DNA of 64,000 bases, taken from positions 99,210 to 163,209 of the forward strand of contig CAKTYZ010000003.1 of assembly GCA_934635225.1 (NCBI GenBank), given 5' to 3'. The notes beneath the pieces are model-generated. The model was not told the DNA's origin, did no database searches, and saw nothing but the letters and a program-made list of their open reading frames with translations. This DNA comes from an uncultured Kiritimatiellota bacterium. GTDB taxonomy: Bacteria > Verrucomicrobiota > Kiritimatiellia > RFP12 > UBA1067. Every line of letters begins with the position of its first letter. Positions within the stretch are counted from its first letter, which is position 1. This document shows positions 1-64,000 of this stretch, in pieces. The position numbers and the translations under genes are program-made.

Positions 1-404
1 CGGAACGTCATTTCGCCTTGGGTCAGCGTCACCTCGCCCTCGGCCCAGCCGCTCTTGGTCTGGCGGTCAATGACACAGCTCTCCGCCTCCAGAAGAAAAT
101 CCAACGACTTGTCCGCCTTGAACGCATGCACCGTCACGCCCCCGGCCCAGACAAGACCCGTATTCAGGAAATACTGGACCTTCTTCGCCTGCACGGAGAC
201 TTTCACCGCACCGTCCGGAAACGTCTCGACCGGCAGAACCACGTCTTCGGCCGGCGTCTGAAGGTCTCGCAGACACTGCTGGTAGGCTTTGCGAAGGCGC
301 GTGACTTCCTGGGAGAGGTCTTCGCGCCGTTCAAGCCATGCCGTCGAGTCGAACGCGCATGCGCTCGTCGTCAGGAGAAGCGGAACTATGGCGAGAAACC
401 TCAC
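1..404 (-). CDS. hypothetical lipoprotein, 3' partial; apparent GTG start overlapping the kdsA stop
   Basis: My own minus-strand translation of 404->1 is open with no stops: (V/M)RFLAIVPLLLTTSAC AFDSTAWLERREDLSQEVTRLRKAYQQC...GEVTLTQGEMTF. LLLTTSAC is a lipobox-like signal. GTG at 404-402 overlaps the kdsA TGA (GTGA). It is absent from the ORF track because there is no ATG and it runs off the window edge. Confidence 0.3.
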   Translation of the reverse strand, partial: MRFLAIVPLLLTTSACAFDSTAWLERREDLSQEVTRLRKAYQQCLRDLQTPAEDVVLPVETFPDGAVKVSVQAKKVQYFLNTGLVWAGGVTVHAFKADKSLDFLLEAESCVIDRQTKSGWAEGEVTLTQGEMTF

Positions 405-1219
405 GAATGGACAACCTCATGCAACGCCAAGAGCTTTTTCCAAAGAGCCTCGACCTCAGCGAAGCGAATCGCATTTGCCGCGTCGCTCTTGGCAACCTTC
501 GGATTGACGTGCGTCTCCATGAAAACACCGTCCACGCCCGTCGCAACCGCCGCGCGAGCCAATGCCGGCGCGTACTTGCCGTCACCGCCCGACCCTGTTC
601 CAAGGCCACCCGGACGCTGCACCGCATGCGTCGCGTCCATGACGACCGGATAGCCCAGTTCGCGCATGATCAGCAACGAACGCATATCGGCGACCAGATT
701 GCGATAACCAAAGGAACTGCCGCGTTCACACAAGACGATGCGGCGGTTTCCCGTCGATTCGATCTTGCGAACGACTTGTGCCATATCCTCCGGCGCCATG
801 AACTGGCCTTTCTTCACGTTTACGACAGCCCCCGTCTCGCCCGCCGCGACAACGAGATCCGTCTGGCGCGCCAGAAACGCGGGAATCTGAAGGACGTCGC
901 AGACCTCTGCGGCCCGTGCGCACTGCCAAGGCTCGTGGACATCCGTAAGGACGGGAACGTCAAACTTCTCGCGGATCTCGGCAAGAACCTCAAGCCCCTT
1001 GTCGATCCCCGGGCCTCGAAAGGAGTCCACGCTCGTGCGGTTCGCCTTGTCAAAACTCGCCTTGAAGACATAACCGACCTTCAACTTTGCCGCCAAGGCC
1101 GTCAAACGCTTCGCGAGATCGAGAGCCTGCGCACGCGATTCAATCACGCACGGGCCCGCAATGAACGTGAGCCTCCCGTCACCGAATACGATGCCTTTAT
1201 CGACTTGAACTTTCCTCAT
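401..1219 (-). CDS. kdsA: 3-deoxy-8-phosphooctulonate synthase (KDO8P synthase)
   Basis: 272 aa. Carries the KdsA hallmark LTFIAGPCVIES, then KLKVGYVFKASFDKANRTS and TDVHE. Full-length with a plausible start. Confidence 0.9.
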   Translation of the reverse strand: MRKVQVDKGIVFGDGRLTFIAGPCVIESRAQALDLAKRLTALAAKLKVGYVFKASFDKANRTSVDSFRGPGIDKGLEVLAEIREKFDVPVLTDVHEPWQCARAAEVCDVLQIPAFLARQTDLVVAAGETGAVVNVKKGQFMAPEDMAQVVRKIESTGNRRIVLCERGSSFGYRNLVADMRSLLIMRELGYPVVMDATHAVQRPGGLGTGSGGDGKYAPALARAAVATGVDGVFMETHVNPKVAKSDAANAIRFAEVEALWKKLLALHEVVHS

Positions 1220-1252
1220 GCCGAAGATTATACCAAAACCCCTGAGAAAATA

Positions 1253-2164
1253 CTATGCCGACACCAAATTGCCCGTCAATTCGGAAACCGTCGAAAAACC
1301 ATGGCGCTCGCAATAGGCGACGATGCCGTCATGGACAGCCGCGACAACCCCCGGATCGGTGAAGACGGCCGTTCCAACTGCGACTGCCGTCGCGCCCGCC
1401 AGCAGAAACTCTATCGCGTCCTGAGCCGAATAAACGCCACCCATTGCCAGAATCGGAAGTTTCGAGACCTGATGCGCGTCATAGACAAGTTTCACCGCCG
1501 CCGGATGGACGCCTCGCCCCGAAAGTCCGCCCGTCCGATTCGCCAGGACGGGCACGCGCCGCTCGATGTCAATGACCATCGCTGGAATCGTGTTGATCAT
1601 CGAAAGCGCGTCCGCACCTGCGTCCTCGCACGCCTTCACGTAGGGTACGATGCTCGGCACATTCGGCGCCAACTTCACCAGAAGCGGCAGTTTCGTCGCC
1701 CGCCGGACGGCCGAGACGACCTCGAACAGGACCTTCGGATCCTGTCCGAAGGCATGACCGCCTGCCTTCACGTTCGGACACGAGACATTCATTTCCAACG
1801 CGTCAACCTGATTGCCCAACCGCGCGGCGACAGCCGCATATTCGTCAATCGAGCCGCCCCAGATATTGGCAATCAGCGGCACCTTGGACACTTGGCGATA
1901 CGCCGGCAACGTTTTCGTCAGAAAAAACTCAACGCCCGTTCCCTGCAAGCCGATTGCGTTGACCAGCCCGCCCGGGACTTCCGCGTGGCGCGGCATCGGG
2001 TTGCCCGGCCATGGATCAACGCGAATGCCCTTGGCCGTGACAGCACCCAGCTTCGCATAGTCTACGATGCCAACATACTCCGTCCCGTAGCCGAAGGTTC
2101 CGCTCGCAGTCGCCACGGGCGTCGGCATTTTCAACCCTCCCAAGACAACCTCTGTCTTCACCAT
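1253..2164 (-). CDS. pyrD: dihydroorotate dehydrogenase, class 1B catalytic subunit
   Basis: Internal start MVKTEVVLGG.. gives 304 aa. Motifs LPLLVKLAPN, MINTIP and GLSGRGV are class-1 DHOD FMN-site motifs. It lies directly downstream of pyrK with a 7-nt overlap. Confidence 0.85.
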   Translation of the reverse strand: MVKTEVVLGGLKMPTPVATASGTFGYGTEYVGIVDYAKLGAVTAKGIRVDPWPGNPMPRHAEVPGGLVNAIGLQGTGVEFFLTKTLPAYRQVSKVPLIANIWGGSIDEYAAVAARLGNQVDALEMNVSCPNVKAGGHAFGQDPKVLFEVVSAVRRATKLPLLVKLAPNVPSIVPYVKACEDAGADALSMINTIPAMVIDIERRVPVLANRTGGLSGRGVHPAAVKLVYDAHQVSKLPILAMGGVYSAQDAIEFLLAGATAVAVGTAVFTDPGVVAAVHDGIVAYCERHGFSTVSELTGNLVSA

Positions 2165-2937
2165 ACCAAATCCTCCGCGCGGAACACGGGACCGTCCACA
2201 CAACAGCGCGTATTGCCCTTCACTGTCTTCTGGATGCACGCATAGCACGCGCCAACGCCGCAGATCATGTGGCGGTCTGTCGAAATCCACCCCGGCGCGC
2301 CCAGCGAGACGGCCCGCTCGGACACCGCCTTCAAGAGACCGTCCGGGCCACATGCGAACAGTTCAAACGGCTCGCCCGACGCCCGCAAGCGTTTGAGGTC
2401 TTCGTCCAACGGCACGACGGCAAACCCTTTCGTTCCGTACGACCCGTCGTTCGTCGTGGCAAAGACCTCGACGCCCAGCGCGGCAAACCGATCCAAGGCC
2501 AGCAAATCCTCCCGCGTGCGTCCTCCGACGAAGAGCCTGGGGGGGAGAGATCCTGCCTTGAGGAGTCGTCGCGCAAGGAAATAGAGCGGCGCAACGCCAT
2601 AGCCCCCGCCTACAAGCAGAGCTGCGCCCGAACAAGTCTCCGGGAAGCCCTTTCCGAGAGGCCCCAGAACCTCGACTGTCTCGCCTGGCTTCACGGCGTT
2701 CAACGCAGCCGTGCCGCGGCCAACCGTCTTGTAGAGAAGTTCAAGCCGCCCGTCTTCGGCATTGAAGATCGAAAACGGACGTCGCAAGGCGCTCGTCTCC
2801 AGCGCGGGGACTTTCACGTGCACAAACTGTCCCGGGTGCGCATCAGCCGCAATCTGCGGCGCCGCGAGAACCAACAGCCGATAGCCAGGGCCGCAATCCT
2901 CATGAAGAATGACTTTTGTCGATTCGTTGCCTCTCAT
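2158..2937 (-). CDS. pyrK: dihydroorotate dehydrogenase electron-transfer subunit
   Basis: FAD/NAD-binding ferredoxin-reductase fold (RRPFSI, GPLGKGF, LLVGGGYGVAPL). C-terminal CGVGACYAC...C is the 2Fe-2S ligand motif. Start taken at M9 (MRGNESTK) because an AAGGA SD sits 9 nt upstream; M1 at 2961 is the alternative. Confidence 0.8.
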   Translation of the reverse strand: MRGNESTKVILHEDCGPGYRLLVLAAPQIAADAHPGQFVHVKVPALETSALRRPFSIFNAEDGRLELLYKTVGRGTAALNAVKPGETVEVLGPLGKGFPETCSGAALLVGGGYGVAPLYFLARRLLKAGSLPPRLFVGGRTREDLLALDRFAALGVEVFATTNDGSYGTKGFAVVPLDEDLKRLRASGEPFELFACGPDGLLKAVSERAVSLGAPGWISTDRHMICGVGACYACIQKTVKGNTRCCVDGPVFRAEDLVW

Positions 2938-2941
2938 GTTT

Positions 2942-3547
2942 TCAGTCCTTGATTCGGACACGCTGCATCACAGTCTTCAACGCAAGCCACATATCCTGCT
3001 TGACCTTCTTGAGAGCCGGCGTCACAGTCGAAAAGCGAACAATCTCTTCAGGAGACTTCACGAACAGGACGTCCTTGCCCTTCGGCGACTTCAGCCAATG
3101 GTTTTCCTCTCCACGAAGCCCCGGCATGTACTTCGCGAGCGCAGTCCGCCCGAGGAAGACGAAAAACCGCGCATTCGGAATCGGCGGCGTGACGACAATC
3201 GGCGCCGTCTCAGGCGACTTTCCCATCGCTGGGATGATCTTCGCCATCATTTCGGTGGCTTTTGGCGAAAGGGGCCTGTCCGCGATGAAAACAAAGTCCA
3301 GCAGGGCTTTTGTCCCGACGGGTCCTTGCATTTCTGCAACTCGCGCCTTATCCATCCCGCGCGGCGACGACTTCGGCGGCTTAACCGCCCCCATCGGCGA
3401 AGGATCCTTCCGCTCCGCCGTCTCAAGCCTCGGAGCCGGCTCCAGCAACATGCGGTCGATTTCGACCGTCCGGATGCCAAGTTCGCGCACGAGCCCAAGG
3501 TAATCCTCGAGCCCGTCGAGCACGAACCTCAGCACCTCGTCGTTCAT
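2942..3547 (-). CDS. uracil-DNA glycosylase superfamily (family-4-like) protein, putative
   Basis: About 200 aa. Loose resemblance to UDG family 4 (FVFIADRP.. block, C-terminal TVTPAL..). Weak, and the catalytic motifs are non-canonical. Start at MNDEVL, just after the galE stop. Confidence 0.35.
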   Translation of the reverse strand: MNDEVLRFVLDGLEDYLGLVRELGIRTVEIDRMLLEPAPRLETAERKDPSPMGAVKPPKSSPRGMDKARVAEMQGPVGTKALLDFVFIADRPLSPKATEMMAKIIPAMGKSPETAPIVVTPPIPNARFFVFLGRTALAKYMPGLRGEENHWLKSPKGKDVLFVKSPEEIVRFSTVTPALKKVKQDMWLALKTVMQRVRIKD

Positions 3548-4581
3548 CCTTCTTTCGGTCTGCTGTAGCCGTACGGATTCTTTTCCTGCCAGCGCCAAGC
3601 ATCGGCGCACATCTCGTCAATGCCGCGCTCGGCCTTCCAGCCAAGTTCCTTGAGCGCGAGCGCCGGATCCGCCCAGCACTCCGCAATGTCACCCGGACGA
3701 CGCGGACAGATCTTGTACGGGACGGGACGACCCGAAGCCTTCTCGAAGGCTTTCACGACCTGAAGGACCGAATAGCCGTTCCCCGTGCCGAGGTTGTAGA
3801 CCTTAAGTCCAAGTTTCGGCTCCTTCTCAAGCTTCTCAATCGCCTTCAAGTGGCCAATCGCCAGATCAACGACATGGATGTAGTCGCGCACGCCCGTGCC
3901 GTCCGGCGTCGGGTAGTCATTTCCGAAGACATTGAGTTCGGGACGACGGCCGACAGCAACCTGCGCAACATACGGCAAAAGGTTGTTCGGGATGCCCGTC
4001 GGATCTTCACCGATGAGACCCGAGGCATGTGCGCCAATCGGGTTGAAGTAGCGCAACAGAATCACGTTCCACGCGGAATCGGCCTTCTGAACGTCTTTGA
4101 AGACCTGCTCCATCATGAGCTTCGTCCACCCATAGGGATTCGTGCAACCCGGCGTCGGGAAGTCTTCGCGAATCGGCACAGACTTCGGTTCGCCGTAAAC
4201 AGTCGCTGACGACGAAAAGACGATGTTCTTGCAGTTGTGGTCCGACAGGCACTTCAACAGCGTGAACGTTCCGCCAAGGTTGTTGTTGTAGTACTTGAGA
4301 GGTATCTTCGTCGATTCTCCGACAGCCTTCAGGGCCGCGAAGTGAATCGTCGCCTGAAACGGAGCTTCCTTGTCCAAAATGGCATTGAGCTTCTTCTCGT
4401 CCCGAATGTCAGCCTTGTAGAAGGCCGGGGACTTGCCGGCAATGCGCTTGACGCGTGCCAACGACTTGCGCGAACTGTTGCAGAGATTGTCAACGACGAC
4501 AACCTCATGCCCCGCATTCAAGAGTTCGACAACCGTGTGGCTGCCAATGTATCCGGCGCCGCCTGTAACCAGAATCTTCAT
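3544..4581 (-). CDS. galE: UDP-glucose 4-epimerase
   Basis: MKILVTGGAGYIGSH (Rossmann) and the YxxxK region (PYGWTKLMME), with GalE-like length and motifs. Start preceded by the SD AAGGAAAGGAAGGG. Confidence 0.85.
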   Translation of the reverse strand: MKILVTGGAGYIGSHTVVELLNAGHEVVVVDNLCNSSRKSLARVKRIAGKSPAFYKADIRDEKKLNAILDKEAPFQATIHFAALKAVGESTKIPLKYYNNNLGGTFTLLKCLSDHNCKNIVFSSSATVYGEPKSVPIREDFPTPGCTNPYGWTKLMMEQVFKDVQKADSAWNVILLRYFNPIGAHASGLIGEDPTGIPNNLLPYVAQVAVGRRPELNVFGNDYPTPDGTGVRDYIHVVDLAIGHLKAIEKLEKEPKLGLKVYNLGTGNGYSVLQVVKAFEKASGRPVPYKICPRRPGDIAECWADPALALKELGWKAERGIDEMCADAWRWQEKNPYGYSRPKEG

Positions 4582-4652
4582 GACCAACCCTTCCTTTCCT
4601 TGATAAGGTTCTTGGATTATACCATATTTAGCTGCCGCATAGGCAACCCCGG

Positions 4653-6734
4653 TCAAGACTTCATCTTGCCGAAGATGTTGCCGTAGCGGTTGACGTTCAA
4701 GGCCTCGACGAACGAGGCGATCTTCGTCACCGTCGAACACGGGTCAATCGATACGTCCATGCAATCGCCCTCCAGCGTGAGAAGCGGCACGTTGATCGAA
4801 TCAAGCTCTTCGCGCAGGTGCTTCGAAAGCGCACGGTCTGCGAGCGAGCAACGCCCGAAGCCATGCGTATAGAGAATGACGCCGTTAAACTGTCCAGCCG
4901 GGACGGCGCGCTTGACGTACTCGACACGAAGTTCGGGATCCAGAAAACCAGACTGCAGAAGCTTCTTTGCCAGTGAACGATACGGATCTTTCGGGTTCAA
5001 CGGCTCCCAGCCAACGAAGTTCGTCTCCTCAAAGACAATCGGCGCGTTGCACGTCGTCTCGATGTAGTCAAGATGCCGCGTGTCATAAAACGGCGGCAGG
5101 TGAAGCCAGAGAAGACGATGCGTGTCACCGATCGAATAGCGCTTCTCGGCCCATTCCTTCTTCATCTGCAACTCTTCCAGATACGCCTTCTGGATGTCCA
5201 CGAGCTCCTGCCGTCCCCAAAGCTGAGAAAAGACAATCGCGTTGTAGACCGCCTCGCTGCCTCGCACAAGCGGCGGCGACGTGAAGCGGAGCTCCTGGCA
5301 TTTCTTCGCGAGCGTAGCGGCCTCGTTTGAGAGGACGCACGCCTCTTCGAGCCGTGCCGGATCAAGCTTGCGGCCAAACGCCCTCTCCATTTCGGAGACG
5401 GCTTCAGCCAACCCGTCCGCCATCATCTCGACAGCGTTGCGCGAATGCGCGTTGATCGGCGTCTGAAGCGAATAGAGCCTGTTCGTAATCTTGTGTTCGC
5501 GCGCGAGATCGGCGAAAACGCGCTCTGCCTGCTGGCAGGGCTGGACGGTCGAGACAATGTAATCGGGCTTTTCAAGATCCATGCCCTCCAGCATGCGCAG
5601 GAACGAGCATGTCTGCCCGTCGAACCCCTTCTGCGCGGCACGTCCGAGAGCTTCCTTCACCTTGTCCGCCCGGCGCCCAAAGAGCGCGGCATACGTCTCC
5701 AGCGTGCGGACACGGCAGTCCATTGCGTTCAGGATCTCCGTCGGGAAGAAGAGGTTCCGCCAAACCAGGGGTTTTGTCGTGTCCTTTGAGAAGAAATCAT
5801 GCTTGGTCGATTTGATGCGCAGGAGAACCGACTTGCCGCGCGTCGGCTCATATTCGACCTTTGCGAGGTCGAGATGCCCGGACTTCTTGAGGCTCTCCAG
5901 CTGCTTCGCGATAACCGCCGCGCCGAGGGCTCCCATCACCTCGTGATATTGCGGAATGATGATTTCGCTGCCCGTCAGCTTGCCAAGGAAGTAGGCCACC
6001 GCCTTGTTGAACGCAACACCTCCCTGAAAGAGGATCTTCCGCCCCGGGGCGTTCAGGAGAAGCTGCCCGACCGAATTCAAGATCGTCCTCGCCTGTGCCT
6101 TGCACGCACCCGCAAGGAGGTCCCCGATCGGCACACGATTCTTGAACTTGTTGATTGACGTCGCCGAAAGAACGGCACAGACGGAGCTGAATTCCGTCTT
6201 CGAGTCGTAGTTCACGTGTTCGGCGACCTCTTCAATCTTGACGCCAAGCTTCTGGGCGACGGAATCGAGGAAACTCCCCGTGCCCGCCGCGCAAACGCCG
6301 CTCATCATGCTCGTCCAGAGATTCATCGGCGGATTGTAGACCATGCATTTTGAATCCTGTCCGCCGCAGTCAATGATTGCGTCCACATCCGGGTGCAGGA
6401 ACTTCGCACCCGCGACATGCGCTGTCACTTCACTGACCTGAAAGTCGTAAGGGATGAACTTCTTCGTATCCTCGACGATCTGGCTGCCAGTAACGACGAT
6501 TGCGGCAATCTGGTCGAAACTCGTGCCCGCGACTTTGAGGAACTCAAGCGCAAGGCGCTTGACCGCGCCACCGGAACACCGTCCGCAAGCATTGCATTGT
6601 CCCGTACAAGAGACTTTCCCGGACTCGACAGGTTGCGTGCGCTTGTAAACAGAGCGGAGAACCTTGCCGTCTTCTGCGAGAAGAACGGCCTTGAAGGTCG
6701 TGGAGCCAATGTCGATGCCAAGATAGGTTTTCAT
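4653..6734 (-). CDS. fusion protein: BadF/BadG/BcrA/BcrD-type ATPase (acyl-CoA dehydratase activase) N-domain plus 2-hydroxyglutaryl-CoA dehydratase D-component (HgdB)-like C-domain
   Basis: 693 aa. N-terminal MKTYLGIDIGSTTFKAVL sugar-kinase/HSP70-fold ATPase with Cys-rich cluster ligands. The C-terminal roughly 400 aa resemble the HgdB/YjiM family. SD AAGGA upstream. Confidence 0.6.
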   Translation of the reverse strand: MKTYLGIDIGSTTFKAVLLAEDGKVLRSVYKRTQPVESGKVSCTGQCNACGRCSGGAVKRLALEFLKVAGTSFDQIAAIVVTGSQIVEDTKKFIPYDFQVSEVTAHVAGAKFLHPDVDAIIDCGGQDSKCMVYNPPMNLWTSMMSGVCAAGTGSFLDSVAQKLGVKIEEVAEHVNYDSKTEFSSVCAVLSATSINKFKNRVPIGDLLAGACKAQARTILNSVGQLLLNAPGRKILFQGGVAFNKAVAYFLGKLTGSEIIIPQYHEVMGALGAAVIAKQLESLKKSGHLDLAKVEYEPTRGKSVLLRIKSTKHDFFSKDTTKPLVWRNLFFPTEILNAMDCRVRTLETYAALFGRRADKVKEALGRAAQKGFDGQTCSFLRMLEGMDLEKPDYIVSTVQPCQQAERVFADLAREHKITNRLYSLQTPINAHSRNAVEMMADGLAEAVSEMERAFGRKLDPARLEEACVLSNEAATLAKKCQELRFTSPPLVRGSEAVYNAIVFSQLWGRQELVDIQKAYLEELQMKKEWAEKRYSIGDTHRLLWLHLPPFYDTRHLDYIETTCNAPIVFEETNFVGWEPLNPKDPYRSLAKKLLQSGFLDPELRVEYVKRAVPAGQFNGVILYTHGFGRCSLADRALSKHLREELDSINVPLLTLEGDCMDVSIDPCSTVTKIASFVEALNVNRYGNIFGKMKS

Positions 6735-6888
6735 GAAGCCGATTCCTTAAATGAGCGCGTATTATAACATAATTTAGCGGAAAGCGTCTTCCGTTCGTCC
6801 AAACTCAACATTCGACACGGCATCTCGGCGTCAAGATGTCCGACATTGCGGCGCCCGTCACAAAGGCGCAGGAGACGCGCTTCCCCCG

Positions 6889-8379
6889 TCAGTCCTTCTG
6901 CGGACGGTAGACGGGCGCGAGCGCGTCGTGAATGCGGCGATAGCAAGTAAAGAGATGATCGTATCGCGCCACTGCCTCAGGATCGGGTCGAATCGTGCGA
7001 TCGATATGCAGGCATTTCGCGACGGCATCCTTCACGTCCGCAAAAAGACCGATTCCCGTCCCAGCCAAGAGGCAGGCTCCAAAACTCGCGTCTCCGGGCG
7101 TCGGGACGGCAACTTCACAGTTGAAAACATTCGTGACGATCTCGCTCCAAAGCGTCGAGCGTGCGCCGCCGCCAATCAGGAAGATGCGCTTCACGGCAAG
7201 ACGCATCTCTTCCAGCGTTCGGTAGCAGTCCCTGAGCGAATAGGCGACGCCTTCCATCAACGCGCGCGAAAAGTCACCACGCGTTGAAGAGATCGAGACA
7301 CCCGTAAACGAGGCGCGCAAGTTCGAGTCCCAGTAGGGGCATCGCTCGCCCTGAAGATAGGGGTGAAAGAAGATGCCGTTCGCGCCAATCGGAGAGTTCT
7401 TCGCCTCCGCGCCCATCACTTCCCAGACGTTCCGCCCGTCAAGGGACTCTTTGTAGAAGTTGTCACGAAACCACCGCTGGCAGAGGGCCGCTGAGTTCGT
7501 CGCGCTGACCGAGTACCACATGCCCGGAACGATGTGCGAATAGGTGAGCGTCTTCGGATGCGGATGAGCCTCGGCCGTCATGGCATTGACGTTCCCCGCC
7601 GTCGCGAGCTTGATGATGAGGTCACCCGGCTCGACGGCACCCGCACCATAGTCTTCGACCGCGCTGTCGGACGAGCCACAGACAACTGGCATCCCCTCAG
7701 GAAGCCCCGTCGCGGCAGCCGCCTCAGCCGTCACGCCGCCCACGACATCCGTCGGATTCACTAGAGGCGGCAATGCAGACATCTTCAGCCCAGCAAGCGC
7801 AACCAGCTCAGGGCTCCAACACGCCTTCTTCATATCCCAGAAAAGCGTACCCTGCGCCTCGATGCCATCCGTCGCGACATGTCCTGTCAGCAGATAGCGC
7901 ACATAATCCTTCACAAAAAGGACATGCTCCGTCTTCTTGAGGACATCCGGCTCGTTCGCCTTCAGCCACATCATCTGAGGGAGCGTCCATGTCGGCGCGG
8001 GCATCTGGTAGCACGTTGAGAAGACCTTCTCGCCCCATCCCGCCTTCAACGCCGCGCATTCTGACGTCGCCCGCTGGTCCGTCCACATGATTGTCCGCCG
8101 GACGGGCTTCAATGCCGCGTCGAGCAACACGGCGTTGTGCGTCGAGCCGTCCAGCGCACAAGCCGCGACAGACTTGAGGTCAACGCCCTTCTCCGCAAGC
8201 TTCCCAAGGGATGCGCAAAGCGCCGCCCACCAATCGGACGGCGTCTGCTCGCTCCATCCCGGATGCTCGTGGAAAGTCGCAAATTCCGTTGATGCCTCGC
8301 CGACAAAACGTCCCTTCTCGTCAAGAACCGTCGTCTTACACCCACCGGTGCCGTAGTCAATGCCCAAAAGTAGTTTCAT
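6889..8379 (-). CDS. FGGY-family carbohydrate kinase (xylulokinase/glycerol-kinase-like)
   Basis: 496 aa. MKLLLGIDYGTGGCKT N-terminal FGGY motif. A C-terminal FGGY_C-like region (GGGARS..W) is present. SD AAGGGAG. Confidence 0.75.
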   Translation of the reverse strand: MKLLLGIDYGTGGCKTTVLDEKGRFVGEASTEFATFHEHPGWSEQTPSDWWAALCASLGKLAEKGVDLKSVAACALDGSTHNAVLLDAALKPVRRTIMWTDQRATSECAALKAGWGEKVFSTCYQMPAPTWTLPQMMWLKANEPDVLKKTEHVLFVKDYVRYLLTGHVATDGIEAQGTLFWDMKKACWSPELVALAGLKMSALPPLVNPTDVVGGVTAEAAAATGLPEGMPVVCGSSDSAVEDYGAGAVEPGDLIIKLATAGNVNAMTAEAHPHPKTLTYSHIVPGMWYSVSATNSAALCQRWFRDNFYKESLDGRNVWEVMGAEAKNSPIGANGIFFHPYLQGERCPYWDSNLRASFTGVSISSTRGDFSRALMEGVAYSLRDCYRTLEEMRLAVKRIFLIGGGARSTLWSEIVTNVFNCEVAVPTPGDASFGACLLAGTGIGLFADVKDAVAKCLHIDRTIRPDPEAVARYDHLFTCYRRIHDALAPVYRPQKD

Positions 8380-8391
8380 TCTGCTCCCTTT

Positions 8392-9006
8392 TTAGAACAA
8401 TTTGTCCTCAATGGCCGCACAAAGCGCATGATAAACAGGCAAATGCAGTTCCTGGACTCTGTACGTCTCCCGTTCGGGCACGCCGATCACGGCATCCGCC
8501 AGTGCTCCCAGTTGCCCTCCGCCCGCGCCTGTCAAGGCTATGACCTTCAGTCCCTTCGCATGGGCAACACGCGCGGCATTCACGCAGTTCACGCTGTTGC
8601 CGCTCGTGGAAAGAGCAATCAGCACGTCTCCCGGACAGCCAAGGCCCAAGACCTGCTGGGCAAACGCCGTCTCCCAGGAAACGTCATTGGCAAACGCCGT
8701 CAGGATCCCGCACATCGACACGAGCGAAACCGCCGGCAGAGACCCTTCGAGCCGACCGACGAGATCCGACGGCAGATGCGCCGCAAGGTCCGGCGGAATG
8801 CTGCGGCGCTTGCGGAACTTCTTCAGGAGTTCGCCCACGATGTGGTCGGAATCCGACGCGCTCCCGCCATTTCCACAGGTCAACACCTTGCGCCCTGAGC
8901 GAAAACACGTCAACAAAAGATCAAAGGCTTTGACGATCTCGCCTTGACAAACTGCCAACTGCGGATAGCGTTCAATGAGCTCGGAGAGGGTATCGTCCAT
9001 AAGCAT
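8392..9006 (-). CDS. SIS-domain sugar-phosphate isomerase (GmhA / phosphoheptose isomerase-like)
   Basis: 204 aa. VLTCGNGGSASDSDH and LIALSTSGNS are SIS / GmhA motifs. Confidence 0.7.
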   Translation of the reverse strand: MLMDDTLSELIERYPQLAVCQGEIVKAFDLLLTCFRSGRKVLTCGNGGSASDSDHIVGELLKKFRKRRSIPPDLAAHLPSDLVGRLEGSLPAVSLVSMCGILTAFANDVSWETAFAQQVLGLGCPGDVLIALSTSGNSVNCVNAARVAHAKGLKVIALTGAGGGQLGALADAVIGVPERETYRVQELHLPVYHALCAAIEDKLF

Positions 9007-9008
9007 GC

Positions 9009-9941
9009 TTATTTCTCCAGATTTGCCACGGCAAGCGCCGCATAATCACCGATGTTCTCCGAAAGTCCCGCCGGGACGATCCGACAGACTTGGCGGGCAA
9101 GCGGCAACGCCTCCCGTTCAAGAATCGGCTGCACCTCGCGCAAGAAACGCGCGGACTGACGCATGAAGACACCGCCCAAAACAATCATTTCAGGATTAAG
9201 AACGTCAATCACATACGCGAGAATCATTCCAAGATGCGCAGCCGATTCCCTGAAGACTTCCGTACAGAACGCATCACCTGCATCCATACGAAGAAACAGT
9301 TCCTTTGCGCTGAAGCCCTCCGGCAAGTCAAGCCCCTTCTCTTGCGCCCGAATCCGCGCGAGCTTCGCCATCCCCGCGCCTGAACAGAACCCCTCGGCGC
9401 TGCCGGCCTTGTTGTAGCCAACTGGCCCCGTCGGCGCGAGGCGAATGTGCCCGATTTCGCCGGCATTGTCGTTCGTGCCGGCATAAAGCCGTCCATTCAG
9501 GATGAGACCCGCCCCAAGCCCTGTTCCAAACGTCATGAACACCATGTTTCGCGTGCCTCGTCCCGCACCGAACTTCCATTCCGCGTATGCGCAGGCATTC
9601 GCGTCATTTTGGAGATGGACCGGGACCGTGTAGCGATCCGCAAAGAACTGCACGACAGGCACCTCGTCCCAACCCGGCAGGTTCGGCGGGGAGAGGATGA
9701 CACCGCGCGCCGAGTCCAACGGTCCGCCGCAGGAGACCCCGACGTTCGCAATCCGATGCGCCGCGCCCGCAAAGTAGGCGTCAATCCGCTGACGAAACGA
9801 CTCCAGGACCGTCTGCCACGCAAGTCCTGCCGTCGGGAACTCCTCACGGTGCAGAATCTTCACCGAATCCGTCGTACAGTCGCCGATGGACAACGCGCAC
9901 TTCGTTCCTCCAATGTCTACGCCAACAGATACGTCGCTCAT
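9009..9941 (-). CDS. ROK-family sugar kinase (glucokinase / N-acetylglucosamine kinase-like)
   Basis: 310 aa. VGVDIGGTK, then a GAGLGAGLIL-type Gly-rich loop and the ROK Cys/His cluster region. Confidence 0.8.
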   Translation of the reverse strand: MSDVSVGVDIGGTKCALSIGDCTTDSVKILHREEFPTAGLAWQTVLESFRQRIDAYFAGAAHRIANVGVSCGGPLDSARGVILSPPNLPGWDEVPVVQFFADRYTVPVHLQNDANACAYAEWKFGAGRGTRNMVFMTFGTGLGAGLILNGRLYAGTNDNAGEIGHIRLAPTGPVGYNKAGSAEGFCSGAGMAKLARIRAQEKGLDLPEGFSAKELFLRMDAGDAFCTEVFRESAAHLGMILAYVIDVLNPEMIVLGGVFMRQSARFLREVQPILEREALPLARQVCRIVPAGLSENIGDYAALAVANLEK

Positions 9942-9951
9942 TCGCCTCCTT

Positions 9952-12900
9952 TTAAATGGCCGTCACATCCCATTTCTCGGTCGTGGGCCTCGCCTCAAGC
10001 TTGAAACCCTGCACATCCTTCAGGCGAAGTTCGGGATGAAGTTCCTCCGCCTTCCACAGGCGCAAAACCGGACCGTCCACGCCTTCGGCGCGCACATCAC
10101 GCAAGTCAAGAAGCCGAACATAGGCCCCGCGCATGAATTCCCGCACAGGGTCCCGAAACGCCATTTCGCAAGCATTCAGGCGCAACACCAGCGGCACACG
10201 CGCATCCGCCCAGACGTTGAGCGGCTGACCGATGTTCCGAGCCTTGACTCGACAGAAGGCGATGTCCGCCAACGGTGCGCCCTTCTGCCAGATTTCATTG
10301 CCGGAAAAATTGTAATGGAGAAAACGGTCCGCTCCGTCAATCTCGCAGTCTTCGACGACGATATCACCCGGAGGATTGCGAATCGGCTGAAGGAAATCAG
10401 CGAAATAGGTCCAGAACGAAAGCAAATTGTGACGTCCGATTCCCTGGCAGTCGTTCCCGGCAATCTGATCTGCACGCGGCAGGGTATTGCGAATCGGCCA
10501 CTCACCCGGCCCCCAGACCTTGACCCGCCGCACACGCACATGCGTGCCGCCGAAACGAAAGGCGCTGCATGCCGTGTTGAGACGGCAGTCCTCAACCAGC
10601 ACATCCGTGTTGTCATACCCCGCGATGCAGTCGTCTCCGCACCGGATGTCGCAATTCCGAACCGTCACGCGATCGCACCCGCGCATATGGACACCGTCAT
10701 GTCCGCCACGTATGGTCAAGTTCTCGAAACAGAGGTCCGCGCACGTATTGAAGTGATTCGCCCAGTTCCCCGTGCGCCGAAGCTCGATGCCGCGCACCAA
10801 GACGTTCGTCGATCCAAACGCATTGATGCCATGCGCCCCCCGAAAGCCCTCCTCGCCCTGCGGATCGAAAGAGTTGTTTCCGTCGATCACACTTCCGCGC
10901 TCGCCGAGAATCACCACGTTCGTCGCCGCAACAAGACGGATGACGCCGCGATTCCAACGCGCTGCAGGATTCGTGAGCGGATGCCGATAGTCCTTCGAAC
11001 GCTTGGCGATGGGGAGCCACAACGCCTGCCGCGCCGAAGCGAGGACTCCCGGCGGCAGAGGCTCAACCTCGTCGGCCTCGAGAATGTCATACGCATCCAA
11101 ATCCCGCGAAGCGGAGAGGACGGCATTCTCGAGCAAATGAAGCGTCACGTTCGACCGCACACGCAAAGACGAGATCCTGTGGACTCCCGGCGCAATCTCG
11201 ACTGTTCCGCCTCCCTGCCGCCACACCGCATCAATCTGGCCCTGAATCTCCGCCGTTTCATCGGTCAGCGCGTCCGGAAGCCATTTCTTGACCCGTTTCC
11301 AGTCGAACGGCGGTTCACCATAAAGGAAGTGATTCACATAAGGCTTGCCATCCAGCGTCGCATCGATCTGGATGACGCCCTGACCTGAAAACGCTACAGA
11401 GCCCAATTCGACCTTGCCATTCGCAGGAATCCGGAAGGTCTTCTCCAGCAAGACCGTCTCCGTCTCCAAGTCCGTCAAGCGCGCCGTGCCTTCTATCGGA
11501 CGACGCGCGTCATTCACCGCCCACGCCTTGTGGTCATCGGTCACGCAGACGATTTGGTCGCGCTGGGCGTTCTTGAGCGCGAAGTAGGCGCGCTTCTTGC
11601 CGCCATACCAGTCCACGACCGCGTCCGAGATGACCGGCCAGCCGTCTCGCACGTTCCACCAGATCAGCCCATTTGAGCGCGTGAACTTACGGCTGCGGAA
11701 GAGTTCGCAGAACGTCTTCATCGCCTCGGCTTGAACGAACTGGCTCTGCGCAATGAACGTGTCGAGATCCGTCTCGACACCGCCAAACATCAAACGGACC
11801 TGATTCGTCATGAGCGAATTGCGACGCTGTCCAAACGAGCCGACACGCCAATCAACCGCCTTGAAAACCCACTCGTCGTTCCAGCGAAGTTCCGAAGGAT
11901 TCTTGAGAAACGACGCCGACGCGGTCACCCATGGATAGACATTCGACGCGGTCATCATCCGTTCGAGAGACGCGCGATTCGGGCATCCATGATACCCCAT
12001 CTCGGAGACGAACCACGCGGGGCTATTCGTGTAGTAGTCCGTCTTGTACGCGCCACGTGCCCCCCAAAGATGGTCCTCGGACGGCTGGGCGCGCCTCGCG
12101 AAGACATCCGGCGAGACATACGGCGAACTCGGCAGATAGGGCCGCGTCACGTCGAACTCGTAGATGACATCCGCCAGCGTGCGACGACTGTTGCGGTCAC
12201 CATTCGGGTCGCGTCCCAAAGCCCCGAGCTGCCACGACGCCGCCTGGTCGTTCTCGTTGTTGCCGCTCCACAAGACAAGCGACGCGCGGTTGCGCAAACG
12301 CAATATGACCGACCGCGCCTCGGCCTCCGTCTGCTTCGCGTAGTCGTCCCCCTGCGGGAAGACGCTGCACCCGGTCATGAAGTCCTGCCAGACCATAAGG
12401 CCGTTCGCGTCACACCAATCGAAAAACGCATCCGGCTCATACACGCCACCGCCCCAAACACGGACCATGTTGCAGTTCAGGTCCTTAAAGAGTTCCAGCG
12501 TCTCGACAATCCGGTCTTTCTGCCGCGACGGAATCGCGTCAAGCGGAACCCAGTTCGACCCTCGGACATAGCAGGGCTCGCCGTTGATCTTGAAGAGGAA
12601 CTGTCCGGGACGCTCGGGGCCGTAGACGTCTTCGCGCACAAGCTCAACCGTCCGCACGCCAATCTTCTCCGCATGCGAGGCCAGAACACGCCCGTCATCG
12701 CCCTGCACCTCAAAACGCGCTTCATACAGCGCGGGTTCGCCAGAGCCGCGCGGCCACCAAAGATCAGGGCGGTCCAGACGAAGCCGCAAATTAGGGAAAT
12801 GCCCCGTCAGCGTCTGTTCGGCCTTCGCCGCGAGCCTGCCGTTCCGCGTCAGCGTCGCGACAATCTTCGCATGGTCCAGCGTGGAAAACGGCGACCGCAC

Positions 12901-13605
12901 GCGACAGCGCGCAATCAGATCGGCGAAAGCCCTTTTCGCGTCAAGAGAACGGACGATCCACGCCGTTTGGTCAATCTGCACGGGGCCTTCGACCCTCAGC
13001 GAAACATCGCGCCAAAGGCCGCTGACAAAGGCCCGAGGCAGAATGTCCCAGCCGCCCATGTGCCCCGCCTTCCGGAACGGCTCCCCGTCCGCACCGCCAC
13101 TCATCGAATAGCCGAGTTCGCCCAATGTCGCGTCCTGCGCCTCGCACATCACGCTCCGCAACAGGACCTGTACCGTGTTCATGCCATCACGCAACCGCGA
13201 CGTTATGTCAAAGCGATGTGGGATCAACATATTAGAGGACCCACCGATCTTTTCGCCGTTCAGGAAGTAGTCCGCCAACGTATCAACACCGTCAAAACAC
13301 AACAGAACGCGTCCGCCCGGTGGGATGGACGGCTTCTCGAATGCCCGCGCATAAAGCCACTGGTAACCTTCATACGGACGCAACAGACGGGCGTTAAGGC
13401 CGACCTCTGGCACGGGCAAGTCACCCGCTCGCACAAGATCAAGTTCACAATTTCCGGGAACAGTCGCCGTGACGGTTCTCACCTGAAGTCCCGAGGGCAA
13501 GGGAAGGGACCGAACGGCCCCTGCGTCCGGCTGGGGAAATGCGTCAAGACGCCAGTCGCCGTTCAACGACAGAACAGCGGCAATCACACAAAGGGCATTT
13601 ATCAT
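9952..13605 (-). CDS. secreted bifunctional glycoside hydrolase: GH2 (beta-mannosidase-like) N-terminal module fused to a GH28-like right-handed beta-helix module
   Basis: 1217 aa with a signal peptide. GH2 blocks: LCFDGVDTLADYFLNGEKIG, NCNMVRVWGGGVYEP..NGLMVWQDFM and WSGNNEN (beta-mannosidase-type). C-terminal about 430 aa carry NCDIRCGDDCIAGYDN and repeated NxTI(R/L) beta-helix turns typical of GH28. Confidence 0.7.
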   Translation of the reverse strand: MINALCVIAAVLSLNGDWRLDAFPQPDAGAVRSLPLPSGLQVRTVTATVPGNCELDLVRAGDLPVPEVGLNARLLRPYEGYQWLYARAFEKPSIPPGGRVLLCFDGVDTLADYFLNGEKIGGSSNMLIPHRFDITSRLRDGMNTVQVLLRSVMCEAQDATLGELGYSMSGGADGEPFRKAGHMGGWDILPRAFVSGLWRDVSLRVEGPVQIDQTAWIVRSLDAKRAFADLIARCRVRSPFSTLDHAKIVATLTRNGRLAAKAEQTLTGHFPNLRLRLDRPDLWWPRGSGEPALYEARFEVQGDDGRVLASHAEKIGVRTVELVREDVYGPERPGQFLFKINGEPCYVRGSNWVPLDAIPSRQKDRIVETLELFKDLNCNMVRVWGGGVYEPDAFFDWCDANGLMVWQDFMTGCSVFPQGDDYAKQTEAEARSVILRLRNRASLVLWSGNNENDQAASWQLGALGRDPNGDRNSRRTLADVIYEFDVTRPYLPSSPYVSPDVFARRAQPSEDHLWGARGAYKTDYYTNSPAWFVSEMGYHGCPNRASLERMMTASNVYPWVTASASFLKNPSELRWNDEWVFKAVDWRVGSFGQRRNSLMTNQVRLMFGGVETDLDTFIAQSQFVQAEAMKTFCELFRSRKFTRSNGLIWWNVRDGWPVISDAVVDWYGGKKRAYFALKNAQRDQIVCVTDDHKAWAVNDARRPIEGTARLTDLETETVLLEKTFRIPANGKVELGSVAFSGQGVIQIDATLDGKPYVNHFLYGEPPFDWKRVKKWLPDALTDETAEIQGQIDAVWRQGGGTVEIAPGVHRISSLRVRSNVTLHLLENAVLSASRDLDAYDILEADEVEPLPPGVLASARQALWLPIAKRSKDYRHPLTNPAARWNRGVIRLVAATNVVILGERGSVIDGNNSFDPQGEEGFRGAHGINAFGSTNVLVRGIELRRTGNWANHFNTCADLCFENLTIRGGHDGVHMRGCDRVTVRNCDIRCGDDCIAGYDNTDVLVEDCRLNTACSAFRFGGTHVRVRRVKVWGPGEWPIRNTLPRADQIAGNDCQGIGRHNLLSFWTYFADFLQPIRNPPGDIVVEDCEIDGADRFLHYNFSGNEIWQKGAPLADIAFCRVKARNIGQPLNVWADARVPLVLRLNACEMAFRDPVREFMRGAYVRLLDLRDVRAEGVDGPVLRLWKAEELHPELRLKDVQGFKLEARPTTEKWDVTAI

Positions 13606-13696
13606 GCGAGATCCTTCCTACTTTGTCATTATCCCGATTCAAGGTAATGGGAATTATAGCAAATCTCCCATCCCCTCTGCAAACTGCGGCAGAAGA

Positions 13697-13898
13697 CGAA
13701 AATGGTACCAAAATGGTAATATCTAACGGGTCAGCAAAGAAGAGAGGCAGGCCATGGGGATCGACAAGGAGAGAAAGCGAACAACGCCACCCCATAGATG
13801 CCGGGGACGGCCCGGAACGGATGCTTCAACCGATGCGGATGGAAGGGGCGTCTCCATGCGGATGGATGAGCCGCCTCCATGCGGATGGGCCGTGGGGA
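13697..13898. repeat. copy 1 of a duplicated ~200-bp intergenic element ending in tandem 22-bp CCATGCGGATGG-containing units
   Basis: Direct sequence comparison with 55935-56136. They share an exact 36-mer AAAATGGTAATATCTAACGGGTCAGCAAAGAAGAGA, then about 130 nt at roughly 85-90% identity, then 2 (here) or 3 (copy 2) tandem units CCATGCGGATGG(A/G)TGAGCC.CC.C. Confidence 0.7.
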
Positions 13899-13981
13899 GC
13901 CTGTCCCTGCCGGGACGCGACGCGTTTCAAGAGCGCATCCCCTCGTCAGAAGGCCTGAAGCAAGGCCGAGTCACAAGTCGT

Positions 13982-14343
13982 TCATTCGCCGCGCAGCCGC
14001 CAGCCGAGCGGCGCGACCGCCAAGCCGTCCGGCAGGGCGTAGGGCCTGTCCGCATAGTTGACGACGATCTCCGTTCCGTCCGACCAGCGCGTCGCGTAGA
14101 CGCCCTCGGCTCGCGGTCCTCGTAGGCGCGAAAGATCCGTTGGACGCCCTCCTTCAGCGCTGCGTTCGAGAGGCCCGTCTCAGGATCGCTCACGTCCGTC
14201 CGCCACTTCCATTCGAGGTAGAGCGGCATGTTCGTGAGCGTGGCGGCGGGCGACGCCTTACGCTGGGGCACGACCCACTCCTCGCCGCGTCCGGACGCGC
14301 CAAAAGCCGCAAGCGCGACAAGAATTCCGCAGATGATTCTCAT
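13982..14343 (-). CDS. small secreted hypothetical protein with an apparent -1 frameshift near 14110
   Basis: Signal peptide MRIICGILVALAAFGASG. The frame is sensible to ..QRIFRAYEDREP, then turns Arg-rich. My translation of the -1 frame continues plausibly (EGVYATRWSDGTEIVVNYADRPYALPDGLAVAPLGWRLRGE*) to a stop at 13982-13984. Confidence 0.3.
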
Positions 14344-14359
14344 TTATGCGCCTCCTTCA

Positions 14360-15832
14360 TCACTTCTCATTTGGACCGGACATCGCAGCGTCCGACGCGA
14401 CAGGGACAACAACGAATCCCCACGGGCCGAGGTCGAACGACCGCGCGCCCGTGCGCCGTGCGTCACGCACGAGGAGGGGCGTATCCGCGAGGTGGCCCTT
14501 CACGTCGCGGTCGGTGTCATCCGCCGCAAGATAGCTGGGACGGTCGGCCTTTAAGACGGCAAACGAGACGTCACAGACCACCTTCTCGTCGCTCCAGTTC
14601 TGGACGACCAGAACCGTCTCGCCCTTCCCGCGCCGGACGAACGCCGTCACCTGCTCCGGCGCGGTCGTGTCGAGCCAGACGAGGCCGTCGATCCCGTTCG
14701 CCGCCGTGAAGGCGGGATGCGCGCGGCGCAGGGCCGCCAGCCGCTTCACGAAGGCATGACGAGACTTCCCGACGCCGCGTGCGAGCTGCGACCAGTCCAT
14801 CGGCGTCTTGCCGAACATCGAGTGGCGCGGGTCCGCGTCGGCGATCTCGTTGCCCTGGAACAGCATCGGGACGCCGTCGACCGTGAACATCCAGACGAGC
14901 ACCTGCTCGACCTTCCGCGCGCCCCAGGCGGCCTCGCAACGCGGCCGCGCGTCCGTGGCGATGTCGTGGTTCTCGTAGTGGTTCACGAACCGCGCCCCGC
15001 GCGGACACTCGGCCTCGCGCGACGTCCAGGACGCGCGCACCTTCTGCGCCGAGAAGCCGGGGAATCCGCCGTAGTCCGCGTCAAAGCCCTTGTACTGGTC
15101 GCAGATCGTGAAGCCCTCGCACAGCAGCACCGCCTCGCCAGACGAGACCGCGTCCATCATGTCGTGCGCGTCGCACCAGAAGTCGAGCGGAATGCCGTCG
15201 CCGACGTCGCACCGGAAACCGTCGCAGCCGTACCGGGTCATCAGGTGCCGCATGTTGCCCATCAGGTACTTCCGCAGCGCCGGCTCGGCGAAGTTCAGCT
15301 TCGGAAAGCGCCACGGCCCCTTCTTCACGGTGCCGTCCGCGTTCCACCACGTGAACTCCAGATGCTCCTTCAGGAACGGGGCCGTCGGGCCGCAGTGGAG
15401 GTAGACGAGATCGAAGAGGACCTTCAGGCCCAGCGCGTGCGCCCATGCGCAGAAGTCCGCGAGATCCCGGTCCGTGCCGTACTCCTCGTCCACGTGGAAG
15501 TAGTCGGCGATGCGGTACTGGTTCTTCGGATTCTCGAATCCGCTGCGAATCTGCCGGGGGCTCCAGAACGACTTGTCCATCGACGTGTCCATCTTCATGA
15601 CAGGCACGAGGTAGACGATCGTCACGCCGAGATCCTTCAGGTACGGCAGCTTTTGCGCGATCGTCTTCAGCGTGCCCTCCGGCGTGAACGCGCGCGGCTG
15701 GATCTGGTACATGACGCCCTCCGTAAACCACGCGGGCGTCTTGCGCGCCTCCTGCATCCAGGCATTGGCGCCCAAGCCCACACGGGACAAGACCGCAAGC
15801 GACAGAATCATCAAAAGCTTTTTCATCGGCAT
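14360..15832 (-). CDS. secreted GH13-family alpha-amylase
   Basis: Signal peptide MPMKKLLMILSLAV. GH13 regions: DLVYLHCG, GFRCDVGDGIP (region II with catalytic Asp), FVNHYENHD (region IV). Strong SD GGAGAAAGGA. Confidence 0.8.
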   Translation of the reverse strand: MPMKKLLMILSLAVLSRVGLGANAWMQEARKTPAWFTEGVMYQIQPRAFTPEGTLKTIAQKLPYLKDLGVTIVYLVPVMKMDTSMDKSFWSPRQIRSGFENPKNQYRIADYFHVDEEYGTDRDLADFCAWAHALGLKVLFDLVYLHCGPTAPFLKEHLEFTWWNADGTVKKGPWRFPKLNFAEPALRKYLMGNMRHLMTRYGCDGFRCDVGDGIPLDFWCDAHDMMDAVSSGEAVLLCEGFTICDQYKGFDADYGGFPGFSAQKVRASWTSREAECPRGARFVNHYENHDIATDARPRCEAAWGARKVEQVLVWMFTVDGVPMLFQGNEIADADPRHSMFGKTPMDWSQLARGVGKSRHAFVKRLAALRRAHPAFTAANGIDGLVWLDTTAPEQVTAFVRRGKGETVLVVQNWSDEKVVCDVSFAVLKADRPSYLAADDTDRDVKGHLADTPLLVRDARRTGARSFDLGPWGFVVVPVASDAAMSGPNEK

Positions 15833-15843
15833 TTCCTTTCTCC

Positions 15844-17949
15844 TCACCGCGCCGCCGCCGGTGCTGTGTCTGCCACGGCGTCGCACAGTCCGCGGTAGTA
15901 GCCGAACGACTCGGCAAGCGGCAGTTCGTTGTCCTCGAAGTCCTTCTCGTACTCAATGAGGCAATAGCCGTCAAAGCCGACCTCGGCCAGCGCGGCGAAA
16001 ACGCCTTTCAGGTCGATGACGCCGCGCGGCCCTTCCTTGGCGCCGCCGCTCCGGTCGGCGGCGGAGATGTTCTTGAGATGGACTTCGCAAATGCGCTTGC
16101 CGTGCCGACGGATGAACGCGACAGGATCACGTCCCGCCCGAAGCTCGTGCCCGATGTCAAGGCAGACGCCGATGCGCACGTCCCGTTCGCCAATGCGCGC
16201 CAAAGCGGCCTCGCCCGTCGGATAGCACTGCGGCAGGTCTGGCCCGTGGTTGTGGATGGCCGCCCGGATGTCGTAGCGCTTGACGTATTTCTCGATGATG
16301 TCCAGCGCCTGATCAGACTCGACACGCACAGGCTTTCCGTCGACGACCGCGTCTTCATAGGGGACGCACGAGATGTACTTCATGCCGCAGCGCGCGGCGA
16401 AGGCGAAGAGCCGCGCGATTTCCGCCTCGCCCTTGCAGTAGGTCGGCCCGCACGAGACAAGCGTGACGCCCTGTGCGGCAAGCTTCGCCTTGTACGCGGC
16501 GATCTCGTCCGCCGTCGCGTCAAAATCCAGCGTCCCCTCCTTCAGCCCCATGTAATGGCAGTCGATCCGGTTCATGAACGCCAGCGCCCGGTCGAGATCC
16601 GTCTTCCAGAACGTGAAGCGCGCCATGCCCAGCCTGAACGGCAGGCGCCACGTCCGTGCGGACGGGCTTTCGACCGTGCGGATCGGCGGTTGCGTCACGC
16701 GCGTCAGCGAAAGCCGCCACGCGACGGGGTGCACGGCGGCGATCTGCGCATGCAGCGCGTCCGCCCGCGCCGACAGCTCGCGCCGCGCCGGATAGAGCTT
16801 CTCGAACGTGTCGAACATGCGGTTGCGCCAACCGCCCCACGCGAGAGACTTTGACTTCGGACGTTCGCCCTTGATCCAATTCGCCACGGCCGCCGCGTCC
16901 TCGCTGTCGATCTTGTCTTCGGCCATCCACGAGAGAACCTGCCCGAACACGCGGCGGTCCTGCGCCAGCCGCGCCAGCTGCCGCGTCGTCTCCAGTGTCC
17001 GGCGCGAACGGACCTGGTTCGGCGTCTCGCGTTCGGCGAGATTGACGCCCGCCGCCAAGTCCATCGCCGTGAACGAGCCGAGCGACGCGCCGTCCGCCTT
17101 CAGCTCGTACAGGCCGGACGCGAGGTTCTTCACGACCAGCGTCTCGGTGTTCAGCCGCGAGGCGACGGGATAGACGGCGGCCAACTTGCGGTAGTCGGCA
17201 TCCACCGCGCACGGCAGCCCCTGCGGCGTATAGGACGCCTCAAGCGATGACGCACCCGCCGCGTCAAGTTCGACGCGCGAGAACTCGCCCTTCTCGCCCG
17301 TCGCCGACCAGATGAACGAGGCCATCAGCATATGACCCGCGAAGTCGGGGTGGATGCGGTCGTTGTTGAACCAGCGGTCGGGGTTGTCCTGGTAGATCTT
17401 GCGCATCGGCCCCATCAGGTCGACGAGCGGCAGTGCCTTCTCCTCGGCCAGCTTGCGCACCGCTTCCGCACAGGCGGACAGCTTCTCGTCGCTTCGCTCC
17501 AGCGGCTTGGGCTGATGTCCCCAGACGTCGTAGGGCGAGGGCGTGAGCAGCGTGACCGCCTTCCCGTCCGCCTGAAGCCGCCGGACGATTTCGCGCATCG
17601 CCTGCGGATACCTCTCCGCGCAGGCGTCGCTGCCGATGTCGTTCATGCCGAACATGACGAAGACGCGATCGACGTCCTTCGCGGCGGGCTCTTTCGCCCA
17701 CCGAGCCGCGCCGCCCCAGCTCGTGTCTCCGCTCTTGCCCATGTTCTCGAAGCGCGCGCCCTGTCCCGGATGGCGGATCGCCGTCAGGTACTCGAGATAG
17801 AACGCCTGGTTCCCGGCCTCGGAGATCGAGTCGCCGAAGAGGCCGATCCGCTCGTCCGCGCGAAACGGCGTCGGCGCCGTCGCCGCCATCGCCACTGTAG
17901 AAACGGTCATTGCGACCGCAAACAACAGTTCAGTTAGCTTCATTTTCAT
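15844..17949 (-). CDS. secreted fusion of an SGNH/GDSL hydrolase domain and a xylose-isomerase-like TIM-barrel (sugar-phosphate isomerase/epimerase) domain
   Basis: 701 aa. Signal peptide, GLFGDSISEAG (GDSL block I), MFGMNDIG (block III) and DRIHP (block V). The C-terminal roughly 280 aa match the AP-endonuclease-2 / xylose-isomerase-like TIM fold (..HNHGPD.., CLDIGHE, GYCLIEYE). Confidence 0.65.
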   Translation of the reverse strand: MKMKLTELLFAVAMTVSTVAMAATAPTPFRADERIGLFGDSISEAGNQAFYLEYLTAIRHPGQGARFENMGKSGDTSWGGAARWAKEPAAKDVDRVFVMFGMNDIGSDACAERYPQAMREIVRRLQADGKAVTLLTPSPYDVWGHQPKPLERSDEKLSACAEAVRKLAEEKALPLVDLMGPMRKIYQDNPDRWFNNDRIHPDFAGHMLMASFIWSATGEKGEFSRVELDAAGASSLEASYTPQGLPCAVDADYRKLAAVYPVASRLNTETLVVKNLASGLYELKADGASLGSFTAMDLAAGVNLAERETPNQVRSRRTLETTRQLARLAQDRRVFGQVLSWMAEDKIDSEDAAAVANWIKGERPKSKSLAWGGWRNRMFDTFEKLYPARRELSARADALHAQIAAVHPVAWRLSLTRVTQPPIRTVESPSARTWRLPFRLGMARFTFWKTDLDRALAFMNRIDCHYMGLKEGTLDFDATADEIAAYKAKLAAQGVTLVSCGPTYCKGEAEIARLFAFAARCGMKYISCVPYEDAVVDGKPVRVESDQALDIIEKYVKRYDIRAAIHNHGPDLPQCYPTGEAALARIGERDVRIGVCLDIGHELRAGRDPVAFIRRHGKRICEVHLKNISAADRSGGAKEGPRGVIDLKGVFAALAEVGFDGYCLIEYEKDFEDNELPLAESFGYYRGLCDAVADTAPAAAR

Positions 17950-18260
17950 TTTGCTGTTTTCCTGTTTGGCTTATTTTGGATTTTAGAAGTCTTTGAGGGA
18001 AGGCTCTTGAATCAAGGCGCTTCGCGCAGACACGAAACGCCGCCGCTCGCGCGTCCTCATATCAACAGTCTCACGCAGAGCCGCAGAGAACGCAGAGATT
18101 CGCCGGACGCCCCTACGCGCTCTGCGCGAACCCTTGAAACAACACCGAATCAAGGCGTCGAGAAGAACCGCGAAGCCTTTTCGTGTTTCGACGTAAGGCT
18201 TGTTCGGCTTTCGTGGTCTGCGTCGCAGACGCCACCCTCTGACGCCATTGCGCCATTCCG

Positions 18261-21056
18261 CTATCTTTCCACCACATAATGGAACGTCGCCTGGCCGTCG
18301 CGGCCGGCCGTCGAGGCCGTGAAGCGCAACGCCCCGTCTTCGTGTCGCGCCGGAACCGCATAGCGGACACGCCCCTCTTCCGACAGCGCGGACACCCTCC
18401 ACGCGCCCTCCGGCACGGACAGCGCGACATCCGCCGATGCCTTGCGCACGAGCTGCGGCGCCTTGCCCCAGTCGAAGAGGATCTTCCGCGACGCGTCCGT
18501 GAACGTGATGCCCGTGTTGACCGTATCGACCAGATGCACGAGCAGAAGCCGCCGCGACGCGGCGATCTCCGCGCCGTCCAGTGCGCTGACCCAGAGCGCC
18601 GTCGGCTCGCGGTCGCCGGTCCGCACGCGCAGCGGCCCCGCCGCAAACGCGCCGCCCGGCACGTGGCCGCCGCACGTGCGCGGCGTCTCGACGACGAACG
18701 TCCCCTTCTCCGCGTCGATGCGCACCGCCCCGCCGCACGCGGACGGCAGCGGATCGTCCGCGCCAAGGCCGAGCGCGCGCCGCCGCACGGCGTCCAGGCT
18801 CTTGTGCGCGTAGTCGTCCGGGTAGCGGAAGACTTCGCGCACGCCGTCGGGCAGGGCGTCCGCCGCCGTCGCCGTGCCGACCTTGCCGTGCCACGTGAGC
18901 CAGTTGAGGTGATGCCACGTGTCCTCGGACGGCCCGACGTCCGCCGGACGCGCGAAGACGTCCTTCGGGACGACGTTCGCGAACTTCTTTCGCGCCTCCG
19001 GGAGGTCGCCGCGCAGGTAGAGGCAGACGGCGGCCAGGTCTGCCGCGCGCATCACGGGGTCGCCTGCCATGACGAACGCCCCGAGCGCCGCCGAGGCCGG
19101 GTCGGCATACTGCGTGCGGTCGCCCGCGAAGTCGAAGTGCCACAGCCCGCCCCAGCCCTGGAACGCCGCCGCCGCGCCGACGAACAGGCCCTGCCCCACG
19201 CGATACGGGTTGGGCGCGCAGTAGTTCCACTCCGTGACCGTGAACGGCTTTCCCCACTCCTTGGCGAACGAAGGGAAAACCGCGCCCATCGCGTTCTGCA
19301 CGGGGTTGCCCGTCCCCGCCGTGGACGGCGGCTTCCAGTTCTGCCCGAGGAAGTTCGGATGGTCCTGGTAGAAATGCCCGTCCACGTAGTCGTAGGGCTT
19401 CACGCGCGCCAGCCGCGTGTGCATCGGATGGAACACGCCGTTCATGTCGCAGAGAAGCGCCTTGCACCCCAGCTCCTCGCGCAGGAACTGCCGCGTCCGC
19501 CGGGCGAAGCGCCGTTCGGCGTCCGAGAGGAACAGCTTGAAGGCGACGGCGTGCCGCGTCGGCGCCATGACGTTTTCGGGGAAGTTCTCCGGGATGTCCG
19601 CGTAGTCGGCGGGCGACGTCTCCCGCTTGACGGCCAGCCACCGCTTCCACGCCGTCCGCCAGGCCTCGAAGCCTTCGAGGCGCGCCGTGTCGGCGCCGAG
19701 GCAGCCCTCGTTCACGAGCGAGATCCAGCCGAGCGCCGGCTCCTCCGCGAGCGACCGCCCCGTATAGACGTTCCTGTGCGCGAGGAAGTTCCGCGCGAAC
19801 GCCAGGTAGTTGGAGTAGACGCCTTCATGGACCTGCACGAGGGCCTTGAAGTCCCCCATCCCGATCAGCCCGTTGCGGTCGAAGCCGACGCTCCGCCACG
19901 TGATGTTCCAGCTGCGCGAGCAGAAGAGGTCGGTCGTGAGGTAGAGCCCGTTCGCGACGCACGCGGCGACGAGCGCGTCGAAGCGCGCCATCTTCACGGG
20001 GTCGGGCGTGATGCCGTCCGGCGCGCGCTCCAGCAGCTCCGACTCCTGATGGTGGATGCGCACGGCGTTGTAACCCATCCGCGCGAGGCGCACGGCGAGC
20101 GCATCCGCCTCGGTCTTCGTCTCGGGACAGAGCGCGCGCGTGCAGAGGTTGACGCCGTAGAAGCGCGCCGGCACGCCCGGACGCCCCTCGAACGCGAAGT
20201 CGTCCCCCTTCGCGACGATCCGCCCCCATTTCCCAGCGGGGGCGCCCGTCGGGCGCATCGCCGAGAAGTCGAGCGGCGAACCGGCGAGAACCGTCTTCGC
20301 GGGCTTGAACGGCACCCAGCCCTTCCCGCCGGAGATGACGTAGTTGCCGTCCGGCCCGACCGTGAGGCCGCCCGGCGCGGAAACCGACAGGGCCACCGCC
20401 GCCGTCACGCCCGGCGCGGGACGACCCGCAATCGACACGCACAGGATCAGCTTGCCGCCGATCTTCGGGTCGCCGGACATCTCCACACCGACGGGACGCG
20501 GCGCGCCGAAGTCGACAGTCATCCGCTCCTGTCCGTGCACGTCAACGAGCGTCAGGACACGGACCTTCCTGTCGAAGCAGCGCGACTTCGGGTTCACGAC
20601 GGGAATCTCGATTCGCGCGCCGTCCGCGACGAGCGCGCCGCCCGCGTAGTCTTCAAGCGGAAGCGTGCCGCGCAGCTCCAGCGAGACGCACGCCGCCTTC
20701 TCCTGCGGCGTCAGCGACCACTCGGCCCGTACGGCACCGTCCGCGTCGCGGAACGAGCAGATTCCGTCCACGTCGCCCTGCGCCCCCGCCCACAGCGGAA
20801 TGAAGCACTTTCGGTTGCCGTCCTTATCCGGCTTGAGGCCGTCCGCCGCCTCCCGCACCTCCCATGTGCCGTTCTTCACGACGTAGGCGCGCGGACGGAA
20901 CTCAACCCCTGCGTACGGCACGCGCAGAATCGCCCCGTAGGCGGGGCGCGCCTCATGGACGGCGCGCGGGGACGCGTCCGCAAACGCGCCCCATGCAGCC
21001 AAAGCCAACAGCCCCAACAGGCCGTTCGCCGAGCAGATTCCTTTCTTCAGCAACAT
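18261..21056 (-). CDS. secreted clan GH-A (GH5-like) TIM-barrel glycoside hydrolase, large multidomain
   Basis: 931 aa with a signal peptide. Candidate acid/base SLVNEG and nucleophile FTVTEWN have the spacing typical of clan GH-A. Family assignment is uncertain. Confidence 0.45.
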   Translation of the reverse strand: MLLKKGICSANGLLGLLALAAWGAFADASPRAVHEARPAYGAILRVPYAGVEFRPRAYVVKNGTWEVREAADGLKPDKDGNRKCFIPLWAGAQGDVDGICSFRDADGAVRAEWSLTPQEKAACVSLELRGTLPLEDYAGGALVADGARIEIPVVNPKSRCFDRKVRVLTLVDVHGQERMTVDFGAPRPVGVEMSGDPKIGGKLILCVSIAGRPAPGVTAAVALSVSAPGGLTVGPDGNYVISGGKGWVPFKPAKTVLAGSPLDFSAMRPTGAPAGKWGRIVAKGDDFAFEGRPGVPARFYGVNLCTRALCPETKTEADALAVRLARMGYNAVRIHHQESELLERAPDGITPDPVKMARFDALVAACVANGLYLTTDLFCSRSWNITWRSVGFDRNGLIGMGDFKALVQVHEGVYSNYLAFARNFLAHRNVYTGRSLAEEPALGWISLVNEGCLGADTARLEGFEAWRTAWKRWLAVKRETSPADYADIPENFPENVMAPTRHAVAFKLFLSDAERRFARRTRQFLREELGCKALLCDMNGVFHPMHTRLARVKPYDYVDGHFYQDHPNFLGQNWKPPSTAGTGNPVQNAMGAVFPSFAKEWGKPFTVTEWNYCAPNPYRVGQGLFVGAAAAFQGWGGLWHFDFAGDRTQYADPASAALGAFVMAGDPVMRAADLAAVCLYLRGDLPEARKKFANVVPKDVFARPADVGPSEDTWHHLNWLTWHGKVGTATAADALPDGVREVFRYPDDYAHKSLDAVRRRALGLGADDPLPSACGGAVRIDAEKGTFVVETPRTCGGHVPGGAFAAGPLRVRTGDREPTALWVSALDGAEIAASRRLLLVHLVDTVNTGITFTDASRKILFDWGKAPQLVRKASADVALSVPEGAWRVSALSEEGRVRYAVPARHEDGALRFTASTAGRDGQATFHYVVER

Positions 21057-21065
21057 GTCCTCACC

Positions 21066-23939
21066 TCACTTGATCAGGAGCAGCAAGCCGCGCCGCACCT
21101 TTGCGAGAACGGTGCTGCCCTTGATCTTAAACGTCACCTTGTCCGTCGCGGTTCCGTTCAATTGGCACGTCCACTCCGACAGGTCTGTCGCACCCGTCAA
21201 TGACGTGGCCCGCGCGACGACATAGGAACGCCGCGTGTCCGCAAGCAGTGCCTCCTCCGTCTCGGCGAAGCACACCGTCGCGACCGCCGGCAGGGTCAGC
21301 GTCCCCGTCATGTCAATGGCCGGCGTGTCCTGCGTGCAGTTGAGGACGGCGTTCTCGGCGAGCGCCAACGCGCCCGGCCCGAAGACCGTGCCCGTGAAGC
21401 CCGAAGCCGATGCCGCCCGGATCGCACCGCTGACGGAAGCGAAGACCTCGCCCGCGCCCGCAATCCCCGCCACGGACGTCGGCGACTGAAGACGAAGCGC
21501 GGCCCCGGCCTCGACGACGACGGTCGAGCCGTCCAGCACGCCCGGCACGGCGCCCGTCTCCAGCGACTGCACGAGGCGGCGAACCTGCGCGGCGGCCAAC
21601 GCCTCGGCGAAGACCTGCACATCGTCGAGCTTGCACTCGAAGTGGCTAGGCTTGGCCGGGTTGTAGGCGATGTAGACCGTGCCGTTCGCGTCGATGTCGG
21701 GCGTCACGTTCGATTCGCTGTTGACCCTGTACCCGTCCTGATAGCACGTCAACGTCTTCGCGTCCGCGTCGTAGACAAACGTGCTCGTCACGTAGCTGTT
21801 CGCGAGAATGCCATCCGACGTCTGCTTCTCAGAATCCCCGGACGTGCTGCTCTTCCACGCATAGCCCAGACGGCGCGGGTAGTTCCCGTTGCCGATGCGG
21901 AAGAACTTCCCCGCCGTCGTGACGTCGCCCATCGAGAACAGGTCGAGGCCCTGACCGCCGCCCGTACCGGACAGGCGGACGTTGACCGTGAACGACGCGC
22001 TGCCGGACGGGAAGTTCGCGGGCAGACCCGCGCCGTTCCATTTCAAGTAGGCGCCGTCCTTCGTGAATCGCGCGGCATGGCCGTAGTCGTCCGCGTCCGA
22101 CGTCAGGCTCAGCGTCCCGCCGACGGACTCAAGGTCGTAGCCGTTGCTGCTCGTGTCCTTGCCCGGATTCTCCGCGTCGTTGAACGCCCAGCGCGCAACC
22201 GGCGCGGGAACCGCCGCAGCCTCCGCCGTCGGCGCCGGGAACGGCTCGTCGTGAAGCGCTTTCACTTCCTCCGCCGAAAGGGCCCGGTTGAACACCAACA
22301 GCTCGTCGTAGTCGGCGACAGTTCTCCTGCCAAGGGAGATGGGCGTATTCCCGACATTCCAATCCTTTGTCTTGGTCACGGGATTCTGCCCGTTCGTGTA
22401 AAGCGTCAGCTCGGCACCGTCAAACGTGAGCGCGTACTGACGCCAGTGCCCGTCCTGCCACGGGCTTTGCCAGACATAGTTTCCCTGAAGGGTCATAAGG
22501 GTGCCCGGCGCGTATCCGTCTACGGACGTGGCGCCCAAGATGACGTCGGTTGCATGGCTCTCCGTCGTGTAATTCCCCAGCTCCAGGAACCGTCCGCCAT
22601 TCGTCCAGGTGTCCTTCGAGTCCGTGCGCACCCAGAACGAGATCGTGAACGGCGTCTTTCCCTTGATGAAGGTGCTCGCCGTCGTCTGCATCTGCGCCGC
22701 GCCATCGAAGCGGACGGCGCGCGAGCCGCCCAAGCCGTCCGCGACGGAAGTCGGCGTCCCGGACGCCACCTTCAGGTCGTTCGCGCCCATGTCGTCCGTC
22801 GTGAGGTCGCCGTCGAACGAGTAGCGGCTGACGAGACCCGCCGGATAGCCCGAAAGCGCCGTGCCGGCCGTGTCGGCGGCAACGAGCGTGCCGGACTTGA
22901 CGCGCACCGTCCCCTTTAGCGCGTTCGCGCCCGACAGCGTCAGCGCCTTGCCGGGCGCGTCCAGCACGAGCGTCCCCGCGCCCGACAACCGCGCGCCGTA
23001 CGCACCGCCGTCCGTCACCGTCAGCGTCTTGCCGTCGGCGATCTCGATGCCGCCGACGGCCGCGTTGCCGGACACGTCCGCAACCGTCTGGTCGCGCGCG
23101 ACGACGAGCGTCCCCGTCTCCTCATTGACGATCTTCGCCTGTGGGCCGAGCGACCCCGTCACGTTCACCCGCGTCTCGCGCAGTCGAATCGTCCCGGAGA
23201 AATCGGGCGAATCACCGGACAGCGTCCACGTCTCCCCGCCGCGCAGGGTGAACGACCCCGCACCCGACAGCGCGCCCGCGAACGTCCCCGCCGCACGCTT
23301 GACCGTCGCCGTCACGCCGCTGCCCAACGCGAGGCGGTCCGCCGCGCTTTCGGACGTGAGACGGCACGTCGTGAACGACTTCTCGGCCGTGGCCCGTGCA
23401 CCGTTCTTCAAGGCGAGTTCGCCCGACCCGTTCGCGTTCAGGCCGACTTTCAGGGCGGCGGCCACGCCGTCCAAGGTCAGCTTGCCGCCGCTGTAATCGC
23501 CCCTCCACACGTCATTCAGCCACAGCGTCCCGCGGCCCGTGACAGTGACGCGCCAACCGTCAAATCCCCAATGATCGCCGACCTTGAATCGCGCATCCAC
23601 TGTCGTTCCGGTCGGGATCTCGATCGTCCCGGACGCGGGCTTGACCGTCTTGTCCGCCGTCCAGACGATCGTTCCCTTGTCCGCACCGAATGTGACGGCA
23701 CCGAACGTCGTCGTCGCGTCGTTGTGGATTGTCGCGCCGTCCGCGAGCACCGTGAAGTCGAGGTCGTTTGCCACCGACCAGTCGGGCGTTGCGTTCCAGT
23801 TGGCGTCATCGCTCCATTTGGTGCCGTCACCGCCGCCCGTCCAGACCAATTGCCCGGCTTCAAGGCCGCCCATGGCCAGCCCCGCCACCAGCGCGATCCA
23901 ACACCGACTCATCTGCCGCTTCATTTTCAGTCTTTTCAT
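21066..23939 (-). CDS. giant secreted LamG (concanavalin-A-like) domain protein with autotransporter-associated beta-strand (PATR-like) repeats
   Basis: 957 aa. Signal peptide, Gly/Thr-rich repeated beta-strand units (GxGTLxL.., SGAG) and two LamG-like modules (FTISFWVRTDSKD.. and FTVNVRLSG..). Confidence 0.5.
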   Translation of the reverse strand: MKRLKMKRQMSRCWIALVAGLAMGGLEAGQLVWTGGGDGTKWSDDANWNATPDWSVANDLDFTVLADGATIHNDATTTFGAVTFGADKGTIVWTADKTVKPASGTIEIPTGTTVDARFKVGDHWGFDGWRVTVTGRGTLWLNDVWRGDYSGGKLTLDGVAAALKVGLNANGSGELALKNGARATAEKSFTTCRLTSESAADRLALGSGVTATVKRAAGTFAGALSGAGSFTLRGGETWTLSGDSPDFSGTIRLRETRVNVTGSLGPQAKIVNEETGTLVVARDQTVADVSGNAAVGGIEIADGKTLTVTDGGAYGARLSGAGTLVLDAPGKALTLSGANALKGTVRVKSGTLVAADTAGTALSGYPAGLVSRYSFDGDLTTDDMGANDLKVASGTPTSVADGLGGSRAVRFDGAAQMQTTASTFIKGKTPFTISFWVRTDSKDTWTNGGRFLELGNYTTESHATDVILGATSVDGYAPGTLMTLQGNYVWQSPWQDGHWRQYALTFDGAELTLYTNGQNPVTKTKDWNVGNTPISLGRRTVADYDELLVFNRALSAEEVKALHDEPFPAPTAEAAAVPAPVARWAFNDAENPGKDTSSNGYDLESVGGTLSLTSDADDYGHAARFTKDGAYLKWNGAGLPANFPSGSASFTVNVRLSGTGGGQGLDLFSMGDVTTAGKFFRIGNGNYPRRLGYAWKSSTSGDSEKQTSDGILANSYVTSTFVYDADAKTLTCYQDGYRVNSESNVTPDIDANGTVYIAYNPAKPSHFECKLDDVQVFAEALAAAQVRRLVQSLETGAVPGVLDGSTVVVEAGAALRLQSPTSVAGIAGAGEVFASVSGAIRAASASGFTGTVFGPGALALAENAVLNCTQDTPAIDMTGTLTLPAVATVCFAETEEALLADTRRSYVVARATSLTGATDLSEWTCQLNGTATDKVTFKIKGSTVLAKVRRGLLLLIK

Positions 23940-24000
23940 TTCTTGCTTCCTTGTCGTTATTTCGTCAGTGAACAGAAATCAGATTGCCAAGGACAGTCAA

Positions 24001-24065
24001 TCTCACACGGAGTGACGGAGGCACGGCGACTTGAACGCTCCGTTTCTCCGTGGCTCCGTGTGAGA
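24001..24065 (-). promoter_or_regulatory. long imperfect hairpin (12-bp outer stem TCTCACACGGAG / CTCCGTGTGAGA) in the 5' region of the LamG-protein gene
   Basis: Inverted repeat seen directly at 24001-24012 and 24054-24065, with a nested inner stem (GACGGAG / CTCCGT). Two smaller hairpins follow at 24077-24125. Located 60-170 nt upstream of the 23939 start. Confidence 0.3.
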
Positions 24066-24167
24066 CTAAACCCTGTCTCAGCGAGACAGAATCCTGTCGC
24101 ACAGCAGGCGCACAGCGCAAGCGCACGCAGGGCCATCAGGCGGCCCTCAGCGGCCTCAGCTAAAGGC

Positions 24168-24178
24168 GGGGGGGGGGG
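24168..24178. repeat. G11 homopolymer tract preceded by AGCTAAA
   Basis: 11 consecutive G counted on the plus strand (C11 on the coding minus strand), about 230 nt upstream of the LamG-protein gene. The context AGCTAAAGGC-G11-TA parallels the second tract at 56312-56322. Confidence 0.6.
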
Positions 24179-24337
24179 TATTGGAACCGTGCGCGAACAC
24201 GCCTGCGTGGCCTCTGCCGCGCCTCACGAGGGCTCTCCGCCCCATGTTCTCGAACGCCCTCCTCACCATTACGGCTGGCATGATACCAAATTTCGCTTCT
24301 CCACGCAACTCCCTCATGTGGGCGAAGCAGGACCGCG

Positions 24338-26731
24338 TCACCGTGCGCAGCTGAACTTTGGATCCATCGCCCGCAAGACCGTCCAGGCCGCGAGCGCACG
24401 GACGTAGTGGTGCCCGCACTCGGCCTCGTCGAACGGGTTGCGCTTGCGCCCGTCGTAGCGGTCGCGGACGTCGCGGACAACCCGTTCGGCCTCCGCCCGG
24501 TCGTCGTTCCACGCCAGGAGCGCGGCAACGACATACTCGAACCCCGTCATCGTCTCGCGGTAGTACGGGAACGGCGAACGCGGGAAGCGGGCATCAGGAT
24601 ACCACGCCATCTTCAGCGAAACCTCGTCGCCGAGCGCGTAGGAGCGCATCGGATTGAACGTCGCGTCACTCCGCTGGCGGCAACGCGCCACGACCGTCGC
24701 GAGAGCCTTTCTCGCGTGCGCGCGGTCGGCGACTGGAGCTATCCCGGCGGCCTGTGCGGAGAAGTCGCCCAGCAGCTGGTCAATGAGGCAGCCGGCGCCC
24801 AGCTGGAAGTCCGGTTCGGACAGCTCTTCCGCCGTCCGCGCGTGCACCTGCAGGCCGTCGGCCACCGGGCCCTGAGGCGGCGTCACGCGCTGTTCGTAGT
24901 AGACGCCGTTGAACAGGTTCCTCTCCGTCCACGCCGCCCCGCGTCGCTTCAGTTCGCGGCAGGTCTCCGCAAACGCACGGTCGTCGCACATCTCAGACAT
25001 CTGCACGGAGGCCTCCAGCGCGGCCAAGTAAACGAATTCCATCTGCGGATTCGGTCCGTAGTATTCGACGTCCATCGTGTTGTGCTGGCATCCCTCCATG
25101 ACGCCGTCCCGGTCAGCGTCCCAGCCTCCAGAGATCCACGCGAAGGCGAGCGCACGGCGGATGGCCGGCCACGTCTTCCGCAGCCAATCGCGGTCGCCCG
25201 TCTTCCGCACATATTCGAGCGCCTTGACGACGCACTGCATCTGCCCGTCGGCGCACGCGACGCCGAGATCCTTCGCATTGTCCGCCAGCGGCAGTCGAAC
25301 GCGGAAGCGCATGTGGCCGTTCGCCGCGAGCTGGGCGCCGAAGGCGTTGTCCAGCATTGATCGCGCGAGTTCCGGCCACAAATCGACAAGGGCATGTTCG
25401 TAGCCCCACACGTGCGTGCAGTTGCCGTAGCAACTGCCCTCGCCGTCCAGGCACCCCTCCCAGCCGTAGAAGTTGCCGTCCGCCGTCCGAAAGCACGTCT
25501 CCGTGCGCAGCGTCGAGAGGTTGAAGAGCGCCGCCTCCTTCACGACGGCGGGGGCGTCCGCCGCAAGGACACGCCGGACAAACGCGACGGTTCCCGCCTC
25601 CAGTTCCGGCAAGTCGCGCACAAACGCGGCGGCGGCCTCCGCCGCCGAGGCGAACTTCGTCGCGTACCAGTTGCCCAGCACATGGTCAGCGACGTCCTCC
25701 TCATGATTCCACTCCCAGCCGAAGCGGTTGGGGAACCGCCACGCGAGAATGAACGGCACGGCCTTCGTCTCGCCGGGCGCGAGCTCCACCGCGACGGCGA
25801 GCTGGGCGAGCGGCAACTTCTTCGTCGCCGAGGCGTCCTGCGCGTCCGTGTCCGCCACGTCGCCCCGCGCGACAAAGCGTGACCAGAACCGATCCATGCC
25901 AACGCCCCAGCCGGGCTCGCGGACGTCCGTCGCCGTCGAGACCGCACCGACCCCATCCGGCACGAACAGACCGAACTCGCCATCCGCCGCGTTGGCGATT
26001 TCGCCGCCCAGCAGCCGGAACTTCCGCGTGTCGACCTGCCGCCCCGACAGGCAGACGCCCGTAAGACCGCCCTTCTCGACACGGCGCTCGTCGCGGACGA
26101 CGGGCGTCTTGCGGTCGGCGAAACGCGGCGCGCGCCCGCAGCAATTGACCAGCGTGCCGACGACAGACGCCTTGACACGCGACGGCGAGCGGTTCGTCAG
26201 CCGCCAGCGCAGAAGAATGACGGGAAGGCCGCTCTTGAGCGTGTCGCCGGGCACCAGCGGATTCATCGCCTCCAACGTGACGTCCACGGGCATCCCGCCG
26301 TCCGAGAGCTCGACCTGCGCAAGCGGATAGGCGGCCTTGAAGATGGCCTTGCCGAAGCGCGGATAGCCTTGGTTGACGGCGCGCGACCCGACATCGCCCT
26401 CGTATTCCGAAAGCGGCACGGGGCCTTCCAGCAGCCGCGCGACGCGGCGGCCGTCCGCCGTCTCGCACCGCAGGGCGAACGCCGGCTGATAGATCGGCGG
26501 CCAAAGGTAGCTTGTCGACGGAACGAAGCCTTTCGCTGGCTCGTTGAAAATCTCCCAGTCCACGAGTCCGCCTCGACCGGAGAGTGAGATCGTCCCGGTG
26601 CCGATTCCGCCCAGCGGCATCTTCACCTTTTCGAGATTCGCCCCCTCGTAGGTCTTCAGCACAGGCCAGTCCGCCGCGCACAGATGGGCGGCCACAGTTA
26701 GGCAAACGAAACTCAACGCGACTTTTCTCAT
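24338..26731 (-). CDS. GH116-family beta-glucosidase (GBA2-type, non-lysosomal glucosylceramidase-like)
   Basis: Signal peptide MRKVALSFVCLTVAAHLCA. The N-domain hallmark KMPLGGIGTGTISLSGRGG matches the GBA2 PLGGIGGGTI motif. Long catalytic (alpha/alpha)6-type C-region. Start set at M17 because the upstream codons overlap the conserved promoter motif. Confidence 0.6.
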   Translation of the reverse strand: MRKVALSFVCLTVAAHLCAADWPVLKTYEGANLEKVKMPLGGIGTGTISLSGRGGLVDWEIFNEPAKGFVPSTSYLWPPIYQPAFALRCETADGRRVARLLEGPVPLSEYEGDVGSRAVNQGYPRFGKAIFKAAYPLAQVELSDGGMPVDVTLEAMNPLVPGDTLKSGLPVILLRWRLTNRSPSRVKASVVGTLVNCCGRAPRFADRKTPVVRDERRVEKGGLTGVCLSGRQVDTRKFRLLGGEIANAADGEFGLFVPDGVGAVSTATDVREPGWGVGMDRFWSRFVARGDVADTDAQDASATKKLPLAQLAVAVELAPGETKAVPFILAWRFPNRFGWEWNHEEDVADHVLGNWYATKFASAAEAAAAFVRDLPELEAGTVAFVRRVLAADAPAVVKEAALFNLSTLRTETCFRTADGNFYGWEGCLDGEGSCYGNCTHVWGYEHALVDLWPELARSMLDNAFGAQLAANGHMRFRVRLPLADNAKDLGVACADGQMQCVVKALEYVRKTGDRDWLRKTWPAIRRALAFAWISGGWDADRDGVMEGCQHNTMDVEYYGPNPQMEFVYLAALEASVQMSEMCDDRAFAETCRELKRRGAAWTERNLFNGVYYEQRVTPPQGPVADGLQVHARTAEELSEPDFQLGAGCLIDQLLGDFSAQAAGIAPVADRAHARKALATVVARCRQRSDATFNPMRSYALGDEVSLKMAWYPDARFPRSPFPYYRETMTGFEYVVAALLAWNDDRAEAERVVRDVRDRYDGRKRNPFDEAECGHHYVRALAAWTVLRAMDPKFSCAR

Positions 26732-26739
26732 TTCGCCCC

Positions 26740-26790
26740 GTAGTATAGCATCCTCGCCGCGCCAAGGTCCACTACTCAAATGAGTAGTGC
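26740..26790 (-). promoter_or_regulatory. conserved 30-bp palindrome-containing motif plus TATACTAC -10 box (copy 2 of 3) upstream of the GH116 gene
   Basis: On the minus strand: GCACTACTCATTTGAGTAGTGGACCTTGGC, 13 nt, TATACTAC, 8 nt, ATG(26731). The 30-mer is identical at 35972-36001 and 42472-42501. Confidence 0.55.
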
Positions 26791-28151
26791 GTCGTCTGCG
26801 CGGCAGTTGGTGCTTGGACTACTGACCCGACAGTTCGCGCGTCGGAGACCGTGTCCATCGTCTTTGACAACGAACACAGCAAACTCATCCAATCCGGGAT
26901 GTAGTCACCCGCTCCTTCGATTCTAATCACATTCTCCACCTTGCCAGAAATCTCCGGGAGAGAAGACAGCGTGCCGACGATGATGACCTGCTCGGCGTCC
27001 AGCCTCAGATCCATTCGCTTCGGCGAAAGCCAGATCGTCTTTTGCCGTCCCCTTCGTCCGGCATCGTCCGCCTCTCCACAGACAACAACGACCTCCGCCT
27101 CGTCTAGGATTTGCCGTGCGTCTTGCACAATCACAAATGAAGCCGTCGGGAAACCTGTCAAGAACTCGCGTATTTCTCGCGGATACATTTCACCGCCAAG
27201 AACTTTTGAATCCGGCACAAGCCAGAACAATGGGTTCGTTCGCCCAACTTGGATGCCGTAATTTCGCTTCCTGATCAGCGGCGAACCGTCTTCGCCCTGC
27301 AATACAAGTGCCGCACTCGCCACACATCCAAGAAATCCCGTCAGGCCAATTCCCCAAAACAGTGCAAGTCTCAAAAAACTCCACCGCAGAGAAACAAGCA
27401 CACAAACAAGCGTCATTAAAGGAATTACCCACAAACACCAACTTTCACAGACCGAACTAAACAGAGCCGCCACAAAAAGTGCAACCCATTCCGCCCAGCA
27501 CAGCCAAGCTCCCTGCCGACGTCCGACAATAAAACCAAATGGCAGTACAACACTCCACCCCAACAGCCAGACAACGCCTCCGACAATGCCCGTTTCGACA
27601 ATCCACGTCAAGTGGCTGTTAACCAGAGTCCGATAGCGTTCCTTGCGATCCAAAGGCTGATACCACTGCATATAAGCCTCGCCTGAGTTCCCGATCCCCC
27701 AGCCGAACGGTGCGTCCAACATCATACGAGGTGCTGTCTGCCAAAGTTCAAGACGATTGCCGACAGAGCGATCTTCACGCAAGAACTCAGGTGCCAATCG
27801 TCCGACAACCCCCATCTGAATGGACAGCAGGCAGAACCCCACCACAACCGTCAAGAGGCTCGCCTTGACAAGCGTTCTCATGCTTTTCATGCGACGCAAA
27901 ACCACAAGTGCCAATGGAACAGAGGCAACTGCCAGTGCAACAATTCCACCTCGTGAGAACGTGTGCAGAAGAATGTACAGAGAACCCACAGCAAGCGCAG
28001 CTCCAAGAATACGGGCAAATCGACGAGCGGAACATGCCAAAGCCAATCCGATCAGAACCAGTTCGACAGCCAACACAGCCAGCTTGTTCGGATTGTCGAA
28101 CCCGAACTGCCAACGCACAATGCCATTGTAAAAGAAAGAGGCCAACAGCAT
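26772..28151 (-). CDS. O-antigen ligase / Wzy_C-family polytopic membrane protein
   Basis: 459 aa with multiple TM helices. Periplasmic-loop motif FGWGIGNSGEAYMQWYQ...RTLVNSHLTWIVETGIVGG matches the Wzy_C / WaaL signature (GxGxGN ... HNsyL..ETG). The last 6 codons run into the 30-bp motif. Confidence 0.55.
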   Translation of the reverse strand: MLLASFFYNGIVRWQFGFDNPNKLAVLAVELVLIGLALACSARRFARILGAALAVGSLYILLHTFSRGGIVALAVASVPLALVVLRRMKSMRTLVKASLLTVVVGFCLLSIQMGVVGRLAPEFLREDRSVGNRLELWQTAPRMMLDAPFGWGIGNSGEAYMQWYQPLDRKERYRTLVNSHLTWIVETGIVGGVVWLLGWSVVLPFGFIVGRRQGAWLCWAEWVALFVAALFSSVCESWCLWVIPLMTLVCVLVSLRWSFLRLALFWGIGLTGFLGCVASAALVLQGEDGSPLIRKRNYGIQVGRTNPLFWLVPDSKVLGGEMYPREIREFLTGFPTASFVIVQDARQILDEAEVVVVCGEADDAGRRGRQKTIWLSPKRMDLRLDAEQVIIVGTLSSLPEISGKVENVIRIEGAGDYIPDWMSLLCSLSKTMDTVSDARTVGSVVQAPTAAQTTHYSFE

Positions 28152-28157
28152 ATGCGA

Positions 28158-29861
28158 TTACTCGGCCTTCCACAATTCCGCTATCGGGCGGCTGGGCAGC
28201 ATCACGCGATAGGCATCGGGAATCTCATCGCCTTGCGCACGTGCGACACAGCGCAGATTCACAACATCACCAACCAGCGGAGCCGAATCAAATAACGTGC
28301 GCCAATTGACCGCTGCCGAACGCCGCGTTCTGTCTAGCGCCAACTGAAACACGGCCCGTCCCAACCGTTCTGCCGCGCCACACCCCGAATGGCCAAGCCC
28401 CGGATAGGCTCGATAGAGAATCGGGTATTCCTTATCTTTAGCCGCCTTGAAGAACGCAAGGGAGCGTTCGTAACCACATTCATTCTCACCCGTCGTGAGG
28501 CACCAGAGGATAGATGCGCCTCCGCTCGTCGGCTCATCGAAACTGCTTGGAATGTGAATGTGAACGGCCAAAAACCGCTCAGGCTTGCGCAAGGCCAGAC
28601 GCTGTGCATACTGCGCGGCGCCCGAATACCCCCAAAGCAAAAACCGCACATCAGGAATTCTTTCTTCCCGGACAAGACCATCTACACACTTTGACCACGC
28701 TTCAGAAACCTGATCAAACGCACGATCTGCCGTGCGCGCCTCTTGTCGCGTGAGATCCGTCCAGTTCTTGCGCGGATTCCACAGATGCCGCGCGGAGCCC
28801 CAGGCGACGACTGCAAGCTTGTTGCTCTCGGCAAAGGCGACCATGCGCCCGACCTCAGAGGCAATATTCCCCGTGACAATCTTCGCAGGGATGTCGTCCG
28901 GACTGTTCGCAAGCAGGCTCAGGCAAAGCACGCCTCGCGGGATCTCGTTTCTTCGTGTGCGCAGAAAGACTGTCAGGACAGGCTGAGCCGTCGGCTTTGC
29001 CCTCATAGTCCGACGGAGAATTTCAATCTTGTCGCGCCTCGTCAAGCTTCGCCAACGCAGCAACAACTCTTCCGACGGAAGCCAAAACGAATTGACGTCC
29101 TCCGCTTTTGGTAGACGATTCCCTCGTGTGCCCGTGATGGCATTCGCCCAAACGCCCCCTTCTGCACGGCGACGTCCTTGCAGTTTTAAGATCTCAAGAA
29201 AATAGGCTCGCACAAAATCTTCTAAAACCGCACTACGACTGTGACCAAGCCCCGGAACATCCACCCATGTCCACCGTCGAGCGGCTGCGCGCCCATCATG
29301 AAAGTGCGACAGGCAAGTACCATAACGAAAATCTTCCGTTCCGCAGGCTACAATGCCCGGCGGCCTTTCGCCCCCAATCTGCGACAGACCCTGCCACCAA
29401 CCAGCGGAAGCTGCGCACCACGCCGTGACACGTGAAGGGAACTGTTCAGCGAAACTTGCGGCAAAATGCGCGCCGCCGGAAAACCCGTAAACAAACAGCG
29501 GCAACCGTCCCAATCCGACGGAATCAAGAAACGTCAACAATTTCAGGCCGGATCCTGACCGCGCATCGTAGTAGCCATGTCCCTGTTTCAAATCCGCAAC
29601 AGGGGAACGGAAGGTGACGGCAACCAGTGCTATCGCGTTTGACTGCGCGAACGAAACCCACGCCTTTTCTTTGAGATACACCGAGGCATCGCCATTTGCG
29701 CCCGCAAGCACCACCATGACCGCGCGACAATTCTTCACCTCGCAGACAGGATGGATCAGTGCCTCGAAATGCACTTCTTGCGGCTGATCCTCCGCACGGA
29801 TCGTCACACAGAAGATTGCCGCAAACGCGGACACGAGCAACATGAAAGACGCAGGCTTCAT
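28158..29861 (-). CDS. secreted tandem alpha/beta-hydrolase (two esterase domains)
   Basis: 567 aa with a signal peptide. Two nucleophile elbows, GFSGGA and GYSGAAQ (GxSxG), each followed by a His near the domain end (GLGHS.. twice). Confidence 0.55.
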   Translation of the reverse strand: MKPASFMLLVSAFAAIFCVTIRAEDQPQEVHFEALIHPVCEVKNCRAVMVVLAGANGDASVYLKEKAWVSFAQSNAIALVAVTFRSPVADLKQGHGYYDARSGSGLKLLTFLDSVGLGRLPLFVYGFSGGAHFAASFAEQFPSRVTAWCAASAGWWQGLSQIGGERPPGIVACGTEDFRYGTCLSHFHDGRAAARRWTWVDVPGLGHSRSAVLEDFVRAYFLEILKLQGRRRAEGGVWANAITGTRGNRLPKAEDVNSFWLPSEELLLRWRSLTRRDKIEILRRTMRAKPTAQPVLTVFLRTRRNEIPRGVLCLSLLANSPDDIPAKIVTGNIASEVGRMVAFAESNKLAVVAWGSARHLWNPRKNWTDLTRQEARTADRAFDQVSEAWSKCVDGLVREERIPDVRFLLWGYSGAAQYAQRLALRKPERFLAVHIHIPSSFDEPTSGGASILWCLTTGENECGYERSLAFFKAAKDKEYPILYRAYPGLGHSGCGAAERLGRAVFQLALDRTRRSAAVNWRTLFDSAPLVGDVVNLRCVARAQGDEIPDAYRVMLPSRPIAELWKAE

Positions 29862-32170
29862 TTTCTCAGGACAAGATCCGGTGCATAGATGATGTTATCC
29901 TCGCTTTTCGGAAGTTCAGGCTGAACCTCTCTGGTCACAAGTTCCCGCGTCCGCCTATCCAGCAAGTTCCGCTTGCTTCGCAAAAGCGCAATCACCTCCC
30001 TGACCGGTTTGGCGTTCCGCTCGGAGATCAACTTGACTTCAGTCCGCGTCCCATCCGTTGTCTCAGACGAAAACGTGTCGGCTCCTTCATACAGGCCACC
30101 TGAACGCATCTCGCCGAAATCGCCACGCGAGAAATAGGACATGAGCGAATGAACCCTGACCGGCGGAAGGTGTTCAAACCGATACCGCCCCGCACTGTCG
30201 GTTTTCGTCCACCGTTCAGGATACGTCACAAGTTCAAGTCCTGGCAAGAAAGTCCCCTTGATCCGAACGCCGCCCTGCGGACGTCCACGCTCATCGACAA
30301 CTCGCCCCGAAACAGTGACCATCATGGACGCGGGGAACACCTCAACGGCAAGATGCACGTCATTCGATCCCTTTGTAAAACGTCCGTCAGGCAGAATCCG
30401 AAAACGCAAGCCATCAAGACGCTCCATGAGCAGCACGTTCTGCTGATCGACTCTCCAGTCTCCCGGTTCAAGATCCACTCCACGCTCCTTGATGCAATCG
30501 ATTTCCAGATGATGTGCCTGTCCACCAGATCCAACGACATCAATCCCATACTTCTCTGTTGGCGGAGGACACATTCGTTCGTAAAACCGCGCCAACGCCA
30601 CAGACATCTTTTCGGGCGTATCCGCAACTTTCAATTCCGCCAAATCAAACGCCGTCACGTCGGGATGCACAACGAACCCATAGAAACTCGTATTTCGAGC
30701 CGCCTCCCTGGTCACTTCCTCCTGAGTCTTAATCTGCGGCTCAGGCCGTTTGACTCCTTTCTTCACATCTTCATGCCATTTCACGAACTCTTCCGCGTTT
30801 GGGACAAAGCGATTGACAATCTTGCCATTTCGTACGCTGGCAACCTGTTTTCCTGTTGACGTATACAGGTAGTCGCAATCGCTCTTCTCGTCTCCGCCGC
30901 TCCGAGTCCGCAACAGTCTTCCATTCTTGACGTCAAACCAGAACTCGACAGAAAGACCTGTTTTTGGCATGATTTTGCAATAGGTCAAGCGACCTGTTTC
31001 CATGTATCGGCTCTCGGTTGTCGTGCCGGATTTCCGATCCGTCTCCAGCGTCATGGACAACGCGCCCTTTTCGTCATAGGCGTATTCAGTCCGACTGCCA
31101 TATCCCTGCGAATATGTCGTTTCCAGCCATCGCTTCTTGCCGCGAAGATTCTTGCCCGATGTGAACACGCGCCAGACACGCCGACATTCTTTCCGTTCGC
31201 TGACTCTCATGCCCGTTTCGAGATTCGCGTACTCCTCCTCCGTCTCGCCATCTGGTCGCTTGCGGAGAATGTGCGCATTTCGCCGCTTCGCATCGACTTT
31301 CGTGATGACATAAGTCCAGTCGTTCAGCGAAAGGATCTGCCGCGTCCCTAAGTCATACGCATAGTTCCGCTCTCCATCCGAGAAAGTCGCCCGCCCTTTC
31401 TTTGCCAAGCCATGGACAATCCGATACGTCCGTCCGCCAGACTTCAACTGGACAACGGACATCCGCTCTTTCTGAAGCCCCCACTGTCCATTCGCATTCA
31501 GACCTCCGACACGCACGGGTGCCAAAAGGACTTCAGCCCTTCCGCCATCCGTAAACGCAATCGTCCGCATTTGGCCGCTCTCCCTGCCGCCCGTTTCCAT
31601 CCGGCACAAGACCTTGCCGCCACAGACCATCTGCTCGAAAGTCCCGTCCGCCGAATAGCGGAACTCGACCGACAGCCCTCGCGTGTTCATTCTCACGAGC
31701 CGACCGTTCCTGAAAACGAGGTCGGGGAGCTTCTTCTCCAATCGCCAATAGAAGCGAGTCTCGCCGCCGTTCGTCACGCAACCGGAACCACGGCGTCCGC
31801 GCCACAGGTTCGGGCGTTCCTCCTTCCTGAGCCAGAACTTCCGCACAATTCCGTCCGGGCTGTGCATCACAAGACAGTCCCGACTGACAGGATAGATTCG
31901 CGACTCAAACCAGGGGATGCGCCAACCGTAGCCCAGAGTCGTCTTGCCACTCGGCTCTTCGGACGACCAGTAGGCATAGACCGTGCATTTCTTCGGCCCG
32001 AACGACAACGTACCCAACGGATATTCGGCGATTGCGTGACCAATGGCATCCGTCCCCTCAATTGCACTGTCCGCCAACGCCGCTCCACTGTGGAGCGGCA
32101 TCCTCATCCGCCCACCCTGCGACACACAGCCGACGCAAGCAAAACCAACGGCTAAGACAATGCGTTTCAT
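29858..32170 (-). CDS. lipoprotein with C-terminal CarboxypepD_reg-like (transthyretin-fold) domain and conserved ..NIIYAPDLVLRK tail (paralog 1)
   Basis: 770 aa. Lipobox LAVGFACVGC. Near the C-terminus VTVSGRVVDERGRPQGGVRIKG..YRF is a CarboxypepD_reg-like beta-sandwich. The tail is shared with 32177-33094 and 33559-34482. Confidence 0.4.
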   Translation of the reverse strand: MKRIVLAVGFACVGCVSQGGRMRMPLHSGAALADSAIEGTDAIGHAIAEYPLGTLSFGPKKCTVYAYWSSEEPSGKTTLGYGWRIPWFESRIYPVSRDCLVMHSPDGIVRKFWLRKEERPNLWRGRRGSGCVTNGGETRFYWRLEKKLPDLVFRNGRLVRMNTRGLSVEFRYSADGTFEQMVCGGKVLCRMETGGRESGQMRTIAFTDGGRAEVLLAPVRVGGLNANGQWGLQKERMSVVQLKSGGRTYRIVHGLAKKGRATFSDGERNYAYDLGTRQILSLNDWTYVITKVDAKRRNAHILRKRPDGETEEEYANLETGMRVSERKECRRVWRVFTSGKNLRGKKRWLETTYSQGYGSRTEYAYDEKGALSMTLETDRKSGTTTESRYMETGRLTYCKIMPKTGLSVEFWFDVKNGRLLRTRSGGDEKSDCDYLYTSTGKQVASVRNGKIVNRFVPNAEEFVKWHEDVKKGVKRPEPQIKTQEEVTREAARNTSFYGFVVHPDVTAFDLAELKVADTPEKMSVALARFYERMCPPPTEKYGIDVVGSGGQAHHLEIDCIKERGVDLEPGDWRVDQQNVLLMERLDGLRFRILPDGRFTKGSNDVHLAVEVFPASMMVTVSGRVVDERGRPQGGVRIKGTFLPGLELVTYPERWTKTDSAGRYRFEHLPPVRVHSLMSYFSRGDFGEMRSGGLYEGADTFSSETTDGTRTEVKLISERNAKPVREVIALLRSKRNLLDRRTRELVTREVQPELPKSEDNIIYAPDLVLRK

Positions 32171-32176
32171 CTATAT

Positions 32177-33094
32177 TTACGGCAAGGCGATATCTGGCAC
32201 ATAGATAACGTTGTTCGTGCTCACGGGAAATCCTCTAATTGGCGCTTTCAGAGGATAAGGCTTTCCTTTCTTTCTCTCATAGGCAGACACGATTCTCTCT
32301 GCAGATGTCCTCAGGGACGCTGTAAGTGTCAAGACTTCAACTTCTTTCACCTGTAGGTCTCGCTCAATCCCCTCTCGAATCCCTATACGTACGGAAAGAG
32401 GGGAATCCTCAAAACACGTTCGTCTCAACATATTCGTATTCGCCATAAAGACCGCCGCATCATTCAACGACGGCAATCTTAACCCCTCACAACTCCAATA
32501 GCCATCTTGTCTTGACACTGTGAACATTGCGGAGACTTTTTTCAGATTCTCATTCTCTGAATATGGAAATTGCATAATTTCAATTTGTCTCCCCGCAACG
32601 GGATTCCCATTCTTGTCTACGCAGCGTCCCTGTAGTGTCAGATTTTCTCGGTACAATTCCACGTAACAACTTTTTTCTAAAGGCATCTTTGATGCCATCC
32701 CAAAGTAGCGAATCTCCTTATCTTTTATAATCTCCACAAAGTCTGCAACAACCCAATACATTGAAGAGGATACGTCTGGCATTACGATGGAGAACCATCC
32801 TTTCTGATCGGAACTTCCCCTCGCAACAACTTTGCCATCGGGAAACGACAGAACTTGCACATTGGCGGAAACCACACGACGACGAAAGCCATTTCTCTTT
32901 GAGAATCGTTTTTGAGCCTCATTCTCAATAACAACTCGCAAGGACTCCTCGGCCGATTGGTCGTATGCGGCTGCAATCTCATTTGCCGTCAACTCATCGA
33001 CTCGCCATACTTCACCTTCTATCTTTGTTGCGCGACAGATGTAGACACCACAAAAAAGCAACATCATCGTAACACAAAATTTTTTAAAAAGCAT
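32177..33094 (-). CDS. lipoprotein, CarboxypepD_reg-like domain, conserved ..FPVSTNNVIYVPDIALP tail (paralog 2)
   Basis: 305 aa. Signal/lipobox MLFKKFCVTMMLLFCGVYIC. LQGRCVDKNGNPVAGRQIEI motif. Lower-GC DNA. Confidence 0.4.
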   Translation of the reverse strand: MLFKKFCVTMMLLFCGVYICRATKIEGEVWRVDELTANEIAAAYDQSAEESLRVVIENEAQKRFSKRNGFRRRVVSANVQVLSFPDGKVVARGSSDQKGWFSIVMPDVSSSMYWVVADFVEIIKDKEIRYFGMASKMPLEKSCYVELYRENLTLQGRCVDKNGNPVAGRQIEIMQFPYSENENLKKVSAMFTVSRQDGYWSCEGLRLPSLNDAAVFMANTNMLRRTCFEDSPLSVRIGIREGIERDLQVKEVEVLTLTASLRTSAERIVSAYERKKGKPYPLKAPIRGFPVSTNNVIYVPDIALP

Positions 33095-33111
33095 ATCACA
33101 TACTTCCTAAT

Positions 33112-33543
33112 TTATTCAACAGTATCACCTTGTAAACAAGCATCAGATGCTTCGCAGACATCTTCTGTTCCGCACGAATCATTCTCACGACACAGATCTT
33201 CTTCTTCACATCTATCTTGAAGACAGGGCTCATCACCAGCAGGCATTGACAGAAGGCAAGAATCTGCATTTGCACGACCACCAGGACAATCATCGGAATA
33301 CTTCAGTTCTGGTAAACAAACGTCTTCCGTGTCTCGACCACCTGGGCAGGTGTCGGATTCTTCACTCTCTGAGGTTGCTGGTTGACAGAAGTCCTGGCTG
33401 TGTCCACCTCCAGGACAGAGAGGTGGCAGAAATGGAGAATCTGTCGCCAGCACTGTGTCCGTGAAGGTAAAGTGTGCGAATCCACCAGCCATCAAAATTT
33501 GAAAAAGTCGATGCGCGAACTGACGACAAGAGATATTCTGCAT
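33112..33543 (-). CDS. Cys/Asp-rich repeat peptide (candidate RiPP precursor or secreted metal-binding peptide)
   Basis: 143 aa (start uncertain). Three D-x-C-P-G-G repeats (LCPGGGHSQDFC, DTCPGGRDTEDVC, DDCPGGRANADSC), then five hexads DRCEEE DLCREN DSCGTE DVCEAS DACLQG D, i.e. (DxCxxx)5, which is CxxxD spacing. Fifteen nt downstream of a gene and 17 nt upstream of the next one in the same operon as a radical-SAM/SPASM gene. Confidence 0.45.
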   Translation of the reverse strand: MQNISCRQFAHRLFQILMAGGFAHFTFTDTVLATDSPFLPPLCPGGGHSQDFCQPATSESEESDTCPGGRDTEDVCLPELKYSDDCPGGRANADSCLLSMPAGDEPCLQDRCEEEDLCRENDSCGTEDVCEASDACLQGDTVE

Positions 33544-33558
33544 TGTAAGTATTCCTTT

Positions 33559-34482
33559 TTATTGCAGAACCAGATCCGGCACATAGATGACATTGTTCGT
33601 GCTGACTGGAAAATTCGTCATCGGATTCAAACGTTTCATTTTCTTCCCCGATTTACGTTCCGTGGCGGCAATGGTCTTTTCTACCGCCCTGTGGTTCTCA
33701 TCCGTGACATTGGGGACAACCCGTTCAGCATCATATGAACCAAAAGGTTTGCGCCGCGCATATATCCCCAATTGCAAAGGATAGTGACTGACCTGCCAAT
33801 TGTCCACGATATTCGTATAACAGATGTAGGACATCAAAGGGATGATCGGAGGAGAGGCAAGCCCGTCTACACGCCATCTTCCAAGCGTATCCGTCACCGC
33901 CAGTTGTGTTGGACAAAGACGGCATTCCTCCTCCGTTTCTCCAGACGTAATCGGATGCACATAAACAAAAACGCCCTGTGCCGGAGTACCGTCTTTCTGC
34001 ACACACCTTCCCATTGCTGAAGCATATGAACGCATCATGGTTATGTTCGCTTCATAATATGCCGCATTACGCCTCTTATATGTCCGGGACACCCCAACAT
34101 ACAAGACAGGTCTACCAAACTCCTCACGGACAACCTTACTATAGGCTCGCCATAACGAATCTTTCCCAGGCATTACAACAGAATAATTTCCATCCTGATC
34201 GACCTTTCCGCGACCAACAACCTTGAAGTCGGGAAGCGTCTGTATCTCAACCGTCGCACCAACGGGAATGGTCATATATTTGATGCCTTGAGCATTTTGT
34301 CGCTCCATGATTTGCCGTGCGGCAAGTTCAGGGATACGTGCACCCGTTGTCGCATATTCCTCAGCGACTTCCGCAATGCTCGGCGTCGCCTCAAGTCGCA
34401 CCCAGCCCTTGACAACATCTCCACTTGCATTTACAGCAACTAATAAAGATGCAACCGTTCCCATCAATTTCCGTGCTTTCAT
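33559..34482 (-). CDS. secreted protein, CarboxypepD_reg-like domain, conserved ..FPVSTNNVIYVPDLVLQ tail (paralog 3)
   Basis: 308 aa. The ORF track fuses this with the upstream radical-SAM reading frame. The real start MKARKLMGTVASLLVAVNA (ATG 34482) lies 13 nt after the radical-SAM stop. AMGRCVQKDGTPAQG motif. Confidence 0.45.
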   Translation of the reverse strand: MKARKLMGTVASLLVAVNASGDVVKGWVRLEATPSIAEVAEEYATTGARIPELAARQIMERQNAQGIKYMTIPVGATVEIQTLPDFKVVGRGKVDQDGNYSVVMPGKDSLWRAYSKVVREEFGRPVLYVGVSRTYKRRNAAYYEANITMMRSYASAMGRCVQKDGTPAQGVFVYVHPITSGETEEECRLCPTQLAVTDTLGRWRVDGLASPPIIPLMSYICYTNIVDNWQVSHYPLQLGIYARRKPFGSYDAERVVPNVTDENHRAVEKTIAATERKSGKKMKRLNPMTNFPVSTNNVIYVPDLVLQ

Positions 34483-34495
34483 GATTCTATTCCTT

Positions 34496-35610
34496 TCATT
34501 GTTTTGCGTACAAGGACGCAAACCATGCCTCCTGCATAATCCAACGTTTTGAATCCTCACAATTCCGCTCAGACAGGGCAAATGTTCCGTCCGGACGAGC
34601 GACCTCCCACGGGCATGGGCCTTTGCAAAACGGGTAGGCCCAGCATCCGAAGCAATGTCCTTTGACAAGCTCGCGATACTTACGCCAAAACGTCTGACAC
34701 TTTTCAACGTCAGGGCCATCCAAGACAGATCCAACAACCCAGTTCTCCATGCCGACAAAACGGTGACATGGATAGGGCGTTCCGTTCGCCCCGACCGTCG
34801 TCGTCCCGCGACAGGCGCCGCATCGAAAGGGTGAAATCGGCTCTGCCTCCAGTTTCTTCGCGCCATCAGCCTTTTGATTCCTGCAACGGCCAGATCAAAC
34901 GACCCCGTTCCCGTGCGCGTCGGGCACTGCCCGTCATGGCGTTCCTTCGGCCCGTCCAGACTGACCATCAGACCAAAGTTGTATCTCTTGATGACAGAGA
35001 TCACGTCATCGTCAATGAGCGTTCCATTCGTCGTCATCGAATAGAACACCTTCTTGCCATGAAGCTTCGCCAACCGCTGACTGTATGCCACCGCGAACAG
35101 CAAGACCTTCTTGTTCATCAGCGGCTCACCACCAAAGAACGTGATCCCAACCTCCTTTGAACGTCCGCTGACGGCGAACAGCCAGTTGATGGCCGCACGG
35201 GCAATCGTCTCGCTCATTCGGCCTTGATTTGGCACTTCATCGCGACACGTCCCGCAATAGCAATACCGACACGCGAGATTGCAGACCTCTGATAGGGCAA
35301 GCTCTAATTTTGTCCACGGAGCCTCATAGCGAAGTCGCAACAGTCGATCAAATTCCGCATCCGTCGGAATCGGCTGTTCACACGGCTCAAAAAAGCCCGA
35401 CTCCTCCAAGGCTGATATTTCACGCCTCAACCCTTCGTTCTCAGGCGACGCCTGTTCACCTGCCGCTCGCCGTTCCAAATGGGACTTTGCTTCTTGCGAG
35501 ATTTTCAACGGGCGTTTCAGCCCCCTATGCGCGACGAACGAATCGCCCTGATATGAAAAGACATGATAGGGAACTTCCTCAAGAATCCGTTCCATAAATT
35601 CAACCTCCAT
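34496..35610 (-). pseudogene. radical SAM / SPASM-domain enzyme (peptide-maturase-like) with an apparent frameshift near 34850-34895 and a shortened core; possibly a pseudogene or assembly indel
   Basis: Frame A carries ..LELALSEVCNLACRYCYCG (CX3CX2C), GITFFGGEPLM and SLDGPKERHDGQCPTRTGTGSFDLAVAGIKRLMA (an anSME/SPASM-subfamily block). It then becomes Arg-rich nonsense. Frame +2 opens at 34894 and reads KKLEAEPISPFRCGACRG..(x14)..C ... KGHCFGCWAYPFCKGPC ... C, i.e. SPASM CX2CX5CX3C clusters, ending at 34496. There are about 110 aa ahead of the CX3CX2C, which could be an RRE-type N-domain. The core-to-SPASM spacing looks about 50-90 aa shorter than in anSME/PqqE-type enzymes. Confidence 0.55.
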
Positions 35611-35971
35611 ATGCTCGCGCCAACACTCCAACTGAAGACGAGAACCACACAGATATCGCCACATATGCAATAACATGGAAAAGTATACCTTATTTTCATT
35701 TGGCTTGTCAATCATGCGACCATGACAAATTAGAAACCACGACAGTAGATGCAAGTCTCCGCAGGTGTGGCATCGCGCGGAGGGGCGGGAAGTGGCGCGA
35801 GTGAGGAGCGAGGGTTTGCAGACGTCGAAGGGGTCTCGCCCGCAGCCCGTGGTCTCGCCGAGGCATGGCAGGCTGAAGCCGGACGGTTGTCTTCAGAAAG
35901 AAGCGCAACCCCGAACGATGAGACCGAGCGAACAGCTTCCCGCTCCGACGCGCGCACTGTCAAGCCGACAT

Positions 35972-36038
35972 GCCAAGGTCCACTACTCAAATGAGTAGTG
36001 CCGCGCACGACATCAACAACGCCACAGTTTGGTATACT
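35972..36038 (+). promoter_or_regulatory. conserved 30-bp motif (copy 1 of 3) plus TATACTAC -10 box upstream of the sensor-kinase gene (near-leaderless start)
   Basis: Plus strand: GCCAAGGTCCACTACTCAAATGAGTAGTGC (35972-36001), 31 nt, TATACT (36033-36038), 7 nt, ATG 36046. The motif orientation is inverted relative to the two minus-strand copies. The same motif could also serve the divergent radical-SAM operon. Confidence 0.5.
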
Positions 36039-36045
36039 ACACGCC

Positions 36046-36978
36046 ATGAGACGATGCGTTTACCTTCTGCTGGCCGGCCTCGCGCTGTTGCCGTCCGCCC
36101 TGCTGTCGGCGCCGCCCGAGCTGACAGGCGTCGGCGGCGACGGACGCCTCGACGCCGACAGCGTCTTCGTGCGGTCACCGTGGTGGCTACACACGGAACT
36201 CCTCGTCATCATCGGCGTCCTGCTCGTCGTCCTCGTCGCCGTGAGCGCCTGGAACCGCTCGATCCGCATCGTCGCCCGGCGGCAGGCGCACCGGCTCGCA
36301 GAAGAGGCGCGGCGGCTCGCGCAGGAAGAGACCGCCCATGCGCGCACGCGGCTGAAGGTCGAGGAGCGCACCGAGCTGGCCGTCGAGATCCACGACTCCG
36401 TCTCGCAGGCCCTGACCGGCATCGCCCTCCAGCTCGAAGCCGCCCTCGCCACCAGTCGGCAAGACCCCGCGCGCGCGGAAAAAAGCCTCATGACGGCGAG
36501 TCAGATGCTGGCCTCCTGCCGGCATGAACTGCGCGGCTGCCTCTGGGACCTCCGCACGCGCACCTTCGAGGAGCGCGACCTGACCGAAGCCCTCGTCCAG
36601 ACGCTCGCCCCGCATCTCAAGGACGTCCGCGCGCACGTGCGCTTCAACGTCTCGCGCAACCGCCTGTCCGAAAGCACGACACACGCGATCCTCAAGATCG
36701 TGCGCGAGCTGACGGTCAACGCCATCCGGCACGGACGAGCCACGACCCTCCGCATCGCCGGCGAAATGTCCGACGGTGCCATCCAGTTCTCCGTCACAGA
36801 CAACGGCTGCGGGTTCGATGCGGCGACCGCACCAGGCCCGCGGGACGGGCATTTCGGCCTGCAGGGAATTCGCGAACGTCTCCGCAAATGCAAGGGCACG
36901 CTGACCTTCGATTCCGGCCCGTCCGGGACGCGCGTCGCCGTCACGATGCCGCAGGACCTCGAAGAGGAGGATCCATGA
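36046..36978 (+). CDS. sensor histidine kinase, NarL/LuxR-partner type (HisKA_3 + HATPase_c)
   Basis: Signal/TM segment, second TM, then EIHDSVSQALTGI (HisKA_3 H-box) and the N/G boxes (NAIRHG, DNGCGF, GLQGIRER). Stop overlaps the response-regulator start (ATGA). Confidence 0.8.
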   Translation: MRRCVYLLLAGLALLPSALLSAPPELTGVGGDGRLDADSVFVRSPWWLHTELLVIIGVLLVVLVAVSAWNRSIRIVARRQAHRLAEEARRLAQEETAHARTRLKVEERTELAVEIHDSVSQALTGIALQLEAALATSRQDPARAEKSLMTASQMLASCRHELRGCLWDLRTRTFEERDLTEALVQTLAPHLKDVRAHVRFNVSRNRLSESTTHAILKIVRELTVNAIRHGRATTLRIAGEMSDGAIQFSVTDNGCGFDAATAPGPRDGHFGLQGIRERLRKCKGTLTFDSGPSGTRVAVTMPQDLEEEDP

Positions 36979-37613
36979 GCCCCTCCGCCGCGCCAAAGAA
37001 AATCCGCATCCTGCTGGCGGACGACCACCTGATCGTCCGCATGGGCCTCGCCACCATCATCGCCCTCGAACCAGACCTGGAGATCGTCGGCGAGGCTGAA
37101 GACGGCTCCGAGGCCGTCCGCCTCGCAGACGCACTCGCGCCAGACGTCATCGTGATGGACATCATGATGCCGAACGTGGACGGGGCGGAGGCGACACGGC
37201 AGATCCTGTCTCGGCATCCGACGGCGAAGATCCTGTTGCTGACAACGTTCAGCAAGGCGGCGGAGATTCGCACTGCCCTCGGACACGGCGCACGCGGCGC
37301 CCTGCTGAAAGACGCCTCCCGACGGACGTTCGTCGAAGCCATCCGCCGTACGGTGGACGGACGACAGACGATCAGCCCTGAAATCGAACGCGAGATCGTG
37401 CTGGCCCAAAGCCTTCCGCCGCTCTCCGTTCGGCAGAAGACGATCCTCGGCTATGTCGCCAAGGGCTTCAGCAACCGGGAAATCGCGCGATTCGAGAACA
37501 TTTCCGTTGACGGTGTCCGTGCGCACCTGAAGACCATCTTCGCGCGTCTCGGAGTCGCCTCCAGAACGGAAGCGGCAACGACAGCCCTCGAGCTGAAACT
37601 GATCGACGCTTAA
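36975..37613 (+). CDS. NarL/LuxR-family response regulator
   Basis: KIRILLADDHLIVRMGL receiver domain with the phospho-acceptor Asp context VIVMDIMMP, and a C-terminal LuxR HTH (LSVRQKTILGYVAKGFSNREIA). Confidence 0.85.
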   Translation: MSPSAAPKKIRILLADDHLIVRMGLATIIALEPDLEIVGEAEDGSEAVRLADALAPDVIVMDIMMPNVDGAEATRQILSRHPTAKILLLTTFSKAAEIRTALGHGARGALLKDASRRTFVEAIRRTVDGRQTISPEIEREIVLAQSLPPLSVRQKTILGYVAKGFSNREIARFENISVDGVRAHLKTIFARLGVASRTEAATTALELKLIDA

Positions 37614-37694
37614 ACGACGGAACGCATCAACCGCGAAACCTCGCCTTGCCGCCGGCTATTCACGCAGACGACAGATCGCGCAGGAGCGGGCAAC

Positions 37695-40600
37695 TCACCG
37701 ACCGTCCGAGGCGTTGCGCGACCAGCCGGCTTTCAGGACGTCTAGCAGCGTCTCATTGATCGGGAAATCCGTTCCGTCCCTGCGCATGGCGTGAAGCGCC
37801 ATGGTATTCGGCGCAGTCGTCTCTCGGAAATTCCAGTAGGTCCAACTGAACCCGTATTCCTCAAACAGGCCGATGCGCCAACCCGTGTCCTTCGCCTGCT
37901 GCCGTCCGTCCCCGACCTTCTCGACGGCGAACTCGCCGACTAACAGCGGCACCTTGTGCTTCCGTTGAAAGGCCACCACCGGCTGAAGGGCTTCGCGCAA
38001 GCTTTCCGGCGTGCTGACCGGCGTGCCGAAGACAGCGGCGGCAGCATAAGAGTCGCCCGTCGCGTTTTCCAGTCGCATCCAGCCGCGCAGACGCCAAGAC
38101 ACGGCACGACCCGGCAATTTGATCCGCGGTCCAACCCAACCGTTAAAGGAGCCTGTCCCCGTGACGCGCAACGCACCCGGACGCGCGTGCCCGACCGTCT
38201 GGTCGTAAGCGACGACCGAGACGGGTTCGCGCTCCGCCACGAAGCCTTCGGCATCGGCGTCAAACCCATACTGCGCAACGACTCGCCCACGCTCGTCAAC
38301 CAACTCAATGTCATCGAACCACGCCGTGCCCGCGTTGGCGGACGACCGCAGCAACACGGCAAGTTCAGAATCCAACTCGCCGAACGTCAGGACCCGCTCA
38401 ACCGGCATCCAGCCGCACGTGCCGCGCGCACCCGCGCCTTCTCCCTCGTTGCGCAACCAACCGCCGTTCACCCCGCCACCCTCGTAGAAGTGAAAGGTGT
38501 AAATGAGGTTGCGTTCCGCCAGGACGTTTCCATCCCCCAGGCTCGTGGCGTTGGAGAAACTGTCGCCCGACACGACGATCACCTTGTCCGGATCGACCTC
38601 GCGAATCTCGGCAAGAGCCTTGCGCTGAAGTGTGACAAGCACATCAGGGCTTCCCTGCTGCGTGTCGGGCTCATTCAGCAATTCGTACGCGGCCAACACG
38701 TTCCGCCCCCGATAGCGTGTCGCCAACGCGCGCCAAAGAGACAAGAAACGGGCTTGGCACGCCCGACTGTGCCAAAGCTCGTTCTTGCCGCCGCGCGTGT
38801 GGGCAAAGAGATTCTGCCCGCCCGGCGCAACGTGCAAGTCCAAAATGACGTATTGCCCATATCTCTCAGCCCACGACAAGACCTCGTCGATGTCCCGAAC
38901 CCCTTGCTCCCTTAAGGCTCCCAGCCGATTTGGATCTTCAATTTGCTCGCAGGAAACGGCCAAACGCAAGACATTGGCACCCCACTCCGCCTGTCGTCGC
39001 ATATCGCTCTCCGTGTAGACCGTGCCGTCCGCCTGCCACCAGCCCCAGTTGATTCCCCGCAACACAATCGGACGATTGCCCGCCCAAAGGCGTTCGCCCT
39101 CGACGCGAACCGGCGGCAGGGCCACGACATCCGGTCCCAGATACTGCGTGTGCACGTTGTAGACCTTGACGCGTCCGCAGTTCCGGATCGTGTACAGCGG
39201 CGGCGGATCGGCTGGCGCGTCCGCGTGGAAAAAGACAAACGCCTCACGCAGGATCACGTTGTCGCAGTCCTCAAAGACGAAGAGCGTCTGCGGCTTCGCG
39301 ACATGGCACTTCCCCCAACCGAGATGGACAACGGTGTTCGTCAGGCCTCGGATACGAATGGGCAGCTCCTCGTTCTCCAGACTGTAGGGCGCAAACGTGA
39401 ATGGCACAAGCGCCAGGTCATATTCCTCCGGGTGGTCGCCCAGCATCCACCGATCGCCTTCGCCGATCGGTGGCAACGGCAATCTTTCGCGACTCTTGAT
39501 CGTCGGGCCAATGCCAGGGAACGGCTTCTCAGAGATTTGCGTCTGCTCCGCCGCCGAATAACGTGTCCCCGCCAGCGGCGGCGGATTCCAGTTCGGACGA
39601 AAGGCGTCCGGCACAGGTTTCCTTCGTCGGACGACAATCCATTCCTTTCCGGCGGCGTCCCGTTCAAAGTGCCCGCCGCCCCGCACCACGTTCTCTCGCA
39701 TCAGCTTCTCGCACACACGAAAAAGGTCGTCCAGCCGGTAGTCGCTGTATGAGAACGTGCGGCTGTCGTCAAGAACCGAGACATAGTCGGGCGCAATCGC
39801 CCGTGTGCCGCGCGACGTCAGAAGGACGCCCGCCGCACTGGACGGATTGCAGTCCGAGTCCCAGCCGCACTGCATGGCGACCTTGATTGTCCGCGCGAGG
39901 TCGCCCCCGCCATAGAGGAGACCCATCAGCAGAAAGGCGCCGTTCGGCTTGACGTCAGAGCCCTTCTGGTCGATCCGCCCGCGATGATAGGCGGGATCGT
40001 CGACGTATTTCGCCTCGACCTTCCGCCAGCACGCCCGCCAGTCATCCGGGAGCGCGCGATGCCACGCACGGACATCACGCACCATCTCCGCGTACTGCGA
40101 TTCCGGCGGCACGCACGCGAGTCCGGCATCAATAATCGCGTCAATGTCGCGGGTGAAGAACGCCTCGGCGTACATGCCGCCCATGAACGCCCCGGCCCAA
40201 ACGCCGTCGCCGCTGTTCACAAGCGTGCCGAAGAGCCGCGAGAGCTCGATCGCGCGCTGCGGCAGCCCTGGCGAGATGAGCCCCGCGTAGTCACTCTCGA
40301 TCTGGTAGTCGATGTTGTCCGCGCAGGCGTTGTAGCGCGGATGCCCGCAGTCGGGCGGCGCGATGCCGCGCCGCAGGTTGTCGCGCCCGGCCCAGTTAGC
40401 CGCGCACAGGCCGAACTTCGTGTTGGCGAAGTCCAGCCCGGCCTGACGCGGCGAGACGTCGAAGCCATGCTGTTCCAAGGTCCGAAGGAAGGTCATCTCC
40501 ACGAACAGGTCGTCGTTGTCAAAGCCGCCGTTGATCATCTCAGGCTCCCAGACTGGAACCTTCTCGTCGGGAATCGGCTCGCCCTGGTACCTGAATTCCG

Positions 40601-40760
40601 TTGGCAGCCCCCACTGGACGCCGATCATCTGCCCCAGCCATCCGGCCTTCATCCTGTCGCGCCAGTCTTTCACGGACAGCCGACGCACGTCTGCATCGTC
40701 CGCGCCCGCACAGCAAGCCGAGCCCGCGAGCAGTCCCGCCGCGAGAAACGCGTTCATCAT
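37695..40760 (-). CDS. secreted multidomain protein: ADP-ribosylglycohydrolase (ARH)-like N-domain fused to a GH5 cellulase-family domain and a C-terminal beta-sandwich (CBM-like) region
   Basis: Signal peptide MMNAFLAAGLLAGSAC. The ARH-like blocks GWLGQMIGVQWGLPTEF and C-terminal GGGDLARTIKVAMQCGWDSDCNPSSAAG are degenerate versions of GxAxGDALG and GGDTDT. GH5 carries the acid/base LLNEP and nucleophile region LLVGEFAV. SD AAAGGA before MMNAF (40760). Confidence 0.6.
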   Translation of the reverse strand: MMNAFLAAGLLAGSACCAGADDADVRRLSVKDWRDRMKAGWLGQMIGVQWGLPTEFRYQGEPIPDEKVPVWEPEMINGGFDNDDLFVEMTFLRTLEQHGFDVSPRQAGLDFANTKFGLCAANWAGRDNLRRGIAPPDCGHPRYNACADNIDYQIESDYAGLISPGLPQRAIELSRLFGTLVNSGDGVWAGAFMGGMYAEAFFTRDIDAIIDAGLACVPPESQYAEMVRDVRAWHRALPDDWRACWRKVEAKYVDDPAYHRGRIDQKGSDVKPNGAFLLMGLLYGGGDLARTIKVAMQCGWDSDCNPSSAAGVLLTSRGTRAIAPDYVSVLDDSRTFSYSDYRLDDLFRVCEKLMRENVVRGGGHFERDAAGKEWIVVRRRKPVPDAFRPNWNPPPLAGTRYSAAEQTQISEKPFPGIGPTIKSRERLPLPPIGEGDRWMLGDHPEEYDLALVPFTFAPYSLENEELPIRIRGLTNTVVHLGWGKCHVAKPQTLFVFEDCDNVILREAFVFFHADAPADPPPLYTIRNCGRVKVYNVHTQYLGPDVVALPPVRVEGERLWAGNRPIVLRGINWGWWQADGTVYTESDMRRQAEWGANVLRLAVSCEQIEDPNRLGALREQGVRDIDEVLSWAERYGQYVILDLHVAPGGQNLFAHTRGGKNELWHSRACQARFLSLWRALATRYRGRNVLAAYELLNEPDTQQGSPDVLVTLQRKALAEIREVDPDKVIVVSGDSFSNATSLGDGNVLAERNLIYTFHFYEGGGVNGGWLRNEGEGAGARGTCGWMPVERVLTFGELDSELAVLLRSSANAGTAWFDDIELVDERGRVVAQYGFDADAEGFVAEREPVSVVAYDQTVGHARPGALRVTGTGSFNGWVGPRIKLPGRAVSWRLRGWMRLENATGDSYAAAAVFGTPVSTPESLREALQPVVAFQRKHKVPLLVGEFAVEKVGDGRQQAKDTGWRIGLFEEYGFSWTYWNFRETTAPNTMALHAMRRDGTDFPINETLLDVLKAGWSRNASDGR

Positions 40761-40791
40761 CGTCCTGTGTCCTTTCACTCGCACGCACCCG

Positions 40792-42123
40792 TCACTCGGC
40801 CGCCACGGGACAGACTACGCGAAGCCCGAAGAAGTTCTTCTGCAGTTCGTCCGGCAGCGTCAGGTTGATGCCCCACCGCACGCTCAGGCGGCAGAAGAAC
40901 GCCTTGTTGCACCAGCTACCGCCGCGCACAGCGGCAAATCCGTTGTCCGCAATCGCCGCACCATCCGCATGGGCGAGGTTGTCGTCTACATATCCGCCGA
41001 GGCACCATTCCCAGACGTTGCCGGCCATGTCGTAAAGCCCCCAGTGGTTCGGCGCGTAAGACCCGACGACGGCCGTTCCGTTCTCCGCCGAGCAGTCCTG
41101 TGCCGGCTCCGCACCGTCGATGAAGCCGCCGTTCGCGAGGTAGCGCCCCGGCAAGTTCGCGTCCGGCGCATCGTCCTGACCGGCGACGACGAGAACCGCC
41201 GCGCCGTTCCCCCAGCGCCCGTCGATGTCGCCCGCACGGGCCGCGTATTCCCACTGCGCCTCCGTCGGCAGGTCAAACGCCAGACCCGTGCGCGTCCGCA
41301 GCATGCCGAGATAGGAAGTCCCTGCAGGATCGGCAGGATAGTCGGCGGTCGCATCGTTCCAGTTCCCGGCCGCCTTGCGGATCATGTAGTAACTCACGCG
41401 CTCGACTGGCCGCATCGCGTAGTCCTGCACGTTGTTGAAATACGCACACCTGAAATTGCCGTTGTCGTTGTCCTTTTCTGGGATCTCCCATTGGCGCTGC
41501 GTGATGGGGAAGACGCCGATGTAGTAGCTGTCGGACATCGTCACCTTGTGCGTCTTTTCCGTGTTGCCCCAGTTGGCGCTTCCCATCGTCCACGTGACGT
41601 CCTTGGCCATGATCTTGCGCAGCACGAGGGATGTCGTGCGGTAGTCGGCGTTCGCGAGCAGACCTCCCGGCAGGAAGTCTTCGGACGGATAGTAGCGCTG
41701 CGTCTTCGGCTGCGCACCGCTCGAGATATCGACAACCATGTAATCGGGCGGATTGTCCAGTGCCCACGCCTTGACGACGGCCCGCGCACCGCCGTTCGCT
41801 ACCTTGTGCCCAGGCCAGTCCGCGCTCGGATCCCAACGGATCGTGTGTGCACCGACATCGGACTTCTTCCAGCAGTCGCCCGTGACGCGCTGAATGTGCG
41901 TACCTCCGATGGACGACCAGACGCCGTTCGCGTCGTTCGTCTGGATGTCCAGCGTGATGATGGCTGGCGCGACGGCAAGCTCGTAGTCAACCGTGACCCT
42001 GCGATGGCTATCCTGCCGCATCGCCACGGACACAATTTCAGGGGGTGGCTCAGCCATCGCGCAAGATGTGCCAACCACGCCGACGATGACGCCACACAGG
42101 CAAGCGAACTGACTTCTGTTCAT
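40792..42123 (-). CDS. secreted formylglycine-generating-enzyme (FGE)-sulfatase domain protein (SUMF1/EgtB/PvdO superfamily)
   Basis: Signal peptide. C-terminal hallmark NHWGLYDMAGNVWEW...RGGSW of the FGE-sulfatase fold, and an earlier YRLPTEAEWEYAARAG-like block (LPTEAQWEYAARAG). Confidence 0.75.
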   Translation of the reverse strand: MNRSQFACLCGVIVGVVGTSCAMAEPPPEIVSVAMRQDSHRRVTVDYELAVAPAIITLDIQTNDANGVWSSIGGTHIQRVTGDCWKKSDVGAHTIRWDPSADWPGHKVANGGARAVVKAWALDNPPDYMVVDISSGAQPKTQRYYPSEDFLPGGLLANADYRTTSLVLRKIMAKDVTWTMGSANWGNTEKTHKVTMSDSYYIGVFPITQRQWEIPEKDNDNGNFRCAYFNNVQDYAMRPVERVSYYMIRKAAGNWNDATADYPADPAGTSYLGMLRTRTGLAFDLPTEAQWEYAARAGDIDGRWGNGAAVLVVAGQDDAPDANLPGRYLANGGFIDGAEPAQDCSAENGTAVVGSYAPNHWGLYDMAGNVWEWCLGGYVDDNLAHADGAAIADNGFAAVRGGSWCNKAFFCRLSVRWGINLTLPDELQKNFFGLRVVCPVAAE

Positions 42124-42163
42124 GGGACGGTTCCTTTCGTCTTGTGTTTTTCGTTTGTGCTTG

Positions 42164-42421
42164 TTAGCGAATGATGTAGAAGAAGCCTGGCATCAGCGTC
42201 GGATCGATGCCGATGCCCTCCGACCACAGCCATGTGCAGAACCTGGCTTCCAAGGCCCCCGCCGTCGTGCAGACGGACACGCCGCCAGAGTCGAGTCCAC
42301 CCACGGCGCATCTCTCCGCGATGGGAACCGACACGGTGTTTCCGCTGACAATGCAACTGTCAGCTTCGCCAAACGACGCGCACGCGACGGCGCATGCCAG
42401 ACAAGCCAGTAGTCTCTTCAT
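42164..42421 (-). CDS. small secreted Cys-rich hypothetical protein (85 aa)
   Basis: MKRLLACLACAVACASFG signal peptide. The mature part has 5 Cys. RBS AGAGGA. Directly downstream of motif/promoter copy 3. Confidence 0.35.
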   Translation of the reverse strand: MKRLLACLACAVACASFGEADSCIVSGNTVSVPIAERCAVGGLDSGGVSVCTTAGALEARFCTWLWSEGIGIDPTLMPGFFYIIR

Positions 42422-42450
42422 GGCAGATGGTTTCCTCTTTCATTCCGCCA

Positions 42451-42501
42451 ATAGTATAACACGCACGTCGCGCCAAGGTCCACTACTCAAATGAGTAGTG
42501 C
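42451..42501 (-). promoter_or_regulatory. conserved 30-bp motif plus TATACTAT -10 box (copy 3 of 3)
   Basis: Minus strand: GCACTACTCATTTGAGTAGTGGACCTTGGC, 13 nt, TATACTAT, 29-nt leader with AGAGGA SD, ATG(42421). Sits between the clpB 3' end and the small Cys-protein gene. Confidence 0.55.
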
Positions 42502-42528
42502 CCTCCACGGTGATCAATCCTGTCGTCG

Positions 42529-44619
42529 TCAGAGGACGATCCGCCCGTCTTTGCCGGTGACCTTTATGTGCGTGCCCGGCAAGTACTTGCCGGCGACGAT
42601 GAGCTTTGCGATCGGATTCTCCAGATCTCGCTGAATCGCCCGCTTGACGGGACGTGCGCCATACGCCGGATCGTAGCCGTCCGCAACCAACACATCCATC
42701 GCCTTGTCATCGACTTCAAGCGTGAACTCTTGGTCAGCAAGCCGTCTGGTGAGATCCTTCAGCTGAAGTTTCACGATTTCGCGGATTTGGTCTTTCGTCA
42801 GCGAATCGAACTCCAAAACCTCATCCAGTCGGTTCAGGAACTCGGGACGGAAGATGTCCTTCAACGCCTCCTTCGACGCGTTCGAGGTCATGATGACGAC
42901 CGTGTTCTTGAACGAAACCGTCCGCCCGTGGCTGTCCGTGAGACGACCGTCGTCCAGCACCTGCAAAAGCAAGTTGAAGACATCCGGATGTGCCTTCTCG
43001 ATCTCGTCCAACAGGACGACCGAGAACTGTTTGCGGCGCACGGCTTCCGTGAGTTGGCCGCCATCCTCGAAGCCCACATAGCCCGGAGGTGCGCCGACGA
43101 GACGCGAGACGGCAAACTTCTCCATGTATTCGGACATGTCGAGGCGTACCATCGCGTTTTCATCGTCGAAGAGCTCCTGCGCGAGGGCCTTGGCGAGTTC
43201 CGTCTTGCCGACACCCGTCGGGCCGAGGAACAGGAACGCGCCAATCGGGCGATTCCGGTTCTTGATGCCTGCGCGCGAACGAATGACCGCGTCTGCAACG
43301 GCATCCACGGCCTTGTCCTGACCGATGACGCGCTGGTGCAGCGTATCCGCAAGACGCACGAGCTTCTCACGTTCGCCCTCGACGAGCTTCGTCACGGGGA
43401 TGCCGCTCCAGCGCGAGACGACCTCTGCGATTTCGTCCGCCGTCACCTCTTCGCGCAGGAGAGCCGAGCCGGCATTCTTGCGCAGATCCTCCTCATGGAC
43501 CTTGAGCTTCTTCTCCAGTTCGGGAATAAGACCGTATTTCAAGCGCGAGGCCTCGTTGAAGTCGCCTTCGCTCTCAGCGCGCTCGTAACGGTGCTTCTCC
43601 TCTTCGAGACGCGTACGGACGCGGCGCACGTCTTCAAGAGCGCGCTTCTCCTCCTTCCATTGTGCCGTCATCGCGTCAGACTTCACCTTCAGGGCCTTGA
43701 GTTCGTCCTGAAGTTCTACAAGCCGTTTTTTCGAATTCTCGTCCTTCTCCTTCTTCAGGGCGATCTCCTCGATTTCCAGACGGCGCACGTGACGCGAGAT
43801 CTCATCCAGTTCCTGCGGGCAGGAGTCCATCTCCGTACGAATGCGGGCACACGCCTCGTCAAGGAGGTCGATCGCCTTGTCCGGCAGGAAACGATCCTGA
43901 ATGTAGCGCGAACTGAGCGTGACAGCCGAGACAAGCGCCTCATCGCGGATGTGCACATTATGGTACTTCTCAAAGCGCTCCTTAATGCCGCGAAGGATTG
44001 AGATTGCGTCCTCTTCGCTCGGCGGATCGACCTGTACGGGCTGGAACCGACGCTCCAGCGCGGCATCCTTTTCCATGTACTTGCGGTACTCGTCCAAGGT
44101 CGTCGCGCCAACGCAATGCAGTTCGCCGCGCGCAAGCATCGGCTTGAGCATATTGCCCGCATCGGAAGAGCCCTCGGTCTTGCCTGCTCCGACAATGGTG
44201 TGAATCTCGTCGATGAAGAGAATGATCTTCCCTTCTGACTCCTTGATCTTCTTCAGGACCGCTTTCAAGCGTTCCTCGAACTGGCCTCGATACGACGCGC
44301 CCGCCATGAGAGCAGTCATGTCGAGGGAGAAGACCATGCGGTCACGCAAACCTTCGGGGACATCGCCGCGAACGATTCGCTGGGCAAGGCCCTCGACAAT
44401 CGCCGTCTTGCCGACACCCGGCTCACCAATCAAGACAGGATTGTTCTTCGTCTTTCGGGACAAGATGCGCACGACGTCACGAATCTCGGTATCACGCCCG
44501 ATTACGGGGTCGAGCTTGCCGGCTTTCGCAAGAGCGGTCAAGTCCGTGCCATATTTTTCAAGACAGTTCTGCGTGTCTCCTGCTGGATCAAAACTTGCGT
44601 TCATATTCAAAACCTCCAA
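42529..44619 (-). CDS. clpB: ClpB-type AAA+ disaggregase lacking the N-terminal domain
   Basis: 696 aa. Starts about 10 aa before LEKYGTDLT (the NBD1 linker). Walker A GEPGVGKT twice, middle coiled-coil domain, and NBD2 with [15 protein letters not shown] and the sensor-2 GARP motif. Only 257 nt of upstream intergenic DNA, so the N-domain (about 145 aa) is not encoded here. Confidence 0.8.
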
Positions 44620-44876
44620 TCACGCCAATGGTCTTGCAAAGCCCGTGCCAAGCCCGTGCGAGACCGATTGCAGCCCGTCTCCGCGCCATTTTGTCCCAGC
44701 GCATCTGTTCACGGCACAGTCTCGCCCGCTTGAAATCGGACGGTAAGAGTCTCCTCCGTGTCAGCGTGCGCATCTTCCAGCGCGAACCATCAGAACAGAA
44801 CCGCGCGACGGAAGATTCCCTCCCGCCGCGCAGCAACCAAACGTCAGACTTTCGTCTGACCGCTCACTCTGACAAC

Positions 44877-46877
44877 TTATTTCGTGAACTTCATGATGAA
44901 GCCACCGCCCTTCGCCATGTGGAAATCCAGCTTCTCGCCGGCCTTGACGGACTTCGTCTCGCGAACATACCGTTCCGGCTTCACATCGGCATCTGCCGCG
45001 TCACGGAAGATCTCCACCTTCCATTCGCCGTCGCCAAGAAAGCCCGTCTCGACCGTGAAGTCACGCGCCTCGGCGTTCGTCATGCCCGCAGCATACCAGC
45101 TGCCGTCCCTTGTCTGACGCGCACAGGCGACCAGCGTTTCGGGATCGCCCCCAAGGCCAATCGTCTTCGCCCACACGACCGGAACTTTCGCCATGAACGC
45201 AAACGACTCACTATTCTTCTCGTAGTTCGTCGGCGAATCGCTCAACATCTGGAGCGGAGCCTCGTAGAGAGCCATCATCGCCATCTGACGGCAACGCGTG
45301 CCTTCCGAACCTGGGAAGACATACATGTTCGGAGCCCCCGGATCACCCTTCTTCGGATAGCCGCCGACAGGATAATTGATCATCGCGCCCGGCGTATAGT
45401 CCATCGGACCCGCTGTCTGGCGCAAGAAGAACGCCATAACGTCGTTCGACATCATGTCCTCACGATGAAAGAACTTCATTTGCTCCAGCCCGTGTACGCC
45501 TTCATAGTTGAGGACGTTCGGGTATGCGCGGCTCATGCCCGTCGGACGATGCGCACCATGGTAGTCCACCAGCATCTTGTGCTTCGCGCACGCATCCGCG
45601 AACTTCCAGAGAAAGCGTTCGACGTCCGCGTCACCACGGTCCATGAAATCGACCTTGAAGCCCTTAGCACCAAGCTTCGCGAAATGCGCAGCGACCTTCT
45701 CCTCCTCACCGACAATCTGCGCCCAAGCCATCCAGAGGATGATCCCAACGCCCTTTTCGTTGCCGTAGCGAATGATTTCGGGCACATCCACATCCGGATG
45801 GAACTTCCAGATGTTCAGCGTCTCGCTCCAACCCTCGTCAAGGATAACATACTCGACGCCCGTCTTCGCGGCAAAGTCGATGAACCGCCTGTAAGTCTTC
45901 GTGTTGCAACCCTCATTGCCCTGATTGTCGAAACAACTCCACCAATCCCAAGCGACCTTGCCCGGCTTTACCCACGAGAAGTCCACACCCTTCGCGGCCG
46001 GACGCGCCAACGCATTGACGATGTCGGCCTCGCAGAATTTCACAGGCGTGTCAGCCAGTACGAACACGCGCCAAGGGAACGTACGCGTACCAGACGTTTT
46101 CACGAGGAAATCATCATGTTCGGCAACGGCAACCCAACGCCCGCCTTTCTCGACCGACTTAGAGTGATTCCACCCGCCCGCGCGATAAGTGCGCTTCGGA
46201 AAGCCCGCGAACGTCGACGAAAGCGCGCCGTCTTTCTTCTCGAAGTTGAGAATCGGGTAGTCATAGACGTCCGACTCTGTGATTGCGACAGCCTTGCCGC
46301 CAACGCGCGCGGCGAACGGCAGATAGGCAAACCTCTTGCCGAAGTCAAGCGTCGCGAAGTCGCCGGCCTGCGGCAGCGTCTCCTCGCACCCGAAACGGTC
46401 GGTCGTGTTGTACCAGCAACGCGCATCGCCCGCCAACGCGACCGTCGCCTTCTCGCAGTTCACGACAGTCGAACCGTCCTTCGCCGAGTAAAAGCGATAG
46501 GCCACGCCGTCGTTGCGCGCGGCAAGCTCAACGCCCCATGAACCAAAGTCGGCCTTCGCGAACGCGCCCGAAAGATCCAGCGCAGACTTCTTGTAGACTG
46601 GCGACGGCTCAACGCCTTTCGCAATCCAGTTTGAGACTTTCGGAGACTTGCCCTTCGAGGCCTCCGTCACGCACCGGCCGTCCAGCTTCAGGCCGATTTC
46701 GCTCTTCGCGACGATCTCGACGCCATCACGCGAGACAGCATACGCGAGCGGACTTGTCCACAAGCGGATTTCGTTGCGCCCATCTGGCGAAAGAACCGTC
46801 ACGTTGGGCTTGTTGGTGTCAAAAAGGCAGCAACAACCAGCTGCTGCAGCACACAGGACCAATGTTATCTTTTTCAT
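44877..46877 (-). CDS. secreted GH97-family glycoside hydrolase (SusB-like alpha-glucosidase)
   Basis: 666 aa with a lipoprotein-like signal. GH97 N-domain (LSPDGRNEIRLW), catalytic TIM-barrel blocks (YVILDEGW, KGFKVDFMDR) and a C-terminal beta-sandwich. Confidence 0.6.
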   Translation of the reverse strand: MKKITLVLCAAAAGCCCLFDTNKPNVTVLSPDGRNEIRLWTSPLAYAVSRDGVEIVAKSEIGLKLDGRCVTEASKGKSPKVSNWIAKGVEPSPVYKKSALDLSGAFAKADFGSWGVELAARNDGVAYRFYSAKDGSTVVNCEKATVALAGDARCWYNTTDRFGCEETLPQAGDFATLDFGKRFAYLPFAARVGGKAVAITESDVYDYPILNFEKKDGALSSTFAGFPKRTYRAGGWNHSKSVEKGGRWVAVAEHDDFLVKTSGTRTFPWRVFVLADTPVKFCEADIVNALARPAAKGVDFSWVKPGKVAWDWWSCFDNQGNEGCNTKTYRRFIDFAAKTGVEYVILDEGWSETLNIWKFHPDVDVPEIIRYGNEKGVGIILWMAWAQIVGEEEKVAAHFAKLGAKGFKVDFMDRGDADVERFLWKFADACAKHKMLVDYHGAHRPTGMSRAYPNVLNYEGVHGLEQMKFFHREDMMSNDVMAFFLRQTAGPMDYTPGAMINYPVGGYPKKGDPGAPNMYVFPGSEGTRCRQMAMMALYEAPLQMLSDSPTNYEKNSESFAFMAKVPVVWAKTIGLGGDPETLVACARQTRDGSWYAAGMTNAEARDFTVETGFLGDGEWKVEIFRDAADADVKPERYVRETKSVKAGEKLDFHMAKGGGFIMKFTK

Positions 46878-46899
46878 AGTTTGAACATTATACCAAAAA

Positions 46900-48123
46900 T
46901 CAGATCGCCTGAGCGAGAAGTCTGCCGAATTCCGAGCATTTCACCTCCGTCGCGCCTTCCATCTGGCGGGCGAAGTCATAGGTGACGGTCTTCGCGGCAA
47001 TCACCTTGTCCATCGCGGCGATGATCTTGTCGGCGGCTTCGGTCCAGCCCATGTAGCGCAGCATCATCTCACCCGAGAGAATGAGAGAGCCAGGATTCAC
47101 CTTGTCGAGGTTCGCGTACTTCGGCGCCGTGCCGTGAGTCGCCTCGAAGACTGCGACACCCGTCTGGTAGTTGATGTTCGCACCGGGCGCGATGCCGATG
47201 CCGCCCACGGTTGCAGCCAGCGCGTCGGACACGTAATCGCCGTTCAGGTTCAGCGTCGCGATGACATCATATTCCGCCGGGCGCGTCAGGATCTGCTGGA
47301 GGAACGCGTCGCAGATGCAGTCCTTCACCACGATGTCACGGCCCGTTTTCGGATTTCTGAAGGTACACCAAGGCCCCTTGTCAATCAGGACCGCGCCATA
47401 TTCGCGTCGGGCGAGCGCATAGCCCCAGTCACGGAACGCGCCCTCGGTGAACTTCTGGATATTGCCCTTGTGGACGAGCGTGACGGACTTGCGGTCGTTC
47501 GCAATCGCATAGTCCAGCGCGGCGCGGACGAGCCGCTCCGTCCCTTCAAGCGAAACCGGCTTGATGCCAATCGAGGCCGTCTTCGGGAAACGAATCTTCT
47601 TCACGCCCATCTCGCCGAGGAGAAACGCCTTCACCTTCTCGACCTCGGGCGTCCCGTTCATCCACTCGATGCCCGCGTAGATGTCCTCCGTATTCTCGCG
47701 AAAGATGACCATGTCCGTCAAGTCGGGCCGTTTCACTGGAGACGGCACGCCCTTGAAGTAGCGCACGGGACGAAGGCAGACGTAAAGGTCCAGCTCCTGG
47801 CGCATCGCGACATTGATGGAGCGGATGCCGCCACCGACTGGGGTCGTGAGCGGTCCCTTGATCGAGACGAGACAGTCGCGGCAGACGTCCAAGGTCTCCT
47901 GCGGCAGCCATTCGCCCGTCTGGTTAAAGGCCTTCTCGCCCGCAAGAACTTCGCGCCAGTCAATCCTGCGCTGTCCGCCGTAGGTCTTTTCGACCGCCGC
48001 GTTCCAGACGGTCATTGCCGCCTTCGTGATGTCGGGGCCTGTGCCGTCACCCTCAATGAAGGGAATGATTGGGTTCTCGGGAACGTTCAGTTTCCCGTCC
48101 TGCAAAGTGATTTTCTCGCTCAT
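46900..48123 (-). CDS. icd: NADP-dependent isocitrate dehydrogenase
   Basis: Start [15 protein letters not shown] (the track ORF has a spurious upstream extension). Carries Icd hallmarks [23 protein letters not shown] and [21 protein letters not shown]. Confidence 0.9.
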
Positions 48124-48199
48124 GCCGAGTATTATACCATACTCCGACGGCTCTGAGTTCCTCTCGGTCGAGACTTCCGAGCCTCCTGCAAGACTCCGG

Positions 48200-49192
48200 T
48201 CAATCCGAGGAAGCTCCCAAGGCCGCATCGGCAAAGTCAACGGCGTACGCAAAGGCGGACGGCTGTCCTTTGACGGTAACGAAAAGATGCGTGCTGCCGG
48301 GCAACACCTCTGCGCGCACGGAATGCCCGAGCGACTCAAGCCGTCGCGCAAAACGCCGTCCCTGATCGCGCAAGACATCGCGATCCGCACCCAAGATGTG
48401 GACGGGCGGGAGGCCGCGCAACTGATCATCCGTCGCAAAGGCCGGTGAGACGAGCGGATCTGCCGCATCATGTCCATTCAGGTAAGCGACGAGGCAAACG
48501 TCCATGAACGCCGCGTCCATGCCGTAACCCGTCGCAAACGTGTGCCACGACTTCGAACCGTCCGCTCTCGCCTCCGTGACAGGGTAGTAAAGGACAAGCG
48601 CATGCGGCACAAGCCTTTCTTTCTGCAAGACAAGCGCCGCCGCGAGCGCCAGGTTTCCTCCAGACGAATCGCCGCCTATCGACAATCGCGTCGGATCTGC
48701 ACAATAACGAGTCGGATCAGACGCAACCGCGCGAAAGGTCGCACAGACATCGTTGAGCGCGAACGGGAACGGATGCTCGGGCGCGAGCGAATAGTCAAGA
48801 GCAAGAACGGCATGACCTTTCGCTGCGACCGCGCCGCAGAATGCCGAACAGCTCGCGAGGCTGCCGATAACCCAACCGCCACCGTGCAGATAGACAAGAA
48901 GCGGCAGGTTCCGCCCGCCTTTGGGGCGATAGAGGCGCAAGGTCGGCGACACCGCCTCGGCCTCAACGCCCGCCGGAAGGGATGCCCATGTGTTTCGTGC
49001 CGTCCGAACGGCCTTGAGATCGTTCGTCTCGCCCGCCGTCGCGCGACGAATGGCCGCAATCTGCGTGGCCTGCACACGGCTGTCGCGCACCGCAAGGAAG
49101 GCCGCCGCCTCTTGGGCATAGATGTCAACCTGCGGCATCGTCGCGCCAGCCATCCATGGGACCAATCCCACAATCAGCATCAGTTTCTTCAT
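48200..49192 (-). CDS. secreted alpha/beta-hydrolase esterase/lipase (Abhydrolase_3 / HSL-like)
   Basis: Signal peptide. Oxyanion HGGGW, nucleophile GDSSGGNLA, and a C-terminal Asp/His region (DVLRD, GSTHLF). Confidence 0.65.
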
Positions 49193-49304
49193 AAGGGAGC
49201 GGATTATACCATTTTCTTCGCAAATCCCGCTTGCATCCCCGCCGACTCAGACGGCCACTGAATCGACGGCTTCGTCCGGCCACAACTTTTCCCCAAACAC
49301 CCCC

Positions 49305-49334
49305 TTGCGCGGCATTCTTACATTATGATATAAT
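49305..49334 (+). promoter_or_regulatory. sigma70-like promoter of the tRNA-Cys gene (-35 TTGCGC, 18-nt spacer, -10 TATAAT)
   Basis: TTGCGC at 49305-49310 and TATAAT at 49329-49334. The tRNA 5' end is at 49354. Confidence 0.5.
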
Positions 49335-49353
49335 ATGCGCCGTTTCCACGAAT

Positions 49354-49429
49354 GGGGAAGTAGCTCAGTTGGTAGAGCATCACGTTCGCAACGTGGGGGT
49401 CGAGAGTTCGAATCTCTTCTTCTCCACCA
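49354..49429 (+). tRNA. tRNA-Cys (anticodon GCA), CCA-encoded
   Basis: Manual fold: acceptor GGGGAAG/CTTCTCC; D-arm GCTC-AGTTGGTA-GAGC; anticodon stem TCACG/CGTGG with loop TTGCAAA read as TT-GCA-AA; T-arm GAGAG-TTCGAAT-CTCTT; then ACCA. Confidence 0.9.
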
Positions 49430-49446
49430 TTTCGCAAGAAACGACG

Positions 49447-49490
49447 AAACCCGCTTTCGGCTGATGATTTAGGCCGCGCGGGGTTTTTTG
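49447..49490 (+). terminator. putative intrinsic terminator after tRNA-Cys (imperfect hairpin AAACCCGC...GCGGGG followed by TTTTTTG)
   Basis: GC-rich inverted repeat ending in GCGGGGTTTTTTG at 49478-49490. The loop is long (about 23 nt), so strength is uncertain. It could also act on the convergent trmB. Confidence 0.35.
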
Positions 49491-49537
49491 TTGCCTTCGT
49501 TTTAGGGGACGATGCGCAACGGGTCATCCGTCACGCA

Positions 49538-50194
49538 TCAACGCTTCACTTGCAGACGGCGCTCGATACCCTCACGCGGCTCCTGCTCGGGCGGAATCGT
49601 CAGCGGCGCAAGAGGCGAATCATCCGCAGGGAGTGCCTCCCATGCGGCCGAATAGATGGGCAACCCCTGCTCACGAAACATCGTCTCGAACTCCGTCCAG
49701 ACTTCTTGAGGACGCGGCATTGGCTCGACACGGCGGAAACGAGCGTCCTCGGCGAAGCCCGCACAGACTTCGCCATAGTATTCCGCATGATCGGTCGCGA
49801 ATTCGATCTTTCCGCCGATTTCCAGACGTTTCCACAGTGCCGCACGAAAGAGAGGCCCAAACAAACGGTGCGAATGATGTTTCTTCTTCGGCCAAGGGTC
49901 GGGGAAAAAGACATAGACACGCCGTGCGTGGTGCGCAGGCAACAAGTAATGGAAGGTGTAGAGAGCTTCCAGTCGAAGCACGCTCGCGTTGGCAATCCCT
50001 CCGCGTCGGCACTTGCCGTCAAAGAGACGGACGCGCTCCAGCATGCGCTCAATCCCAAGGAAGTCGCAGCCCGGAATCTCCTTCGCGCGACGCGTGAGAA
50101 ACTGGCCTTTCCCGCAACCGACCTCAACCTCAAGCGGACGCGAGAGATCGAAATCCAGCGGACGACACGGATCGGAGACGCGGATTACGCCCAA
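49538..50194 (-). CDS. trmB: tRNA (guanine46-N7)-methyltransferase
   Basis: EVGCGKGQFL SAM-binding motif and the TrmB hallmark VFFPDPWPKKKHH.RL. Confidence 0.85.
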   Translation of the reverse strand: MGVIRVSDPCRPLDFDLSRPLEVEVGCGKGQFLTRRAKEIPGCDFLGIERMLERVRLFDGKCRRGGIANASVLRLEALYTFHYLLPAHHARRVYVFFPDPWPKKKHHSHRLFGPLFRAALWKRLEIGGKIEFATDHAEYYGEVCAGFAEDARFRRVEPMPRPQEVWTEFETMFREQGLPIYSAAWEALPADDSPLAPLTIPPEQEPREGIERRLQVKR

Positions 50195-50487
50195 AGCTTC
50201 TCCAGCGCGTAGTAGGCGCGGGCCTCAGGTGAAAAGACATGGACGACGACGTCGATATAGTCTGCGACAATCCAACCGGAGTCGGGATCTCCCGAAACCC
50301 GGTATGCCTTCGGAAGGGCCTTCACAAGCGCCTTCAAGTGCGGCGCAGCCGCACCCGTCGCCACAACGAAGAAATCGGTCAAGCCCGATTTGCCGCGAAC
50401 GTCATAGGTTTTGATGTCCTGCGCTTTCGTATCGACAAGCGCCTGCGTAATGGTTGCTGTAAGTTCTTCTTCTGTCATAGTCTTCAA
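50185..50487 (-). CDS. rsfS: ribosomal silencing factor RsfS (Iojap family)
   Basis: 100 aa. TDFFVVATGAAAPHLKAL and DYIDVVVHVF are RsfS/Iojap conserved blocks. Confidence 0.8.
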   Translation of the reverse strand: MKTMTEEELTATITQALVDTKAQDIKTYDVRGKSGLTDFFVVATGAAAPHLKALVKALPKAYRVSGDPDSGWIVADYIDVVVHVFSPEARAYYALEKLWA

Positions 50488-51998
50488 TCAGGCATGCGCT
50501 TGACAAGAGGACGGTCAAGCATGCGTTCGTAGAGTTTGATGTATTCCTTCGCACACGTCTCGTGATTGAAGCGCGCCAGCGATTCCGTCATGATACGCGC
50601 GATTTCGCGTTCGCGGACCTCCTGCGGGCGGTGGAAGAAGTCCATCGCCTGATCCATCGCCCAGAAAAGCCCGTTCGAGTCGTAGGTGTCAAAGAGAAAG
50701 CCGTTACCGCGCGCATTCTCAACATCCAGCGCCTCAACGGTATCGTGCAACCCACCCGTGTTGTGCGCCACGGCGAGAGACCCGTAAATCGGCGCTTGCA
50801 TCTGAGGCAGGCCGCACGGCTCGAACAGAGACGGCATGAGCGTAAAGTCACTCGCCGCAAAACCAAGTTGAGAAAGACGCCCGTCGAAGTTGCTGACCGC
50901 CAAGCGCGACTGAATCTGATGGAAAGCACGAATGTCCCAGAACGGCTGCTGATACGGACCATTGGCGATGACCGCGATCTGCGCGTCCGGATGCTTGTCC
51001 AGGAAGCGGAAGGTAATGTCCGTCAAGAGCTGAGGCCCCTTTTGAATGGGATCCAGACGGCTCGGCCAGAAGAAGAGAGCCCGGTCGGCGTTCTCTTCCA
51101 GTCCCAGCGCGTGCTGAAGAGCAAGCTTGTTCTGTCGCTTCGCCTCGCGATGGTCTGACGGCCCGTATTTGAACGGTATCTTGTCGTCAATCGCGGGATT
51201 GTCCGCCGCATCCGGCGCGTTCAGGATGCCTTCCGCACAACCCGCATAGTACTTGCTGCGAATCTCATTGCGAATCGAATCCGGAATGAACGAATGCCAG
51301 CCGTTGACAATCTCCGTAAGAAAAGTCGGCGAGACCGTGTTGATGAAGTGCGCGGCAAAGCACCCAGACGCCTGAAGGTCAATCGGGTTGTTGTTGCGCG
51401 ACTCCTCGTAGTTGTATGGCGGATAGGCGTAATAGAGGTTTGTCCAGAACTCAGCCGCGTCAATGCCCGCGTCCTCGACGCGCGCAAGGCTCAGTTTCTG
51501 CGTGTGGATGTTGTGGACGGTGAAAAGGCAGGGGATGCCCATCCGGCGCGCAGCGGCTGGGACGAGCCCTGTCATCCAGTCATTGCAGTGGATGAGGTCA
51601 GGCTGGACATGAGGGATGATGTTGTTGATCACCTCGCGCTGAAAGGCAAGGGCCAGCTTCACGTTCCCGTCGCCTCGGTCATAGACCGTGTCGCGGTAGT
51701 AGAAGCAGCGATCCTCGGCAAGGTGTATGCGCTCGTCGGACAGGTGGCTCTTGTACTTGCGAAGTTCATCCGCAACGAGCTGGGCCGTCTCGACATGGAA
51801 CATCCGCCGATAGTGCGGCAAGGCGACATGGACATCCGCACCAAGTCCGTAGAGAGCCTGGACGAGCGAAGCGGAAACGTCCGCCATGCCGCCGGCTTTC
51901 GCCGACATCTTTCCCGCGAGGTTGCCCATGCCCTCCGGAAGATAGGTAATCTCCGGCGTGACAATCAGGATTCGCGGGTTCTTCTTCGCTCGTGCCAT
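50484..51998 (-). CDS. glgA: glycogen (starch) synthase, GT5
   Basis: Start MARAKKNPRILIVTPEI. KAGGMADVSASL is the GlgA KxGGL-like motif, with a C-terminal GT-B domain. The track ORF carries a spurious 48-aa upstream extension. Confidence 0.85.
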   Translation of the reverse strand: MARAKKNPRILIVTPEITYLPEGMGNLAGKMSAKAGGMADVSASLVQALYGLGADVHVALPHYRRMFHVETAQLVADELRKYKSHLSDERIHLAEDRCFYYRDTVYDRGDGNVKLALAFQREVINNIIPHVQPDLIHCNDWMTGLVPAAARRMGIPCLFTVHNIHTQKLSLARVEDAGIDAAEFWTNLYYAYPPYNYEESRNNNPIDLQASGCFAAHFINTVSPTFLTEIVNGWHSFIPDSIRNEIRSKYYAGCAEGILNAPDAADNPAIDDKIPFKYGPSDHREAKRQNKLALQHALGLEENADRALFFWPSRLDPIQKGPQLLTDITFRFLDKHPDAQIAVIANGPYQQPFWDIRAFHQIQSRLAVSNFDGRLSQLGFAASDFTLMPSLFEPCGLPQMQAPIYGSLAVAHNTGGLHDTVEALDVENARGNGFLFDTYDSNGLFWAMDQAMDFFHRPQEVREREIARIMTESLARFNHETCAKEYIKLYERMLDRPLVKRMPD

Positions 51999-52018
51999 GT
52001 CTGCCCTTTCTTTGTTCG

Positions 52019-53722
52019 TCAGCCGATCGTCGCGAGGACCTGCCCTTTCTGGACGGGCTTGCCGTGTTCGACAAGGAAGGTGATCTTGCCGGCTGCCGAG
52101 GCCTTGATCGGATTGAAGAGCTTCATCGCCTCGACGACGCAAACCGCATCCCCCGCCTTCACGGACGCGCCATCCGTCGCCATCTGCGGCTTGCCCGGCG
52201 CATCGCTACGGTAAAAAGTGCCGTTCAGCGGCGCGAGAAGCGGCGTGCCCGAGACGGACTCGCGAGCCGCTCCCGAAACCGCATGCGACCGTTGGGGCGT
52301 CTTCTCATCGACTCCACCTGAATCTGTCGCCTTTTTCTCCTCTTCATCCGCCGGAATCGGTCCGCCCTCCTTGCGCCACTTGAAATAGCCGAGGGCGACT
52401 TCCGGAAAGAGCGCGTAAGAGAGGATGTCCTCTTCAGCTTGAATCGTATTCGGAGGCAGTTCGTTCGCCGCCGAGACAAGACCCGGCTTCAGCAGGTCTG
52501 CCGGGCGGCAGTCAATGGGCTTCAGCTTGCCGATCAGCTTCTTCCGGAGCTTCGGATCAATCGGCGCCGGCGTCTCGCCATAGTAGCCCGCCGCATAGCG
52601 CTTCGTCTCGTCCGTGACCATCGAATAGCGCTTGCCGGAGAGGACATTCAAGACCGACTGCACGCCGACGATCTGCGAAGTCGGCGTGACGAGCGGCGGA
52701 TAACCGAGATCGGCACGCGTTTTCGGCAACTCCTCCAGCACTTCGTCGAGGCGGTCGAGAGCGTCCTGCTGGGCGAGCTGCGAACGGAGGTTCGAGATCA
52801 TGCCGCCCGGTATCGCGTGGACCAGCACGCCCGCATCAACTGGCTCGACCTTCGACGAACTCATTGGCTGGCGCCTCTTCTTCAGCTCCTTGAAGTAGGC
52901 GTTGATCTTCGTCAGCGCCGCACGGTCAAGGCCGCAGTCAAAGCCTTCCGACTCGAGAATCGAGACGACGGACTCCGTCGGCGGCTGGGACGAGAACGAC
53001 GAAAGCGTCGATATCGCGCAGTCGAAACAGCCCGCACCCGCCTCGGCGGCCGCCATGTACATAGCGGCCGCCATGCCGCTCGTCATGTGCGAATGGACCT
53101 GAATCGGCATCTTGGGCATCGCCTTCTTCAGCGCGGCAACGAGTTCACGTGCGGCACCCGGCGTGAGGATGCCCGCCATGTCCTTGATCGCGAGCGAGTC
53201 TATGCCCATCGCCTCTTGGCGCTTGGCGAGCTTCACGTAGTTCGCGACCGTGTGGACAGGCGACGTCGTGTAGCAAATCGTACCCTGCGCGTGACCGCCG
53301 TACTTCTTGACGCAACGGATAGCCGTCTCAAGGTTGCGCGGATCGTTGAGCGCGTCAAAGACACGGAAAATGTCCATCCCGTTCTCACAGGCCAGCGCCG
53401 TGAAACGCTCGACGATGTCATCGGGATAGTGCTTGTAGCCGAGGATGTTCTGCCCGCGGAAAAGCATCTGAAGAGGCGTCTTCTTGCAGACCTTCTTGAT
53501 TTCGCGCAAACGCTGCCACGGATTCTCGCGCAAGAAGCGCATGCACACGTCGAACGTCGCGCCGCCCCAACACTCAAGCGAGTAGAAGCCGGCATTGTCC
53601 ATCGTTTCGGCGATCTTCAGAATGTCGTCCGTCCGCATCCGCGTCGCCCAAAGGGACTGGTGCGCGTCACGAAGCGTTGTATCTGTGATGCGAATGTGAT
53701 TCTTCGTCTTCATATTCATCAT
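52019..53722 (-). CDS. biotin-dependent carboxyltransferase 5S subunit with C-terminal biotinyl domain (oxaloacetate decarboxylase alpha / pyruvate carboxylase subunit B-like)
   Basis: HIRITDTTLRDAHQS (HMGL-like TIM barrel), HxH metal site (QVHSHMTSGMA) and a C-terminal biotin-attachment motif (VVEAMKLFNPI). Confidence 0.8.
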   Translation of the reverse strand: MMNMKTKNHIRITDTTLRDAHQSLWATRMRTDDILKIAETMDNAGFYSLECWGGATFDVCMRFLRENPWQRLREIKKVCKKTPLQMLFRGQNILGYKHYPDDIVERFTALACENGMDIFRVFDALNDPRNLETAIRCVKKYGGHAQGTICYTTSPVHTVANYVKLAKRQEAMGIDSLAIKDMAGILTPGAARELVAALKKAMPKMPIQVHSHMTSGMAAAMYMAAAEAGAGCFDCAISTLSSFSSQPPTESVVSILESEGFDCGLDRAALTKINAYFKELKKRRQPMSSSKVEPVDAGVLVHAIPGGMISNLRSQLAQQDALDRLDEVLEELPKTRADLGYPPLVTPTSQIVGVQSVLNVLSGKRYSMVTDETKRYAAGYYGETPAPIDPKLRKKLIGKLKPIDCRPADLLKPGLVSAANELPPNTIQAEEDILSYALFPEVALGYFKWRKEGGPIPADEEEKKATDSGGVDEKTPQRSHAVSGAARESVSGTPLLAPLNGTFYRSDAPGKPQMATDGASVKAGDAVCVVEAMKLFNPIKASAAGKITFLVEHGKPVQKGQVLATIG

Positions 53723-53755
53723 GTCGCTTATTATATCACATTTTGGGACCGACTG

Positions 53756-55039
53756 TCAGTCCTCACGCCACTTAAGGTAGCGGACCGTCTTGTCCTTCAC
53801 ATAGCATTCGCAGTTGACCTCATGCTTCATGCCCATTGACTCGGAGATGATCTTCATCTTGAAGACGGTATTCTCGTCCGCCGTGTAGCAAAGATACTGG
53901 TTGGCGTCCGAACCGATTTCGACGTTCGCGTTGTCTGAAACGCGCTTGCAGAGGTCTTGCCAGTCTTTATAAGGCCACCAGTCTCGCGTCTCGTCCACAT
54001 TGCCGTCATCCGGCATGACCGTGCGCGTCTCAACGATGGCCCGCGCGATCTCTTCTGACTCCCCCGTGTCGCCGTCGTTCGTCGCGTCCTCGTTAAAGAC
54101 GCCTGGAACGGTCAGAAGCTGTTCGACCGTGCAATCGTTCACGTTGACCTTCGCGCTGCCGGACGTGCCGAAGACATTGACGATGCCTTTGAGGCGCGGA
54201 TTCTCCTCCGACTCGTCCTCGTCCGGATACAGCAACCCGCCCGTCAGGACCGCAGGGAAGTCGCGGAACCCTCTCACTGAGGCAAGTTCCTTGATGTCCG
54301 GAATGGACCCATTGCGCGGACGACGACGCTCCTCCTTTGCGGCGTTTCGTGCCGCTTTTCCGTGCGCCGCATCCTCTGTCCGCTCGTCCGCCTCCGCATA
54401 CCATGCTGACTCGGCGCCATCATCTTCCTCCGGGCGACAGTCTGACAAAGGTCCTTTCGATACCGTGTCATCCTCGTCGCGCCAGTCATTCCAACTGGCG
54501 ATCAGGAGGTTCATAAGGTTGTGCCGCTTCATGCCGCGTCCGTCAGCCTCCTTGACGTCAACCTCCAGATCCTCGTCAATTCCGGCGGACTTCAGGATCA
54601 TCTGCCAACGCAACGCGTAGTTCTTGTCGCCTCCCGAATAAAGTTCATTGATGTTGATGCCATTCTCGCTGCCTGAGTTCGCGAGCTGGATTTCGACCGT
54701 GACCGTGCCCGACGATTCGTCTTCCTCGTCCAGCAGGATCGGCCCGATCGTGCACTTTGACTCGAATTTGAGGGACCGCTTTTCCAAGTAAAACCGATCC
54801 TCCTCGTCCAGTTCCTTCGCGTTTTCGTTCTCACTCCATTCCTTCGCCTCCGAAAAGCCCAGCAAGACAACCTCGCCCAGAATGCGTCCGGGTTCCACCA
54901 GCCGCGTCACGCGATTGCGCTCGCGGACATAGACGTTAATGCCCGCCTGCTGATGCGCTTCAAAGGCGAACGAGAACACCATGACCGACAGTACGGCGAT
55001 GATCCAAAGCGCAACGATCAATGCGCTGCCGCGTCTCAT
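53756..55039 (-). CDS. type II secretion system minor pseudopilin GspK-like
   Basis: N-terminus MRRGSALIVALWIIAVLSVMVFSFAFE is typical of GspK (no prepilin-peptidase site). Large periplasmic domain with an HhH-like CTVEQLLTVPGV. Confidence 0.55.
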   Translation of the reverse strand: MRRGSALIVALWIIAVLSVMVFSFAFEAHQQAGINVYVRERNRVTRLVEPGRILGEVVLLGFSEAKEWSENENAKELDEEDRFYLEKRSLKFESKCTIGPILLDEEDESSGTVTVEIQLANSGSENGININELYSGGDKNYALRWQMILKSAGIDEDLEVDVKEADGRGMKRHNLMNLLIASWNDWRDEDDTVSKGPLSDCRPEEDDGAESAWYAEADERTEDAAHGKAARNAAKEERRRPRNGSIPDIKELASVRGFRDFPAVLTGGLLYPDEDESEENPRLKGIVNVFGTSGSAKVNVNDCTVEQLLTVPGVFNEDATNDGDTGESEEIARAIVETRTVMPDDGNVDETRDWWPYKDWQDLCKRVSDNANVEIGSDANQYLCYTADENTVFKMKIISESMGMKHEVNCECYVKDKTVRYLKWRED

Positions 55040-55869
55040 TTCTTCTTCTCTCCCTTCTTGTCATCGCCGCCCGGCGGCGTCGCGCCATCCAGCGACTGCT
55101 CGTGAATCGGGATGCGAACAATGCGGACCATCGGCGCACGGTCCGTTCGTGAACGGAAGTTCTCGTCCGGCTTCTCGATATGGAACGTCAACTCGACCTT
55201 GTAGGGGACGGCATTCGATTCGGAGAACTCGTCCTTGAAGTTGCGCTTGTCGTTCTCGCCTTCGTTCTTCGCCGAACCACTCGCCTCCTCCGCCTTCGCC
55301 AAAACGCGGCAGTTGAAGCCCGAGACGCCGTCCGCGATGAGAATCGGCTGATAAAGTTCGACATTGCCGAAGGTATAGTCCGTGTCATCGGCATCGTCCT
55401 TCGGGATGAGCGCGGCATCTCCGCAGAGACGTGCGTAGAGTCCCGTCCTCTGAATCGGCTCGGCGTAGTCGTTGTTTCCCTCTTCGAGAACCATCACCTG
55501 CACGCGATGCACCGTGTCGGCAAGCGCGTTCTTCGTGCCGACAATCGCCGGCCCCGTCTTTGACCACGTGATCACGTCCGAGCGGTCCGGGCTCTCGCCC
55601 TTGCCGCGATCCTCCAGCACGAAGCCATAGTCGGCGTTCTGCTTGCCGTCGTGCGGATAATGCATCGAGCGCAGCCCCGCGATGACTTGGTTCAACGCAT
55701 AGTCCGTGCGCTGCATCTTGTCCAGATAGTCCGCCGAGACCTGCCAGCCGCGCGAGACGGATTGGAATGTCATGACGCTCAATGCCGTAAGAACGCCCAC
55801 CAAGAGCGTCGCCAGCAGCATCTCGATGAGCGTAAAGCCCCAACGGCTCGACTTGATCGACTTATTCCC
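55036..55869 (-). CDS. prepilin-type N-terminal cleavage/methylation-domain pseudopilin (GspJ-like)
   Basis: Real start MGNKSIKSSRWGFTLIEMLLATLLVGVL (G-F-T-L-I-E class-III signal). The track ORF extends upstream through the repeat element. 4-nt overlap with the gspK-like gene. Confidence 0.55.
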   Translation of the reverse strand, partial: GNKSIKSSRWGFTLIEMLLATLLVGVLTALSVMTFQSVSRGWQVSADYLDKMQRTDYALNQVIAGLRSMHYPHDGKQNADYGFVLEDRGKGESPDRSDVITWSKTGPAIVGTKNALADTVHRVQVMVLEEGNNDYAEPIQRTGLYARLCGDAALIPKDDADDTDYTFGNVELYQPILIADGVSGFNCRVLAKAEEASGSAKNEGENDKRNFKDEFSESNAVPYKVELTFHIEKPDENFRSRTDRAPMVRIVRIPIHEQSLDGATPPGGDDKKGEKKK

Positions 55870-55934
55870 CATGAGGGATAGTATAGCAAAAAGGCCATTA
55901 CCCCATCCAGTCGGCGGAGATGGCCGCTCCGGAC

Positions 55935-56136
55935 CGAAAATGGTAATATCTAACGGGTCAGCAAAGAAGAGAGACCGGCCAGGGGGCTCAACCAAAGAAG
56001 AAAAGCGAACAACGCCACCCCATAGATGCCGGGGACGCCCTTGAACGGATGCGTCAACCGATGCGGATGGATGAGCCACCCCCATGCGGATGGGTGAGGT
56101 ACCCCCATGCGGATGGGTGAGCCACCCCCATGGGGG
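55935..56136. repeat. copy 2 of the duplicated ~200-bp intergenic element with three tandem 22-bp CCATGCGGATGG units
   Basis: See the copy-1 entry. Here it is inserted between the gspI-like and gspJ-like genes of the pseudopilin operon. Confidence 0.7.
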
Positions 56137-56311
56137 CATGGCAGAGGAAGCATGCCATAGACAAGGCACCCGACGATCCGAGCTCGGCCATCTCGAGATG
56201 GACACCGTCGTCGGTTCAGGCGGGCTGCTGGCCCTTCTCGACCGCCGCGAGGCGGCCTCGCATCGCGCAGACGGCCTCAGGAAGGCCCTTTGAGACGTTA
56301 GCTAAAAAGCA

Positions 56312-56322
56312 GGGGGGGGGGG
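56312..56322. repeat. G11 homopolymer tract preceded by AGCTAAAAAGCA
   Basis: 11 consecutive G counted. Located between the gspI-like stop (56354) and the ~200-bp repeat. The context parallels the tract at 24168-24178. Confidence 0.6.
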
Positions 56323-56353
56323 TAAGAATCTTGAGTGCGCGTGCGCAGACAAT

Positions 56354-56809
56354 TCAACGCACCGGCTTGCGCCAGAGCGTGACATAGCTCTCCTGCTCCT
56401 TCTTGCCGCGTCCCTGCCCGCGCATGCCCCACGTGACCGTGATTCGCACGCGATGGAGGTTGTTCATGCGCTTGACGTCGTCATCTGACGGGTTCCTGTC
56501 GAGGTTCTCCCGCTCCCACGTGAACCCATGGAATTTCTCCTGCTGTTCGCGCGTCAATCGTTCGTCGGAGACGAGACCCCATAATTCCGTGGCGCGCGTC
56601 TCGCGAACATCGAGATCGCCCTCCTCCTTGACATCTTCAAGAGGATACGCCATCTCGCCAAGGTCCATCACCTCCTGTGCCGTCTCCAATTCAGTCTGCG
56701 AAAGCATCATCTTCTGAGACTGCGACATCGACATGAGAATGCCCGTCAGGCCAAATCCGAGAAGAATCGCCGCCAACAGGACTTCCAACAGCGTAAAGCC
56801 CGGCTTCAT
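56354..56809 (-). CDS. pseudopilin GspI-like
   Basis: 151 aa. MKPGFTLLEVLLAAILLGFGL prepilin-type N-terminus. Confidence 0.55.
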   Translation of the reverse strand: MKPGFTLLEVLLAAILLGFGLTGILMSMSQSQKMMLSQTELETAQEVMDLGEMAYPLEDVKEEGDLDVRETRATELWGLVSDERLTREQQEKFHGFTWERENLDRNPSDDDVKRMNNLHRVRITVTWGMRGQGRGKKEQESYVTLWRKPVR

Positions 56810-57597
56810 TCGTCATCCTCCCGTCCATCGCCCGAAAGGACCTTCGCCGCGCCGAACCGGTCAATGCGAATGGAAAGTCCGCTCTCCGGCGTCTGGCCAT
56901 CTGCATAAACCCAGACCTGATGTGGATCGACGCGCCCGTTCGTCTCCCAGACGACGGACACCGGTTCCTGCCGTTCCTCGGTCTTCGCATCCTTCGGGTC
57001 CACAGACTCTTTTGCGTCGGATGTTCCGGACTTGTCCGACGAGGCCTTCGCCTCTTTGTATTTTCCCAGCAGATAATCTACGTTTGAGAAAACCGAGAGA
57101 CGAGGCTTTCGCGTCTCGCCCGACCACGTCGATTCATCATCATTCAGCACGACCTTCAGACGCATGCCTTTGACGACATCTTCCTTGATGGGCGCAAACA
57201 GGACGTCTTGGACAAGGGAGCCTCCATCATCCGCTTTCTCGGCAGGATCGGTCTCGGCCGACTTGGGCATCGGCAACGAATCACCAGCCAATGTCCGGAT
57301 TTTGCTGCGCTCAACCTCGTCCGCAAAAAGCTTGGCGGACGTCATCTCTATCTTCGCCAACGACTCGCCATCGACCTCTTCGGTCGAATAGGTGATGATG
57401 ACAGGCTTCTGCGAGACGAGCGCCTGCGAACGCGCATGGCGAATCGCGGCAAAGATGTCGCGCGTCGCCCCTTTGACGCGCGCGGCACCCTGTCCCGCGC
57501 GGACGCTGACGACGCCAACACCGGCCATCGCGCAGATGATCGCGACAATCACCAGCAGTTCAATGAGCGTAAAGCCATGTCCTGCCCGCCGGGTCAC
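56806..57597 (-). CDS. pseudopilin GspH-like (probable GTG start)
   Basis: Prepilin motif GHGFTLIELLVIVAIICAMAG. The first ATG (57687) would give a 36-aa leader. GTG at 57597 gives a typical 8-aa leader (VTRRAGHG|FTLIE). Confidence 0.5.
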   Translation of the reverse strand: MTRRAGHGFTLIELLVIVAIICAMAGVGVVSVRAGQGAARVKGATRDIFAAIRHARSQALVSQKPVIITYSTEEVDGESLAKIEMTSAKLFADEVERSKIRTLAGDSLPMPKSAETDPAEKADDGGSLVQDVLFAPIKEDVVKGMRLKVVLNDDESTWSGETRKPRLSVFSNVDYLLGKYKEAKASSDKSGTSDAKESVDPKDAKTEERQEPVSVVWETNGRVDPHQVWVYADGQTPESGLSIRIDRFGAAKVLSGDGREDDE

Positions 57598-57610
57598 AAG
57601 TTCGCCGCCT

Positions 57611-59326
57611 TTAGTCGAGCGCAGCGAGGATTGCCGCGACGGCCTCACCCGCCGGAACAACCTTCGTCTGTGACTTGTCCTGATCACGGCGCTTCACTTC
57701 GACGCCACCGTTCGCGAGACCCTTCGCGCCCACGACAACGCGCACGGGGAAGCCTATAAGATCCGCGTCCTTGAACTTGACGCCCGGACGTTCGGCGCGG
57801 TCATCGACAATCACGTCAACGCCCTTCGCCTCCAACGCGGCCTCCAGCTCGTCCGCAACCTGCGTGACCTCGGGCTTGTCCGGGTCAAGGTTCTCGACGA
57901 CGACCCGATACGGCGCGACGGACGCCGGCCAGACGATGCCGTCGGCATCGTGGCACTGCTCAATGACGGCTTGCACGGTGCGGCTCACGCCAATGCCATA
58001 GCACCCCATCACCATGACCTTCTCCTGAAGTTCCGCGTTCTTGAACGTCGCCTTGAACGCATCCGTATATTTCGTGCCGAGCTTGAAGACGTGACCGACT
58101 TCAATGCCGCGTCTGATGACCATCGGCTTGCCGCAGGTTGCGCAGATGTCACCGTCGCGGACGATGACGAGATCGGCATAGTCTTCTGCTGCAATCGCGC
58201 AGTCACGGTCCAGATCGACATTCTTGATGTGGTGATCGTCTTTGTTCGCGCCGACAATGACGCCCTTCGCGCCCTTCAGCTCCTGATCGCAGACAATGCG
58301 GAGGGACGCGTCTGCCGGCTTTACCGGACCGACCGAACCCGCGTTCGCGCCCGATGCCTTGAGAACCGTCTCATAGTCCGCCAACTCGACCTTTTTCGCG
58401 TTGAGGAAATGACGAAGCTTGACCTCGTTCACATCACGATCGCCGGGAACGCAGACCATGACGGGCTTTCCGTCCGCCGAATAGACGAGAGACTTCACGA
58501 ACGCCGAGCCGGGAACGCCCATGAACGCCGAGACCTCGTCGATCGTCTTCGCGCCTGGAGTCGGAAGGACTTCCAACGGTCCGCACGCCGCGTCCGTGCG
58601 CGACAAGACCTTGCGCCCCGCTTTCTCAAGATTCGCCGCATAGCCGCAGGCTTCGCAAAACGCAATGCCGTCTTCGCCCGCATCGGCGAGAACATGGAAC
58701 TCATGCGAGAACTTGCCGCCGATGTCGCCCGTATCGGCCTCGACCGGATGCGCCTTCAGCCCGCAACGCGCAAAGACGCGCTTGTAGGCCTCGAACATCG
58801 CCATGTAACTCGCGTCCGCAGCCTCCAGCGAGGTGTCGAACGAATAGGCGTCCTTCATCAGGAACTCCTTCGATCGCATAAGCCCGAAGCGCGGACGGAT
58901 CTCGTCGCGGAACTTCCACTGGATCTGGTACACCGTGACGGGAAGCTGGCGGTAGGACGAGACGATGCCGTTGACGACATCCGTCACCACCTCCTCCGCC
59001 GTCGGCGAAAGGGCGTAGTCATGAGCCGCGCGGTCTTTGAGCCGGAACATGCCCGGGCCCATTGAGACCCAACGTCCGGACGTCTGCCAAAGTTCAGCGG
59101 GCTGAAGGATCGGCATCACGATTTCCTGCGCACCTGCGCGGTCCATCTCCTCGCGGACGATGTTCGCGACCTTGTTGAGAACGCGCATGCCAAGCGGCAG
59201 ATAGGTGTAGAGACCGCCGGCGACCTTCTTCATGAGGCCCGCACGAATCATCAGCTTGTGAGAGTCAATTTCGGCGTCACCGGGGTTCTCCCGGAGCGTC
59301 TGGATGAGTGATTTAGTCCATTTCAT
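57611..59326 (-). CDS. proS: proline--tRNA ligase (bacterial type with INS editing domain)
   Basis: 571 aa. Class-II aaRS motifs (FRDEIRPRFGLMRSKEF, GCYGIGVSR), an inserted editing domain and a C-terminal anticodon-binding domain. Confidence 0.9.
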   Translation of the reverse strand: MKWTKSLIQTLRENPGDAEIDSHKLMIRAGLMKKVAGGLYTYLPLGMRVLNKVANIVREEMDRAGAQEIVMPILQPAELWQTSGRWVSMGPGMFRLKDRAAHDYALSPTAEEVVTDVVNGIVSSYRQLPVTVYQIQWKFRDEIRPRFGLMRSKEFLMKDAYSFDTSLEAADASYMAMFEAYKRVFARCGLKAHPVEADTGDIGGKFSHEFHVLADAGEDGIAFCEACGYAANLEKAGRKVLSRTDAACGPLEVLPTPGAKTIDEVSAFMGVPGSAFVKSLVYSADGKPVMVCVPGDRDVNEVKLRHFLNAKKVELADYETVLKASGANAGSVGPVKPADASLRIVCDQELKGAKGVIVGANKDDHHIKNVDLDRDCAIAAEDYADLVIVRDGDICATCGKPMVIRRGIEVGHVFKLGTKYTDAFKATFKNAELQEKVMVMGCYGIGVSRTVQAVIEQCHDADGIVWPASVAPYRVVVENLDPDKPEVTQVADELEAALEAKGVDVIVDDRAERPGVKFKDADLIGFPVRVVVGAKGLANGGVEVKRRDQDKSQTKVVPAGEAVAAILAALD

Positions 59327-59370
59327 GGGAAAATAATCGGATAAGTCGAATGCTTTGATTGATAGCCGAA

Positions 59371-61827
59371 TTAGGCGAACTTGATTGGCTCAACGTGCCA
59401 GATGTTCTTCGCATACTCCATCACCGCACGATCAGACGAAAACCGTCCCGAGCGTGCGATGTTGACGAGAGACATCTTGTTCCACTTCTTTGCGTCACGA
59501 TACGTCTTGTCAACAAGATCCTGTGCGCGGCAGTAGTCCTTGAGGTCCGCCAAGAGCATGTAGTAGTCATTATAATCCAGCAGACTCCGCAGAATCGGCT
59601 CAAACAGGCCCGGATCCAAAAGCGAGAAGACATTTTCCTTGATCATGTCCAGCGCAAGCTTGATTTCGGGATCCTTCTTGTAGTAGTCGCGCGAGACATA
59701 GGTCGGACGCAATTTCGCGACGTCTTCGGTCCGAAGGCCGAAGAGGAACATGTTCGCATCGCCAACCTCCTGGTTGATCTCGACATTCGCGCCATCGTAA
59801 GTGCCGAGAGTCAACGCGCCGTTCATCATGAACTTCATGTTGCCCGTGCCCGACGCCTCCATGCCCGCAAGCGAGATCTGCTCGGAGACCTCCGACGCCG
59901 GCATGATCTTCTCCGCCAGCGAGACACGGTAGTCAGGAAGAAACGCGACCTGCAGACGGTCGCGCGTCCGCGGATTCGCGTTGACGACCCCCGCAATGCC
60001 ATGGATGAGGCGGATGATGAGCTTCGCCATGAAGTAGCCTGGCGCAGCCTTGGCCGCGAAGATGAACTGGCGCGGCATCGGATCATAGGTCGGGTCGCCG
60101 AGAAGGCGGTTGTAGAAGACGATGATGTAAAGCGCCAGCAGAAGCTGCCGCTTGTACTCGTGCAGACGCTTGACCTGAACGTCAAAGATCGCATCGGGAT
60201 TCAGCGGAATGTCGAGGTTCTTCTTCGTCCACGCGGCCAGCTGTCCCTTGTTGGACTTCTTGATCTTCGCAAGCGCGTCAAGGAAGTTCGCGTCATTCGC
60301 AAACTTCTCGATTTCCCTGAGTTCGTCAAGGTGCGTGATCCAGCGGTCGCCAATTGTCTCGGAGATGAGCTGCGAGAGCATCGGATTCGCCTTGAGAAGC
60401 CAACGGCGCGGCGTGATGCCGTTCGTCACGTTGTGGAACTTCTCGGGCCAGATCTCGTAGAAATCCTTGAACAGGCTCTCCTTCAGAATCTTCGAGTGCA
60501 ACTCGGCAACGCCATTGACGGACGAAGTGCCGACAAGGCAGAGGTTCGCCATGCGGACGTAGCGCGAGCCGCTTTCGTCGATGAGGGACATGCGCTGGAG
60601 CTTCGGGATGTCGCCCGGATAAAGCGCACTCACCTGCTGGAGAAAGCGGCCGTTGATTTCGTAGATGATCTGCAGGTGCCGCGGCAAGAGGCGTTCCATC
60701 ATCGGCACGGCCCACTTCTCCAGAGCTTCCTGAAGAATCGTGTGATTCGTGTAGCCCGTCGAACGGCGCGTCAGATCCCATGCCTTGTCCCAGTCAAGCC
60801 CCTCAAGGTCAATGAGAATGCGCATCAACTCGGGAATGACGAGCGTCGGATGCGTGTCGTTGAGGTGGATGAACACCTTGTCGGGAAGCGCATCCCACGT
60901 CTCGTTGTGACGGCGGTAGCGGCGCAGGATGTCCTGCAGCGAGCAACAGACGAAGAAATACTCCTGACGAAGGCGAAGCTCCTTTCCGGCAAGCGTGTTG
61001 TCGTTCGGATAAAGGACCTTCGTCAAGTTCTCGGCCAGCACCTTCGTCTCGACGGCCTTGACGTAATCGCCCTTGTTGAAGTTCTCAAGCGCGAAATCGT
61101 CCACAGCCCTTGCGGACCAAAGCCGGAGGGAGTTCACCGCATTGCAGTAGCCGACGACAGGCAGGTCATACGGAACGCCTTGCACCGTCTCGCTCGGCAC
61201 CCAATGCCAAGTCTGGCGGCCCTCGTCATTGCGACATTCGACATGCCCGCCGAAATGGACATGTTGCGAATACTCGGGACGCGCCATTTCCCACGGATAG
61301 CCGTCCTTCAACCAGTGGTCCGGCTCCTCGACCTGACAGCCGTTGACGATGCGCTGACGGAAGATGCCATAGTCGTAACGAAGTCCGTAGCCCATGCCCG
61401 CAAGGTCCAGCGTCGACATCGAATCGAGGTAACACGCCGCAAGACGCCCGAGGCCGCCATTGCCAAGGCCCGCATCCGTTTCATAGTCACGCAAGTCGTT
61501 CCAGTTGATGCCAAAGTCCTTCAGCGCGTCGCGGCACAGCTGGTCGGCCTTGAGGTTGATGACATTATTGCCCAGAAGTCGCCCAATCAGGAACTCCAGC
61601 GACATGTAGTAGACGCGCTTCGTGTTCTGACGACCGTATTCCTCCTGCGTCGAGATCCAACGCTCCACGATACGGTCGCGGACGGCCGTCGCAAACGCGG
61701 TATAGCGGTCATGCGGCGTGGTGCGCGTATCGCCCTTCGCCAAGGTATAGCGCAAATGCCAGCAATAGTCTTCCTTCAGTCCTTCGACTGACATCTCGAC
61801 CCGACGGTCTTTCTTCTTCGTTGCCAT
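59371..61827 (-). CDS. glgP: glycogen/maltodextrin phosphorylase, GT35
   Basis: 818 aa. GNGGLGRLAACYLDSMSTL and the PLP-site EASGTGNMKFMMNGALTLGTYDGANVEI. Confidence 0.9.
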   Translation of the reverse strand: MATKKKDRRVEMSVEGLKEDYCWHLRYTLAKGDTRTTPHDRYTAFATAVRDRIVERWISTQEEYGRQNTKRVYYMSLEFLIGRLLGNNVINLKADQLCRDALKDFGINWNDLRDYETDAGLGNGGLGRLAACYLDSMSTLDLAGMGYGLRYDYGIFRQRIVNGCQVEEPDHWLKDGYPWEMARPEYSQHVHFGGHVECRNDEGRQTWHWVPSETVQGVPYDLPVVGYCNAVNSLRLWSARAVDDFALENFNKGDYVKAVETKVLAENLTKVLYPNDNTLAGKELRLRQEYFFVCCSLQDILRRYRRHNETWDALPDKVFIHLNDTHPTLVIPELMRILIDLEGLDWDKAWDLTRRSTGYTNHTILQEALEKWAVPMMERLLPRHLQIIYEINGRFLQQVSALYPGDIPKLQRMSLIDESGSRYVRMANLCLVGTSSVNGVAELHSKILKESLFKDFYEIWPEKFHNVTNGITPRRWLLKANPMLSQLISETIGDRWITHLDELREIEKFANDANFLDALAKIKKSNKGQLAAWTKKNLDIPLNPDAIFDVQVKRLHEYKRQLLLALYIIVFYNRLLGDPTYDPMPRQFIFAAKAAPGYFMAKLIIRLIHGIAGVVNANPRTRDRLQVAFLPDYRVSLAEKIMPASEVSEQISLAGMEASGTGNMKFMMNGALTLGTYDGANVEINQEVGDANMFLFGLRTEDVAKLRPTYVSRDYYKKDPEIKLALDMIKENVFSLLDPGLFEPILRSLLDYNDYYMLLADLKDYCRAQDLVDKTYRDAKKWNKMSLVNIARSGRFSSDRAVMEYAKNIWHVEPIKFA

Positions 61828-62018
61828 GTTCTCTTTCTTTCAGCAAAAAGTGCTTATCTTCTCCAATGGGCTTATATTATACCATATTTGCGGGCGCACC
61901 CACATCGTTGTCCGCACAAGAGGACCCGCCGTCAGCTCGACGCGATTGACTCCGTGAGTCCATGGGACGGACGGACAAAACACGCCGCAGGCCTCCGATG
62001 TCTCTCGAATCCCGGAGA

Positions 62019-62921
62019 TTAGAACTTGAACATCTTCTTGAGGGCGTCGGCCGTCTTCTTCACGTCATCGCCGACCTTCTTCATCCCTTCGTTCATCTTC
62101 TTCACGCCCTCATTCAGATTCTGTGCGCCCTGATTCACCGAATCGGCGGCGGACTGAAGGGTCTCTGAGGTCGCCTTGCCCGCGTTTTGAAGCGAAGACC
62201 CGATTTGCCCGGCCGCCGTGTTGACAAGCCCGCCAAGCGCAGCCGCACCATCCCCGACGGCCGTCGCGCTCTTGAGAATCGCGTCCCAGACCTGAAGGAG
62301 AACCTCCGCCAGCGTCGCGCCTCCGGAGTTCTTGCCGATATCGGTCAACGTCAACGTGACCGGAATGGGGATTGTCAGCATCTGCAGTTTGACGCGGACG
62401 CCCGAAACGGAGAGTCTGTCAATGACGACCTTCAGCTCTTCCGTCTCCGGCTCGGGCGTCACGTCCTTCTCCGACATCTTGCGCTGCTGTGCGGCATCAT
62501 ACTTCTCCTTGCCGCCCGCAACATTCATCTGAATCTGCGTCAGGTTGTCAACGTTGTTCTCGCCACCGTAGAGATAAGAGACAAAACAGTCCTTCAGCGT
62601 GACTTCATGGACATGGATGCAATCCGACAACACGCTCATTCCGTCCAGAACGACGACCAGACTTCCGAGACTCAGGGCGATCGGTTCGGAATAGCCCGTC
62701 GGATTGCCGACTTTCAGGTTCCCCAGCTCCAGACGTCCCGAATACGGATTGAGCGCAAGGTGTCCAAGGTTGAACTCGGTTTGCGTAATCCGAGAAGCCG
62801 CCGCGTTCGCAATCGGACGGACGACAGGCCCGACCCAAAGCGGAATCGTCGCGACAAGAAGAACAGCCAAGACCACAAGTCCCAGCAACGACCAGAGAAT
62901 GACTTTGAATGCCTTTTTCAT
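62019..62921 (-). CDS. hypothetical membrane-anchored protein (N-terminal TM helix, Gly/Ala/Gln-rich coiled C-region)
   Basis: Start MKKAFKVILWSLLGLVVLAVLLVA (the track ORF has a 60-aa spurious extension). No confident family call. Confidence 0.35.
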   Translation of the reverse strand: MKKAFKVILWSLLGLVVLAVLLVATIPLWVGPVVRPIANAAASRITQTEFNLGHLALNPYSGRLELGNLKVGNPTGYSEPIALSLGSLVVVLDGMSVLSDCIHVHEVTLKDCFVSYLYGGENNVDNLTQIQMNVAGGKEKYDAAQQRKMSEKDVTPEPETEELKVVIDRLSVSGVRVKLQMLTIPIPVTLTLTDIGKNSGGATLAEVLLQVWDAILKSATAVGDGAAALGGLVNTAAGQIGSSLQNAGKATSETLQSAADSVNQGAQNLNEGVKKMNEGMKKVGDDVKKTADALKKMFKF

Positions 62922-63499
62922 TTGAGTGTCTCCACTGTGATTTTCGTACGATGGCCGGACCCTTCGGTCTCGACCTCCAAAACGTTGGCCATCCAGCGAT
63001 CGCCGAACTTCTTCAGGCGGGCCCCCCAAAGACGACGCACGCGGCGTTCGCCCTCGAACTCTTCCGCCTGCATCAACGCACCGGTTTTGCGGTCGATCCA
63101 CACGCGAACGGTCCGCGCCCCCTTGCGCAAGACGACGACCGCGCAGACCTGCCCGTGGACCGTCTCCCCTTCGCGTTCCGCATCGTAGGAGACGTCATCC
63201 CACCAAAGGTAGTCCAGCGACAGGTCGCTCCATGTGACGTCCGTCCCGCAAATGCCGTCCTTTGCGCGCACGGCATCCACCGGCTGCGCAAAGGGCTGAC
63301 CGTCGACGGTCAGCGCGGTTTTCCCCGACGCGCGCGTGAGAACATAGTCATGTTCGGCCTTGACGATGCCTCGTCGGTTGCGGAGGACAATCCGCCCCGT
63401 GAGCTCGACATTCGCCGGAATCATCGCCCGGCAGGTCGCCACGAGCTCATGCGGCGTCGCATTGGTTGCAATCAAGGCACTGGCGAGAAGCGCGAACAT
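62918..63499 (-). CDS. hypothetical secreted protein (possibly LolA-like fold)
   Basis: Start MFALLASALIATNA (signal). About 190 aa beta-rich. Assignment is speculative. ATGA overlap with the downstream gene. Confidence 0.3.
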   Translation of the reverse strand: MFALLASALIATNATPHELVATCRAMIPANVELTGRIVLRNRRGIVKAEHDYVLTRASGKTALTVDGQPFAQPVDAVRAKDGICGTDVTWSDLSLDYLWWDDVSYDAEREGETVHGQVCAVVVLRKGARTVRVWIDRKTGALMQAEEFEGERRVRRLWGARLKKFGDRWMANVLEVETEGSGHRTKITVETLK

Positions 63500-63515
63500 T
63501 TCGTCTCCCCTTGTC

Positions 63516-64000
63516 TCACAGGCTCGCAAGAAGTCCGCCGCACAGGACAAGATGCCTTTCACGGTCGGAAAGCGCCGTCTTCACCTGGAAGGCCCCTTTC
63601 GGGCTCTTCACCTTCAGGACGCCGTCCCCTTCAATTGCCGCGCGGATACCTCTCAGTTCCAGCCTGTCGCCCGCCGCAAGCTTGCCGTAATCCGCCGGAT
63701 TGACGAACGTGAACGGCACGATGCCGAAATTGATGAGGTTCGCGCGGTGAATGCGCTCAATGGACTTCGCGATCACCGCTTTCACCCCGAGATACATCGG
63801 GCAGAGCGCCGCGTGTTCGCGCGAGGACCCCTGGCCGTAGCTCTCGCCCGCAACAATGACATTGGCGAGCCCCGCCGCCTTGTTCGCAAGGCAATTGTCA
63901 TGGAACTTCGGATCGCACGGCTCGAAGACGAACTTCGCATACTGCGGGATGTTCGAGCGATACTTCAGGCGCGCGCCCGCCGGCATGATGTGGTCTGTGG
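63516..64000 (-). CDS. acnA: aconitate hydratase, C-terminal (swivel) domain; 5' part lies outside the window
   Basis: [52 protein letters not shown] matches the aconitase/IRP C-terminal domain (GSGSSRD..A, SFERIHRSNL). The gene continues beyond 64000. Confidence 0.7.

Follow-up and report, generated by a model that had tools for sequence, protein, structure and literature searches.

Canonical 2-hydroxyacyl-CoA dehydratases are alpha/beta heterodimers of two paralogous HGD-D subunits whose genes lie together, and activases are characterized by two cysteines per subunit (in the motifs CAAGTG and S-x-C-x-V), with which both halves of the dimer jointly bind a [4Fe-4S] cluster, and by transferring electrons to a partner cluster at the expense of ATP. 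The (R)-2-hydroxyisocaproyl-CoA dehydratase HadBC/HadI consists of three polypeptides, including an alpha/beta pair, and has a CoA-transferase as its partner. Class I benzoyl-CoA reductases (BzdNOPQ, MbdONPQ) are composed of four separate subunits, and in their pathways the substrate is supplied by an AMP-forming CoA ligase. The chemistry known for this BCR/HAD superfamily depends on the binding of a thioester carbonyl to the cluster (PMC7317905). To the same superfamily belong DCCP/DCCP-R and YjiM/YjiL of E. coli, which have a single catalytic domain compatible with a homodimer and a characteristic 7-Cys motif, and for which fusions of catalytic subunit and reductase have been described (PMC7317905), as well as the anaerobic plasmalogen synthase PlsA/PlsR, whose activase and reductase modules occur in one or two chains (PMC12838417) and are arranged as Act1-Act2-Red1-Red2 over about 1400 aa. 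Among sugar-related systems, CapGH2b (PDB 9nfe) is a characterized beta-mannosidase with a C427-C517 redox pair. GmhA, a sedoheptulose-7-phosphate isomerase of the SIS_2 fold, interconverts a ketose phosphate and a manno-configured aldose phosphate and is found in the context of heptose-nucleotide genes (HldE/HldA, GmhB, HldD).

The window analyzed here is a stretch of 64,000 nt from an uncultured Kiritimatiellota bacterium (GCA_934635225.1 CAKTYZ010000003.1:99210-163209). Five neighboring minus-strand genes, encoding GalE, an activase-dehydratase fusion, an FGGY kinase, a SIS isomerase and a ROK kinase, were confirmed as ORFs with the domains initially assigned to them (Table 1). The GH2-GH28 glycosidase gene lies on the same strand; placed downstream in the original prediction, it is actually the first gene, transcriptionally upstream of ROK. 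In the order of transcription, the intergenic gaps amount to 10 nt (GH to ROK), 2 nt (ROK to SIS), 12 nt (SIS to FGGY), 154 nt (FGGY to fusion), 71 nt (fusion to galE) and -4 nt (galE to orf201). Thus, the close spacing once ascribed to all five genes holds within GH-ROK-SIS-FGGY and galE-orf201, to which it is limited, and breaks down on both sides of the fusion.

Table 1. Features of the locus, listed in the order of transcription.
Feature	Coordinates	Strand	Remarks
Extended -10 promoter-like motif TGCTATAAT	13653..13661	-	48 nt upstream of GH2-GH28 start codon
GH2 (subfamily GH2_13, beta-mannosidase-like) + GH28-like beta-helix, 1217 aa	9952..13605	-	Pfam
ROK-family sugar kinase	9009..9941	-	PF00480, 179.9 bits
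GmhA-like SIS_2 isomerase, 20-residue insert at residues 69-88	8392..9006	-	Below all GmhA cut-offs
FGGY kinase, xylulokinase-like	6889..8379	-	Last gene of putative operon; TIGR01312 XylB, 406.7 bits (cut-off 380.25)
Extended -10 promoter-like motif TGTTATAAT	6761..6769	-	27 nt upstream of fusion start codon
Activase-dehydratase fusion, 693 aa	4653..6734	-	BcrAD_BadFG + HGD-D
Cx3Cx2Cx2C insert (CTGQCNACGRC), fusion codons 43-53, activase domain	6576..6608	-	Family-specific
Extended -10 promoter-like motif TGGTATAAT	4616..4624	-	35 nt upstream of galE start codon
galE (UDP-glucose 4-epimerase)	3544..4581	-	First gene of galE-orf201-pyrK-pyrD

The extended -10 motif TGnTATAAT, counted as TGNTAWAAT, occurs 10 times in the window versus 0.48 expected occurrences, a count reached by none of 100 shuffles, and this enrichment makes it a practical handle for calling transcription units in such uncultured genomes. 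The scan of the 64 kb revealed no such motif between GH2-GH28, ROK, SIS and FGGY. Because extended -10 motifs precede GH2-GH28, the fusion gene and galE, and because the gaps inside the operon are short compared to those flanking the fusion, we distinguish the three units GH2/GH28-ROK-SIS-FGGY, fusion, and galE-orf201-pyrK-pyrD. With a probability of roughly 68%, three transcription units that are independent of each other have come to lie side by side here, an arrangement specific to a single Kiritimatiellae species of the gut; the same gene adjacency is present in identical contigs from several samples. A search for an intrinsic terminator in the gap between FGGY and the fusion gene found none, and read-through co-transcription may therefore occur in this species. 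Overall, the region is ordinary, with two modest leads, the fusion family and the ROK-SIS module.

ROK and SIS are the sole conserved part of the sugar block. SIS adjoins ROK in 22 of 54 loci, in either gene order, and the pair is often accompanied by an MFS transporter and a GntR/LacI-type regulator; operons of the composition SIS-ROK-MFS-GntR/LacI were seen in rumen Kiritimatiellae. This module is conserved and widespread in gut metagenomes. FGGY was found near SIS in none of the 54 SIS loci and is not co-conserved with ROK-SIS. The SIS-ROK pair plausibly belongs to an uncharacterized sugar-phosphate route, as suggested earlier.

The ROK kinase scores 175.6 bits against the glucokinase subfamily TIGR00744 (cut-off 260.35) and lacks the CxCGxxGC zinc motif; glucokinases and ManNAc kinases are its closest PDB entries. 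For the FGGY kinase these are the xylulokinases 5vm1 and 2itm, while NF011601 yields 255.7 bits versus a cut-off of 912 and no xylA is located within the block. Residues 11-776 of GH2-GH28 match CapGH2b with 722 bits. The equivalent of C427 is kept, its partner C517 is aligned with Phe beside a 3-residue gap, and the GH28-like domain is an addition relative to CapGH2b. We regard GH2/GH28-ROK-SIS-FGGY as a putative glycan-utilization operon, in which the glycosidase would free a manno-configured sugar, ROK would phosphorylate it, and SIS would isomerize the aldose phosphate to the ketose phosphate (mannose to Man-6-P to Fru-6-P). GH2, GH26 or GH92 genes occur near SIS in several loci, and a mannose theme is inconsistent around the rumen SIS-ROK-MFS operons. 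Judged from the loci examined, Kiritimatiellae genomes appear glycosidase-rich, and for this reason such neighbors of SIS are weak evidence.

SIS shares with GmhA the SIS_2 fold and the catalytic His/Glu/Gln/His. The insert interrupts its alignment with GmhA 1x92, in which the H..E and QExHxxxxH residues are retained, DSDHIVGELL and RVQELHLPVYH of SIS being aligned with DAQHFSSELL and RIQEVHLLAIH; we take the His/Glu and Gln/His residues to have the catalytic and metal-site roles of their GmhA counterparts. The top matches of SIS are all phosphoheptose isomerases, LPS genes (kdsA, lpt) are located a few kb downstream, and in one locus (L066) HAD and PfkB genes resembling GmhB and HldA lie beside SIS, consistent with a genuine heptose pathway. 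It is conceivable, though on balance unlikely, that SIS is the GmhA of this organism for LPS heptose and that its position beside ROK and FGGY has no catabolic meaning. Its scores remain under every GmhA equivalog cut-off (NF010546, 170.5 versus 276; TIGR00441, 150.8 versus 209.45), and the insert beside the catalytic helix, 20-27 residues long, is kept in 80 of 80 related loci. Moreover, the window block contains no HldE- or GmhB-type gene, and SIS repeatedly lies among genes for a sugar kinase, an MFS importer and a repressor responsive to sugars, i.e., in the layout of a catabolic operon rather than among heptose-nucleotide genes.

For the fusion, we compared orthologs from 51 other species (67-95% identical) with respect to their neighbors within 10 kb. 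ROK, SIS, FGGY and GH2-GH28 were found within this distance in none of the 51 species-level orthologous loci, including congeners with a 95% identical fusion. Neighborhood conservation had been named beforehand as the refuting test of the original prediction; the proposal of a single sugar-activation route formed by all five genes is thereby contradicted, and galE, too, belongs to a separate unit. The flanks of the fusion vary among loci (DapB/GatB, ArgB/ArgD, RluA/CarB, MutS, MurI). Its commonest neighbor, in about 13 of the 51 species, is an HTH-cupin, MacS-like AMP-forming acyl-CoA synthetase (HTH+cupin+AMP-binding). Its gene immediately precedes that of the fusion in the same orientation and is translationally coupled to it, the stop codon of the one overlapping the start codon of the other in 10 loci. 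The ligase part of this synthetase scores 594 bits against MacS (PDB 3etc). The pairing is scattered across three identity tiers; a remnant of the 3' end of the synthetase gene is retained in L011, L013 and L016, and the gene is absent from the 64-kb window. The ATG(G/C)TATAAT element located ahead of the fusion in the window also precedes most of the orthologs without an upstream synthetase.

Fusion relatives at 49% identity are joined to an adenylation domain and a carrier protein, and the four protein clusters P0122, P0391, P0392 and P0393 unite AMP-binding, PP-binding, activase and HGD-D in a single chain. Since the recurrent partners are thioester-forming enzymes, the fusion is read as acting on an acyl thioester; it probably goes with acyl-CoA chemistry and not with the adjacent sugar genes. 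The adenylating domains differ, being MacS-like in the Kiritimatiellae partner and FadD/FAAL-like in the four-domain relatives, and hence indicate no single substrate for the family, whose members all came from Kiritimatiellae of gut and rumen or from a few relatives.

The N-terminal part of the fusion (residues ~1-285) is an HgdC/HadI-type ATPase activase (TIGR00241, 136.7 bits versus a cut-off of 125.4; PF01869, 107.5 versus 31.5), followed by a HadB/BzdO-like HGD-D domain (residues ~306-693; PF06050, 149.8 bits). Invariant cysteines of the family are C148 and C186 in the activase and C376, C400, C629 and C658 in the HGD-D domain. C148 (GVCAAGTG) and C186 (SSVCAV) align with the motifs of HadI and are presumably [4Fe-4S] ligands as in HgdC. 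By alignment, C376 and C400 correspond to cysteines of HadB and C629 to one of BzdO, which points to a three-Cys [4Fe-4S] site. The structure model has a mediocre pLDDT of 70.8, with values below 50 for residues 310-430. The activase domain resembles HadI and HgdC (E-values of 1e-25 and 6e-20, TM 0.8-0.84, with 0.84 to 1hux) and has MbdQ and MbdP among its top matches; for the HGD-D domain, HadB is the best match among solved structures.

Accordingly, the fusion shares with HadBC/HadI and HgdAB/HgdC the activase domain with both cluster-ligand cysteines, and with HadBC/HadI also the HGD-D likeness; a thioester-forming enzyme is linked to it in part of the loci. It differs in being one polypeptide with one HGD-D domain, no second HGD-D gene being present among the recurrent neighbors in the 51 loci, and in that the partner, where one is present, is an AMP-forming ligase. 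Equivalog-level similarity to a characterized dehydratase is absent, the best score being 62.4 bits versus a cut-off of 750 (HadB, NF052455). Specific to the fusion family is also the Cx3Cx2Cx2C insert, which is invariant down to 33% identity. Of the 150 best representatives, just 7 carry it, each a member of this family. With class I benzoyl-CoA reductases, the fusion has two modules and, where a synthetase is adjacent, the type of partner in common, and its C-terminal half resembles BzdO; however, aromatic-degradation genes are not found nearby, and TIGR03191 yields 26 bits.

Most likely, the fusion is a ketyl-radical enzyme that is powered by ATP and has a short acyl-thioester as its substrate. 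Throughout, the domain identities, the lack of conserved linkage to the sugar genes, the linkage to thioester enzymes, the conserved cysteines and the promoter motifs are observations, and the substrates, oligomeric state, cluster content and direction of flux are inferences. The fusion belongs to the BCR/HAD superfamily as a single polypeptide and has a promoter-like element of its own. It would dimerize, so that one [4Fe-4S] cluster is common to both activase domains via C148 and C186. Powered by the hydrolysis of ATP, an electron would pass into the three-Cys [4Fe-4S] cluster of the HadB-like domain, whose open iron would bind the thioester carbonyl and give rise to a ketyl radical. In this way, a short acyl-CoA, which may be branched or carry a 2-hydroxy group, would be dehydrated or reduced. 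The additional four-Cys site probably holds another metal or Fe-S center for electron entry. It is rather unlikely that two further-reaching proposals hold jointly, namely that the fusion, with its family-specific four-Cys site, is a self-contained single-chain ketyl-radical enzyme whose reaction, of the type of a 2-hydroxyacyl-CoA dehydratase or a reductase, would be new and would use a short or branched acyl-CoA from the HTH-cupin MacS-like synthetase, and that ROK-SIS is a non-orthologous mannose-6-phosphate isomerase route, in which the insert-bearing GmhA-like SIS and ROK would handle mannose freed by GH2_13 beta-mannosidases.

Alternatively, the family might modify lipids or fatty acyl chains as PlsA/PlsR does, on an acyl ester or acyl-ACP and not on a short acyl-CoA. 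The FadD/FAAL-like adenylation domain and carrier protein of the four-domain relatives, among whose homologs are PKS loading modules as well as Aas-type acyltransferase fusions, a FadL-type porin gene close to P0392 and the common superfamily would fit. We consider this improbable: the fusion has one activase and one reductase module, and candidate PlsA-type proteins of ~1400 aa, picked solely by size and tandem activase matches, are detectably similar to it in the activase domain only (33-38% identity). Furthermore, the Kiritimatiellae partner is a short/branched-chain MacS-type synthetase, not a long-chain one, and the surroundings of the fusion in the 51 loci show no conserved lipid genes.

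Slightly less probable still is an ATP-dependent reductase of the DCCP/YjiM kind whose substrate is a small molecule other than a thioester, with reductase and catalytic protein fused as noted in the superfamily. Its one HGD-D domain would make the fusion a homodimer like DCCP, NF040772 (DCCP equivalog) matches weakly (44.1 bits versus a cut-off of 350), and DCCP chains are among the fold matches. However, the 7-Cys motif CX19CX18-19CX29CX166-170CX32-34CX32C is absent under both strict and relaxed regular expressions, the spacings observed being 35, 23, 65, 12, 82, 66, 28 and 7, so that the presumed likeness to E. coli YjiL/YjiM is not borne out. The order of activase before catalytic domain differs as well, HadB scores higher and, with MbdO, ranks above DCCP in Foldseek, and the gene linkage to CoA ligase and carrier protein favors a thioester.

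That all five genes and the glycosidase constitute one pathway, in which the fusion carries out an ATP-primed radical dehydration of a sugar acid or sugar phosphate delivered by kinases and isomerase, is highly improbable despite the shared strand, the recurring adjacency and the missing terminator, given the absence of this association from all orthologous loci, a promoter-like element of the fusion's own here and in most species, and recurrent partners that make thioesters, as the known chemistry requires. Radical [4Fe-4S] chemistry on sugars would have been new; the evidence removes this reading. What it leaves is a narrow, strongly conserved activase-HGD-D family with a diagnostic insert and a clear candidate partner in the MacS-like synthetase, and thus a tractable entry to the uncharacterized fused members of the BCR/HAD/DCCP superfamily.

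The third unit, galE-orf201-pyrK-pyrD, consists of housekeeping genes. GalE exceeds the cut-offs of TIGR01179 (454.8 bits versus 262.3) and NF007956 (486.2 versus 394), and its true start is MKILVTGG, the 398-aa ORF being over-extended. The unit is syntenic in another locus (L010), where it occupies a position other than in the window.

The proximity of the activase/HGD-D fusion to sugar genes in the window is essentially ordinary gene adjacency, from which two modest leads remain. The original prediction had placed galE, the fusion, the FGGY kinase, the GmhA-like SIS isomerase and the ROK kinase in a single sugar-phosphate route, and a six-frame ORF list and Pfam and NCBIfam scans agree that these five genes, with the domains ascribed to them, are present (see the table below). 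GalE starts at MKILVTGG, the 398-aa ORF being too long at its start. In transcription order, the gaps amount to 10 nt (GH2-GH28 to ROK), 2 nt (ROK to SIS), 12 nt (SIS to FGGY), 154 nt (FGGY to fusion), 71 nt (fusion to galE) and -4 nt (galE to orf201). With all genes on the minus strand, the series begins with GH2-GH28, which is thus not the downstream glycosidase that it had been called. The contig of the window is the same as ERZ4567920 NODE_568, and identical contigs are contained in assemblies from Hadza and other human guts; related genomes carry the labels Kiritimatiellae or Kiritimatiellaeota. A separate segment of low G+C content in the window could be foreign or otherwise atypical.

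The extended -10 motif TGnTA(A/T)AAT occurs ten times in the window against 0.48 expected, an approximately 20-fold enrichment, and none of 100 shuffles contained ten or more. Four of the ten fall in the region discussed here, each 8-48 nt 5' of a start codon, while the window scan located none between GH2-GH28, ROK, SIS and FGGY. The elements of the fusion and galE have in common the longer motif TAAAT(T)ATG(G/T)TATAAT, unique to these two sites in the window. TGnTATAAT is apparently the chief promoter signal of this organism, lying just 5' of start codons where checked, and could serve to map transcription units in Kiritimatiellae MAGs. The terminator scan revealed no intergenic terminator, so that operon boundaries are drawn from promoter motifs and gene spacing alone; it revealed none that was convincing in the FGGY-fusion spacer, and thus read-through from FGGY into the fusion may occur. 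RNA folding of this spacer was not significant (z = -1.43). The simplest reading is one of three units, GH2/GH28-ROK-SIS-FGGY, the fusion by itself, and galE-orf201-pyrK-pyrD.

Coordinates of genes, motifs and segments (window positions unless a homologous locus is named)
Feature	Coordinates	Strand	Remark
GH2+GH28 protein	9952-13605	minus	Pfam GH2 and GH28 domains
ROK kinase	9009-9941	minus	PF00480
GmhA-like SIS_2 protein	8392-9006	minus	
FGGY kinase	6889-8379	minus	just over XylB cut-off (406.7 vs 380)
BcrAD_BadFG + HGD-D fusion, 693 aa	4653-6734	minus	TIGR00241, 136.7 vs 125.4
GalE	3544-4581	minus	TIGR01179, 454.8 vs 262
orf201	2942-3547	minus	4-nt overlap with galE stop codon; pyrK next
TGnTATAAT	13653-13661		precedes GH2-GH28
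TGnTATAAT	6761-6769		precedes fusion
TGnTATAAT	4616-4624		precedes galE
TGnTATAAT	1227-1235		precedes kdsA
TGnTATAAT, further sites	46887-46895, 48131-48139, 49203-49211, 49326-49334, 53730-53738, 61876-61884		
Low-G+C segment	32001-34000		G+C 0.47 vs ~0.60 elsewhere in the window; adjoining 28-36 kb low too
Synthetase remnant CAGAGGAACCTGCTG	L011, L013, L016: ~9970-10000		~30 nt upstream of fusion start
HTH-cupin-synthetase gene	L014: 7743-10001	plus	
Four-domain gene	L069: 10001-14236		
Four-domain gene	L070: 10001-14127		

Past galE, orf201 matches no Pfam or NCBIfam model and is kept at the same position, with 61% identity, in L010, a homologous locus around the fusion. It is followed by pyrK, pyrD, kdsA, two small Lpt-like ORFs, lptB, hpf, hprK, ptsH and ptsI (window 1-3600 together with the gene table of homologous locus L003, 13188-21660). 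The stretch from pyrK to ptsI resembles the enterobacterial kdsD-kdsC-lptCAB-rpoN-hpf-ptsN-rapZ-npr supercluster.

Orthologues of the fusion were sought in one genome per GTDB species, which gave 51 distinct loci of 67-95% identity, nearly all from gut or rumen Kiritimatiellae MAGs. When every window neighbour was used as a tblastn query against these loci with flanks of up to 10 kb per side, ROK, SIS, FGGY and GH2-GH28 were found in 0 of 51, and galE-orf201-pyrK-pyrD in L010 only, where the genes lie 4.6-7 kb upstream of the fusion, as opposed to directly downstream in the window. Precomputed gene tables of three further contigs show the fusion flanked by dapB and gatB, by argB/argD and a kinase gene, and by an unknown ORF and rluA/carB. 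The window arrangement is therefore species-specific. A lack of co-conservation is what the original prediction itself had named as refuting it, and the proposal of one five-gene sugar pathway is not supported. Radical chemistry on a sugar, the other part of that proposal, fares no better, since the partners of the fusion elsewhere make acyl thioesters and ROK, SIS, FGGY and GH2-GH28 are missing from all 51 loci; that the fusion acts on a sugar substrate is highly improbable. Five orthologues of the Kiritimatiellae type, 79-93% identical, occur in MAGs labelled Alloprevotella, Alistipes onderdonkii, Methanomethylophilaceae and Clostridiales (L018, L020, L022, L050, L055), whose contigs are most likely mis-binned rather than products of horizontal transfer.

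Clustering of all ORFs within 6 kb of the fusion orthologues revealed as the commonest neighbour a 750-770-aa protein with HTH_XRE, Cupin_2 and AMP-binding domains. Its gene lies directly upstream of the fusion on the same strand, with overlapping or abutting stop and start codons in 10 loci, and 300-400 nt upstream in 3 more; these loci cover three identity tiers (94-95%, 91% and 84-86%). The ligase part matches PDB 3etc, MacS of Methanosarcina, an acyl-CoA synthetase for medium or branched chains, with 594 bits, and the best NCBIfam match is MbcS. No homologue was detected by tblastn in the 64-kb window. L011, L013 and L016 likewise lack the gene but carry its 3'-end remnant CAGAGGAACCTGCTG between a TATAAT element and the fusion start codon. 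This remnant is a footprint of operon break-up. It suggests that the ancestor of this genus had synthetase and fusion in one operon, and that the operon later came apart in some species, among them that of the window.

The architecture itself is unusual: a MacS-like AMP-forming acyl-CoA synthetase is preceded, in the same chain, by an XRE-type HTH and a cupin domain. This suggests that the enzyme also senses a ligand or regulates transcription. Orthologues of the L014 gene are present in L010, L012, L015, L017, L028, L032 and L033, with a second copy of 67% identity in L032.

The fusion family proved narrow when 1.8 billion cluster representatives were searched exhaustively with HMMER, with P0121 (57%), P0122 (49%) and P0134 (33%) as the only full-length relatives; next in rank came proteins of about 1400 aa matching the activase domain alone, and reversed HGD-D-activase fusions. 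P0122 and the representatives P0391, P0392 and P0393 combine AMP-binding, PP-binding, activase and HGD-D domains in one chain, and their genes stand alone. Both kinds of partner, synthetase and adenylation plus carrier, make acyl thioesters. The four-domain proteins of L069 and L070 (about 1400 aa, four-Cys insert kept) would, from their domain content, apparently be complete load-and-radical-chemistry machines; a gene for a FadL-type outer-membrane channel lies near one of the two.

The N-terminal domain of the fusion matches HadI, HgdC, DCCP-R and MbdQ/P in sequence and in fold (TM 0.77-0.85). C148 (CAAGTG) and C186 (SSVCAV), invariant in the family, are the counterparts of the two HgdC ligands of the subunit-bridging [4Fe-4S] cluster. 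For the C-terminal domain, the best solved-structure match is HadB (E 2e-11), followed by BzdO, and Foldseek ranks HadB and MbdO above DCCP. C376 and C400 line up with cysteines of HadB and C629 with one of BzdO; together with C658, they are unchanged down to 33% identity. A Cx3Cx2Cx2C insert at residues 43-53 (C43, C47, C50 and C53) is invariant in the family and occurs in only 7 of the best 150 representatives, each of which is a family member or a fragment; it probably binds an extra metal or Fe-S centre. The AlphaFold2 model, built from a 7-sequence alignment and of no more than moderate quality (pLDDT 70.8, below 50 for residues 310-430 and the Cys insert), was applied to domain-level fold matches only and not to cluster or fine geometry.

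We propose that the fusion would form a homodimer in which two activase domains meet around one [4Fe-4S] cluster. ATP hydrolysis would push an electron into the three-Cys [4Fe-4S] cluster of the HadB-like domain, whose open iron would bind a short acyl-CoA through its thioester carbonyl and yield a ketyl radical, and dehydration or reduction of the acyl-CoA would follow. The radical step is modelled on HadBC, in which the open iron of the cluster binds the thioester carbonyl and a ketyl radical is formed (PMC7317905). The MacS-like partner synthetase speaks for a C3-C6 acid as substrate, perhaps one that is branched or carries a hydroxyl group.

Among known systems, DCCP/YjiM membership was rejected and the predicted likeness to E. 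coli YjiM abandoned, as the 7-Cys motif (PMC7317905) is absent from the fusion. The plasmalogen synthase PlsA/PlsR was rejected as well, as it differs in architecture and its likeness is confined to the activase domain. The superfamily is already known to include fusions of an activase and an HGD-D catalytic domain, which are uncharacterised (PMC7317905), and all components of the locus come from known families. This subfamily is no new kind of system; new in detail are its activase-then-catalytic order, its single HGD-D, its insert with four Cys, and its partners, which are MacS-like or of the adenylation-carrier type. Literature searches returned no paper on the fusion family in Kiritimatiellae and nothing relevant on Kiritimatiellae and CoA dehydratases or the acrylate pathway.

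Around the nearest SIS homologues that are not identical (72-79% identity), the genes recurrently encode an MFS transporter, a ROK, PfkB or FGGY sugar kinase, and glycosidases, GH2, GH92 and GH26 among them. A metagenome scan gave 80 SIS loci, and neighbours were counted on the 54 of at least 4 kb: a ROK orthologue stands directly beside SIS, in either order, in 22, a GH2 homologue of the window enzyme is near it in 4, and FGGY, galE and the fusion are near it in none. Of the two sugar kinases originally coupled to SIS, ROK is thus retained and FGGY, nominally a xylulokinase, is not. The original interpretation is therefore supported only in part, through the ROK-SIS pair, which is real. Rumen Kiritimatiellae have a recurrent SIS-ROK-MFS-regulator operon, a catabolic layout, whose regulator joins a GntR HTH to a LacI-type sugar-binding domain.

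GmhA turns a ketose phosphate into a manno-configured aldose phosphate and back, and since it handles the latter, SIS may convert Man-6-P into Fru-6-P. Our hypothesis is that a mannoside would be cleaved to mannose, phosphorylated to Man-6-P by ROK and isomerised to Fru-6-P by SIS. A serious rival, if an unlikely one, is that SIS is a genuine GmhA. It retains the GmhA catalytic residues, but scores below every GmhA cut-off and bears right behind the catalytic helix a 20-residue insert, kept in 80 of 80 loci at 20-27 residues. MurQ/NagS-type chemistry was rejected, as NagS is related to MurQ and does not resemble GmhA, and no MurQ match came out of the NCBIfam scan. As to the mannoside-to-Fru-6-P route, we found no paper on a GmhA-like phosphomannose isomerase, and a mannan theme is not consistent around the rumen SIS-ROK-MFS operons, with GH20, GH43, GH5/rhamnosidase, PPDK and others as neighbours.

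The GH2-GH28 enzyme is one 1217-aa chain, a CapGH2b-like GH2_13 beta-mannosidase followed by a GH28-like beta-helix. Its GH2 part matches CapGH2b (PDB 9nfe), a characterised GH2_13 beta-mannosidase, with 722 bits. Of the CapGH2b redox switch, the equivalent of C427 is present, but its disulfide partner C517 is replaced by Phe, beside a 3-residue gap, and the switch is therefore probably absent.

A second insert-bearing SIS group, 50-52% identical, occurs on human-gut contigs (L106-L135, SIS at ~8001-8621). There, the genes next after SIS encode two large polytopic membrane proteins (~757 and ~653 aa, no Pfam match), with rplJ/rplL nearby. This context is unlike the Kiritimatiellae one, and its role may be biosynthetic rather than catabolic.

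Follow-up and report, generated by a model that had tools for sequence, protein, structure and literature searches.

A GH2_13 beta-mannosidase module fused to a GH28-like beta-helix in gut Kiritimatiellae: a candidate two-headed exo-glycosidase

The window analysed here, a 64,000-nucleotide stretch of DNA from an uncultured Kiritimatiellota bacterium, carries a gene whose product joins a beta-mannosidase-type module to a beta-helix, and it raises the question of whether this join is real and what two such modules would do on one chain. In the gut, Kiritimatiellae are an abundant, uncultured group that degrades glycans. The initial annotation described a single secreted polypeptide of an uncommon kind, composed of a GH2 beta-mannosidase-type module and a GH28-like beta-helix, and suggested an attack on a mixed mannan/pectic or glycoprotein glycan, or else a non-catalytic binding role for the beta-helix. 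A literature search on GH28 in Kiritimatiellae, on beta-mannosidase-GH28 fusions and on ROK/SIS/beta-mannosidase pathways returned nothing on this protein or family. The coordinates of the features are collected in Table 1.

Table 1. Features of the fusion gene and its operon (positions in the window).
Feature	Position	Strand	Evidence
Fusion CDS, 1217 aa, complete	9952..13605	minus	ORF list; stop codon 9952-9954
Shine-Dalgarno-like AGGAAGGA	13612..13619	minus	direct sequence reading; 6 nt 5' of ATG 13605
N-terminal stub MINALCVIAAVLS, aa 1-13	13567..13605	minus	hydropathy; orthologue N-termini compared
Head 1: GH2 exo-beta-mannosidase module, CapGH2b type (CAZy GH2_13), aa 1-777, predicted	11275..13605	minus	phmmer vs 9nfe; Pfam GH2
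C413, equivalent to CapGH2b C427, kept	12367-12369	minus	alignment
E451, predicted acid/base, in SGNNE	12253..12255	minus	aligned to CapGH2b E465
F502 at CapGH2b C517 position	12100..12102	minus	residue-by-residue alignment count
E535, predicted nucleophile, in FVSEMGYHG	12001..12003	minus	aligned to CapGH2b E553
Head 2: GH28-like right-handed beta-helix module, aa 778-1217	9955..11274	minus	
Putative catalytic turns GGH969-D970-G...G-D991-D992-C	10630..10701	minus	HMMER vs 5olp, 3jur; hhalign vs PG II
Coil(s) after Asp pair: C1013-S1014, then R1017, R1039	10489..10569	minus	115/115 conservation
ROK-family sugar kinase	9009..9941	minus	Pfam ROK 1e-52; 10 nt downstream of fusion gene
SIS-domain protein, GmhA-like (phosphoheptose-isomerase-like)	8392..9006	minus	Pfam SIS_2; 2 nt after ROK
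FGGY kinase, xylulokinase-type	6889..8379	minus	TIGR01312 XylB 406.7 bits (cut-off 380); 12 nt after SIS

The gene reads as one frame without interruption, and the four peptide strings quoted in the initial annotation are all present in its product (aa 377-391, 397-410, 447-452 and 984-999). The start is placed at ATG 13605 because it is preceded by AGGAAGGA and because an in-frame TAG at 13618-13620, four codons 5' of this ATG, rules out a longer N-terminus. A promoter and terminator scan of positions 6500-14400 gave counts at or below shuffle expectation. A sequencing or assembly error that merged two neighbouring genes might be suspected, as no close fused relatives were found and the nearest relatives, 58% identical for the beta-helix and 70% identical for the GH2 part, each have a single module. 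However, exactly the same 1217-aa protein, with its neighbours unchanged, was recovered on 21 contigs whose samples and assemblers were independent, and seven full-length variants of 1217 aa fall into its 90%-identity cluster. Moreover, the junction (...KKWLP/DALTDETAEIQ...) is seamless, with no linker and with both folds complete. A GH2_13 gene adjoining a beta-helix gene, sought as the origin of the fusion, was found in 0 of 80 related GTDB loci (±8 kb), hence there was nothing to merge. Because of the 21 independent contigs an artefact is effectively refuted, and we regard its probability as negligible.

The join of GH2_13 and beta-helix is thus real, and it is also rare, as the initial annotation had supposed. 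The fusion described here occurs in a single species-level cluster only, and the pairing of a beta-mannosidase with this beta-helix family was otherwise found only in one independent case, P0166, a metagenomic singleton of 1245 aa on one 5.4-kb contig. The search for full-length relatives among representatives was performed with aa 18-1217 as query. It should be noted that the fusion's own cluster was missing from the family match lists though it is in the collection, which was taken as search behaviour and not as biology.

The assignment of the N-terminal roughly 780 aa to a beta-mannosidase-type GH2 enzyme was borne out and can be refined. In the PDB, phmmer matches it to CapGH2b (9nfe and related entries; E=1.3e-215 for 9nfe), aa 11-777 aligning with chain residues 25-790, whereas classical beta-mannosidases match less strongly (1e-87 to 1e-56); Pfam places GH2 domains at aa 13-489. 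CapGH2b is the exo-beta-mannosidase of 'Candidatus Capybacter oxireducens', with E465 and E553 as catalytic residues; it shows beta-mannosidase activity, is inactive on polymers and is predicted to be intracellular (PMC12770490). The C427-C517 redox switch of CapGH2b is restricted to a sub-clade of the subfamily (PMC12770490). Besides the predicted catalytic Glu pair, head 1 retains the CapGH2b-specific residues of the -1 subsite, I188, R517, R595 and D661 (I201, R535, R605 and D670 in CapGH2b). A second redox-switch Cys was sought in the F502 loop and none was found; because Phe replaces C517, a CapGH2b-type disulfide switch cannot form, and this feature was rejected for head 1. From its sequence, head 1 is predicted to act as a CapGH2b-type exo-beta-mannosidase of subfamily GH2_13, with a retaining mechanism.

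The claim of secretion was not supported. Homology to the solved GH2 fold begins at residue 11, so that only MINALCVIAAVLS lies ahead of it, and no upstream extension is possible. This stub consists of 12-13 uncharged hydrophobic residues and has no basic n-region; it is far shorter than the signal peptides of the orthologues P0122, P0124, P0125, P0127 and P0128, which comprise 22-37 aa and contain K/R. The stub may represent a vestigial signal peptide rather than a canonical one. The fusion protein is probably not secreted, and we infer a location inside the cell or in the periplasm.

Turning to head 2, aa 778-1217 were modelled as a right-handed beta-helix with a pLDDT of 95. Pfam reports Beta_helix and GH28 (PF00295) at aa 890-1016, the latter scoring 32.2 bits (cut-off 22.9) in a match that spans only profile positions 51-179 of 324. 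For comparison we used PG II, the sequence of which was confirmed against 1czf and whose Asp triad is D180, D201 and D202, with His223 in G/S-H-G and R256 and K258 in R-I-K. D970, D991 and D992 align with the Asp triad of GH28, show the same spacing of 21 residues and are kept in 114/114 family sequences, with one gap. Likewise, C1013-S1014, R1017 and R1039 are invariant, as are R1094 and the motifs NTACSAFRFGG and HYNFSGNExWQ. An invariant polar column runs along the helix in steps of about 22 residues (N947/W948, H969/D970, D991/D992, C1013/S1014), and both the triad and this polar line are unchanged across sequences that are just 40-58% identical overall. The G/S-H-G of GH28 is absent from its in-phase position, which is occupied by A-C1013-S1014, a call that rests on the 22-residue spacing, as the PG II profile alignment ends before this point. 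The hhalign alignment between the family and PG II, to which a probability of 48% is given, ends just past GDD, and nothing could be aligned with R-I-K. None of the NCBIfam models for characterised equivalogs (galacturonidase, rhamnogalacturonidase, PglA/B) is reached; the best of them scores 60.7 bits where 600 would be required. Head 2 thus has the fold and the Asp triad of GH28, the latter having been singled out for checking in the initial annotation, and lacks the His, the R-I-K and a match to a characterised equivalog. Because the triad is kept without the His and Arg-Ile-Lys motifs, head 2 is GH28-like and not a demonstrable pectinase.

The family to which head 2 belongs has at least 1251 matches, mainly in gut and rumen Kiritimatiellae, and no functional name is found among the best 120 of these. 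Most of its members stand alone, at a length of about 450 aa. The genomic contexts of five stand-alone members are heterogeneous and share no pathway, and when 79 genes that flank members of the family in 80 metagenome loci were surveyed with Pfam, no family dominated; there were just AraC/LacI-type regulators, metallophosphoesterases, MFS transporters and two mutarotases. Other fusion partners are GH125 alpha-mannosidase, GH97, GH127-like, GH5, BNR_2 and aldose 1-epimerase (mutarotase), with the beta-helix always C-terminal. Each fused beta-helix groups nearest to stand-alone members in the tree, which points to many independent fusion events. The fusion to a mutarotase would suit an enzyme whose product is a free aldose anomer.

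The fusion gene is the first of a tight operon with the ROK, SIS and FGGY genes. The ROK protein reaches the cut-off of no NCBIfam model, and the SIS protein scores 150-170 bits with the NCBIfam GmhA models, under their cut-offs. GH2_13 genes occur with ROK and/or SIS in 18 of the 80 loci, spanning Kiritimatiellae, Verrucomicrobia and Bacteroidota, and the GH2-ROK-SIS arrangement recurs across phyla without the beta-helix; in locus L017, ROK follows GH2 after 6 nt and no beta-helix intervenes. The fusion may have arisen by in-frame insertion of a beta-helix gene, minus its signal peptide, into this otherwise widespread cluster, at a point between GH2_13 and ROK. The cross-phylum GH2_13-ROK-SIS cluster may itself constitute an unrecognised mannoside route, with the GmhA-like SIS protein acting as phosphomannose isomerase.

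The reading that we favour, at about an even chance, is a two-headed exo-glycosidase for mannoside oligosaccharides in a gut Kiritimatiellae bacterium. Head 1 would take non-reducing beta-mannose off oligosaccharides, not off polymers. Head 2, from an uncharacterised family of GH28-like beta-helices, would be catalytically active, most likely hydrolysing with inversion via D970, D991 and D992, and would cleave another sugar off that oligosaccharide, be it a substituent in the way of the beta-mannosidase or a residue exposed after its action. The freed monosaccharides would pass to the co-transcribed ROK kinase, the GmhA-like SIS isomerase and the xylulokinase-type kinase. The module architecture, the genuineness of the fusion, the conserved catalytic residues of both heads, the conserved operon and the recurrence of fusions are established; a hydrolytic head 2, a substrate common to both heads and the order in which they act are inferred.

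Different functions for head 2 have to be weighed against this reading. A genuine GH28 pectinase (exo-galacturonidase or rhamnogalacturonan hydrolase), in a protein that attacks mixed mannan and pectic material, would account for the Pfam score above the gathering cut-off, the Bacteroides galacturonidase 5olp as top PDB sequence match of the family profile (8e-23) and the matches to NCBIfam polygalacturonase and rhamnogalacturonidase models (E 1e-16 to 1e-9). The invariant R1017, R1039 and R1094 could bind a carboxylate, and a GH78 neighbour, a fusion to a rhamnosidase fragment and an HpcH-aldolase cluster give loose hints of rhamnose. However, this option is unlikely: every NCBIfam score lies at least 10-fold under its cut-off, the Pfam match is partial, and the active site departs from GH28 at the positions described above. 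Furthermore, PL, CE8, CE12, GH105 and uronate isomerase are all missing from the operon and the scanned neighbours, and the family is fused to mannosidases, GH97 and BNR, none of them pectin enzymes. The fusion protein is probably not pectin-directed, and the interpretation given in the initial annotation is supported in part: the combination of beta-mannosidase and GH28-like beta-helix is confirmed, a pectic target is unlikely and secretion is not supported.

A non-catalytic head 2, serving as a glycan-binding, oligomerisation or scaffold module on diverse glycosidases, would explain why, in the manner of carbohydrate-binding modules, it is invariably C-terminal on enzymes of unrelated specificity. 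The structural matches include beta-helix adhesins such as PfbA (3zpp), and the domain 5 of CapGH2b is truncated, a trait linked to oligomerisation (PMC12770490). Still, stand-alone members of about 450 aa would be unusual for a binding module, the triad and polar line remain invariant in otherwise divergent sequences, and the mutarotase fusion implies that a free sugar is produced; we consider a non-catalytic role improbable. A non-hydrolytic activity on a sugar acid or mannose-type sugar, resembling that of AlgE-type mannuronan C5-epimerases or beta-helix polysaccharide lyases, appears very unlikely. As to classification, head 2 could tentatively be a new glycoside hydrolase family or a deeply divergent GH28 subfamily of undescribed specificity, with Cys-Ser for the GH28 His, although we hold this to be doubtful. 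If true, Kiritimatiellae would repeatedly weld the beta-helix C-terminally to exo-glycosidases, yielding two-step "deprotect-then-cleave" enzymes, and the window protein and P0166 would identify the beta-helix substrate as a decorated beta-mannoside.

Carbohydrate-active enzymes with several catalytic modules are nothing new, and for the beta-mannosidase half a good explanation already exists. The main value of the fusion lies in the clue that it offers to the function of a beta-helix family with an intact GH28-type Asp triad in a different surrounding active site. Two independent beta-mannosidase fusions, together with those to alpha-mannosidase and mutarotase, provide a testable handle on its substrate. 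Assigning the family would improve the annotation of many metagenomes, given the abundance of Kiritimatiellae as gut glycan degraders. An easy mis-annotation is also corrected, as the label GH28 does not here denote a pectinase.

Compared with known systems, head 1 and CapGH2b share an end-to-end alignment, the catalytic Glu pair, the -1-subsite residues including Ile for Trp, a short C-terminal domain 5 region and a gut-microbiome setting. Conversely, the fusion continues past the GH2 end with a beta-helix of 440 aa and has Phe at the C517 position; its host belongs to Kiritimatiellae and not to Bacteroidota, and its neighbours are ROK, SIS and FGGY instead of GH173 and GH5_57. Head 2 resembles the exo-acting GH28 enzymes that are its best matches by sequence and Foldseek, 5olp followed by 3jur (Thermotoga exo-polygalacturonase) and 2uve (Yersinia exo-polygalacturonase), all right-handed beta-helices of about 440 aa. 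Common to these are the N-terminal cap TDxTxAIQxAID...GGG, Asp and Asp-Asp on successive coils, and GDDC(I/V)A. Identity is only 14-18%, however, and the family has G-H-D-G where GH28 has G-H-N-(T/N)-D-G, in addition to Cys-Ser for G/S-H-G, the unalignable R-I-K and the invariant NTACSAFRFGG and HYNFSGNExWQ as extra motifs. Two glycosidase-type modules per chain are likewise found in GH92+GH2_13 (P0121) and in the fusions of GH97, GH125, GH127-like, GH5 or BNR_2 with the beta-helix, which also stem from gut and rumen Kiritimatiellae-type metagenomes but differ in their partner modules. The closest parallel is P0166, in which an N-terminal beta-mannosidase again precedes a C-terminal beta-helix with GGHD, GDDC, ACS and HYNFSGNE kept. 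Its GH2 module is of the classical BtMan2A type (2je8, 1e-119) with Ig_mannosidase domains and is 29% identical to head 1, and its beta-helix, about 40% identical to other members, lies on a branch of the tree distant from that of the window protein; unlike the latter, P0166 has a clear signal peptide.

The fusion gene is a single uninterrupted reading frame, confirming the one polypeptide proposed in the initial annotation, and the four peptide strings quoted there all occur in its product (aa 377-391, 397-410, 447-452 and 984-999). Its start codon is well defined, with AGGAAGGA located 6 nt before ATG 13605. As an in-frame TAG lies four codons 5' of this ATG, a longer fusion protein is impossible. 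An exact look-up retrieved the identical 1217-aa product from 21 contigs with the same neighbouring genes in all; these contigs stem from a Hadza gut metagenome, another ENA assembly and two Logan assemblies, i.e. from independent samples and assemblers. The 90%-identity cluster of the protein moreover contains seven full-length 1217-aa variants (NCBI, ENA, Logan). Because independent contigs carry the identical product and full-length variants exist, a sequencing or assembly artefact is excluded as the source of the fusion. Named relatives of both halves come mostly from MAGs labelled Kiritimatiellae, or formerly Verrucomicrobia/Lentisphaerae, from rumen, horse and human gut, which assigns the window to an uncultured Kiritimatiellae bacterium of the gut.

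Table. Coordinates of the fusion gene, its domains, related loci and other features of the window
Feature	Location	Strand	Details
Fusion ORF	9952-13605	minus	uninterrupted, 1217 aa
Pfam GH2 domains	aa 13-489 of fusion protein		N-terminal, immunoglobulin-like, TIM-barrel
Pfam GH28 and Beta_helix	aa 890-1016 of fusion protein		
Genes 3' of fusion gene: ROK, SIS, FGGY		minus	gaps of 10, 2 and 12 nt
GH2_13-ROK/SIS locus, window	6889-13605	minus	
GH2_13-ROK/SIS loci, other genomes	L010, L017, L038, L041, L057-L060, L062, L068, L070, L072-L074, L077, L081, L082, L084		
Beta-helix fusion cases	L111:279-3689, L125:395-3631, L163:1283-4132, L134:4504-7239, L145:4648-7305, L107:71-2407		
Beta-helix fusion proteins	P0063, P0221, P0245, P0099, P0244		
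693-aa ORF	4653-6734	minus	BcrAD/BadFG-type activase ATPase; 2-hydroxyglutaryl-CoA-dehydratase D-component-like domain
GH13 alpha-amylase-family gene	14360-15886		
701-aa ORF	15844-17949	minus	SGNH/GDSL hydrolase; xylose-isomerase-like TIM barrel (AP_endonuc_2)
Radical-SAM ORF	33559-35754		
1029-aa ORF	37695-40784	minus	ADP-ribosylglycohydrolase (aa 48-327); GH5 cellulase-family domain (aa 570-776)

The closest solved relative of head 1 (the GH2 module, aa 1-777) is PDB 9nfe, whose residues 25-790 align with aa 11-777 at E=1.3e-215; classical beta-mannosidases match far worse (1e-87 to 1e-56). This structure represents CapGH2b, a GH2_13 enzyme of a capybara-gut bacterium with demonstrated beta-mannosidase activity that does not attack polymers; an intracellular location, in periplasm or cytoplasm, is predicted for it, its fifth domain is truncated, and a C427-C517 disulfide serves as redox switch (PMC12770490). 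CapGH2b forms a trimer. GH2_13 is listed in CAZy as an exo-beta-mannosidase subfamily (PMC12243196). Reading the 9nfe alignment residue by residue, the acid/base E465 and nucleophile E553 of CapGH2b correspond to E451 and E535 in head 1, and the CapGH2b-specific -1-subsite residues I201, R535, R605 and D670 to I188, R517, R595 and D661. C427 is matched by C413, whereas C517 is replaced by F502 in a loop without any Cys. With the catalytic and -1-subsite residues conserved and C517 replaced, head 1 almost certainly functions as an exo-beta-mannosidase that lacks the redox switch described for CapGH2b. The initial assignment of a beta-mannosidase-type GH2 module was thus borne out, and we regard beta-mannosidase identity as highly probable from sequence.

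Homology to the GH2 fold, at its first beta-strand, sets in at residue 11 and is preceded only by MINALCVIAAVLS, a hydrophobic stub with zero charged residues. Five GH2 orthologues (P0122, P0124, P0125, P0127 and P0128) start with an ordinary signal peptide (22-37 aa, with Lys or Arg), and four (P0126, P0129, P0131 and P0132) have none. The stub resembles what is left of a signal peptide. Compared with the longer leaders it does not support the proposed secretion; export is unproven and, from the N-terminus, appears unlikely, at most to the periplasm.

A search of 5.8 billion proteins with head 2 (the beta-helix module, aa 778-1217) returned at least 1251 matches among 8000 candidates scored, with a top identity of 58%. 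The best 120 are nearly all stand-alone proteins of 430-475 aa, named only 'hypothetical protein [Kiritimatiellae bacterium]', and our literature search found no paper on this beta-helix family or on a beta-mannosidase/beta-helix fusion. Alignments reveal tight conservation (TGNWA, GGHDG(I/V)H, GDDC(V/I)AGFDN, NTACSAFRFGG and RFLHYNFSGNExWQ). Leaders vary by member between Sec, TAT, lipoprotein and none, so that the family would act in more than one compartment; the twin-arginine type occurs in the stand-alone members P0003 (SRQQF…) and P0038 (ARRRLL…). AlphaFold2, supplied with 115 sequences, predicts a right-handed beta-helix for head 2 (pLDDT 95.3, pTM 0.94). Its top Foldseek matches are the exo-acting GH28 enzymes 3jur, 2uve and 5olp ('Galacturonidase') at 14-15% identity. 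The same structures were matched by the family profile (5olp, 8e-23; 3jur and 2uve, about 1e-12) over the N-terminal cap and catalytic coils only. The Pfam GH28 match of 32.2 bits (cut-off 22.9) covers profile positions 51-179 of 324.

In HMMER alignments with the GH28 enzymes 5olp and 3jur, G-H-N-N-D-G is aligned with G-H-D970-G of head 2, and G-D-D with G-D991-D992. The 21-residue spacing between D970 and D991 equals that between D180 and D201 in the reference polygalacturonase PG II, whose sequence agrees with PDB 1czf at 334/335 positions. In the 115-sequence alignment, D970, D991 and D992 are kept in all 114 sequences with a residue there, while H969, N947, W948, C1013, S1014, R1017, R1039, Y1067, R1094, W1106 and E1156 are kept in 115/115. 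The hhalign alignment with PG II ends ten residues beyond GDD, at a probability of only 48%. In phase with G-H223-G of PG II the family has an invariant A-C1013-S1014, and no R-I-K motif could be aligned in hhalign, with R1017 and R1039 being invariant. Of four GH28 signature motifs, two are thus not matched by the family, the GH28 His and R-I-K. The GH28-like beta-helix proposed initially stands in its fold, and the Asp triad, whose conservation was to be checked, is kept.

Head 2 would accordingly be best described as an enzyme of GH28-like type in which the Asp triad is retained in full and the substrate site is remodelled; that it belongs to GH28 proper is unproven. A non-catalytic beta-helix had been named as the outcome that would overturn the first reading; since the catalytic residues are present, a purely binding role is disfavoured, and catalytic activity of head 2 appears reasonably likely. 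The suggestion of a combined attack on mannan and pectin fares worse on its pectic side. Pectinase activity is not indicated by a site lacking the GH28 His and R-I-K, and the NCBIfam galacturonidase, rhamnogalacturonidase and PglA/B models score at most 61 bits against cut-offs of 432-800. We thus consider a pectin-directed head 2 improbable.

The pairing of the two modules is uncommon, as the initial annotation had it. The GH2 module is absent from all of the best 120 of at least 1251 head 2 matches, and no beta-helix relative above 58% identity was found outside the fusion protein's own cluster among the matches listed. That cluster (representative P0283, 1217 aa) is in the collection yet missing from both homology-search hit lists, which is not to be read as missing from the databases. 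Conversely, in GTDB species representatives, 80 GH2 loci of 70-42% identity show similarity to aa ~1-780 only, and tblastn found no beta-helix within ±8 kb of any of them. An origin from conserved gene adjacency was therefore rejected. At the junction, the GH2 end (…KKWLP) directly meets the beta-helix cap motif (DALTDETAEIQ…) without linker, where relatives of the stand-alone kind carry a signal peptide or some 12 additional residues, and the beta-helix is placed exactly between GH2 and ROK. The simplest history is that, in a single species-level lineage, a beta-helix gene without leader was inserted in frame into a GH2_13-ROK-SIS operon. The window itself is uneven in GC content (47-53% at 32001-36000, 66-69% at 14001-26000, about 60% elsewhere), for which a mosaic origin or horizontal acquisition may be responsible; its low-GC part holds the radical-SAM ORF and ORFs without Pfam match.

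An exhaustive HMMER search of 1.84 billion representatives (query aa 18-1217) gave GH2-only or beta-helix-only matches with few exceptions. P0166 (1245 aa) combines a classical BtMan2A-type beta-mannosidase (Ig_mannosidase domains, 2je8 match 1e-119, 29% identical to the window GH2) with the same beta-helix family, motifs kept, and is a second, independent fusion of this type; it carries a clear signal peptide, whereas the window protein has only its uncharged stub. In P0121 (1490 aa), representing a 31-member cluster of which P0268 alone is on 39 contigs, a GH92 alpha-mannosidase precedes a GH2_13 module 53% identical to that of the window, making this protein a further two-headed mannoside enzyme, from related bacteria. 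In the metagenome sample of 80 beta-helix loci, 10/79 host ORFs exceed 600 aa, and about one in eight family members is fused; the extra regions are GH97, GH127-like, GH125, GH5, BNR_2 (sialidase-like), aldose 1-epimerase or unknown domains. Further fusions join the beta-helix to aldose 1-epimerase, a rhamnosidase fragment or a second beta-helix, and it is C-terminal in every case seen. Neighbour-joining disperses the fusions over the tree, each nearest to stand-alone members (P0001 and P0002 at 57% for head 2; P0166 as outlier), which implies about nine or more independent events. Elsewhere in the window, the 1029-aa ORF is an unusual pairing, and the 701-aa ORF adjoins the GH13 gene.

Of the 80 GTDB loci with GH2_13, 18 have a ROK kinase and/or SIS protein clustered with it, in Kiritimatiellae, Verrucomicrobia, Alistipes and other Bacteroidales, Terrimonas, Parapedobacter and Prolixibacteraceae; in one (L017), ROK starts 6 nt past the GH2 stop. 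In the window operon, all NCBIfam models for the ROK sugar kinase remain below cut-off, the SIS protein is GmhA-like, similar to phosphoheptose isomerase (150-170 bits, under cut-off), and the FGGY kinase passes the XylB xylulokinase model (406.7 vs 380). GmhA isomerises a ketose phosphate to a manno-aldose phosphate, so that by analogy the SIS protein could in principle serve as phosphomannose isomerase, and the cluster might constitute a compact route from mannosides to fructose-6-phosphate. The 693-aa ORF lies directly downstream of this sugar-kinase operon (gap 154 nt).

In summary, we propose that an oligosaccharide with beta-mannose would be imported and trimmed by both heads. Head 1 would free mannose, and head 2, hydrolysing with inversion in the GH28 manner, would take off a second sugar, which could be a substituent blocking head 1 or a residue exposed once head 1 has acted; the products would be phosphorylated and isomerised by the co-transcribed ROK, SIS and FGGY enzymes. 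A shared substrate is suggested by Rosetta-stone-type evidence from two independent beta-mannosidase fusions, and other beta-helix partners are likewise exo-glycosidases or a mutarotase. Neither the contexts of stand-alone members nor a 79-gene neighbour census gave a coherent signal for head 2 specificity, and we judge the overall mechanism evenly poised. The fusion is mainly of value as a starting point for assigning functions to the beta-helix family and to the GH2_13-ROK-SIS cluster. Compared with known systems, head 1 adds a member to an already characterised clade, head 2 belongs to an uncharacterised GH28-like family, and the fusion protein as a whole is a new form of the multi-catalytic CAZyme, itself a known kind.

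Follow-up and report, generated by a model that had tools for sequence, protein, structure and literature searches.

Two minus-strand genes in the window (the whole 64,000-nucleotide stretch of Kiritimatiellota DNA that was analysed) have a related non-coding element lying a short distance upstream of them. The first gene encodes a glycoside hydrolase with Pfam GH2 and GH28 matches (9952..13605, minus strand). The second encodes a GspJ-like pseudopilin of 278 amino acids (55036..55872, minus strand), whose prepilin-type N-terminus can be read directly from the sequence. Each is preceded on its own strand by a predicted promoter with an extended -10 box, TGCTATAAT at 13653..13661 for the GH2/GH28 gene and TGCTATACT at 55880..55888 for the pseudopilin gene, the latter ending 7 nt before the ATG in a leaderless-type arrangement. 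The exact 278-aa pseudopilin recurs on 23 contigs from human-gut metagenomes, including those of the Hadza and of other cohorts, and its homologues belong to the T2SS of Kiritimatiellae.

The element itself is present in two plus-strand copies, copy A at ~13708-13889 (locus A) and copy B at ~55935-56135 (locus B). Both contain the exact 36-mer AAAATGGTAATATCTAACGGGTCAGCAAAGAAGAGA (13710-13745 and 55937-55972, plus strand), which occurs nowhere else in the 64-kb window and for which shuffled sequences give an expected count of 0 against the 2 observed. Beyond the 36-mer, pairwise alignment and a repeat finder place the two copies at 85% identity over blocks of 67 nt and 125 nt. Homology starts sharply at ~13708 in copy A and ~55935 in copy B, and neither the left nor the right flanks of the two copies are related to each other. 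The initial annotation, made from the sequence alone, had described a duplicated element of ~200 bp sharing an exact 36-mer, and two plus-strand copies at ~85% identity bear this out. The proximity to minus-strand genes that it reported also holds, with 105 nt between copy A and the GH2/GH28 start codon (ATG 13605) and 65 nt between copy B and that of the pseudopilin gene (ATG 55872). Its right end for copy B (56136) was too short: the copy extends to ~56245, because a fragment of a transposase gene follows the tandem array described below.

The origin of the element becomes clear from its relatives in metagenomes. A scan with the 21-mer TCTAACGGGTCNGCAAAGAAG recovered 38 loci. In all 38, (A)AATGGTAATATCTAACGGG marks an abrupt start of homology, and the sequence to its left is unrelated. 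Many of these matches lie at most ~100 nt from a contig end, the contigs breaking inside the element, as a multicopy repeat would be expected to make them do. Most of the 38 loci continue differently from the window copies, with a leader of ~185 nt and then an open reading frame starting MSRRKYTIRREAGLHLTDRQREMLGTAW. Two loci from gut and rumen metagenomes (L147 and L125) contain full-length insertion sequences (IS) of 1271 bp, in which the left end, a 185-nt leader and a 349-aa open reading frame are followed by a right repeat. The 349-aa product matches the NCBIfam model NF033563, 'IS30 family transposase', with 165.6 bits (cut-off 80) as well as Pfam rve, and its homologues are labelled 'IS30 family transposase' by JGI. 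The IS ends 36 nt past the transposase stop codon in ...TTTTTGCTGACCCACCCCCTTTACAAGTCACC, the right inverted repeat (IRR). The first 36 nt of L147, L125 and other full-length copies are identical to the window 36-mer. [quoted passage not shown] IRL and IRR have GGGTCAGCAAA in common in inverse orientation, the repeats being imperfect, and both ends are present in L147, L125, L112, L018 and L124. Target-site duplications of 14-16 bp flank five of the relatives (L147, L125, L168, L174 and L158). The true tip of the IS probably lies 3 nt to the left of AAATGG, in a triplet that varies between subfamilies (CCC, CGC, CGA, GCC). Beside copy A, AAATGGTAC at 13700-13708 repeats the tip of the IRL a single base (C, 13709) before the 36-mer (AAAATGGTAcC|AAAATGGTAat); this could be the trace of an earlier insertion beside an IS end, or a small duplication.

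These relatives bear directly on whether the repeat has a mobile origin at all. Just two copies are visible within the 64-kb window, as might be seen if they had arisen by chance or by a segmental duplication private to the source genome, and the initial annotation had kept open the case in which only these two copies exist and derive from such a duplication. The family is instead multicopy and occupies unrelated loci. With unrelated flanks around the two copies, further occurrences at other loci and in other genomes, and a left end common to transposase-bearing IS copies with target-site duplications, an origin by chance or by segmental duplication is almost inconceivable, and that reading is refuted.

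A second feature of the IRL is an extended -10 box, TGgTAATAT, which faces into the element at 13715-13723 in copy A and 55942-55950 in copy B. IS30 transposes by a copy-out-paste-in route through circles or tandem dimers. Its abutted IRR-IRL junction forms a strong promoter, Pjunc (PMC9333248). Two metagenome contigs contain abutted IRR-IRL junctions of the present family (L116 1400-1435; L114 ~100-135, reverse strand), with a spacer of 2-5 nt and with TTTACA or CTGACA placed 18 or 16 nt from TAATAT. At the sequence level, these junctions thus resemble Pjunc in pairing a -35 from the IRR with a -10 from the IRL (PMC9333248). They are circle junctions or those of tandem dimers, which implies a family that is currently active in those communities. 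From this arrangement we infer that TGgTAATAT is the -10 half of a predicted IS30-type junction promoter, which would be strong only when a TTTACA-bearing IRR abuts the IRL in a circle or tandem dimer. An AT-rich patch had been noticed earlier at this position and the element proposed to be promoter-bearing; the patch is accounted for as the IRL with its inward-facing -10 half, whereas the promoters of the host genes lie outside the element. If the patch serves both as the junction-promoter -10 and as the transposase-binding end, its perfect conservation despite drift to ~85% identity elsewhere would follow, the binding end having presumably stayed intact while the derivative was mobilised in trans.

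IS30-family membership is thus supported through the full-length relatives by the transposase model, the inverted repeats, the target duplications and the junctions. Like IS30 of E. coli, ISApl1 and IS1630 of Mycoplasma fermentans, the relatives have a single DDE transposase of ~350 aa that matches NF033563, as well as imperfect terminal inverted repeats. Target-site duplications typical of IS30 and ISApl1 are 2-3 bp long, and the relatives differ from both in their 14-16-bp duplications. Long target duplications are known within the family from IS1630, in which they span 16-26 bp (PMC3317919), and in this respect the relatives resemble that element. The window copies depart from the family pattern in having lost the transposase and the right end, and in their Kiritimatiellae host. 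Taken on their own they lack both the pair of ends and the transposase that characterise an IS30-family member.

How much has been lost can be read by aligning the window copies with the full-length IS. The IRL occupies 13708..13745 in copy A and 55935..55972 in copy B (both plus strand, as are the features that follow), each assigned from the 36 nt shared with the start of the full-length IS and from the sharp start of homology among the 38 loci. A leader remnant comes next, at 13746..13795 in copy A (IS nt ~37-84, by local alignment to L147 IS nt 1-84) and at 55973..56023 in copy B (alignment to L147 IS nt 1-83). It is joined directly, in both copies, to codons 22-35 of the transposase gene, with ~165 nt, start codon included, internally deleted. 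In copy A these codons lie at 13796..13837 (EMLGTAWNGYVNRC), match L147 IS nt 250-291 at 34/42 nt and give a weak tblastn match, MPGTARNGCFNRC; in copy B they lie at 56024..56065, match the same nucleotides at 33/42 and give the tblastn match MPGTPLNGCVNRC. Copy B has in addition a degenerate fragment of the transposase catalytic core at 56159..56245 (aa 188-220, GHLEMDTVV..GGLLALLDR, tblastn E = 5.5e-6), and the allele of locus B in L002-L004 has kept aa 188-249 (tblastn E = 1.6e-12). Within the window, transposase sequence is confined to these degenerate fragments, codons 22-35 in both copies and aa 188-220 in copy B.

Neither an IRR-like sequence nor an inverted second IRL is found anywhere in the 64-kb window, and neither window copy has a recognisable target-site duplication. 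The insertion events are for this reason not directly reconstructable, and copy A has no definable boundary on its right side. A search for an empty-site allele of locus A returned identical alleles alone. A putative alternative right end in L005 (...TTTCATTACCA) was rejected, being absent from every other locus. A plus-strand open reading frame at 13754-14125 was likewise dismissed as protein-coding, as its ATG is AGG in copy B and is thus not conserved.

Both elements are very probably decayed left-end fragments of a non-autonomous IS30-family derivative that belongs to gut and rumen Kiritimatiellae-like bacteria. Later deletions and rearrangements would have removed the remaining transposase gene and the right end, and loss of the right part in this way fits the manner in which synteny at locus B breaks off from one strain to another (see below). 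Having lost both, the window copies would now be immobile and encode nothing.

The most conspicuous part of the element is a short tandem array downstream of the codon remnant. Tandem Repeats Finder reports a period of 23 nt in both copies, with 2.4 copies at 13833-13888 in copy A and 3.1 copies at 56061-56132 in copy B. Counted by unit, the array of copy A (13831..13889, plus strand) comprises three units, each made up of (C/G)ATGCGGATGG and a spacer of 13 nt, and that of copy B (56059..56135, plus strand) comprises three units in the window. The tandem repeats of the initial annotation are therefore real, with a period of 23 rather than 22 nt; its unit counts of 2 and 3 give way to three in both arrays once the first CGATGCGGATGG unit is counted. 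Allowing at most one mismatch, CCATGCGGATGG occurs 7 times in the window against 0.53 expected, and 6 of the 7 occurrences fall inside the two arrays. The remaining match, at 40961, lies inside a coding region and was set aside as a chance match.

Unit number is variable. Across loci and strains, 33 units in 8 arrays are spaced 22-23 nt apart, with 2-7 units per array, and the array at locus B alone has 3, 4 or 7 units depending on the strain. In 32 of the 33 units the ATGCGGATGG core is unchanged beside a variable 13-nt spacer, which could mean that the core is under constraint and that slippage is not the whole cause. The first unit (CGATGCGGATGG...) starts within the remnant of transposase codons 33-35, so the array is an amplified scrap of dead transposase coding sequence, with the proviso that only the first ~12-15 nt of the unit are clearly homologous to that gene. 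Slipped-strand events or unequal recombination would then have amplified the unit into a variable-number tandem repeat (VNTR) of 2-7 units. Such an array resembles the minisatellite-like intergenic VNTRs of bacteria in its head-to-tail 23-nt units and in the variation of their number (2-7) between loci and strains; it differs in lying inside a transposon remnant and in having been seeded by a piece of the transposase reading frame. Amplification of this kind is not confined to the array: in a full-length IS copy from gut samples of the Hadza and others (L158), 35 nt of the leader, the transposase ATG among them, are duplicated in tandem (1316-1385). The 5' part of this IS family is thus a place where tandem duplications have arisen more than once.

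Full-length copies of the IS lack the array, which marks a particular derivative. The array-bearing form is found at five unrelated loci (copies A and B in the window, L018, L136 and L148), and the sequence beyond the array differs at each of the five. One of them, L018, comes from a Kiritimatiellaeota MAG, is unrelated to loci A and B, and was the sole related sequence among the matches listed from a genome-contig scan for ATGCGGATGG N11-15 ATGCGGATGG, which gave at least 100 matches, most of them unrelated. This copy is complete at ~420 bp: its IRL, leader and array are followed by a fusion of transposase aa 52-69 with aa 316-349, and then by an IRR. A second miniature, L124, runs from IRL to IRR in ~175 bp and has no array. 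Both ends are present in L018 and L124, and neither has a clear target-site duplication. The existence of these two compact forms means that this IS family spawns derivatives resembling miniature inverted-repeat transposable elements (MITEs). The window copies are like MITEs in being short, non-coding, multicopy, carriers of an IS end and located at unrelated intergenic sites; they differ in carrying one end alone and in having no flanking duplications. The proposal of a mobile, MITE-like element made in the initial annotation accordingly stands as to the IS30-derived origin and the MITE-like relatives, and falls short as to the window copies themselves, which have neither right repeat nor target-site duplication. 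The name IS30-family remnant suits them best, each being a more decayed solo left end from one such MITE-like lineage.

An invariant core in an amplified array invites functional readings, and the initial annotation had listed a cis-regulatory leader, an sRNA and iteron-like sites among its candidates. None of the three finds support: Rfam gives no match, the fold z-scores are -1.0 and -1.5, and the unit derives from transposase coding sequence. At the gathering threshold, Rfam finds tRNA alone in the whole window and nothing at either locus; relaxing the search to E <= 1 at both loci yields one chance-level match (Prion_pknot, 18.6 bits vs 39). Folding of the elements on either strand is no better than that of shuffled sequences (z = -1.0, -1.5 and +0.7), and consensus promoter and terminator scans detect nothing within either window copy, the promoter scan requiring a -35 match and hence missing promoters of the extended -10 type.

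Co-option of the 23-bp units as iteron- or enhancer-like sites, bound by a transcription factor or by the transposase and modulating the adjacent promoters or transposition, would fit with conservation of the core 10-mer while spacers drift, with a period close to two helical turns, and with the orientation and 49-nt spacing to the host promoter that copies A and B share. The spacing is, however, a property of the whole IS family, array-less members included; full-length copies do without the array, 170-250 bp separate the units from the host -10 boxes downstream of them, the number of units varies freely (3, 4, 7) between strains at locus B, and the same promoter is present in a relative that lacks the IS (L153). 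We consider such co-option highly unlikely.

An RNA-level reading is less probable still. CsrB/RsmZ-type sRNAs have GGA-containing motifs repeated in short hairpins, and the elements could in principle be plus-strand sRNA genes that start after TGgTAATAT and display CGGAUG in CCAU/AUGG hairpins, acting as a sponge of that type. The inward-facing extended -10-like box, the CGGAUG motifs (4 in copy A, 4-5 in copy B), the ATGCGGATGG core kept in 32/33 units, and a hairpin with a T-run after the array in L018 and L148 all lend themselves to this idea. Yet the -10 box belongs to an IRL that is conserved in an IS with a transposase gene, the region with the motifs derives from codons of that gene, and the sequence after the array is different in every copy. 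No Rfam family is matched even at E <= 1, the folds (z = -1.0 and -1.5) are no better than shuffles, and neither window copy has a terminator-like site. The element thus differs from CsrB/RsmZ-type sRNAs in its IS origin and in lacking a family match, a conserved structure and a defined 3' end. A CsrA sponge based on GGAUG motifs was rejected on the same ground, the transposase-codon origin of the sequence that contains them.

The neighbouring promoters bear on how the elements relate to their host genes. In both cases the predicted host promoter lies outside the element, 49 nt from the AAATGG of the IRL. In L153, an IS-free relative with 85% protein identity, the homologous TTTGCTATACTA precedes the pseudopilin orthologue, and the gene follows an aminotransferase gene. 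As far as these sequences indicate, the element did not bring the predicted GH2/GH28 and pseudopilin promoters; it adjoins them in host DNA.

Locus B is a site of rearrangement. In more distant relatives (L155-L157), pseudopilin genes of 150 aa and 280 aa overlap by 4 nt, and in the window the same two genes stand 481 nt apart (55872-56354), separated by the remnant. The window thus has a split pseudopilin operon, in which a separate TGCTATACT box precedes the downstream gene. The element is present at locus B in every strain recovered. Although the 278-aa pseudopilin is identical in L002-L005 and the window, the DNA beyond the remnant differs between them, being a pseudopilin gene, metallophosphatase and GH106 genes, or a gene of 1389 aa. 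The locus B remnant marks a rearrangement breakpoint. A G11 run (56312-56322) separates the stop codon of the 151-aa pseudopilin gene (56354) from the IS remnant, and a similar G8 run followed by GAGAATTG is seen at the L147 insertion site; the G11 run could be a slippage-prone tract or the remnant of a former target site. Elsewhere in the window, a direct repeat sharing GCCAAGGTCCACTACTCAAATGAGTAGTGC, a palindrome with 9-bp arms, occurs in three copies (26732-26790, 35943-36001 and 42443-42501). Two of the three adjoin minus-strand -10 boxes of the TGCTATACT type, and the repeat is a candidate for a shared operator of one regulator.

The position of the window copies relative to host promoters is common in the family at large. 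Among 31 distinct IRL-side flanks, each of at least 110 nt, 24 contain an outward-facing extended -10 box, in most cases TGGTATAAT together with an appropriately spaced TTGnnn -35. When the flanks are shuffled, the mean is 0.6 and the maximum 5 in 2000 trials. Two classes of distance separate the AAATGG of the IRL from the TG of the box: 35-40 nt in 11 flanks and 48-50 nt in 13. Copies A and B both belong to the 49-nt class. Copies found through their transposase, with independent flanks, give 38, 47, 48, 48 and 49 nt in five cases and 17 nt in a sixth. On the IRR side, an outward -10 at 34-40 nt is seen in just 3 of 13 flanks. The left flanks covered are those of L111-L148 and L158-L177, together with those of the two window copies.

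This pattern suggests insertion or survival that is promoter-proximal and biased in orientation. The IS family would insert, or survive, immediately upstream of host promoters, and the elements would not be regulators of the genes in question. On this account, both window copies lie just upstream of genes because the IS family sits near host promoters. A more specific proposal is a promoter ruler that guides the choice of target. Insertion would fall about 35-40 or 48-50 nt before the TG of an extended -10 (TGnTATAAT) in promoters of the sigma-70 type, and the site would overlap the -35/UP region or lie directly upstream of it, with about one helical turn between the two distance classes. The IS would always have the same orientation, its transposase gene and the host gene pointing away from each other. 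We hold this proposal tentatively, at somewhat short of an even chance. The alternative for the flank pattern is survivorship: in compact intergenic regions, the insertions that persist would be the harmless ones. In the literature searched, no description was found of fixed-distance insertion upstream of promoters for the IS30 family, and the clustering of insertions at fixed distances upstream of host promoters sets this IS apart from the known members.

Taken together, both loci should be annotated as IS30-family remnants and not as regulatory-RNA candidates or operator arrays. They are ordinary mobile-DNA debris, which marks sites of genome change in a lineage of gut Kiritimatiellae, and the array at locus B offers a strain-variable marker. 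Their wider interest lies in the IS family behind them, with its long target duplications and its regular position upstream of promoters, the pattern of promoter-proximal insertion being the sole part that a specialist might find surprising. If the promoter ruler is true, it would explain why both window copies are found directly upstream of genes, and the family would represent a bacterial counterpart of promoter-targeted integration.

Follow-up and report, generated by a model that had tools for sequence, protein, structure and literature searches.

A poly-C tract in a leaderless 5′ reading frame as a probable slipped-strand translational switch in an uncultured gut Kiritimatiellota bacterium

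Two runs of eleven guanines, on the + strand at 24168-24178 (site A) and 56312-56322 (site B), occur in the window, the 64-kb stretch of DNA from an uncultured Kiritimatiellota bacterium analyzed here. The best joint explanation for them, to which we assign a probability of about 60%, is that site A represents a slipped-strand translational contingency switch and site B a truncated copy. Site A is probably an on/off switch operating at the level of translation and not of the promoter, because its tract is located 101 nt past a -10 box within a leaderless open reading frame (ORF), so that a change in length would act on the reading frame and not on promoter spacing. The anatomy of the site, the conservation of its tract, its length polymorphism and the existence of natural in-frame and out-of-frame alleles were observed directly in the assemblies.

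Two long homopolymers with a shared motif

Sites A and B are the only G/C runs of 9 nt or more in the 64-kb window. Apart from them, no run reaches 7 nt except one G7 (at 2539), and there is no third long homopolymer that could have caused the frameshifts proposed elsewhere in the window. Chance does not explain the tracts: six overlapping G/C 9-mers were observed in the window against 0.61 expected, and 0 of 100 shuffles reached six, in agreement with the original prediction that an 11-mer is exceptional in this DNA. Both runs are preceded by AGCTAAA (three occurrences in the window) and followed by TA on the + strand, as had been read from the letters, and both carry a GGCC-rich hairpin block on the AGCTAAA side. 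The small shared module proposed from this context is real and is also present in related genomes. Nearly all genes of the window are encoded on the minus strand, on which the module reads TA-C11-NNN-TTTAGCT(G/A)A. An uninterrupted homopolymer of slippable length (~8 nt or more) is present as C11 at both sites and as C10-C23 in related copies.

Organization of site A

Site A is located between a GH116 glycosidase gene (stop at 24338) and the gene for a 957-aa LamG-domain protein (21066..23939, start at 23939; Pfam Laminin_G_3), and all of its features are on the minus strand. A regular expression scan identified the putative extended -10 promoter box TGGTATCAT at 24280..24288, followed after 10 nt by an ATG at 24269-24267. 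The poly-C tract (24168..24178), which is C11 in the window and C10, C12 or C13 in other assemblies, starts 91 nt after this ATG. Thus, the tract at site A, first taken to be simply intergenic, lies inside a short ORF with a leaderless-type start codon.

Past the tract, the sequence TAGCTGA (24156..24162) contains overlapping TAG and TGA stops, which close two of the three frames after 8 and 12 nt. In the C11 state the predicted leader ORF (24156..24269) comprises 37 codons from MVRRAFENMGRRALV to FAHGSNTPPPAFS and ends at the TGA at 24158-24156, and in a C12 allele the stop would be the TAG at 24162-24160. In a C10 or C13 allele the ORF remains open for a further 211 nt, in frame with an internal ATG at 24136, and closes at a TAA 18 nt before the LamG start. 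This third, open frame (23957..24136) encodes MALRALALCACC, a relic of a GH5 cellulase signal peptide, which is homologous to the start MALRALVLCACAG of the GH5 gene in a related contig (P0191 on L183) and to an ORF in L179. The repeat is therefore placed where its length alters the frame at site A and in its orthologs, and is not so placed at site B. The motif TAGCT(G/A)A is kept at both window sites and in the related copies L018, L081, L068, L092, L104, L132, L181, L182 and L185.

Downstream of the tract, a hairpin (AGGGCC / GGCCCT, 24129..24147) contains a Shine-Dalgarno (SD)-like GAGGG at 24148-24144 and the relic ATG at 24136-24134. A hairpin is present at the same relative position in most copies, with only one compensatory pair found, and its conservation is weak evidence for a conserved RNA structure. 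Two strong hairpins follow in the leader (24001..24093), one at 24069-24093 and the other formed by a REP-like inverted repeat at 24001-24065 with the sequence TCTCACACGGAG(N)GACGGAG(N)CACGGAG ... CTCCGTGTGAGA. This long REP-like repeat recurs in intergenic leaders, both in the window and in L018, L081 and L179. The predicted RNA fold of 23930-24272 has a z score of -4.15 and leaves the poly-C tract unpaired. In the Rfam search of the window only a tRNA scored above threshold, with the leader matching at chance level.

The LamG gene has its own SD sequence (AAGGAAG) and its own ATG. No TGnTAnnnT box was found between 24280 and 23939 by the regular expression scan, and the cassette promoter is the only such box before LamG. 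The window operon has no GH5 gene after site A, and the one candidate for a relocated GH5 gene within it, a 701-aa ORF at 15844-17949, proved to be unrelated to GH5.

These positions bear on the mode of control. Promoter-located homopolymer switches include the Bordetella fim C-stretch, the Neisseria meningitidis opc/porA/nspA genes and the poly-G tracts of Treponema pallidum tpr; in fim and opc/porA, tract length sets the distance between promoter elements. An upstream, promoter-type switch of this kind was implied by the original prediction for site A. One distant ortholog does have such a design, with G12 between TTGACA and TATAAT (L186, described below), but at sites A and B there is no -10-like box at a usable distance past the tract, the only promoter box of site A lies 101 nt upstream of it, and lengths of 10-23 nt are incompatible with a spacer role. 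A standard -35/-10 scan likewise gave no match at either site. A promoter-spacer switch is hardly credible for the window sites, and we rejected this model there, since no promoter elements flank the tracts and the design is present only in L186.

Start codon context

The translational reading of site A depends on the use of its leaderless ATG. At least seven real genes of the window show the same arrangement as the site A leader, a TGnTATAAT box followed after 6-10 nt by the ATG of a long ORF; examples from the extended -10 scan start at 53722, 49192, 46877, 26731, 55872, 1219 and 36046. Many window genes start 6-10 nt past such a box with no SD sequence, which suggests that leaderless mRNAs are common in this lineage. 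Gene callers may assign wrong starts to genes of this type, and the start grammar should be useful for annotating the lineage. In the literature library searched, neither phase variation nor leaderless mRNAs are described for Kiritimatiellae.

The leader itself shows no codon-position bias: its 20 variable sites are distributed 7/8/5 over the three positions, with no third-position excess. Hence there is no sign that the peptide sequence matters, and it is the start grammar that argues for translation of the leader. For the length of the third frame, shuffling gave P values of 0.11-0.24 at single loci, and combining the loci did not yield significance either. A Tat signal peptide was considered for the leader peptide MNTRRTFL.. 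of orthologous copies and rejected, as no Pfam or NCBIfam model matched even at E ≤ 10.

A separate element was noticed beside some of these promoters. A 30-nt sequence with the perfect palindrome CACTACTCATTTGAGTAGTG, within GCCAAGGTCCACTACTCAAATGAGTAGTGC, occurs at 26760-26790, 35970-36001 and 42470-42501, and adjoins the upstream side of three extended -10 promoters (that of GH116 at 26750, one at 42461 and one on the + strand at 36030). Its sequence and placement resemble those of an operator through which a single regulator would act on all three promoters.

Length polymorphism at site A

Among eight assemblies from different samples, site A was found as C10 (two assemblies), C11 (four, including the window), C12 (one) and C13 (one), with 0 substitutions in 1,200 nt of flanking sequence (600 nt on each side). 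Apart from tract length, the promoter, the ATG, the tract, the double stop and the open third frame are intact and identical in all eight. Site B is C11 in 8/8 assemblies, including samples where the site A length differs. Thus, otherwise identical strains differ in tract length at site A and do not at site B. In an orthologous copy from a second species, L179 has C15 and L180 has C14; both sample names contain the identifier 1166, and the two may possibly come from the same host. L181 and L182 are one AC unit apart in a second repeat next to the tract.

Several contigs break at the tract, with ends consisting of 19 nt + C11 + 1, 18 nt + C12 + 1, and C13 + 18. The Logan assemblies are presumably built on a k=31 de Bruijn graph, and contig ends of this kind would fit a k=31 branch at which several lengths coexist per sample.

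Allele length also changes the frame state, which differs between C10/C13 and C11/C12 at site A and between L180 and L179. When 16 alleles were scored, 4/16 were in the long frame and 12/16 out of frame. The expressing state may not be the in-frame one, given this excess of out-of-frame alleles.

Homopolymers are error-prone, several of the contigs come from low-coverage assemblies (about 4-12x by contig names), and some metagenome consensus lengths may be wrong. It is nevertheless very unlikely that the length differences are purely an assembly or sequencing artefact with no biological variability behind them. Site B, of the same length and in overlapping samples, is constant in all eight assemblies, against four lengths spanning 3 nt at site A; differences in (AC)n units are not typical sequencing errors; and two 97%-identical paralogous cassettes of one MAG have C11 and C15. 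A purely mutational view of these tracts does not readily account for that invariance of site B.

Orthologous GH5-LamG operons

Orthologs of the LamG protein at 86, 82, 76 and 63% identity all keep the left flank GCGCACGGTTCCAATA and a C12-C15 tract before the operon. In three of these four species the operon is headed by a GH5 cellulase gene, in the order GH5-LamG-931aa, and 31-75 nt separate the tract from the GH5 start as called. The tract is in fact inside the 5′ end of the GH5 gene, with the frame open from the tract into GH5, and an (AC)n repeat adjoins it in three of the four species. An ortholog at 52% identity has no tract.

The copies L181, L182 and L185 each have a second repeat, (AC)4-8, directly past the C run, followed by an arginine-rich signal-peptide start, RGRCAWAGALLVAGLALAASA, which has no separate start codon. 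A leaderless ATG 106 nt before the tract is the sole ATG available (TGATATAAT, 7 nt, ATG; MNTRRTFLAEN...). This arrangement led to a prediction: with 22 nt of C and AC repeat in total, GH5 would be in frame with the leaderless ATG and the product would have 745 aa. Such an allele was found as P0176 on L190, which has C15 and 7 nt of AC (total 22). The totals of L181 (12+11) and L182/L185 (12+9), 23 and 21, are out of frame, and gene callers give 681 aa for them, as for nearly all listed members of the GH5 cluster. Hence both in-frame (745-aa, P0176/L190) and out-of-frame (681-aa calls in L181, L182 and L185) alleles exist in nature. Coupling instead of fusion is suggested by L183, where the last bases of the leader, TGATG, overlap the ATG of GH5.

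The window operon lacks GH5 and its third frame is homologous to the GH5 signal peptide; site A thus corresponds to the switch of the orthologs, minus the gene to which it originally belonged. The 86% ortholog (L179/L180) has LamG directly after the cassette, also without GH5, and carries C14/C15 with (AC)8.

The loss of GH5 raises the alternative that site A is a hypermutable and now functionless relic, once an intragenic GH5 switch, which drifts with no effect on LamG. It would explain why only the signal-peptide relic is left of the GH5 gene and why allele lengths show no clear preference, and site B shows that truncated copies do persist. With a relic as the first gene and LamG provided with its own ribosome-binding site, the tract may no longer control anything. 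We consider a functionless relic unlikely, because all elements of the cassette are intact in the eight assemblies, a second species (L179/L180) keeps the layout, a C11 run not under selection should have become shorter or interrupted at such a divergence, and LamG has no other promoter box before it than that of the cassette. The reading of site A as a translational switch would have it still controlling LamG without the GH5 gene.

A different repeat design was found ahead of the same GH5-LamG operon in the more distant ortholog L186 (55% identity; CAZWQY010000007.1, 1773-1790), in which G12 exactly fills the space between TTGACA and TATAAT, both of them perfect matches. It is an independent repeat design with the same target. 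Promoters with a spacer of 12 nt should be inactive, and the arrangement suggests a switch of the promoter type in its off state.

A cassette family in gut Kiritimatiellae

The window derives from a human-gut member of the Kiritimatiellae, and its proteins recur in Hadza and other human-gut metagenome assemblies. A pattern scan of species-representative genomes returned mostly chance matches; among the matches listed, 6/120 are from three Hadza-gut Kiritimatiellaeota MAGs, and at least one more is from a MAG labelled Lentisphaeraceae. In these three MAGs and the Lentisphaeraceae-labelled one the cassette is present in multiple copies, with tracts of C11-C23. In order, the cassette comprises an extended -10 box, an ATG at a distance of 7-27 nt, a leader of 97-121 nt, TA, the C tract, TTTTAGCTGA and a GC hairpin. 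Boxes equivalent to that of site A (TGATATAAT, TGCTATAAT) are found 101-145 nt before the tract in all full cassettes, and one cassette family has a strong AAGGAAGG SD sequence. A scan of JGI metagenomes for C10-N(2-5)-TTTAGCTGA gave 31 matches, all of them low-GC and unrelated; being at chance level, they added no members to the family.

The spacing of the cassette is constant in phase. The distance from ATG to tract is 91, 97, 106, 112 or 121 nt, equal to 1 mod 3 in all full cassettes. In every cassette two frames stop within 8-46 nt past the tract, and the third is open for 195-4495 nt, leading straight into the main ORF in L068 and L092. Two cassettes of one MAG, L018 and L081, are ~97% identical over ~750 nt, yet have C11 and C15, respectively. 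The genes that follow the cassettes encode GH39/42-like, GH95/65-like, esterase-plus-WbsX, PATR, beta-helix and TadE-like proteins, the glycoside hydrolases among them being secreted. As a side observation, an AAA_14/DUF4143 ATPase gene (Pfam) is directly upstream of the cassette in L018 (3216-4430) and L081 (3755-5020), and an ORF resembling this ATPase, judged by eye only, is present in L068 (1703-2284).

Rho is activated most strongly by poly(C), and ribosomes stall at PPP motifs, so the tract could also be thought to act at the RNA or peptide level, either through Rho loading with attenuation relieved by translation or through a poly-proline stall via EF-P, its length variation being incidental. 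The location of the tract in a transcribed and probably translated leader, where it is unpaired in the predicted fold, is compatible with this, as is the fact that all tracts have 10 nt or more whatever the frame. No intrinsic terminator was found in the site A leader, and any polarity would therefore need Rho. Several features speak for slippage instead. The adjacent and also variable (AC)n of several orthologs fits selection for slippage better than selection for C content, the distant ortholog L186 has its run as G on the coding strand and in the promoter, only CCC codons are used, tract lengths are not multiples of three, and action of the poly-C itself would give the conserved double stop no role. 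We therefore judge an RNA- or peptide-level role with incidental length variation to be improbable.

Site B

The site B tract (56312..56322, minus strand) is positioned 31 nt past the stop of a gene for a 151-aa pseudopilin (56354-56809) and precedes a 180-nt repeat element and then a pseudopilin-like gene starting at 55872. Past the tract, on the same strand, are the TAG and TAA stops of TAGCTAA (56298..56304) and a hairpin (GGCCT / AGGCC, 56273..56287) in the same relative place as at site A, where the site A ATG is replaced by AGG. The extended -10 scan found no promoter box upstream of site B, and there is no in-phase start codon.

The tract is also absent from related genomes. In other strains (L171-L174) the downstream operon follows different genes with no tract, L004 has a C6 variant, and a sister species with an 88%-identical pseudopilin has no tract between that gene and the one that immediately follows. 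Site B is likely a truncated cassette copy, consisting of the tract and right flank only, at a rearrangement junction, and is probably without switch function. The proposal that both runs are phase-variation switches is thus supported for site A, with its lengths of C10-C13, its orthologous conservation and its in-frame and out-of-frame alleles, and is not supported for site B, which has neither promoter nor start codon, is invariant in eight assemblies and is missing from other strains and the sister species.

Further variation was noted in this region. The ~180-nt element has two copies, 85% identical, at 13710-13889 and 55937-56117 (with shared sequence to about 56245), and contains 23-nt tandem units (CCATGCGGATGG...), the number of which varies between assemblies. 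Downstream of each copy are a prepilin-like gene and, before it, an extended -10 promoter, and the element marks the rearrangement junction seen in L171-L174. At 3456-3728, L004 has an insertion of ~215 nt after the pseudopilin gene with its own promoter, TTGCTATACT, followed by a duplicate TGTCTGCGCACGCGCAC, the C6 run and a TGTAGTATAAT promoter in place of the site B C11. In L191-L197, which represent one species, a T5/T6 difference is found ~20 nt past the pseudopilin stop, just upstream of the TGCTATAAT box of a UxaE-like gene.

Proposed mechanism

As we reconstruct it, transcription would start from the extended -10 promoter and give an mRNA that begins almost directly with the ATG. Ribosomes would reach the poly-C about 30-35 codons in, where tract length would set the frame; two frames would halt at once at TAG-C-TGA and the third would go on. 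In relatives that carry GH5, this third frame is the GH5 cellulase (signal peptide and enzyme), making a classical intragenic on/off switch. In the species of the window the GH5 body has been lost, and the promoter, start, tract, stops and signal-peptide relic are now directly before LamG. Here C10 and C13 would let ribosomes pass both strong hairpins and come within 18 nt of the LamG start, and C11 and C12 would end translation just past the tract, so that the C11 allele of the window would be the short-stop state. Tract length could then alter expression of the LamG operon by coupling or polarity. Translation of the leader, an effect on expression and the reversibility of the switch are all steps that we infer from this layout.

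Control through leader ORFs by coupling or polarity is known from the mgtL/mgtA and corA leaders, which involve Rho. The site A leader resembles them in being a short leader, predicted to be translated, whose extent of translation could decide downstream expression. Unlike in those leaders, where the signal is physiological, the stop of this leader would be set genetically by repeat length.

A broader proposal can be made tentatively, and we regard it as possible though doubtful. The promoter, leaderless ATG, poly-C and TAG-C-TGA would together form a portable gating cassette, spread in gut Kiritimatiellae over many operons that encode secreted enzymes and pilus-like proteins. Such a cassette would not act by truncating a protein; it would set the extent of leader translation, through ribosome-dependent hairpin opening, coupling or protection from polarity, and would still switch LamG in the window.

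Relation to known switches and biological significance

Translational phase variation by repeats is well established in Neisseria (the CTCTT repeats of opa and the poly-G of pilC) and, through intragenic poly-G/C tracts, in Campylobacter, Helicobacter and Neisseria. Repeat-based phase variation has been surveyed elsewhere (PMC5084427, PMC2823697). The site A family resembles the Neisseria-type switches in having an uninterrupted repeat near the 5′ end of an ORF, upstream of or within the signal-peptide region, with length setting the frame, early stops in the wrong frames, natural coexistence of both allele classes and several paralogous loci per genome sharing one 5′ cassette. In contrast to those switches, the host here is an uncultured gut commensal of the PVC group, and the targets are glycan-degrading enzymes and LamG/PATR proteins instead of adhesins or LPS genes. 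Moreover, the mRNA is apparently leaderless, with about 35 codons before the tract, some loci have adjacent Cn and (AC)n repeats, and the tract-bearing gene of the window is a relic.

Promoter-located homopolymer switches (PMC6389960, PMC7864442) share with the present loci a poly-C/G tract of about 10-15 nt at several unlinked loci, length-dependent expression being a property of those systems. Their design is matched exactly by L186 only, whereas the window tracts are neither between nor next to promoter elements, with that of site A ~100 nt past the -10 box in a reading frame. In Akkermansia muciniphila, a gut member of the same superphylum, long G/C tracts are enriched at gene termini and have been proposed to be phase-variable (PMC3048395). 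The Akkermansia report counts tracts over the whole genome; it has no conserved cassette, no comparison of lengths and no in-frame and out-of-frame alleles, and it concerns capsule-synthesis genes. Site A would extend an established type of switch to a new lineage, and is unusual in its leaderless start, double stops, Cn/(AC)n pairs, multi-copy cassette and CAZyme targets.

For work with such genomes, gene callers mis-start these genes (681 vs 745 aa), assemblies break at the tracts, and tract lengths in MAGs should not be trusted at face value. If the proposed switch is confirmed, uncultured gut Kiritimatiellae, which are prominent in non-industrial guts, would switch polysaccharide-degrading enzymes and LamG/PATR surface or secreted proteins by repeat slippage, in contrast to the invertible promoters known from Bacteroides.
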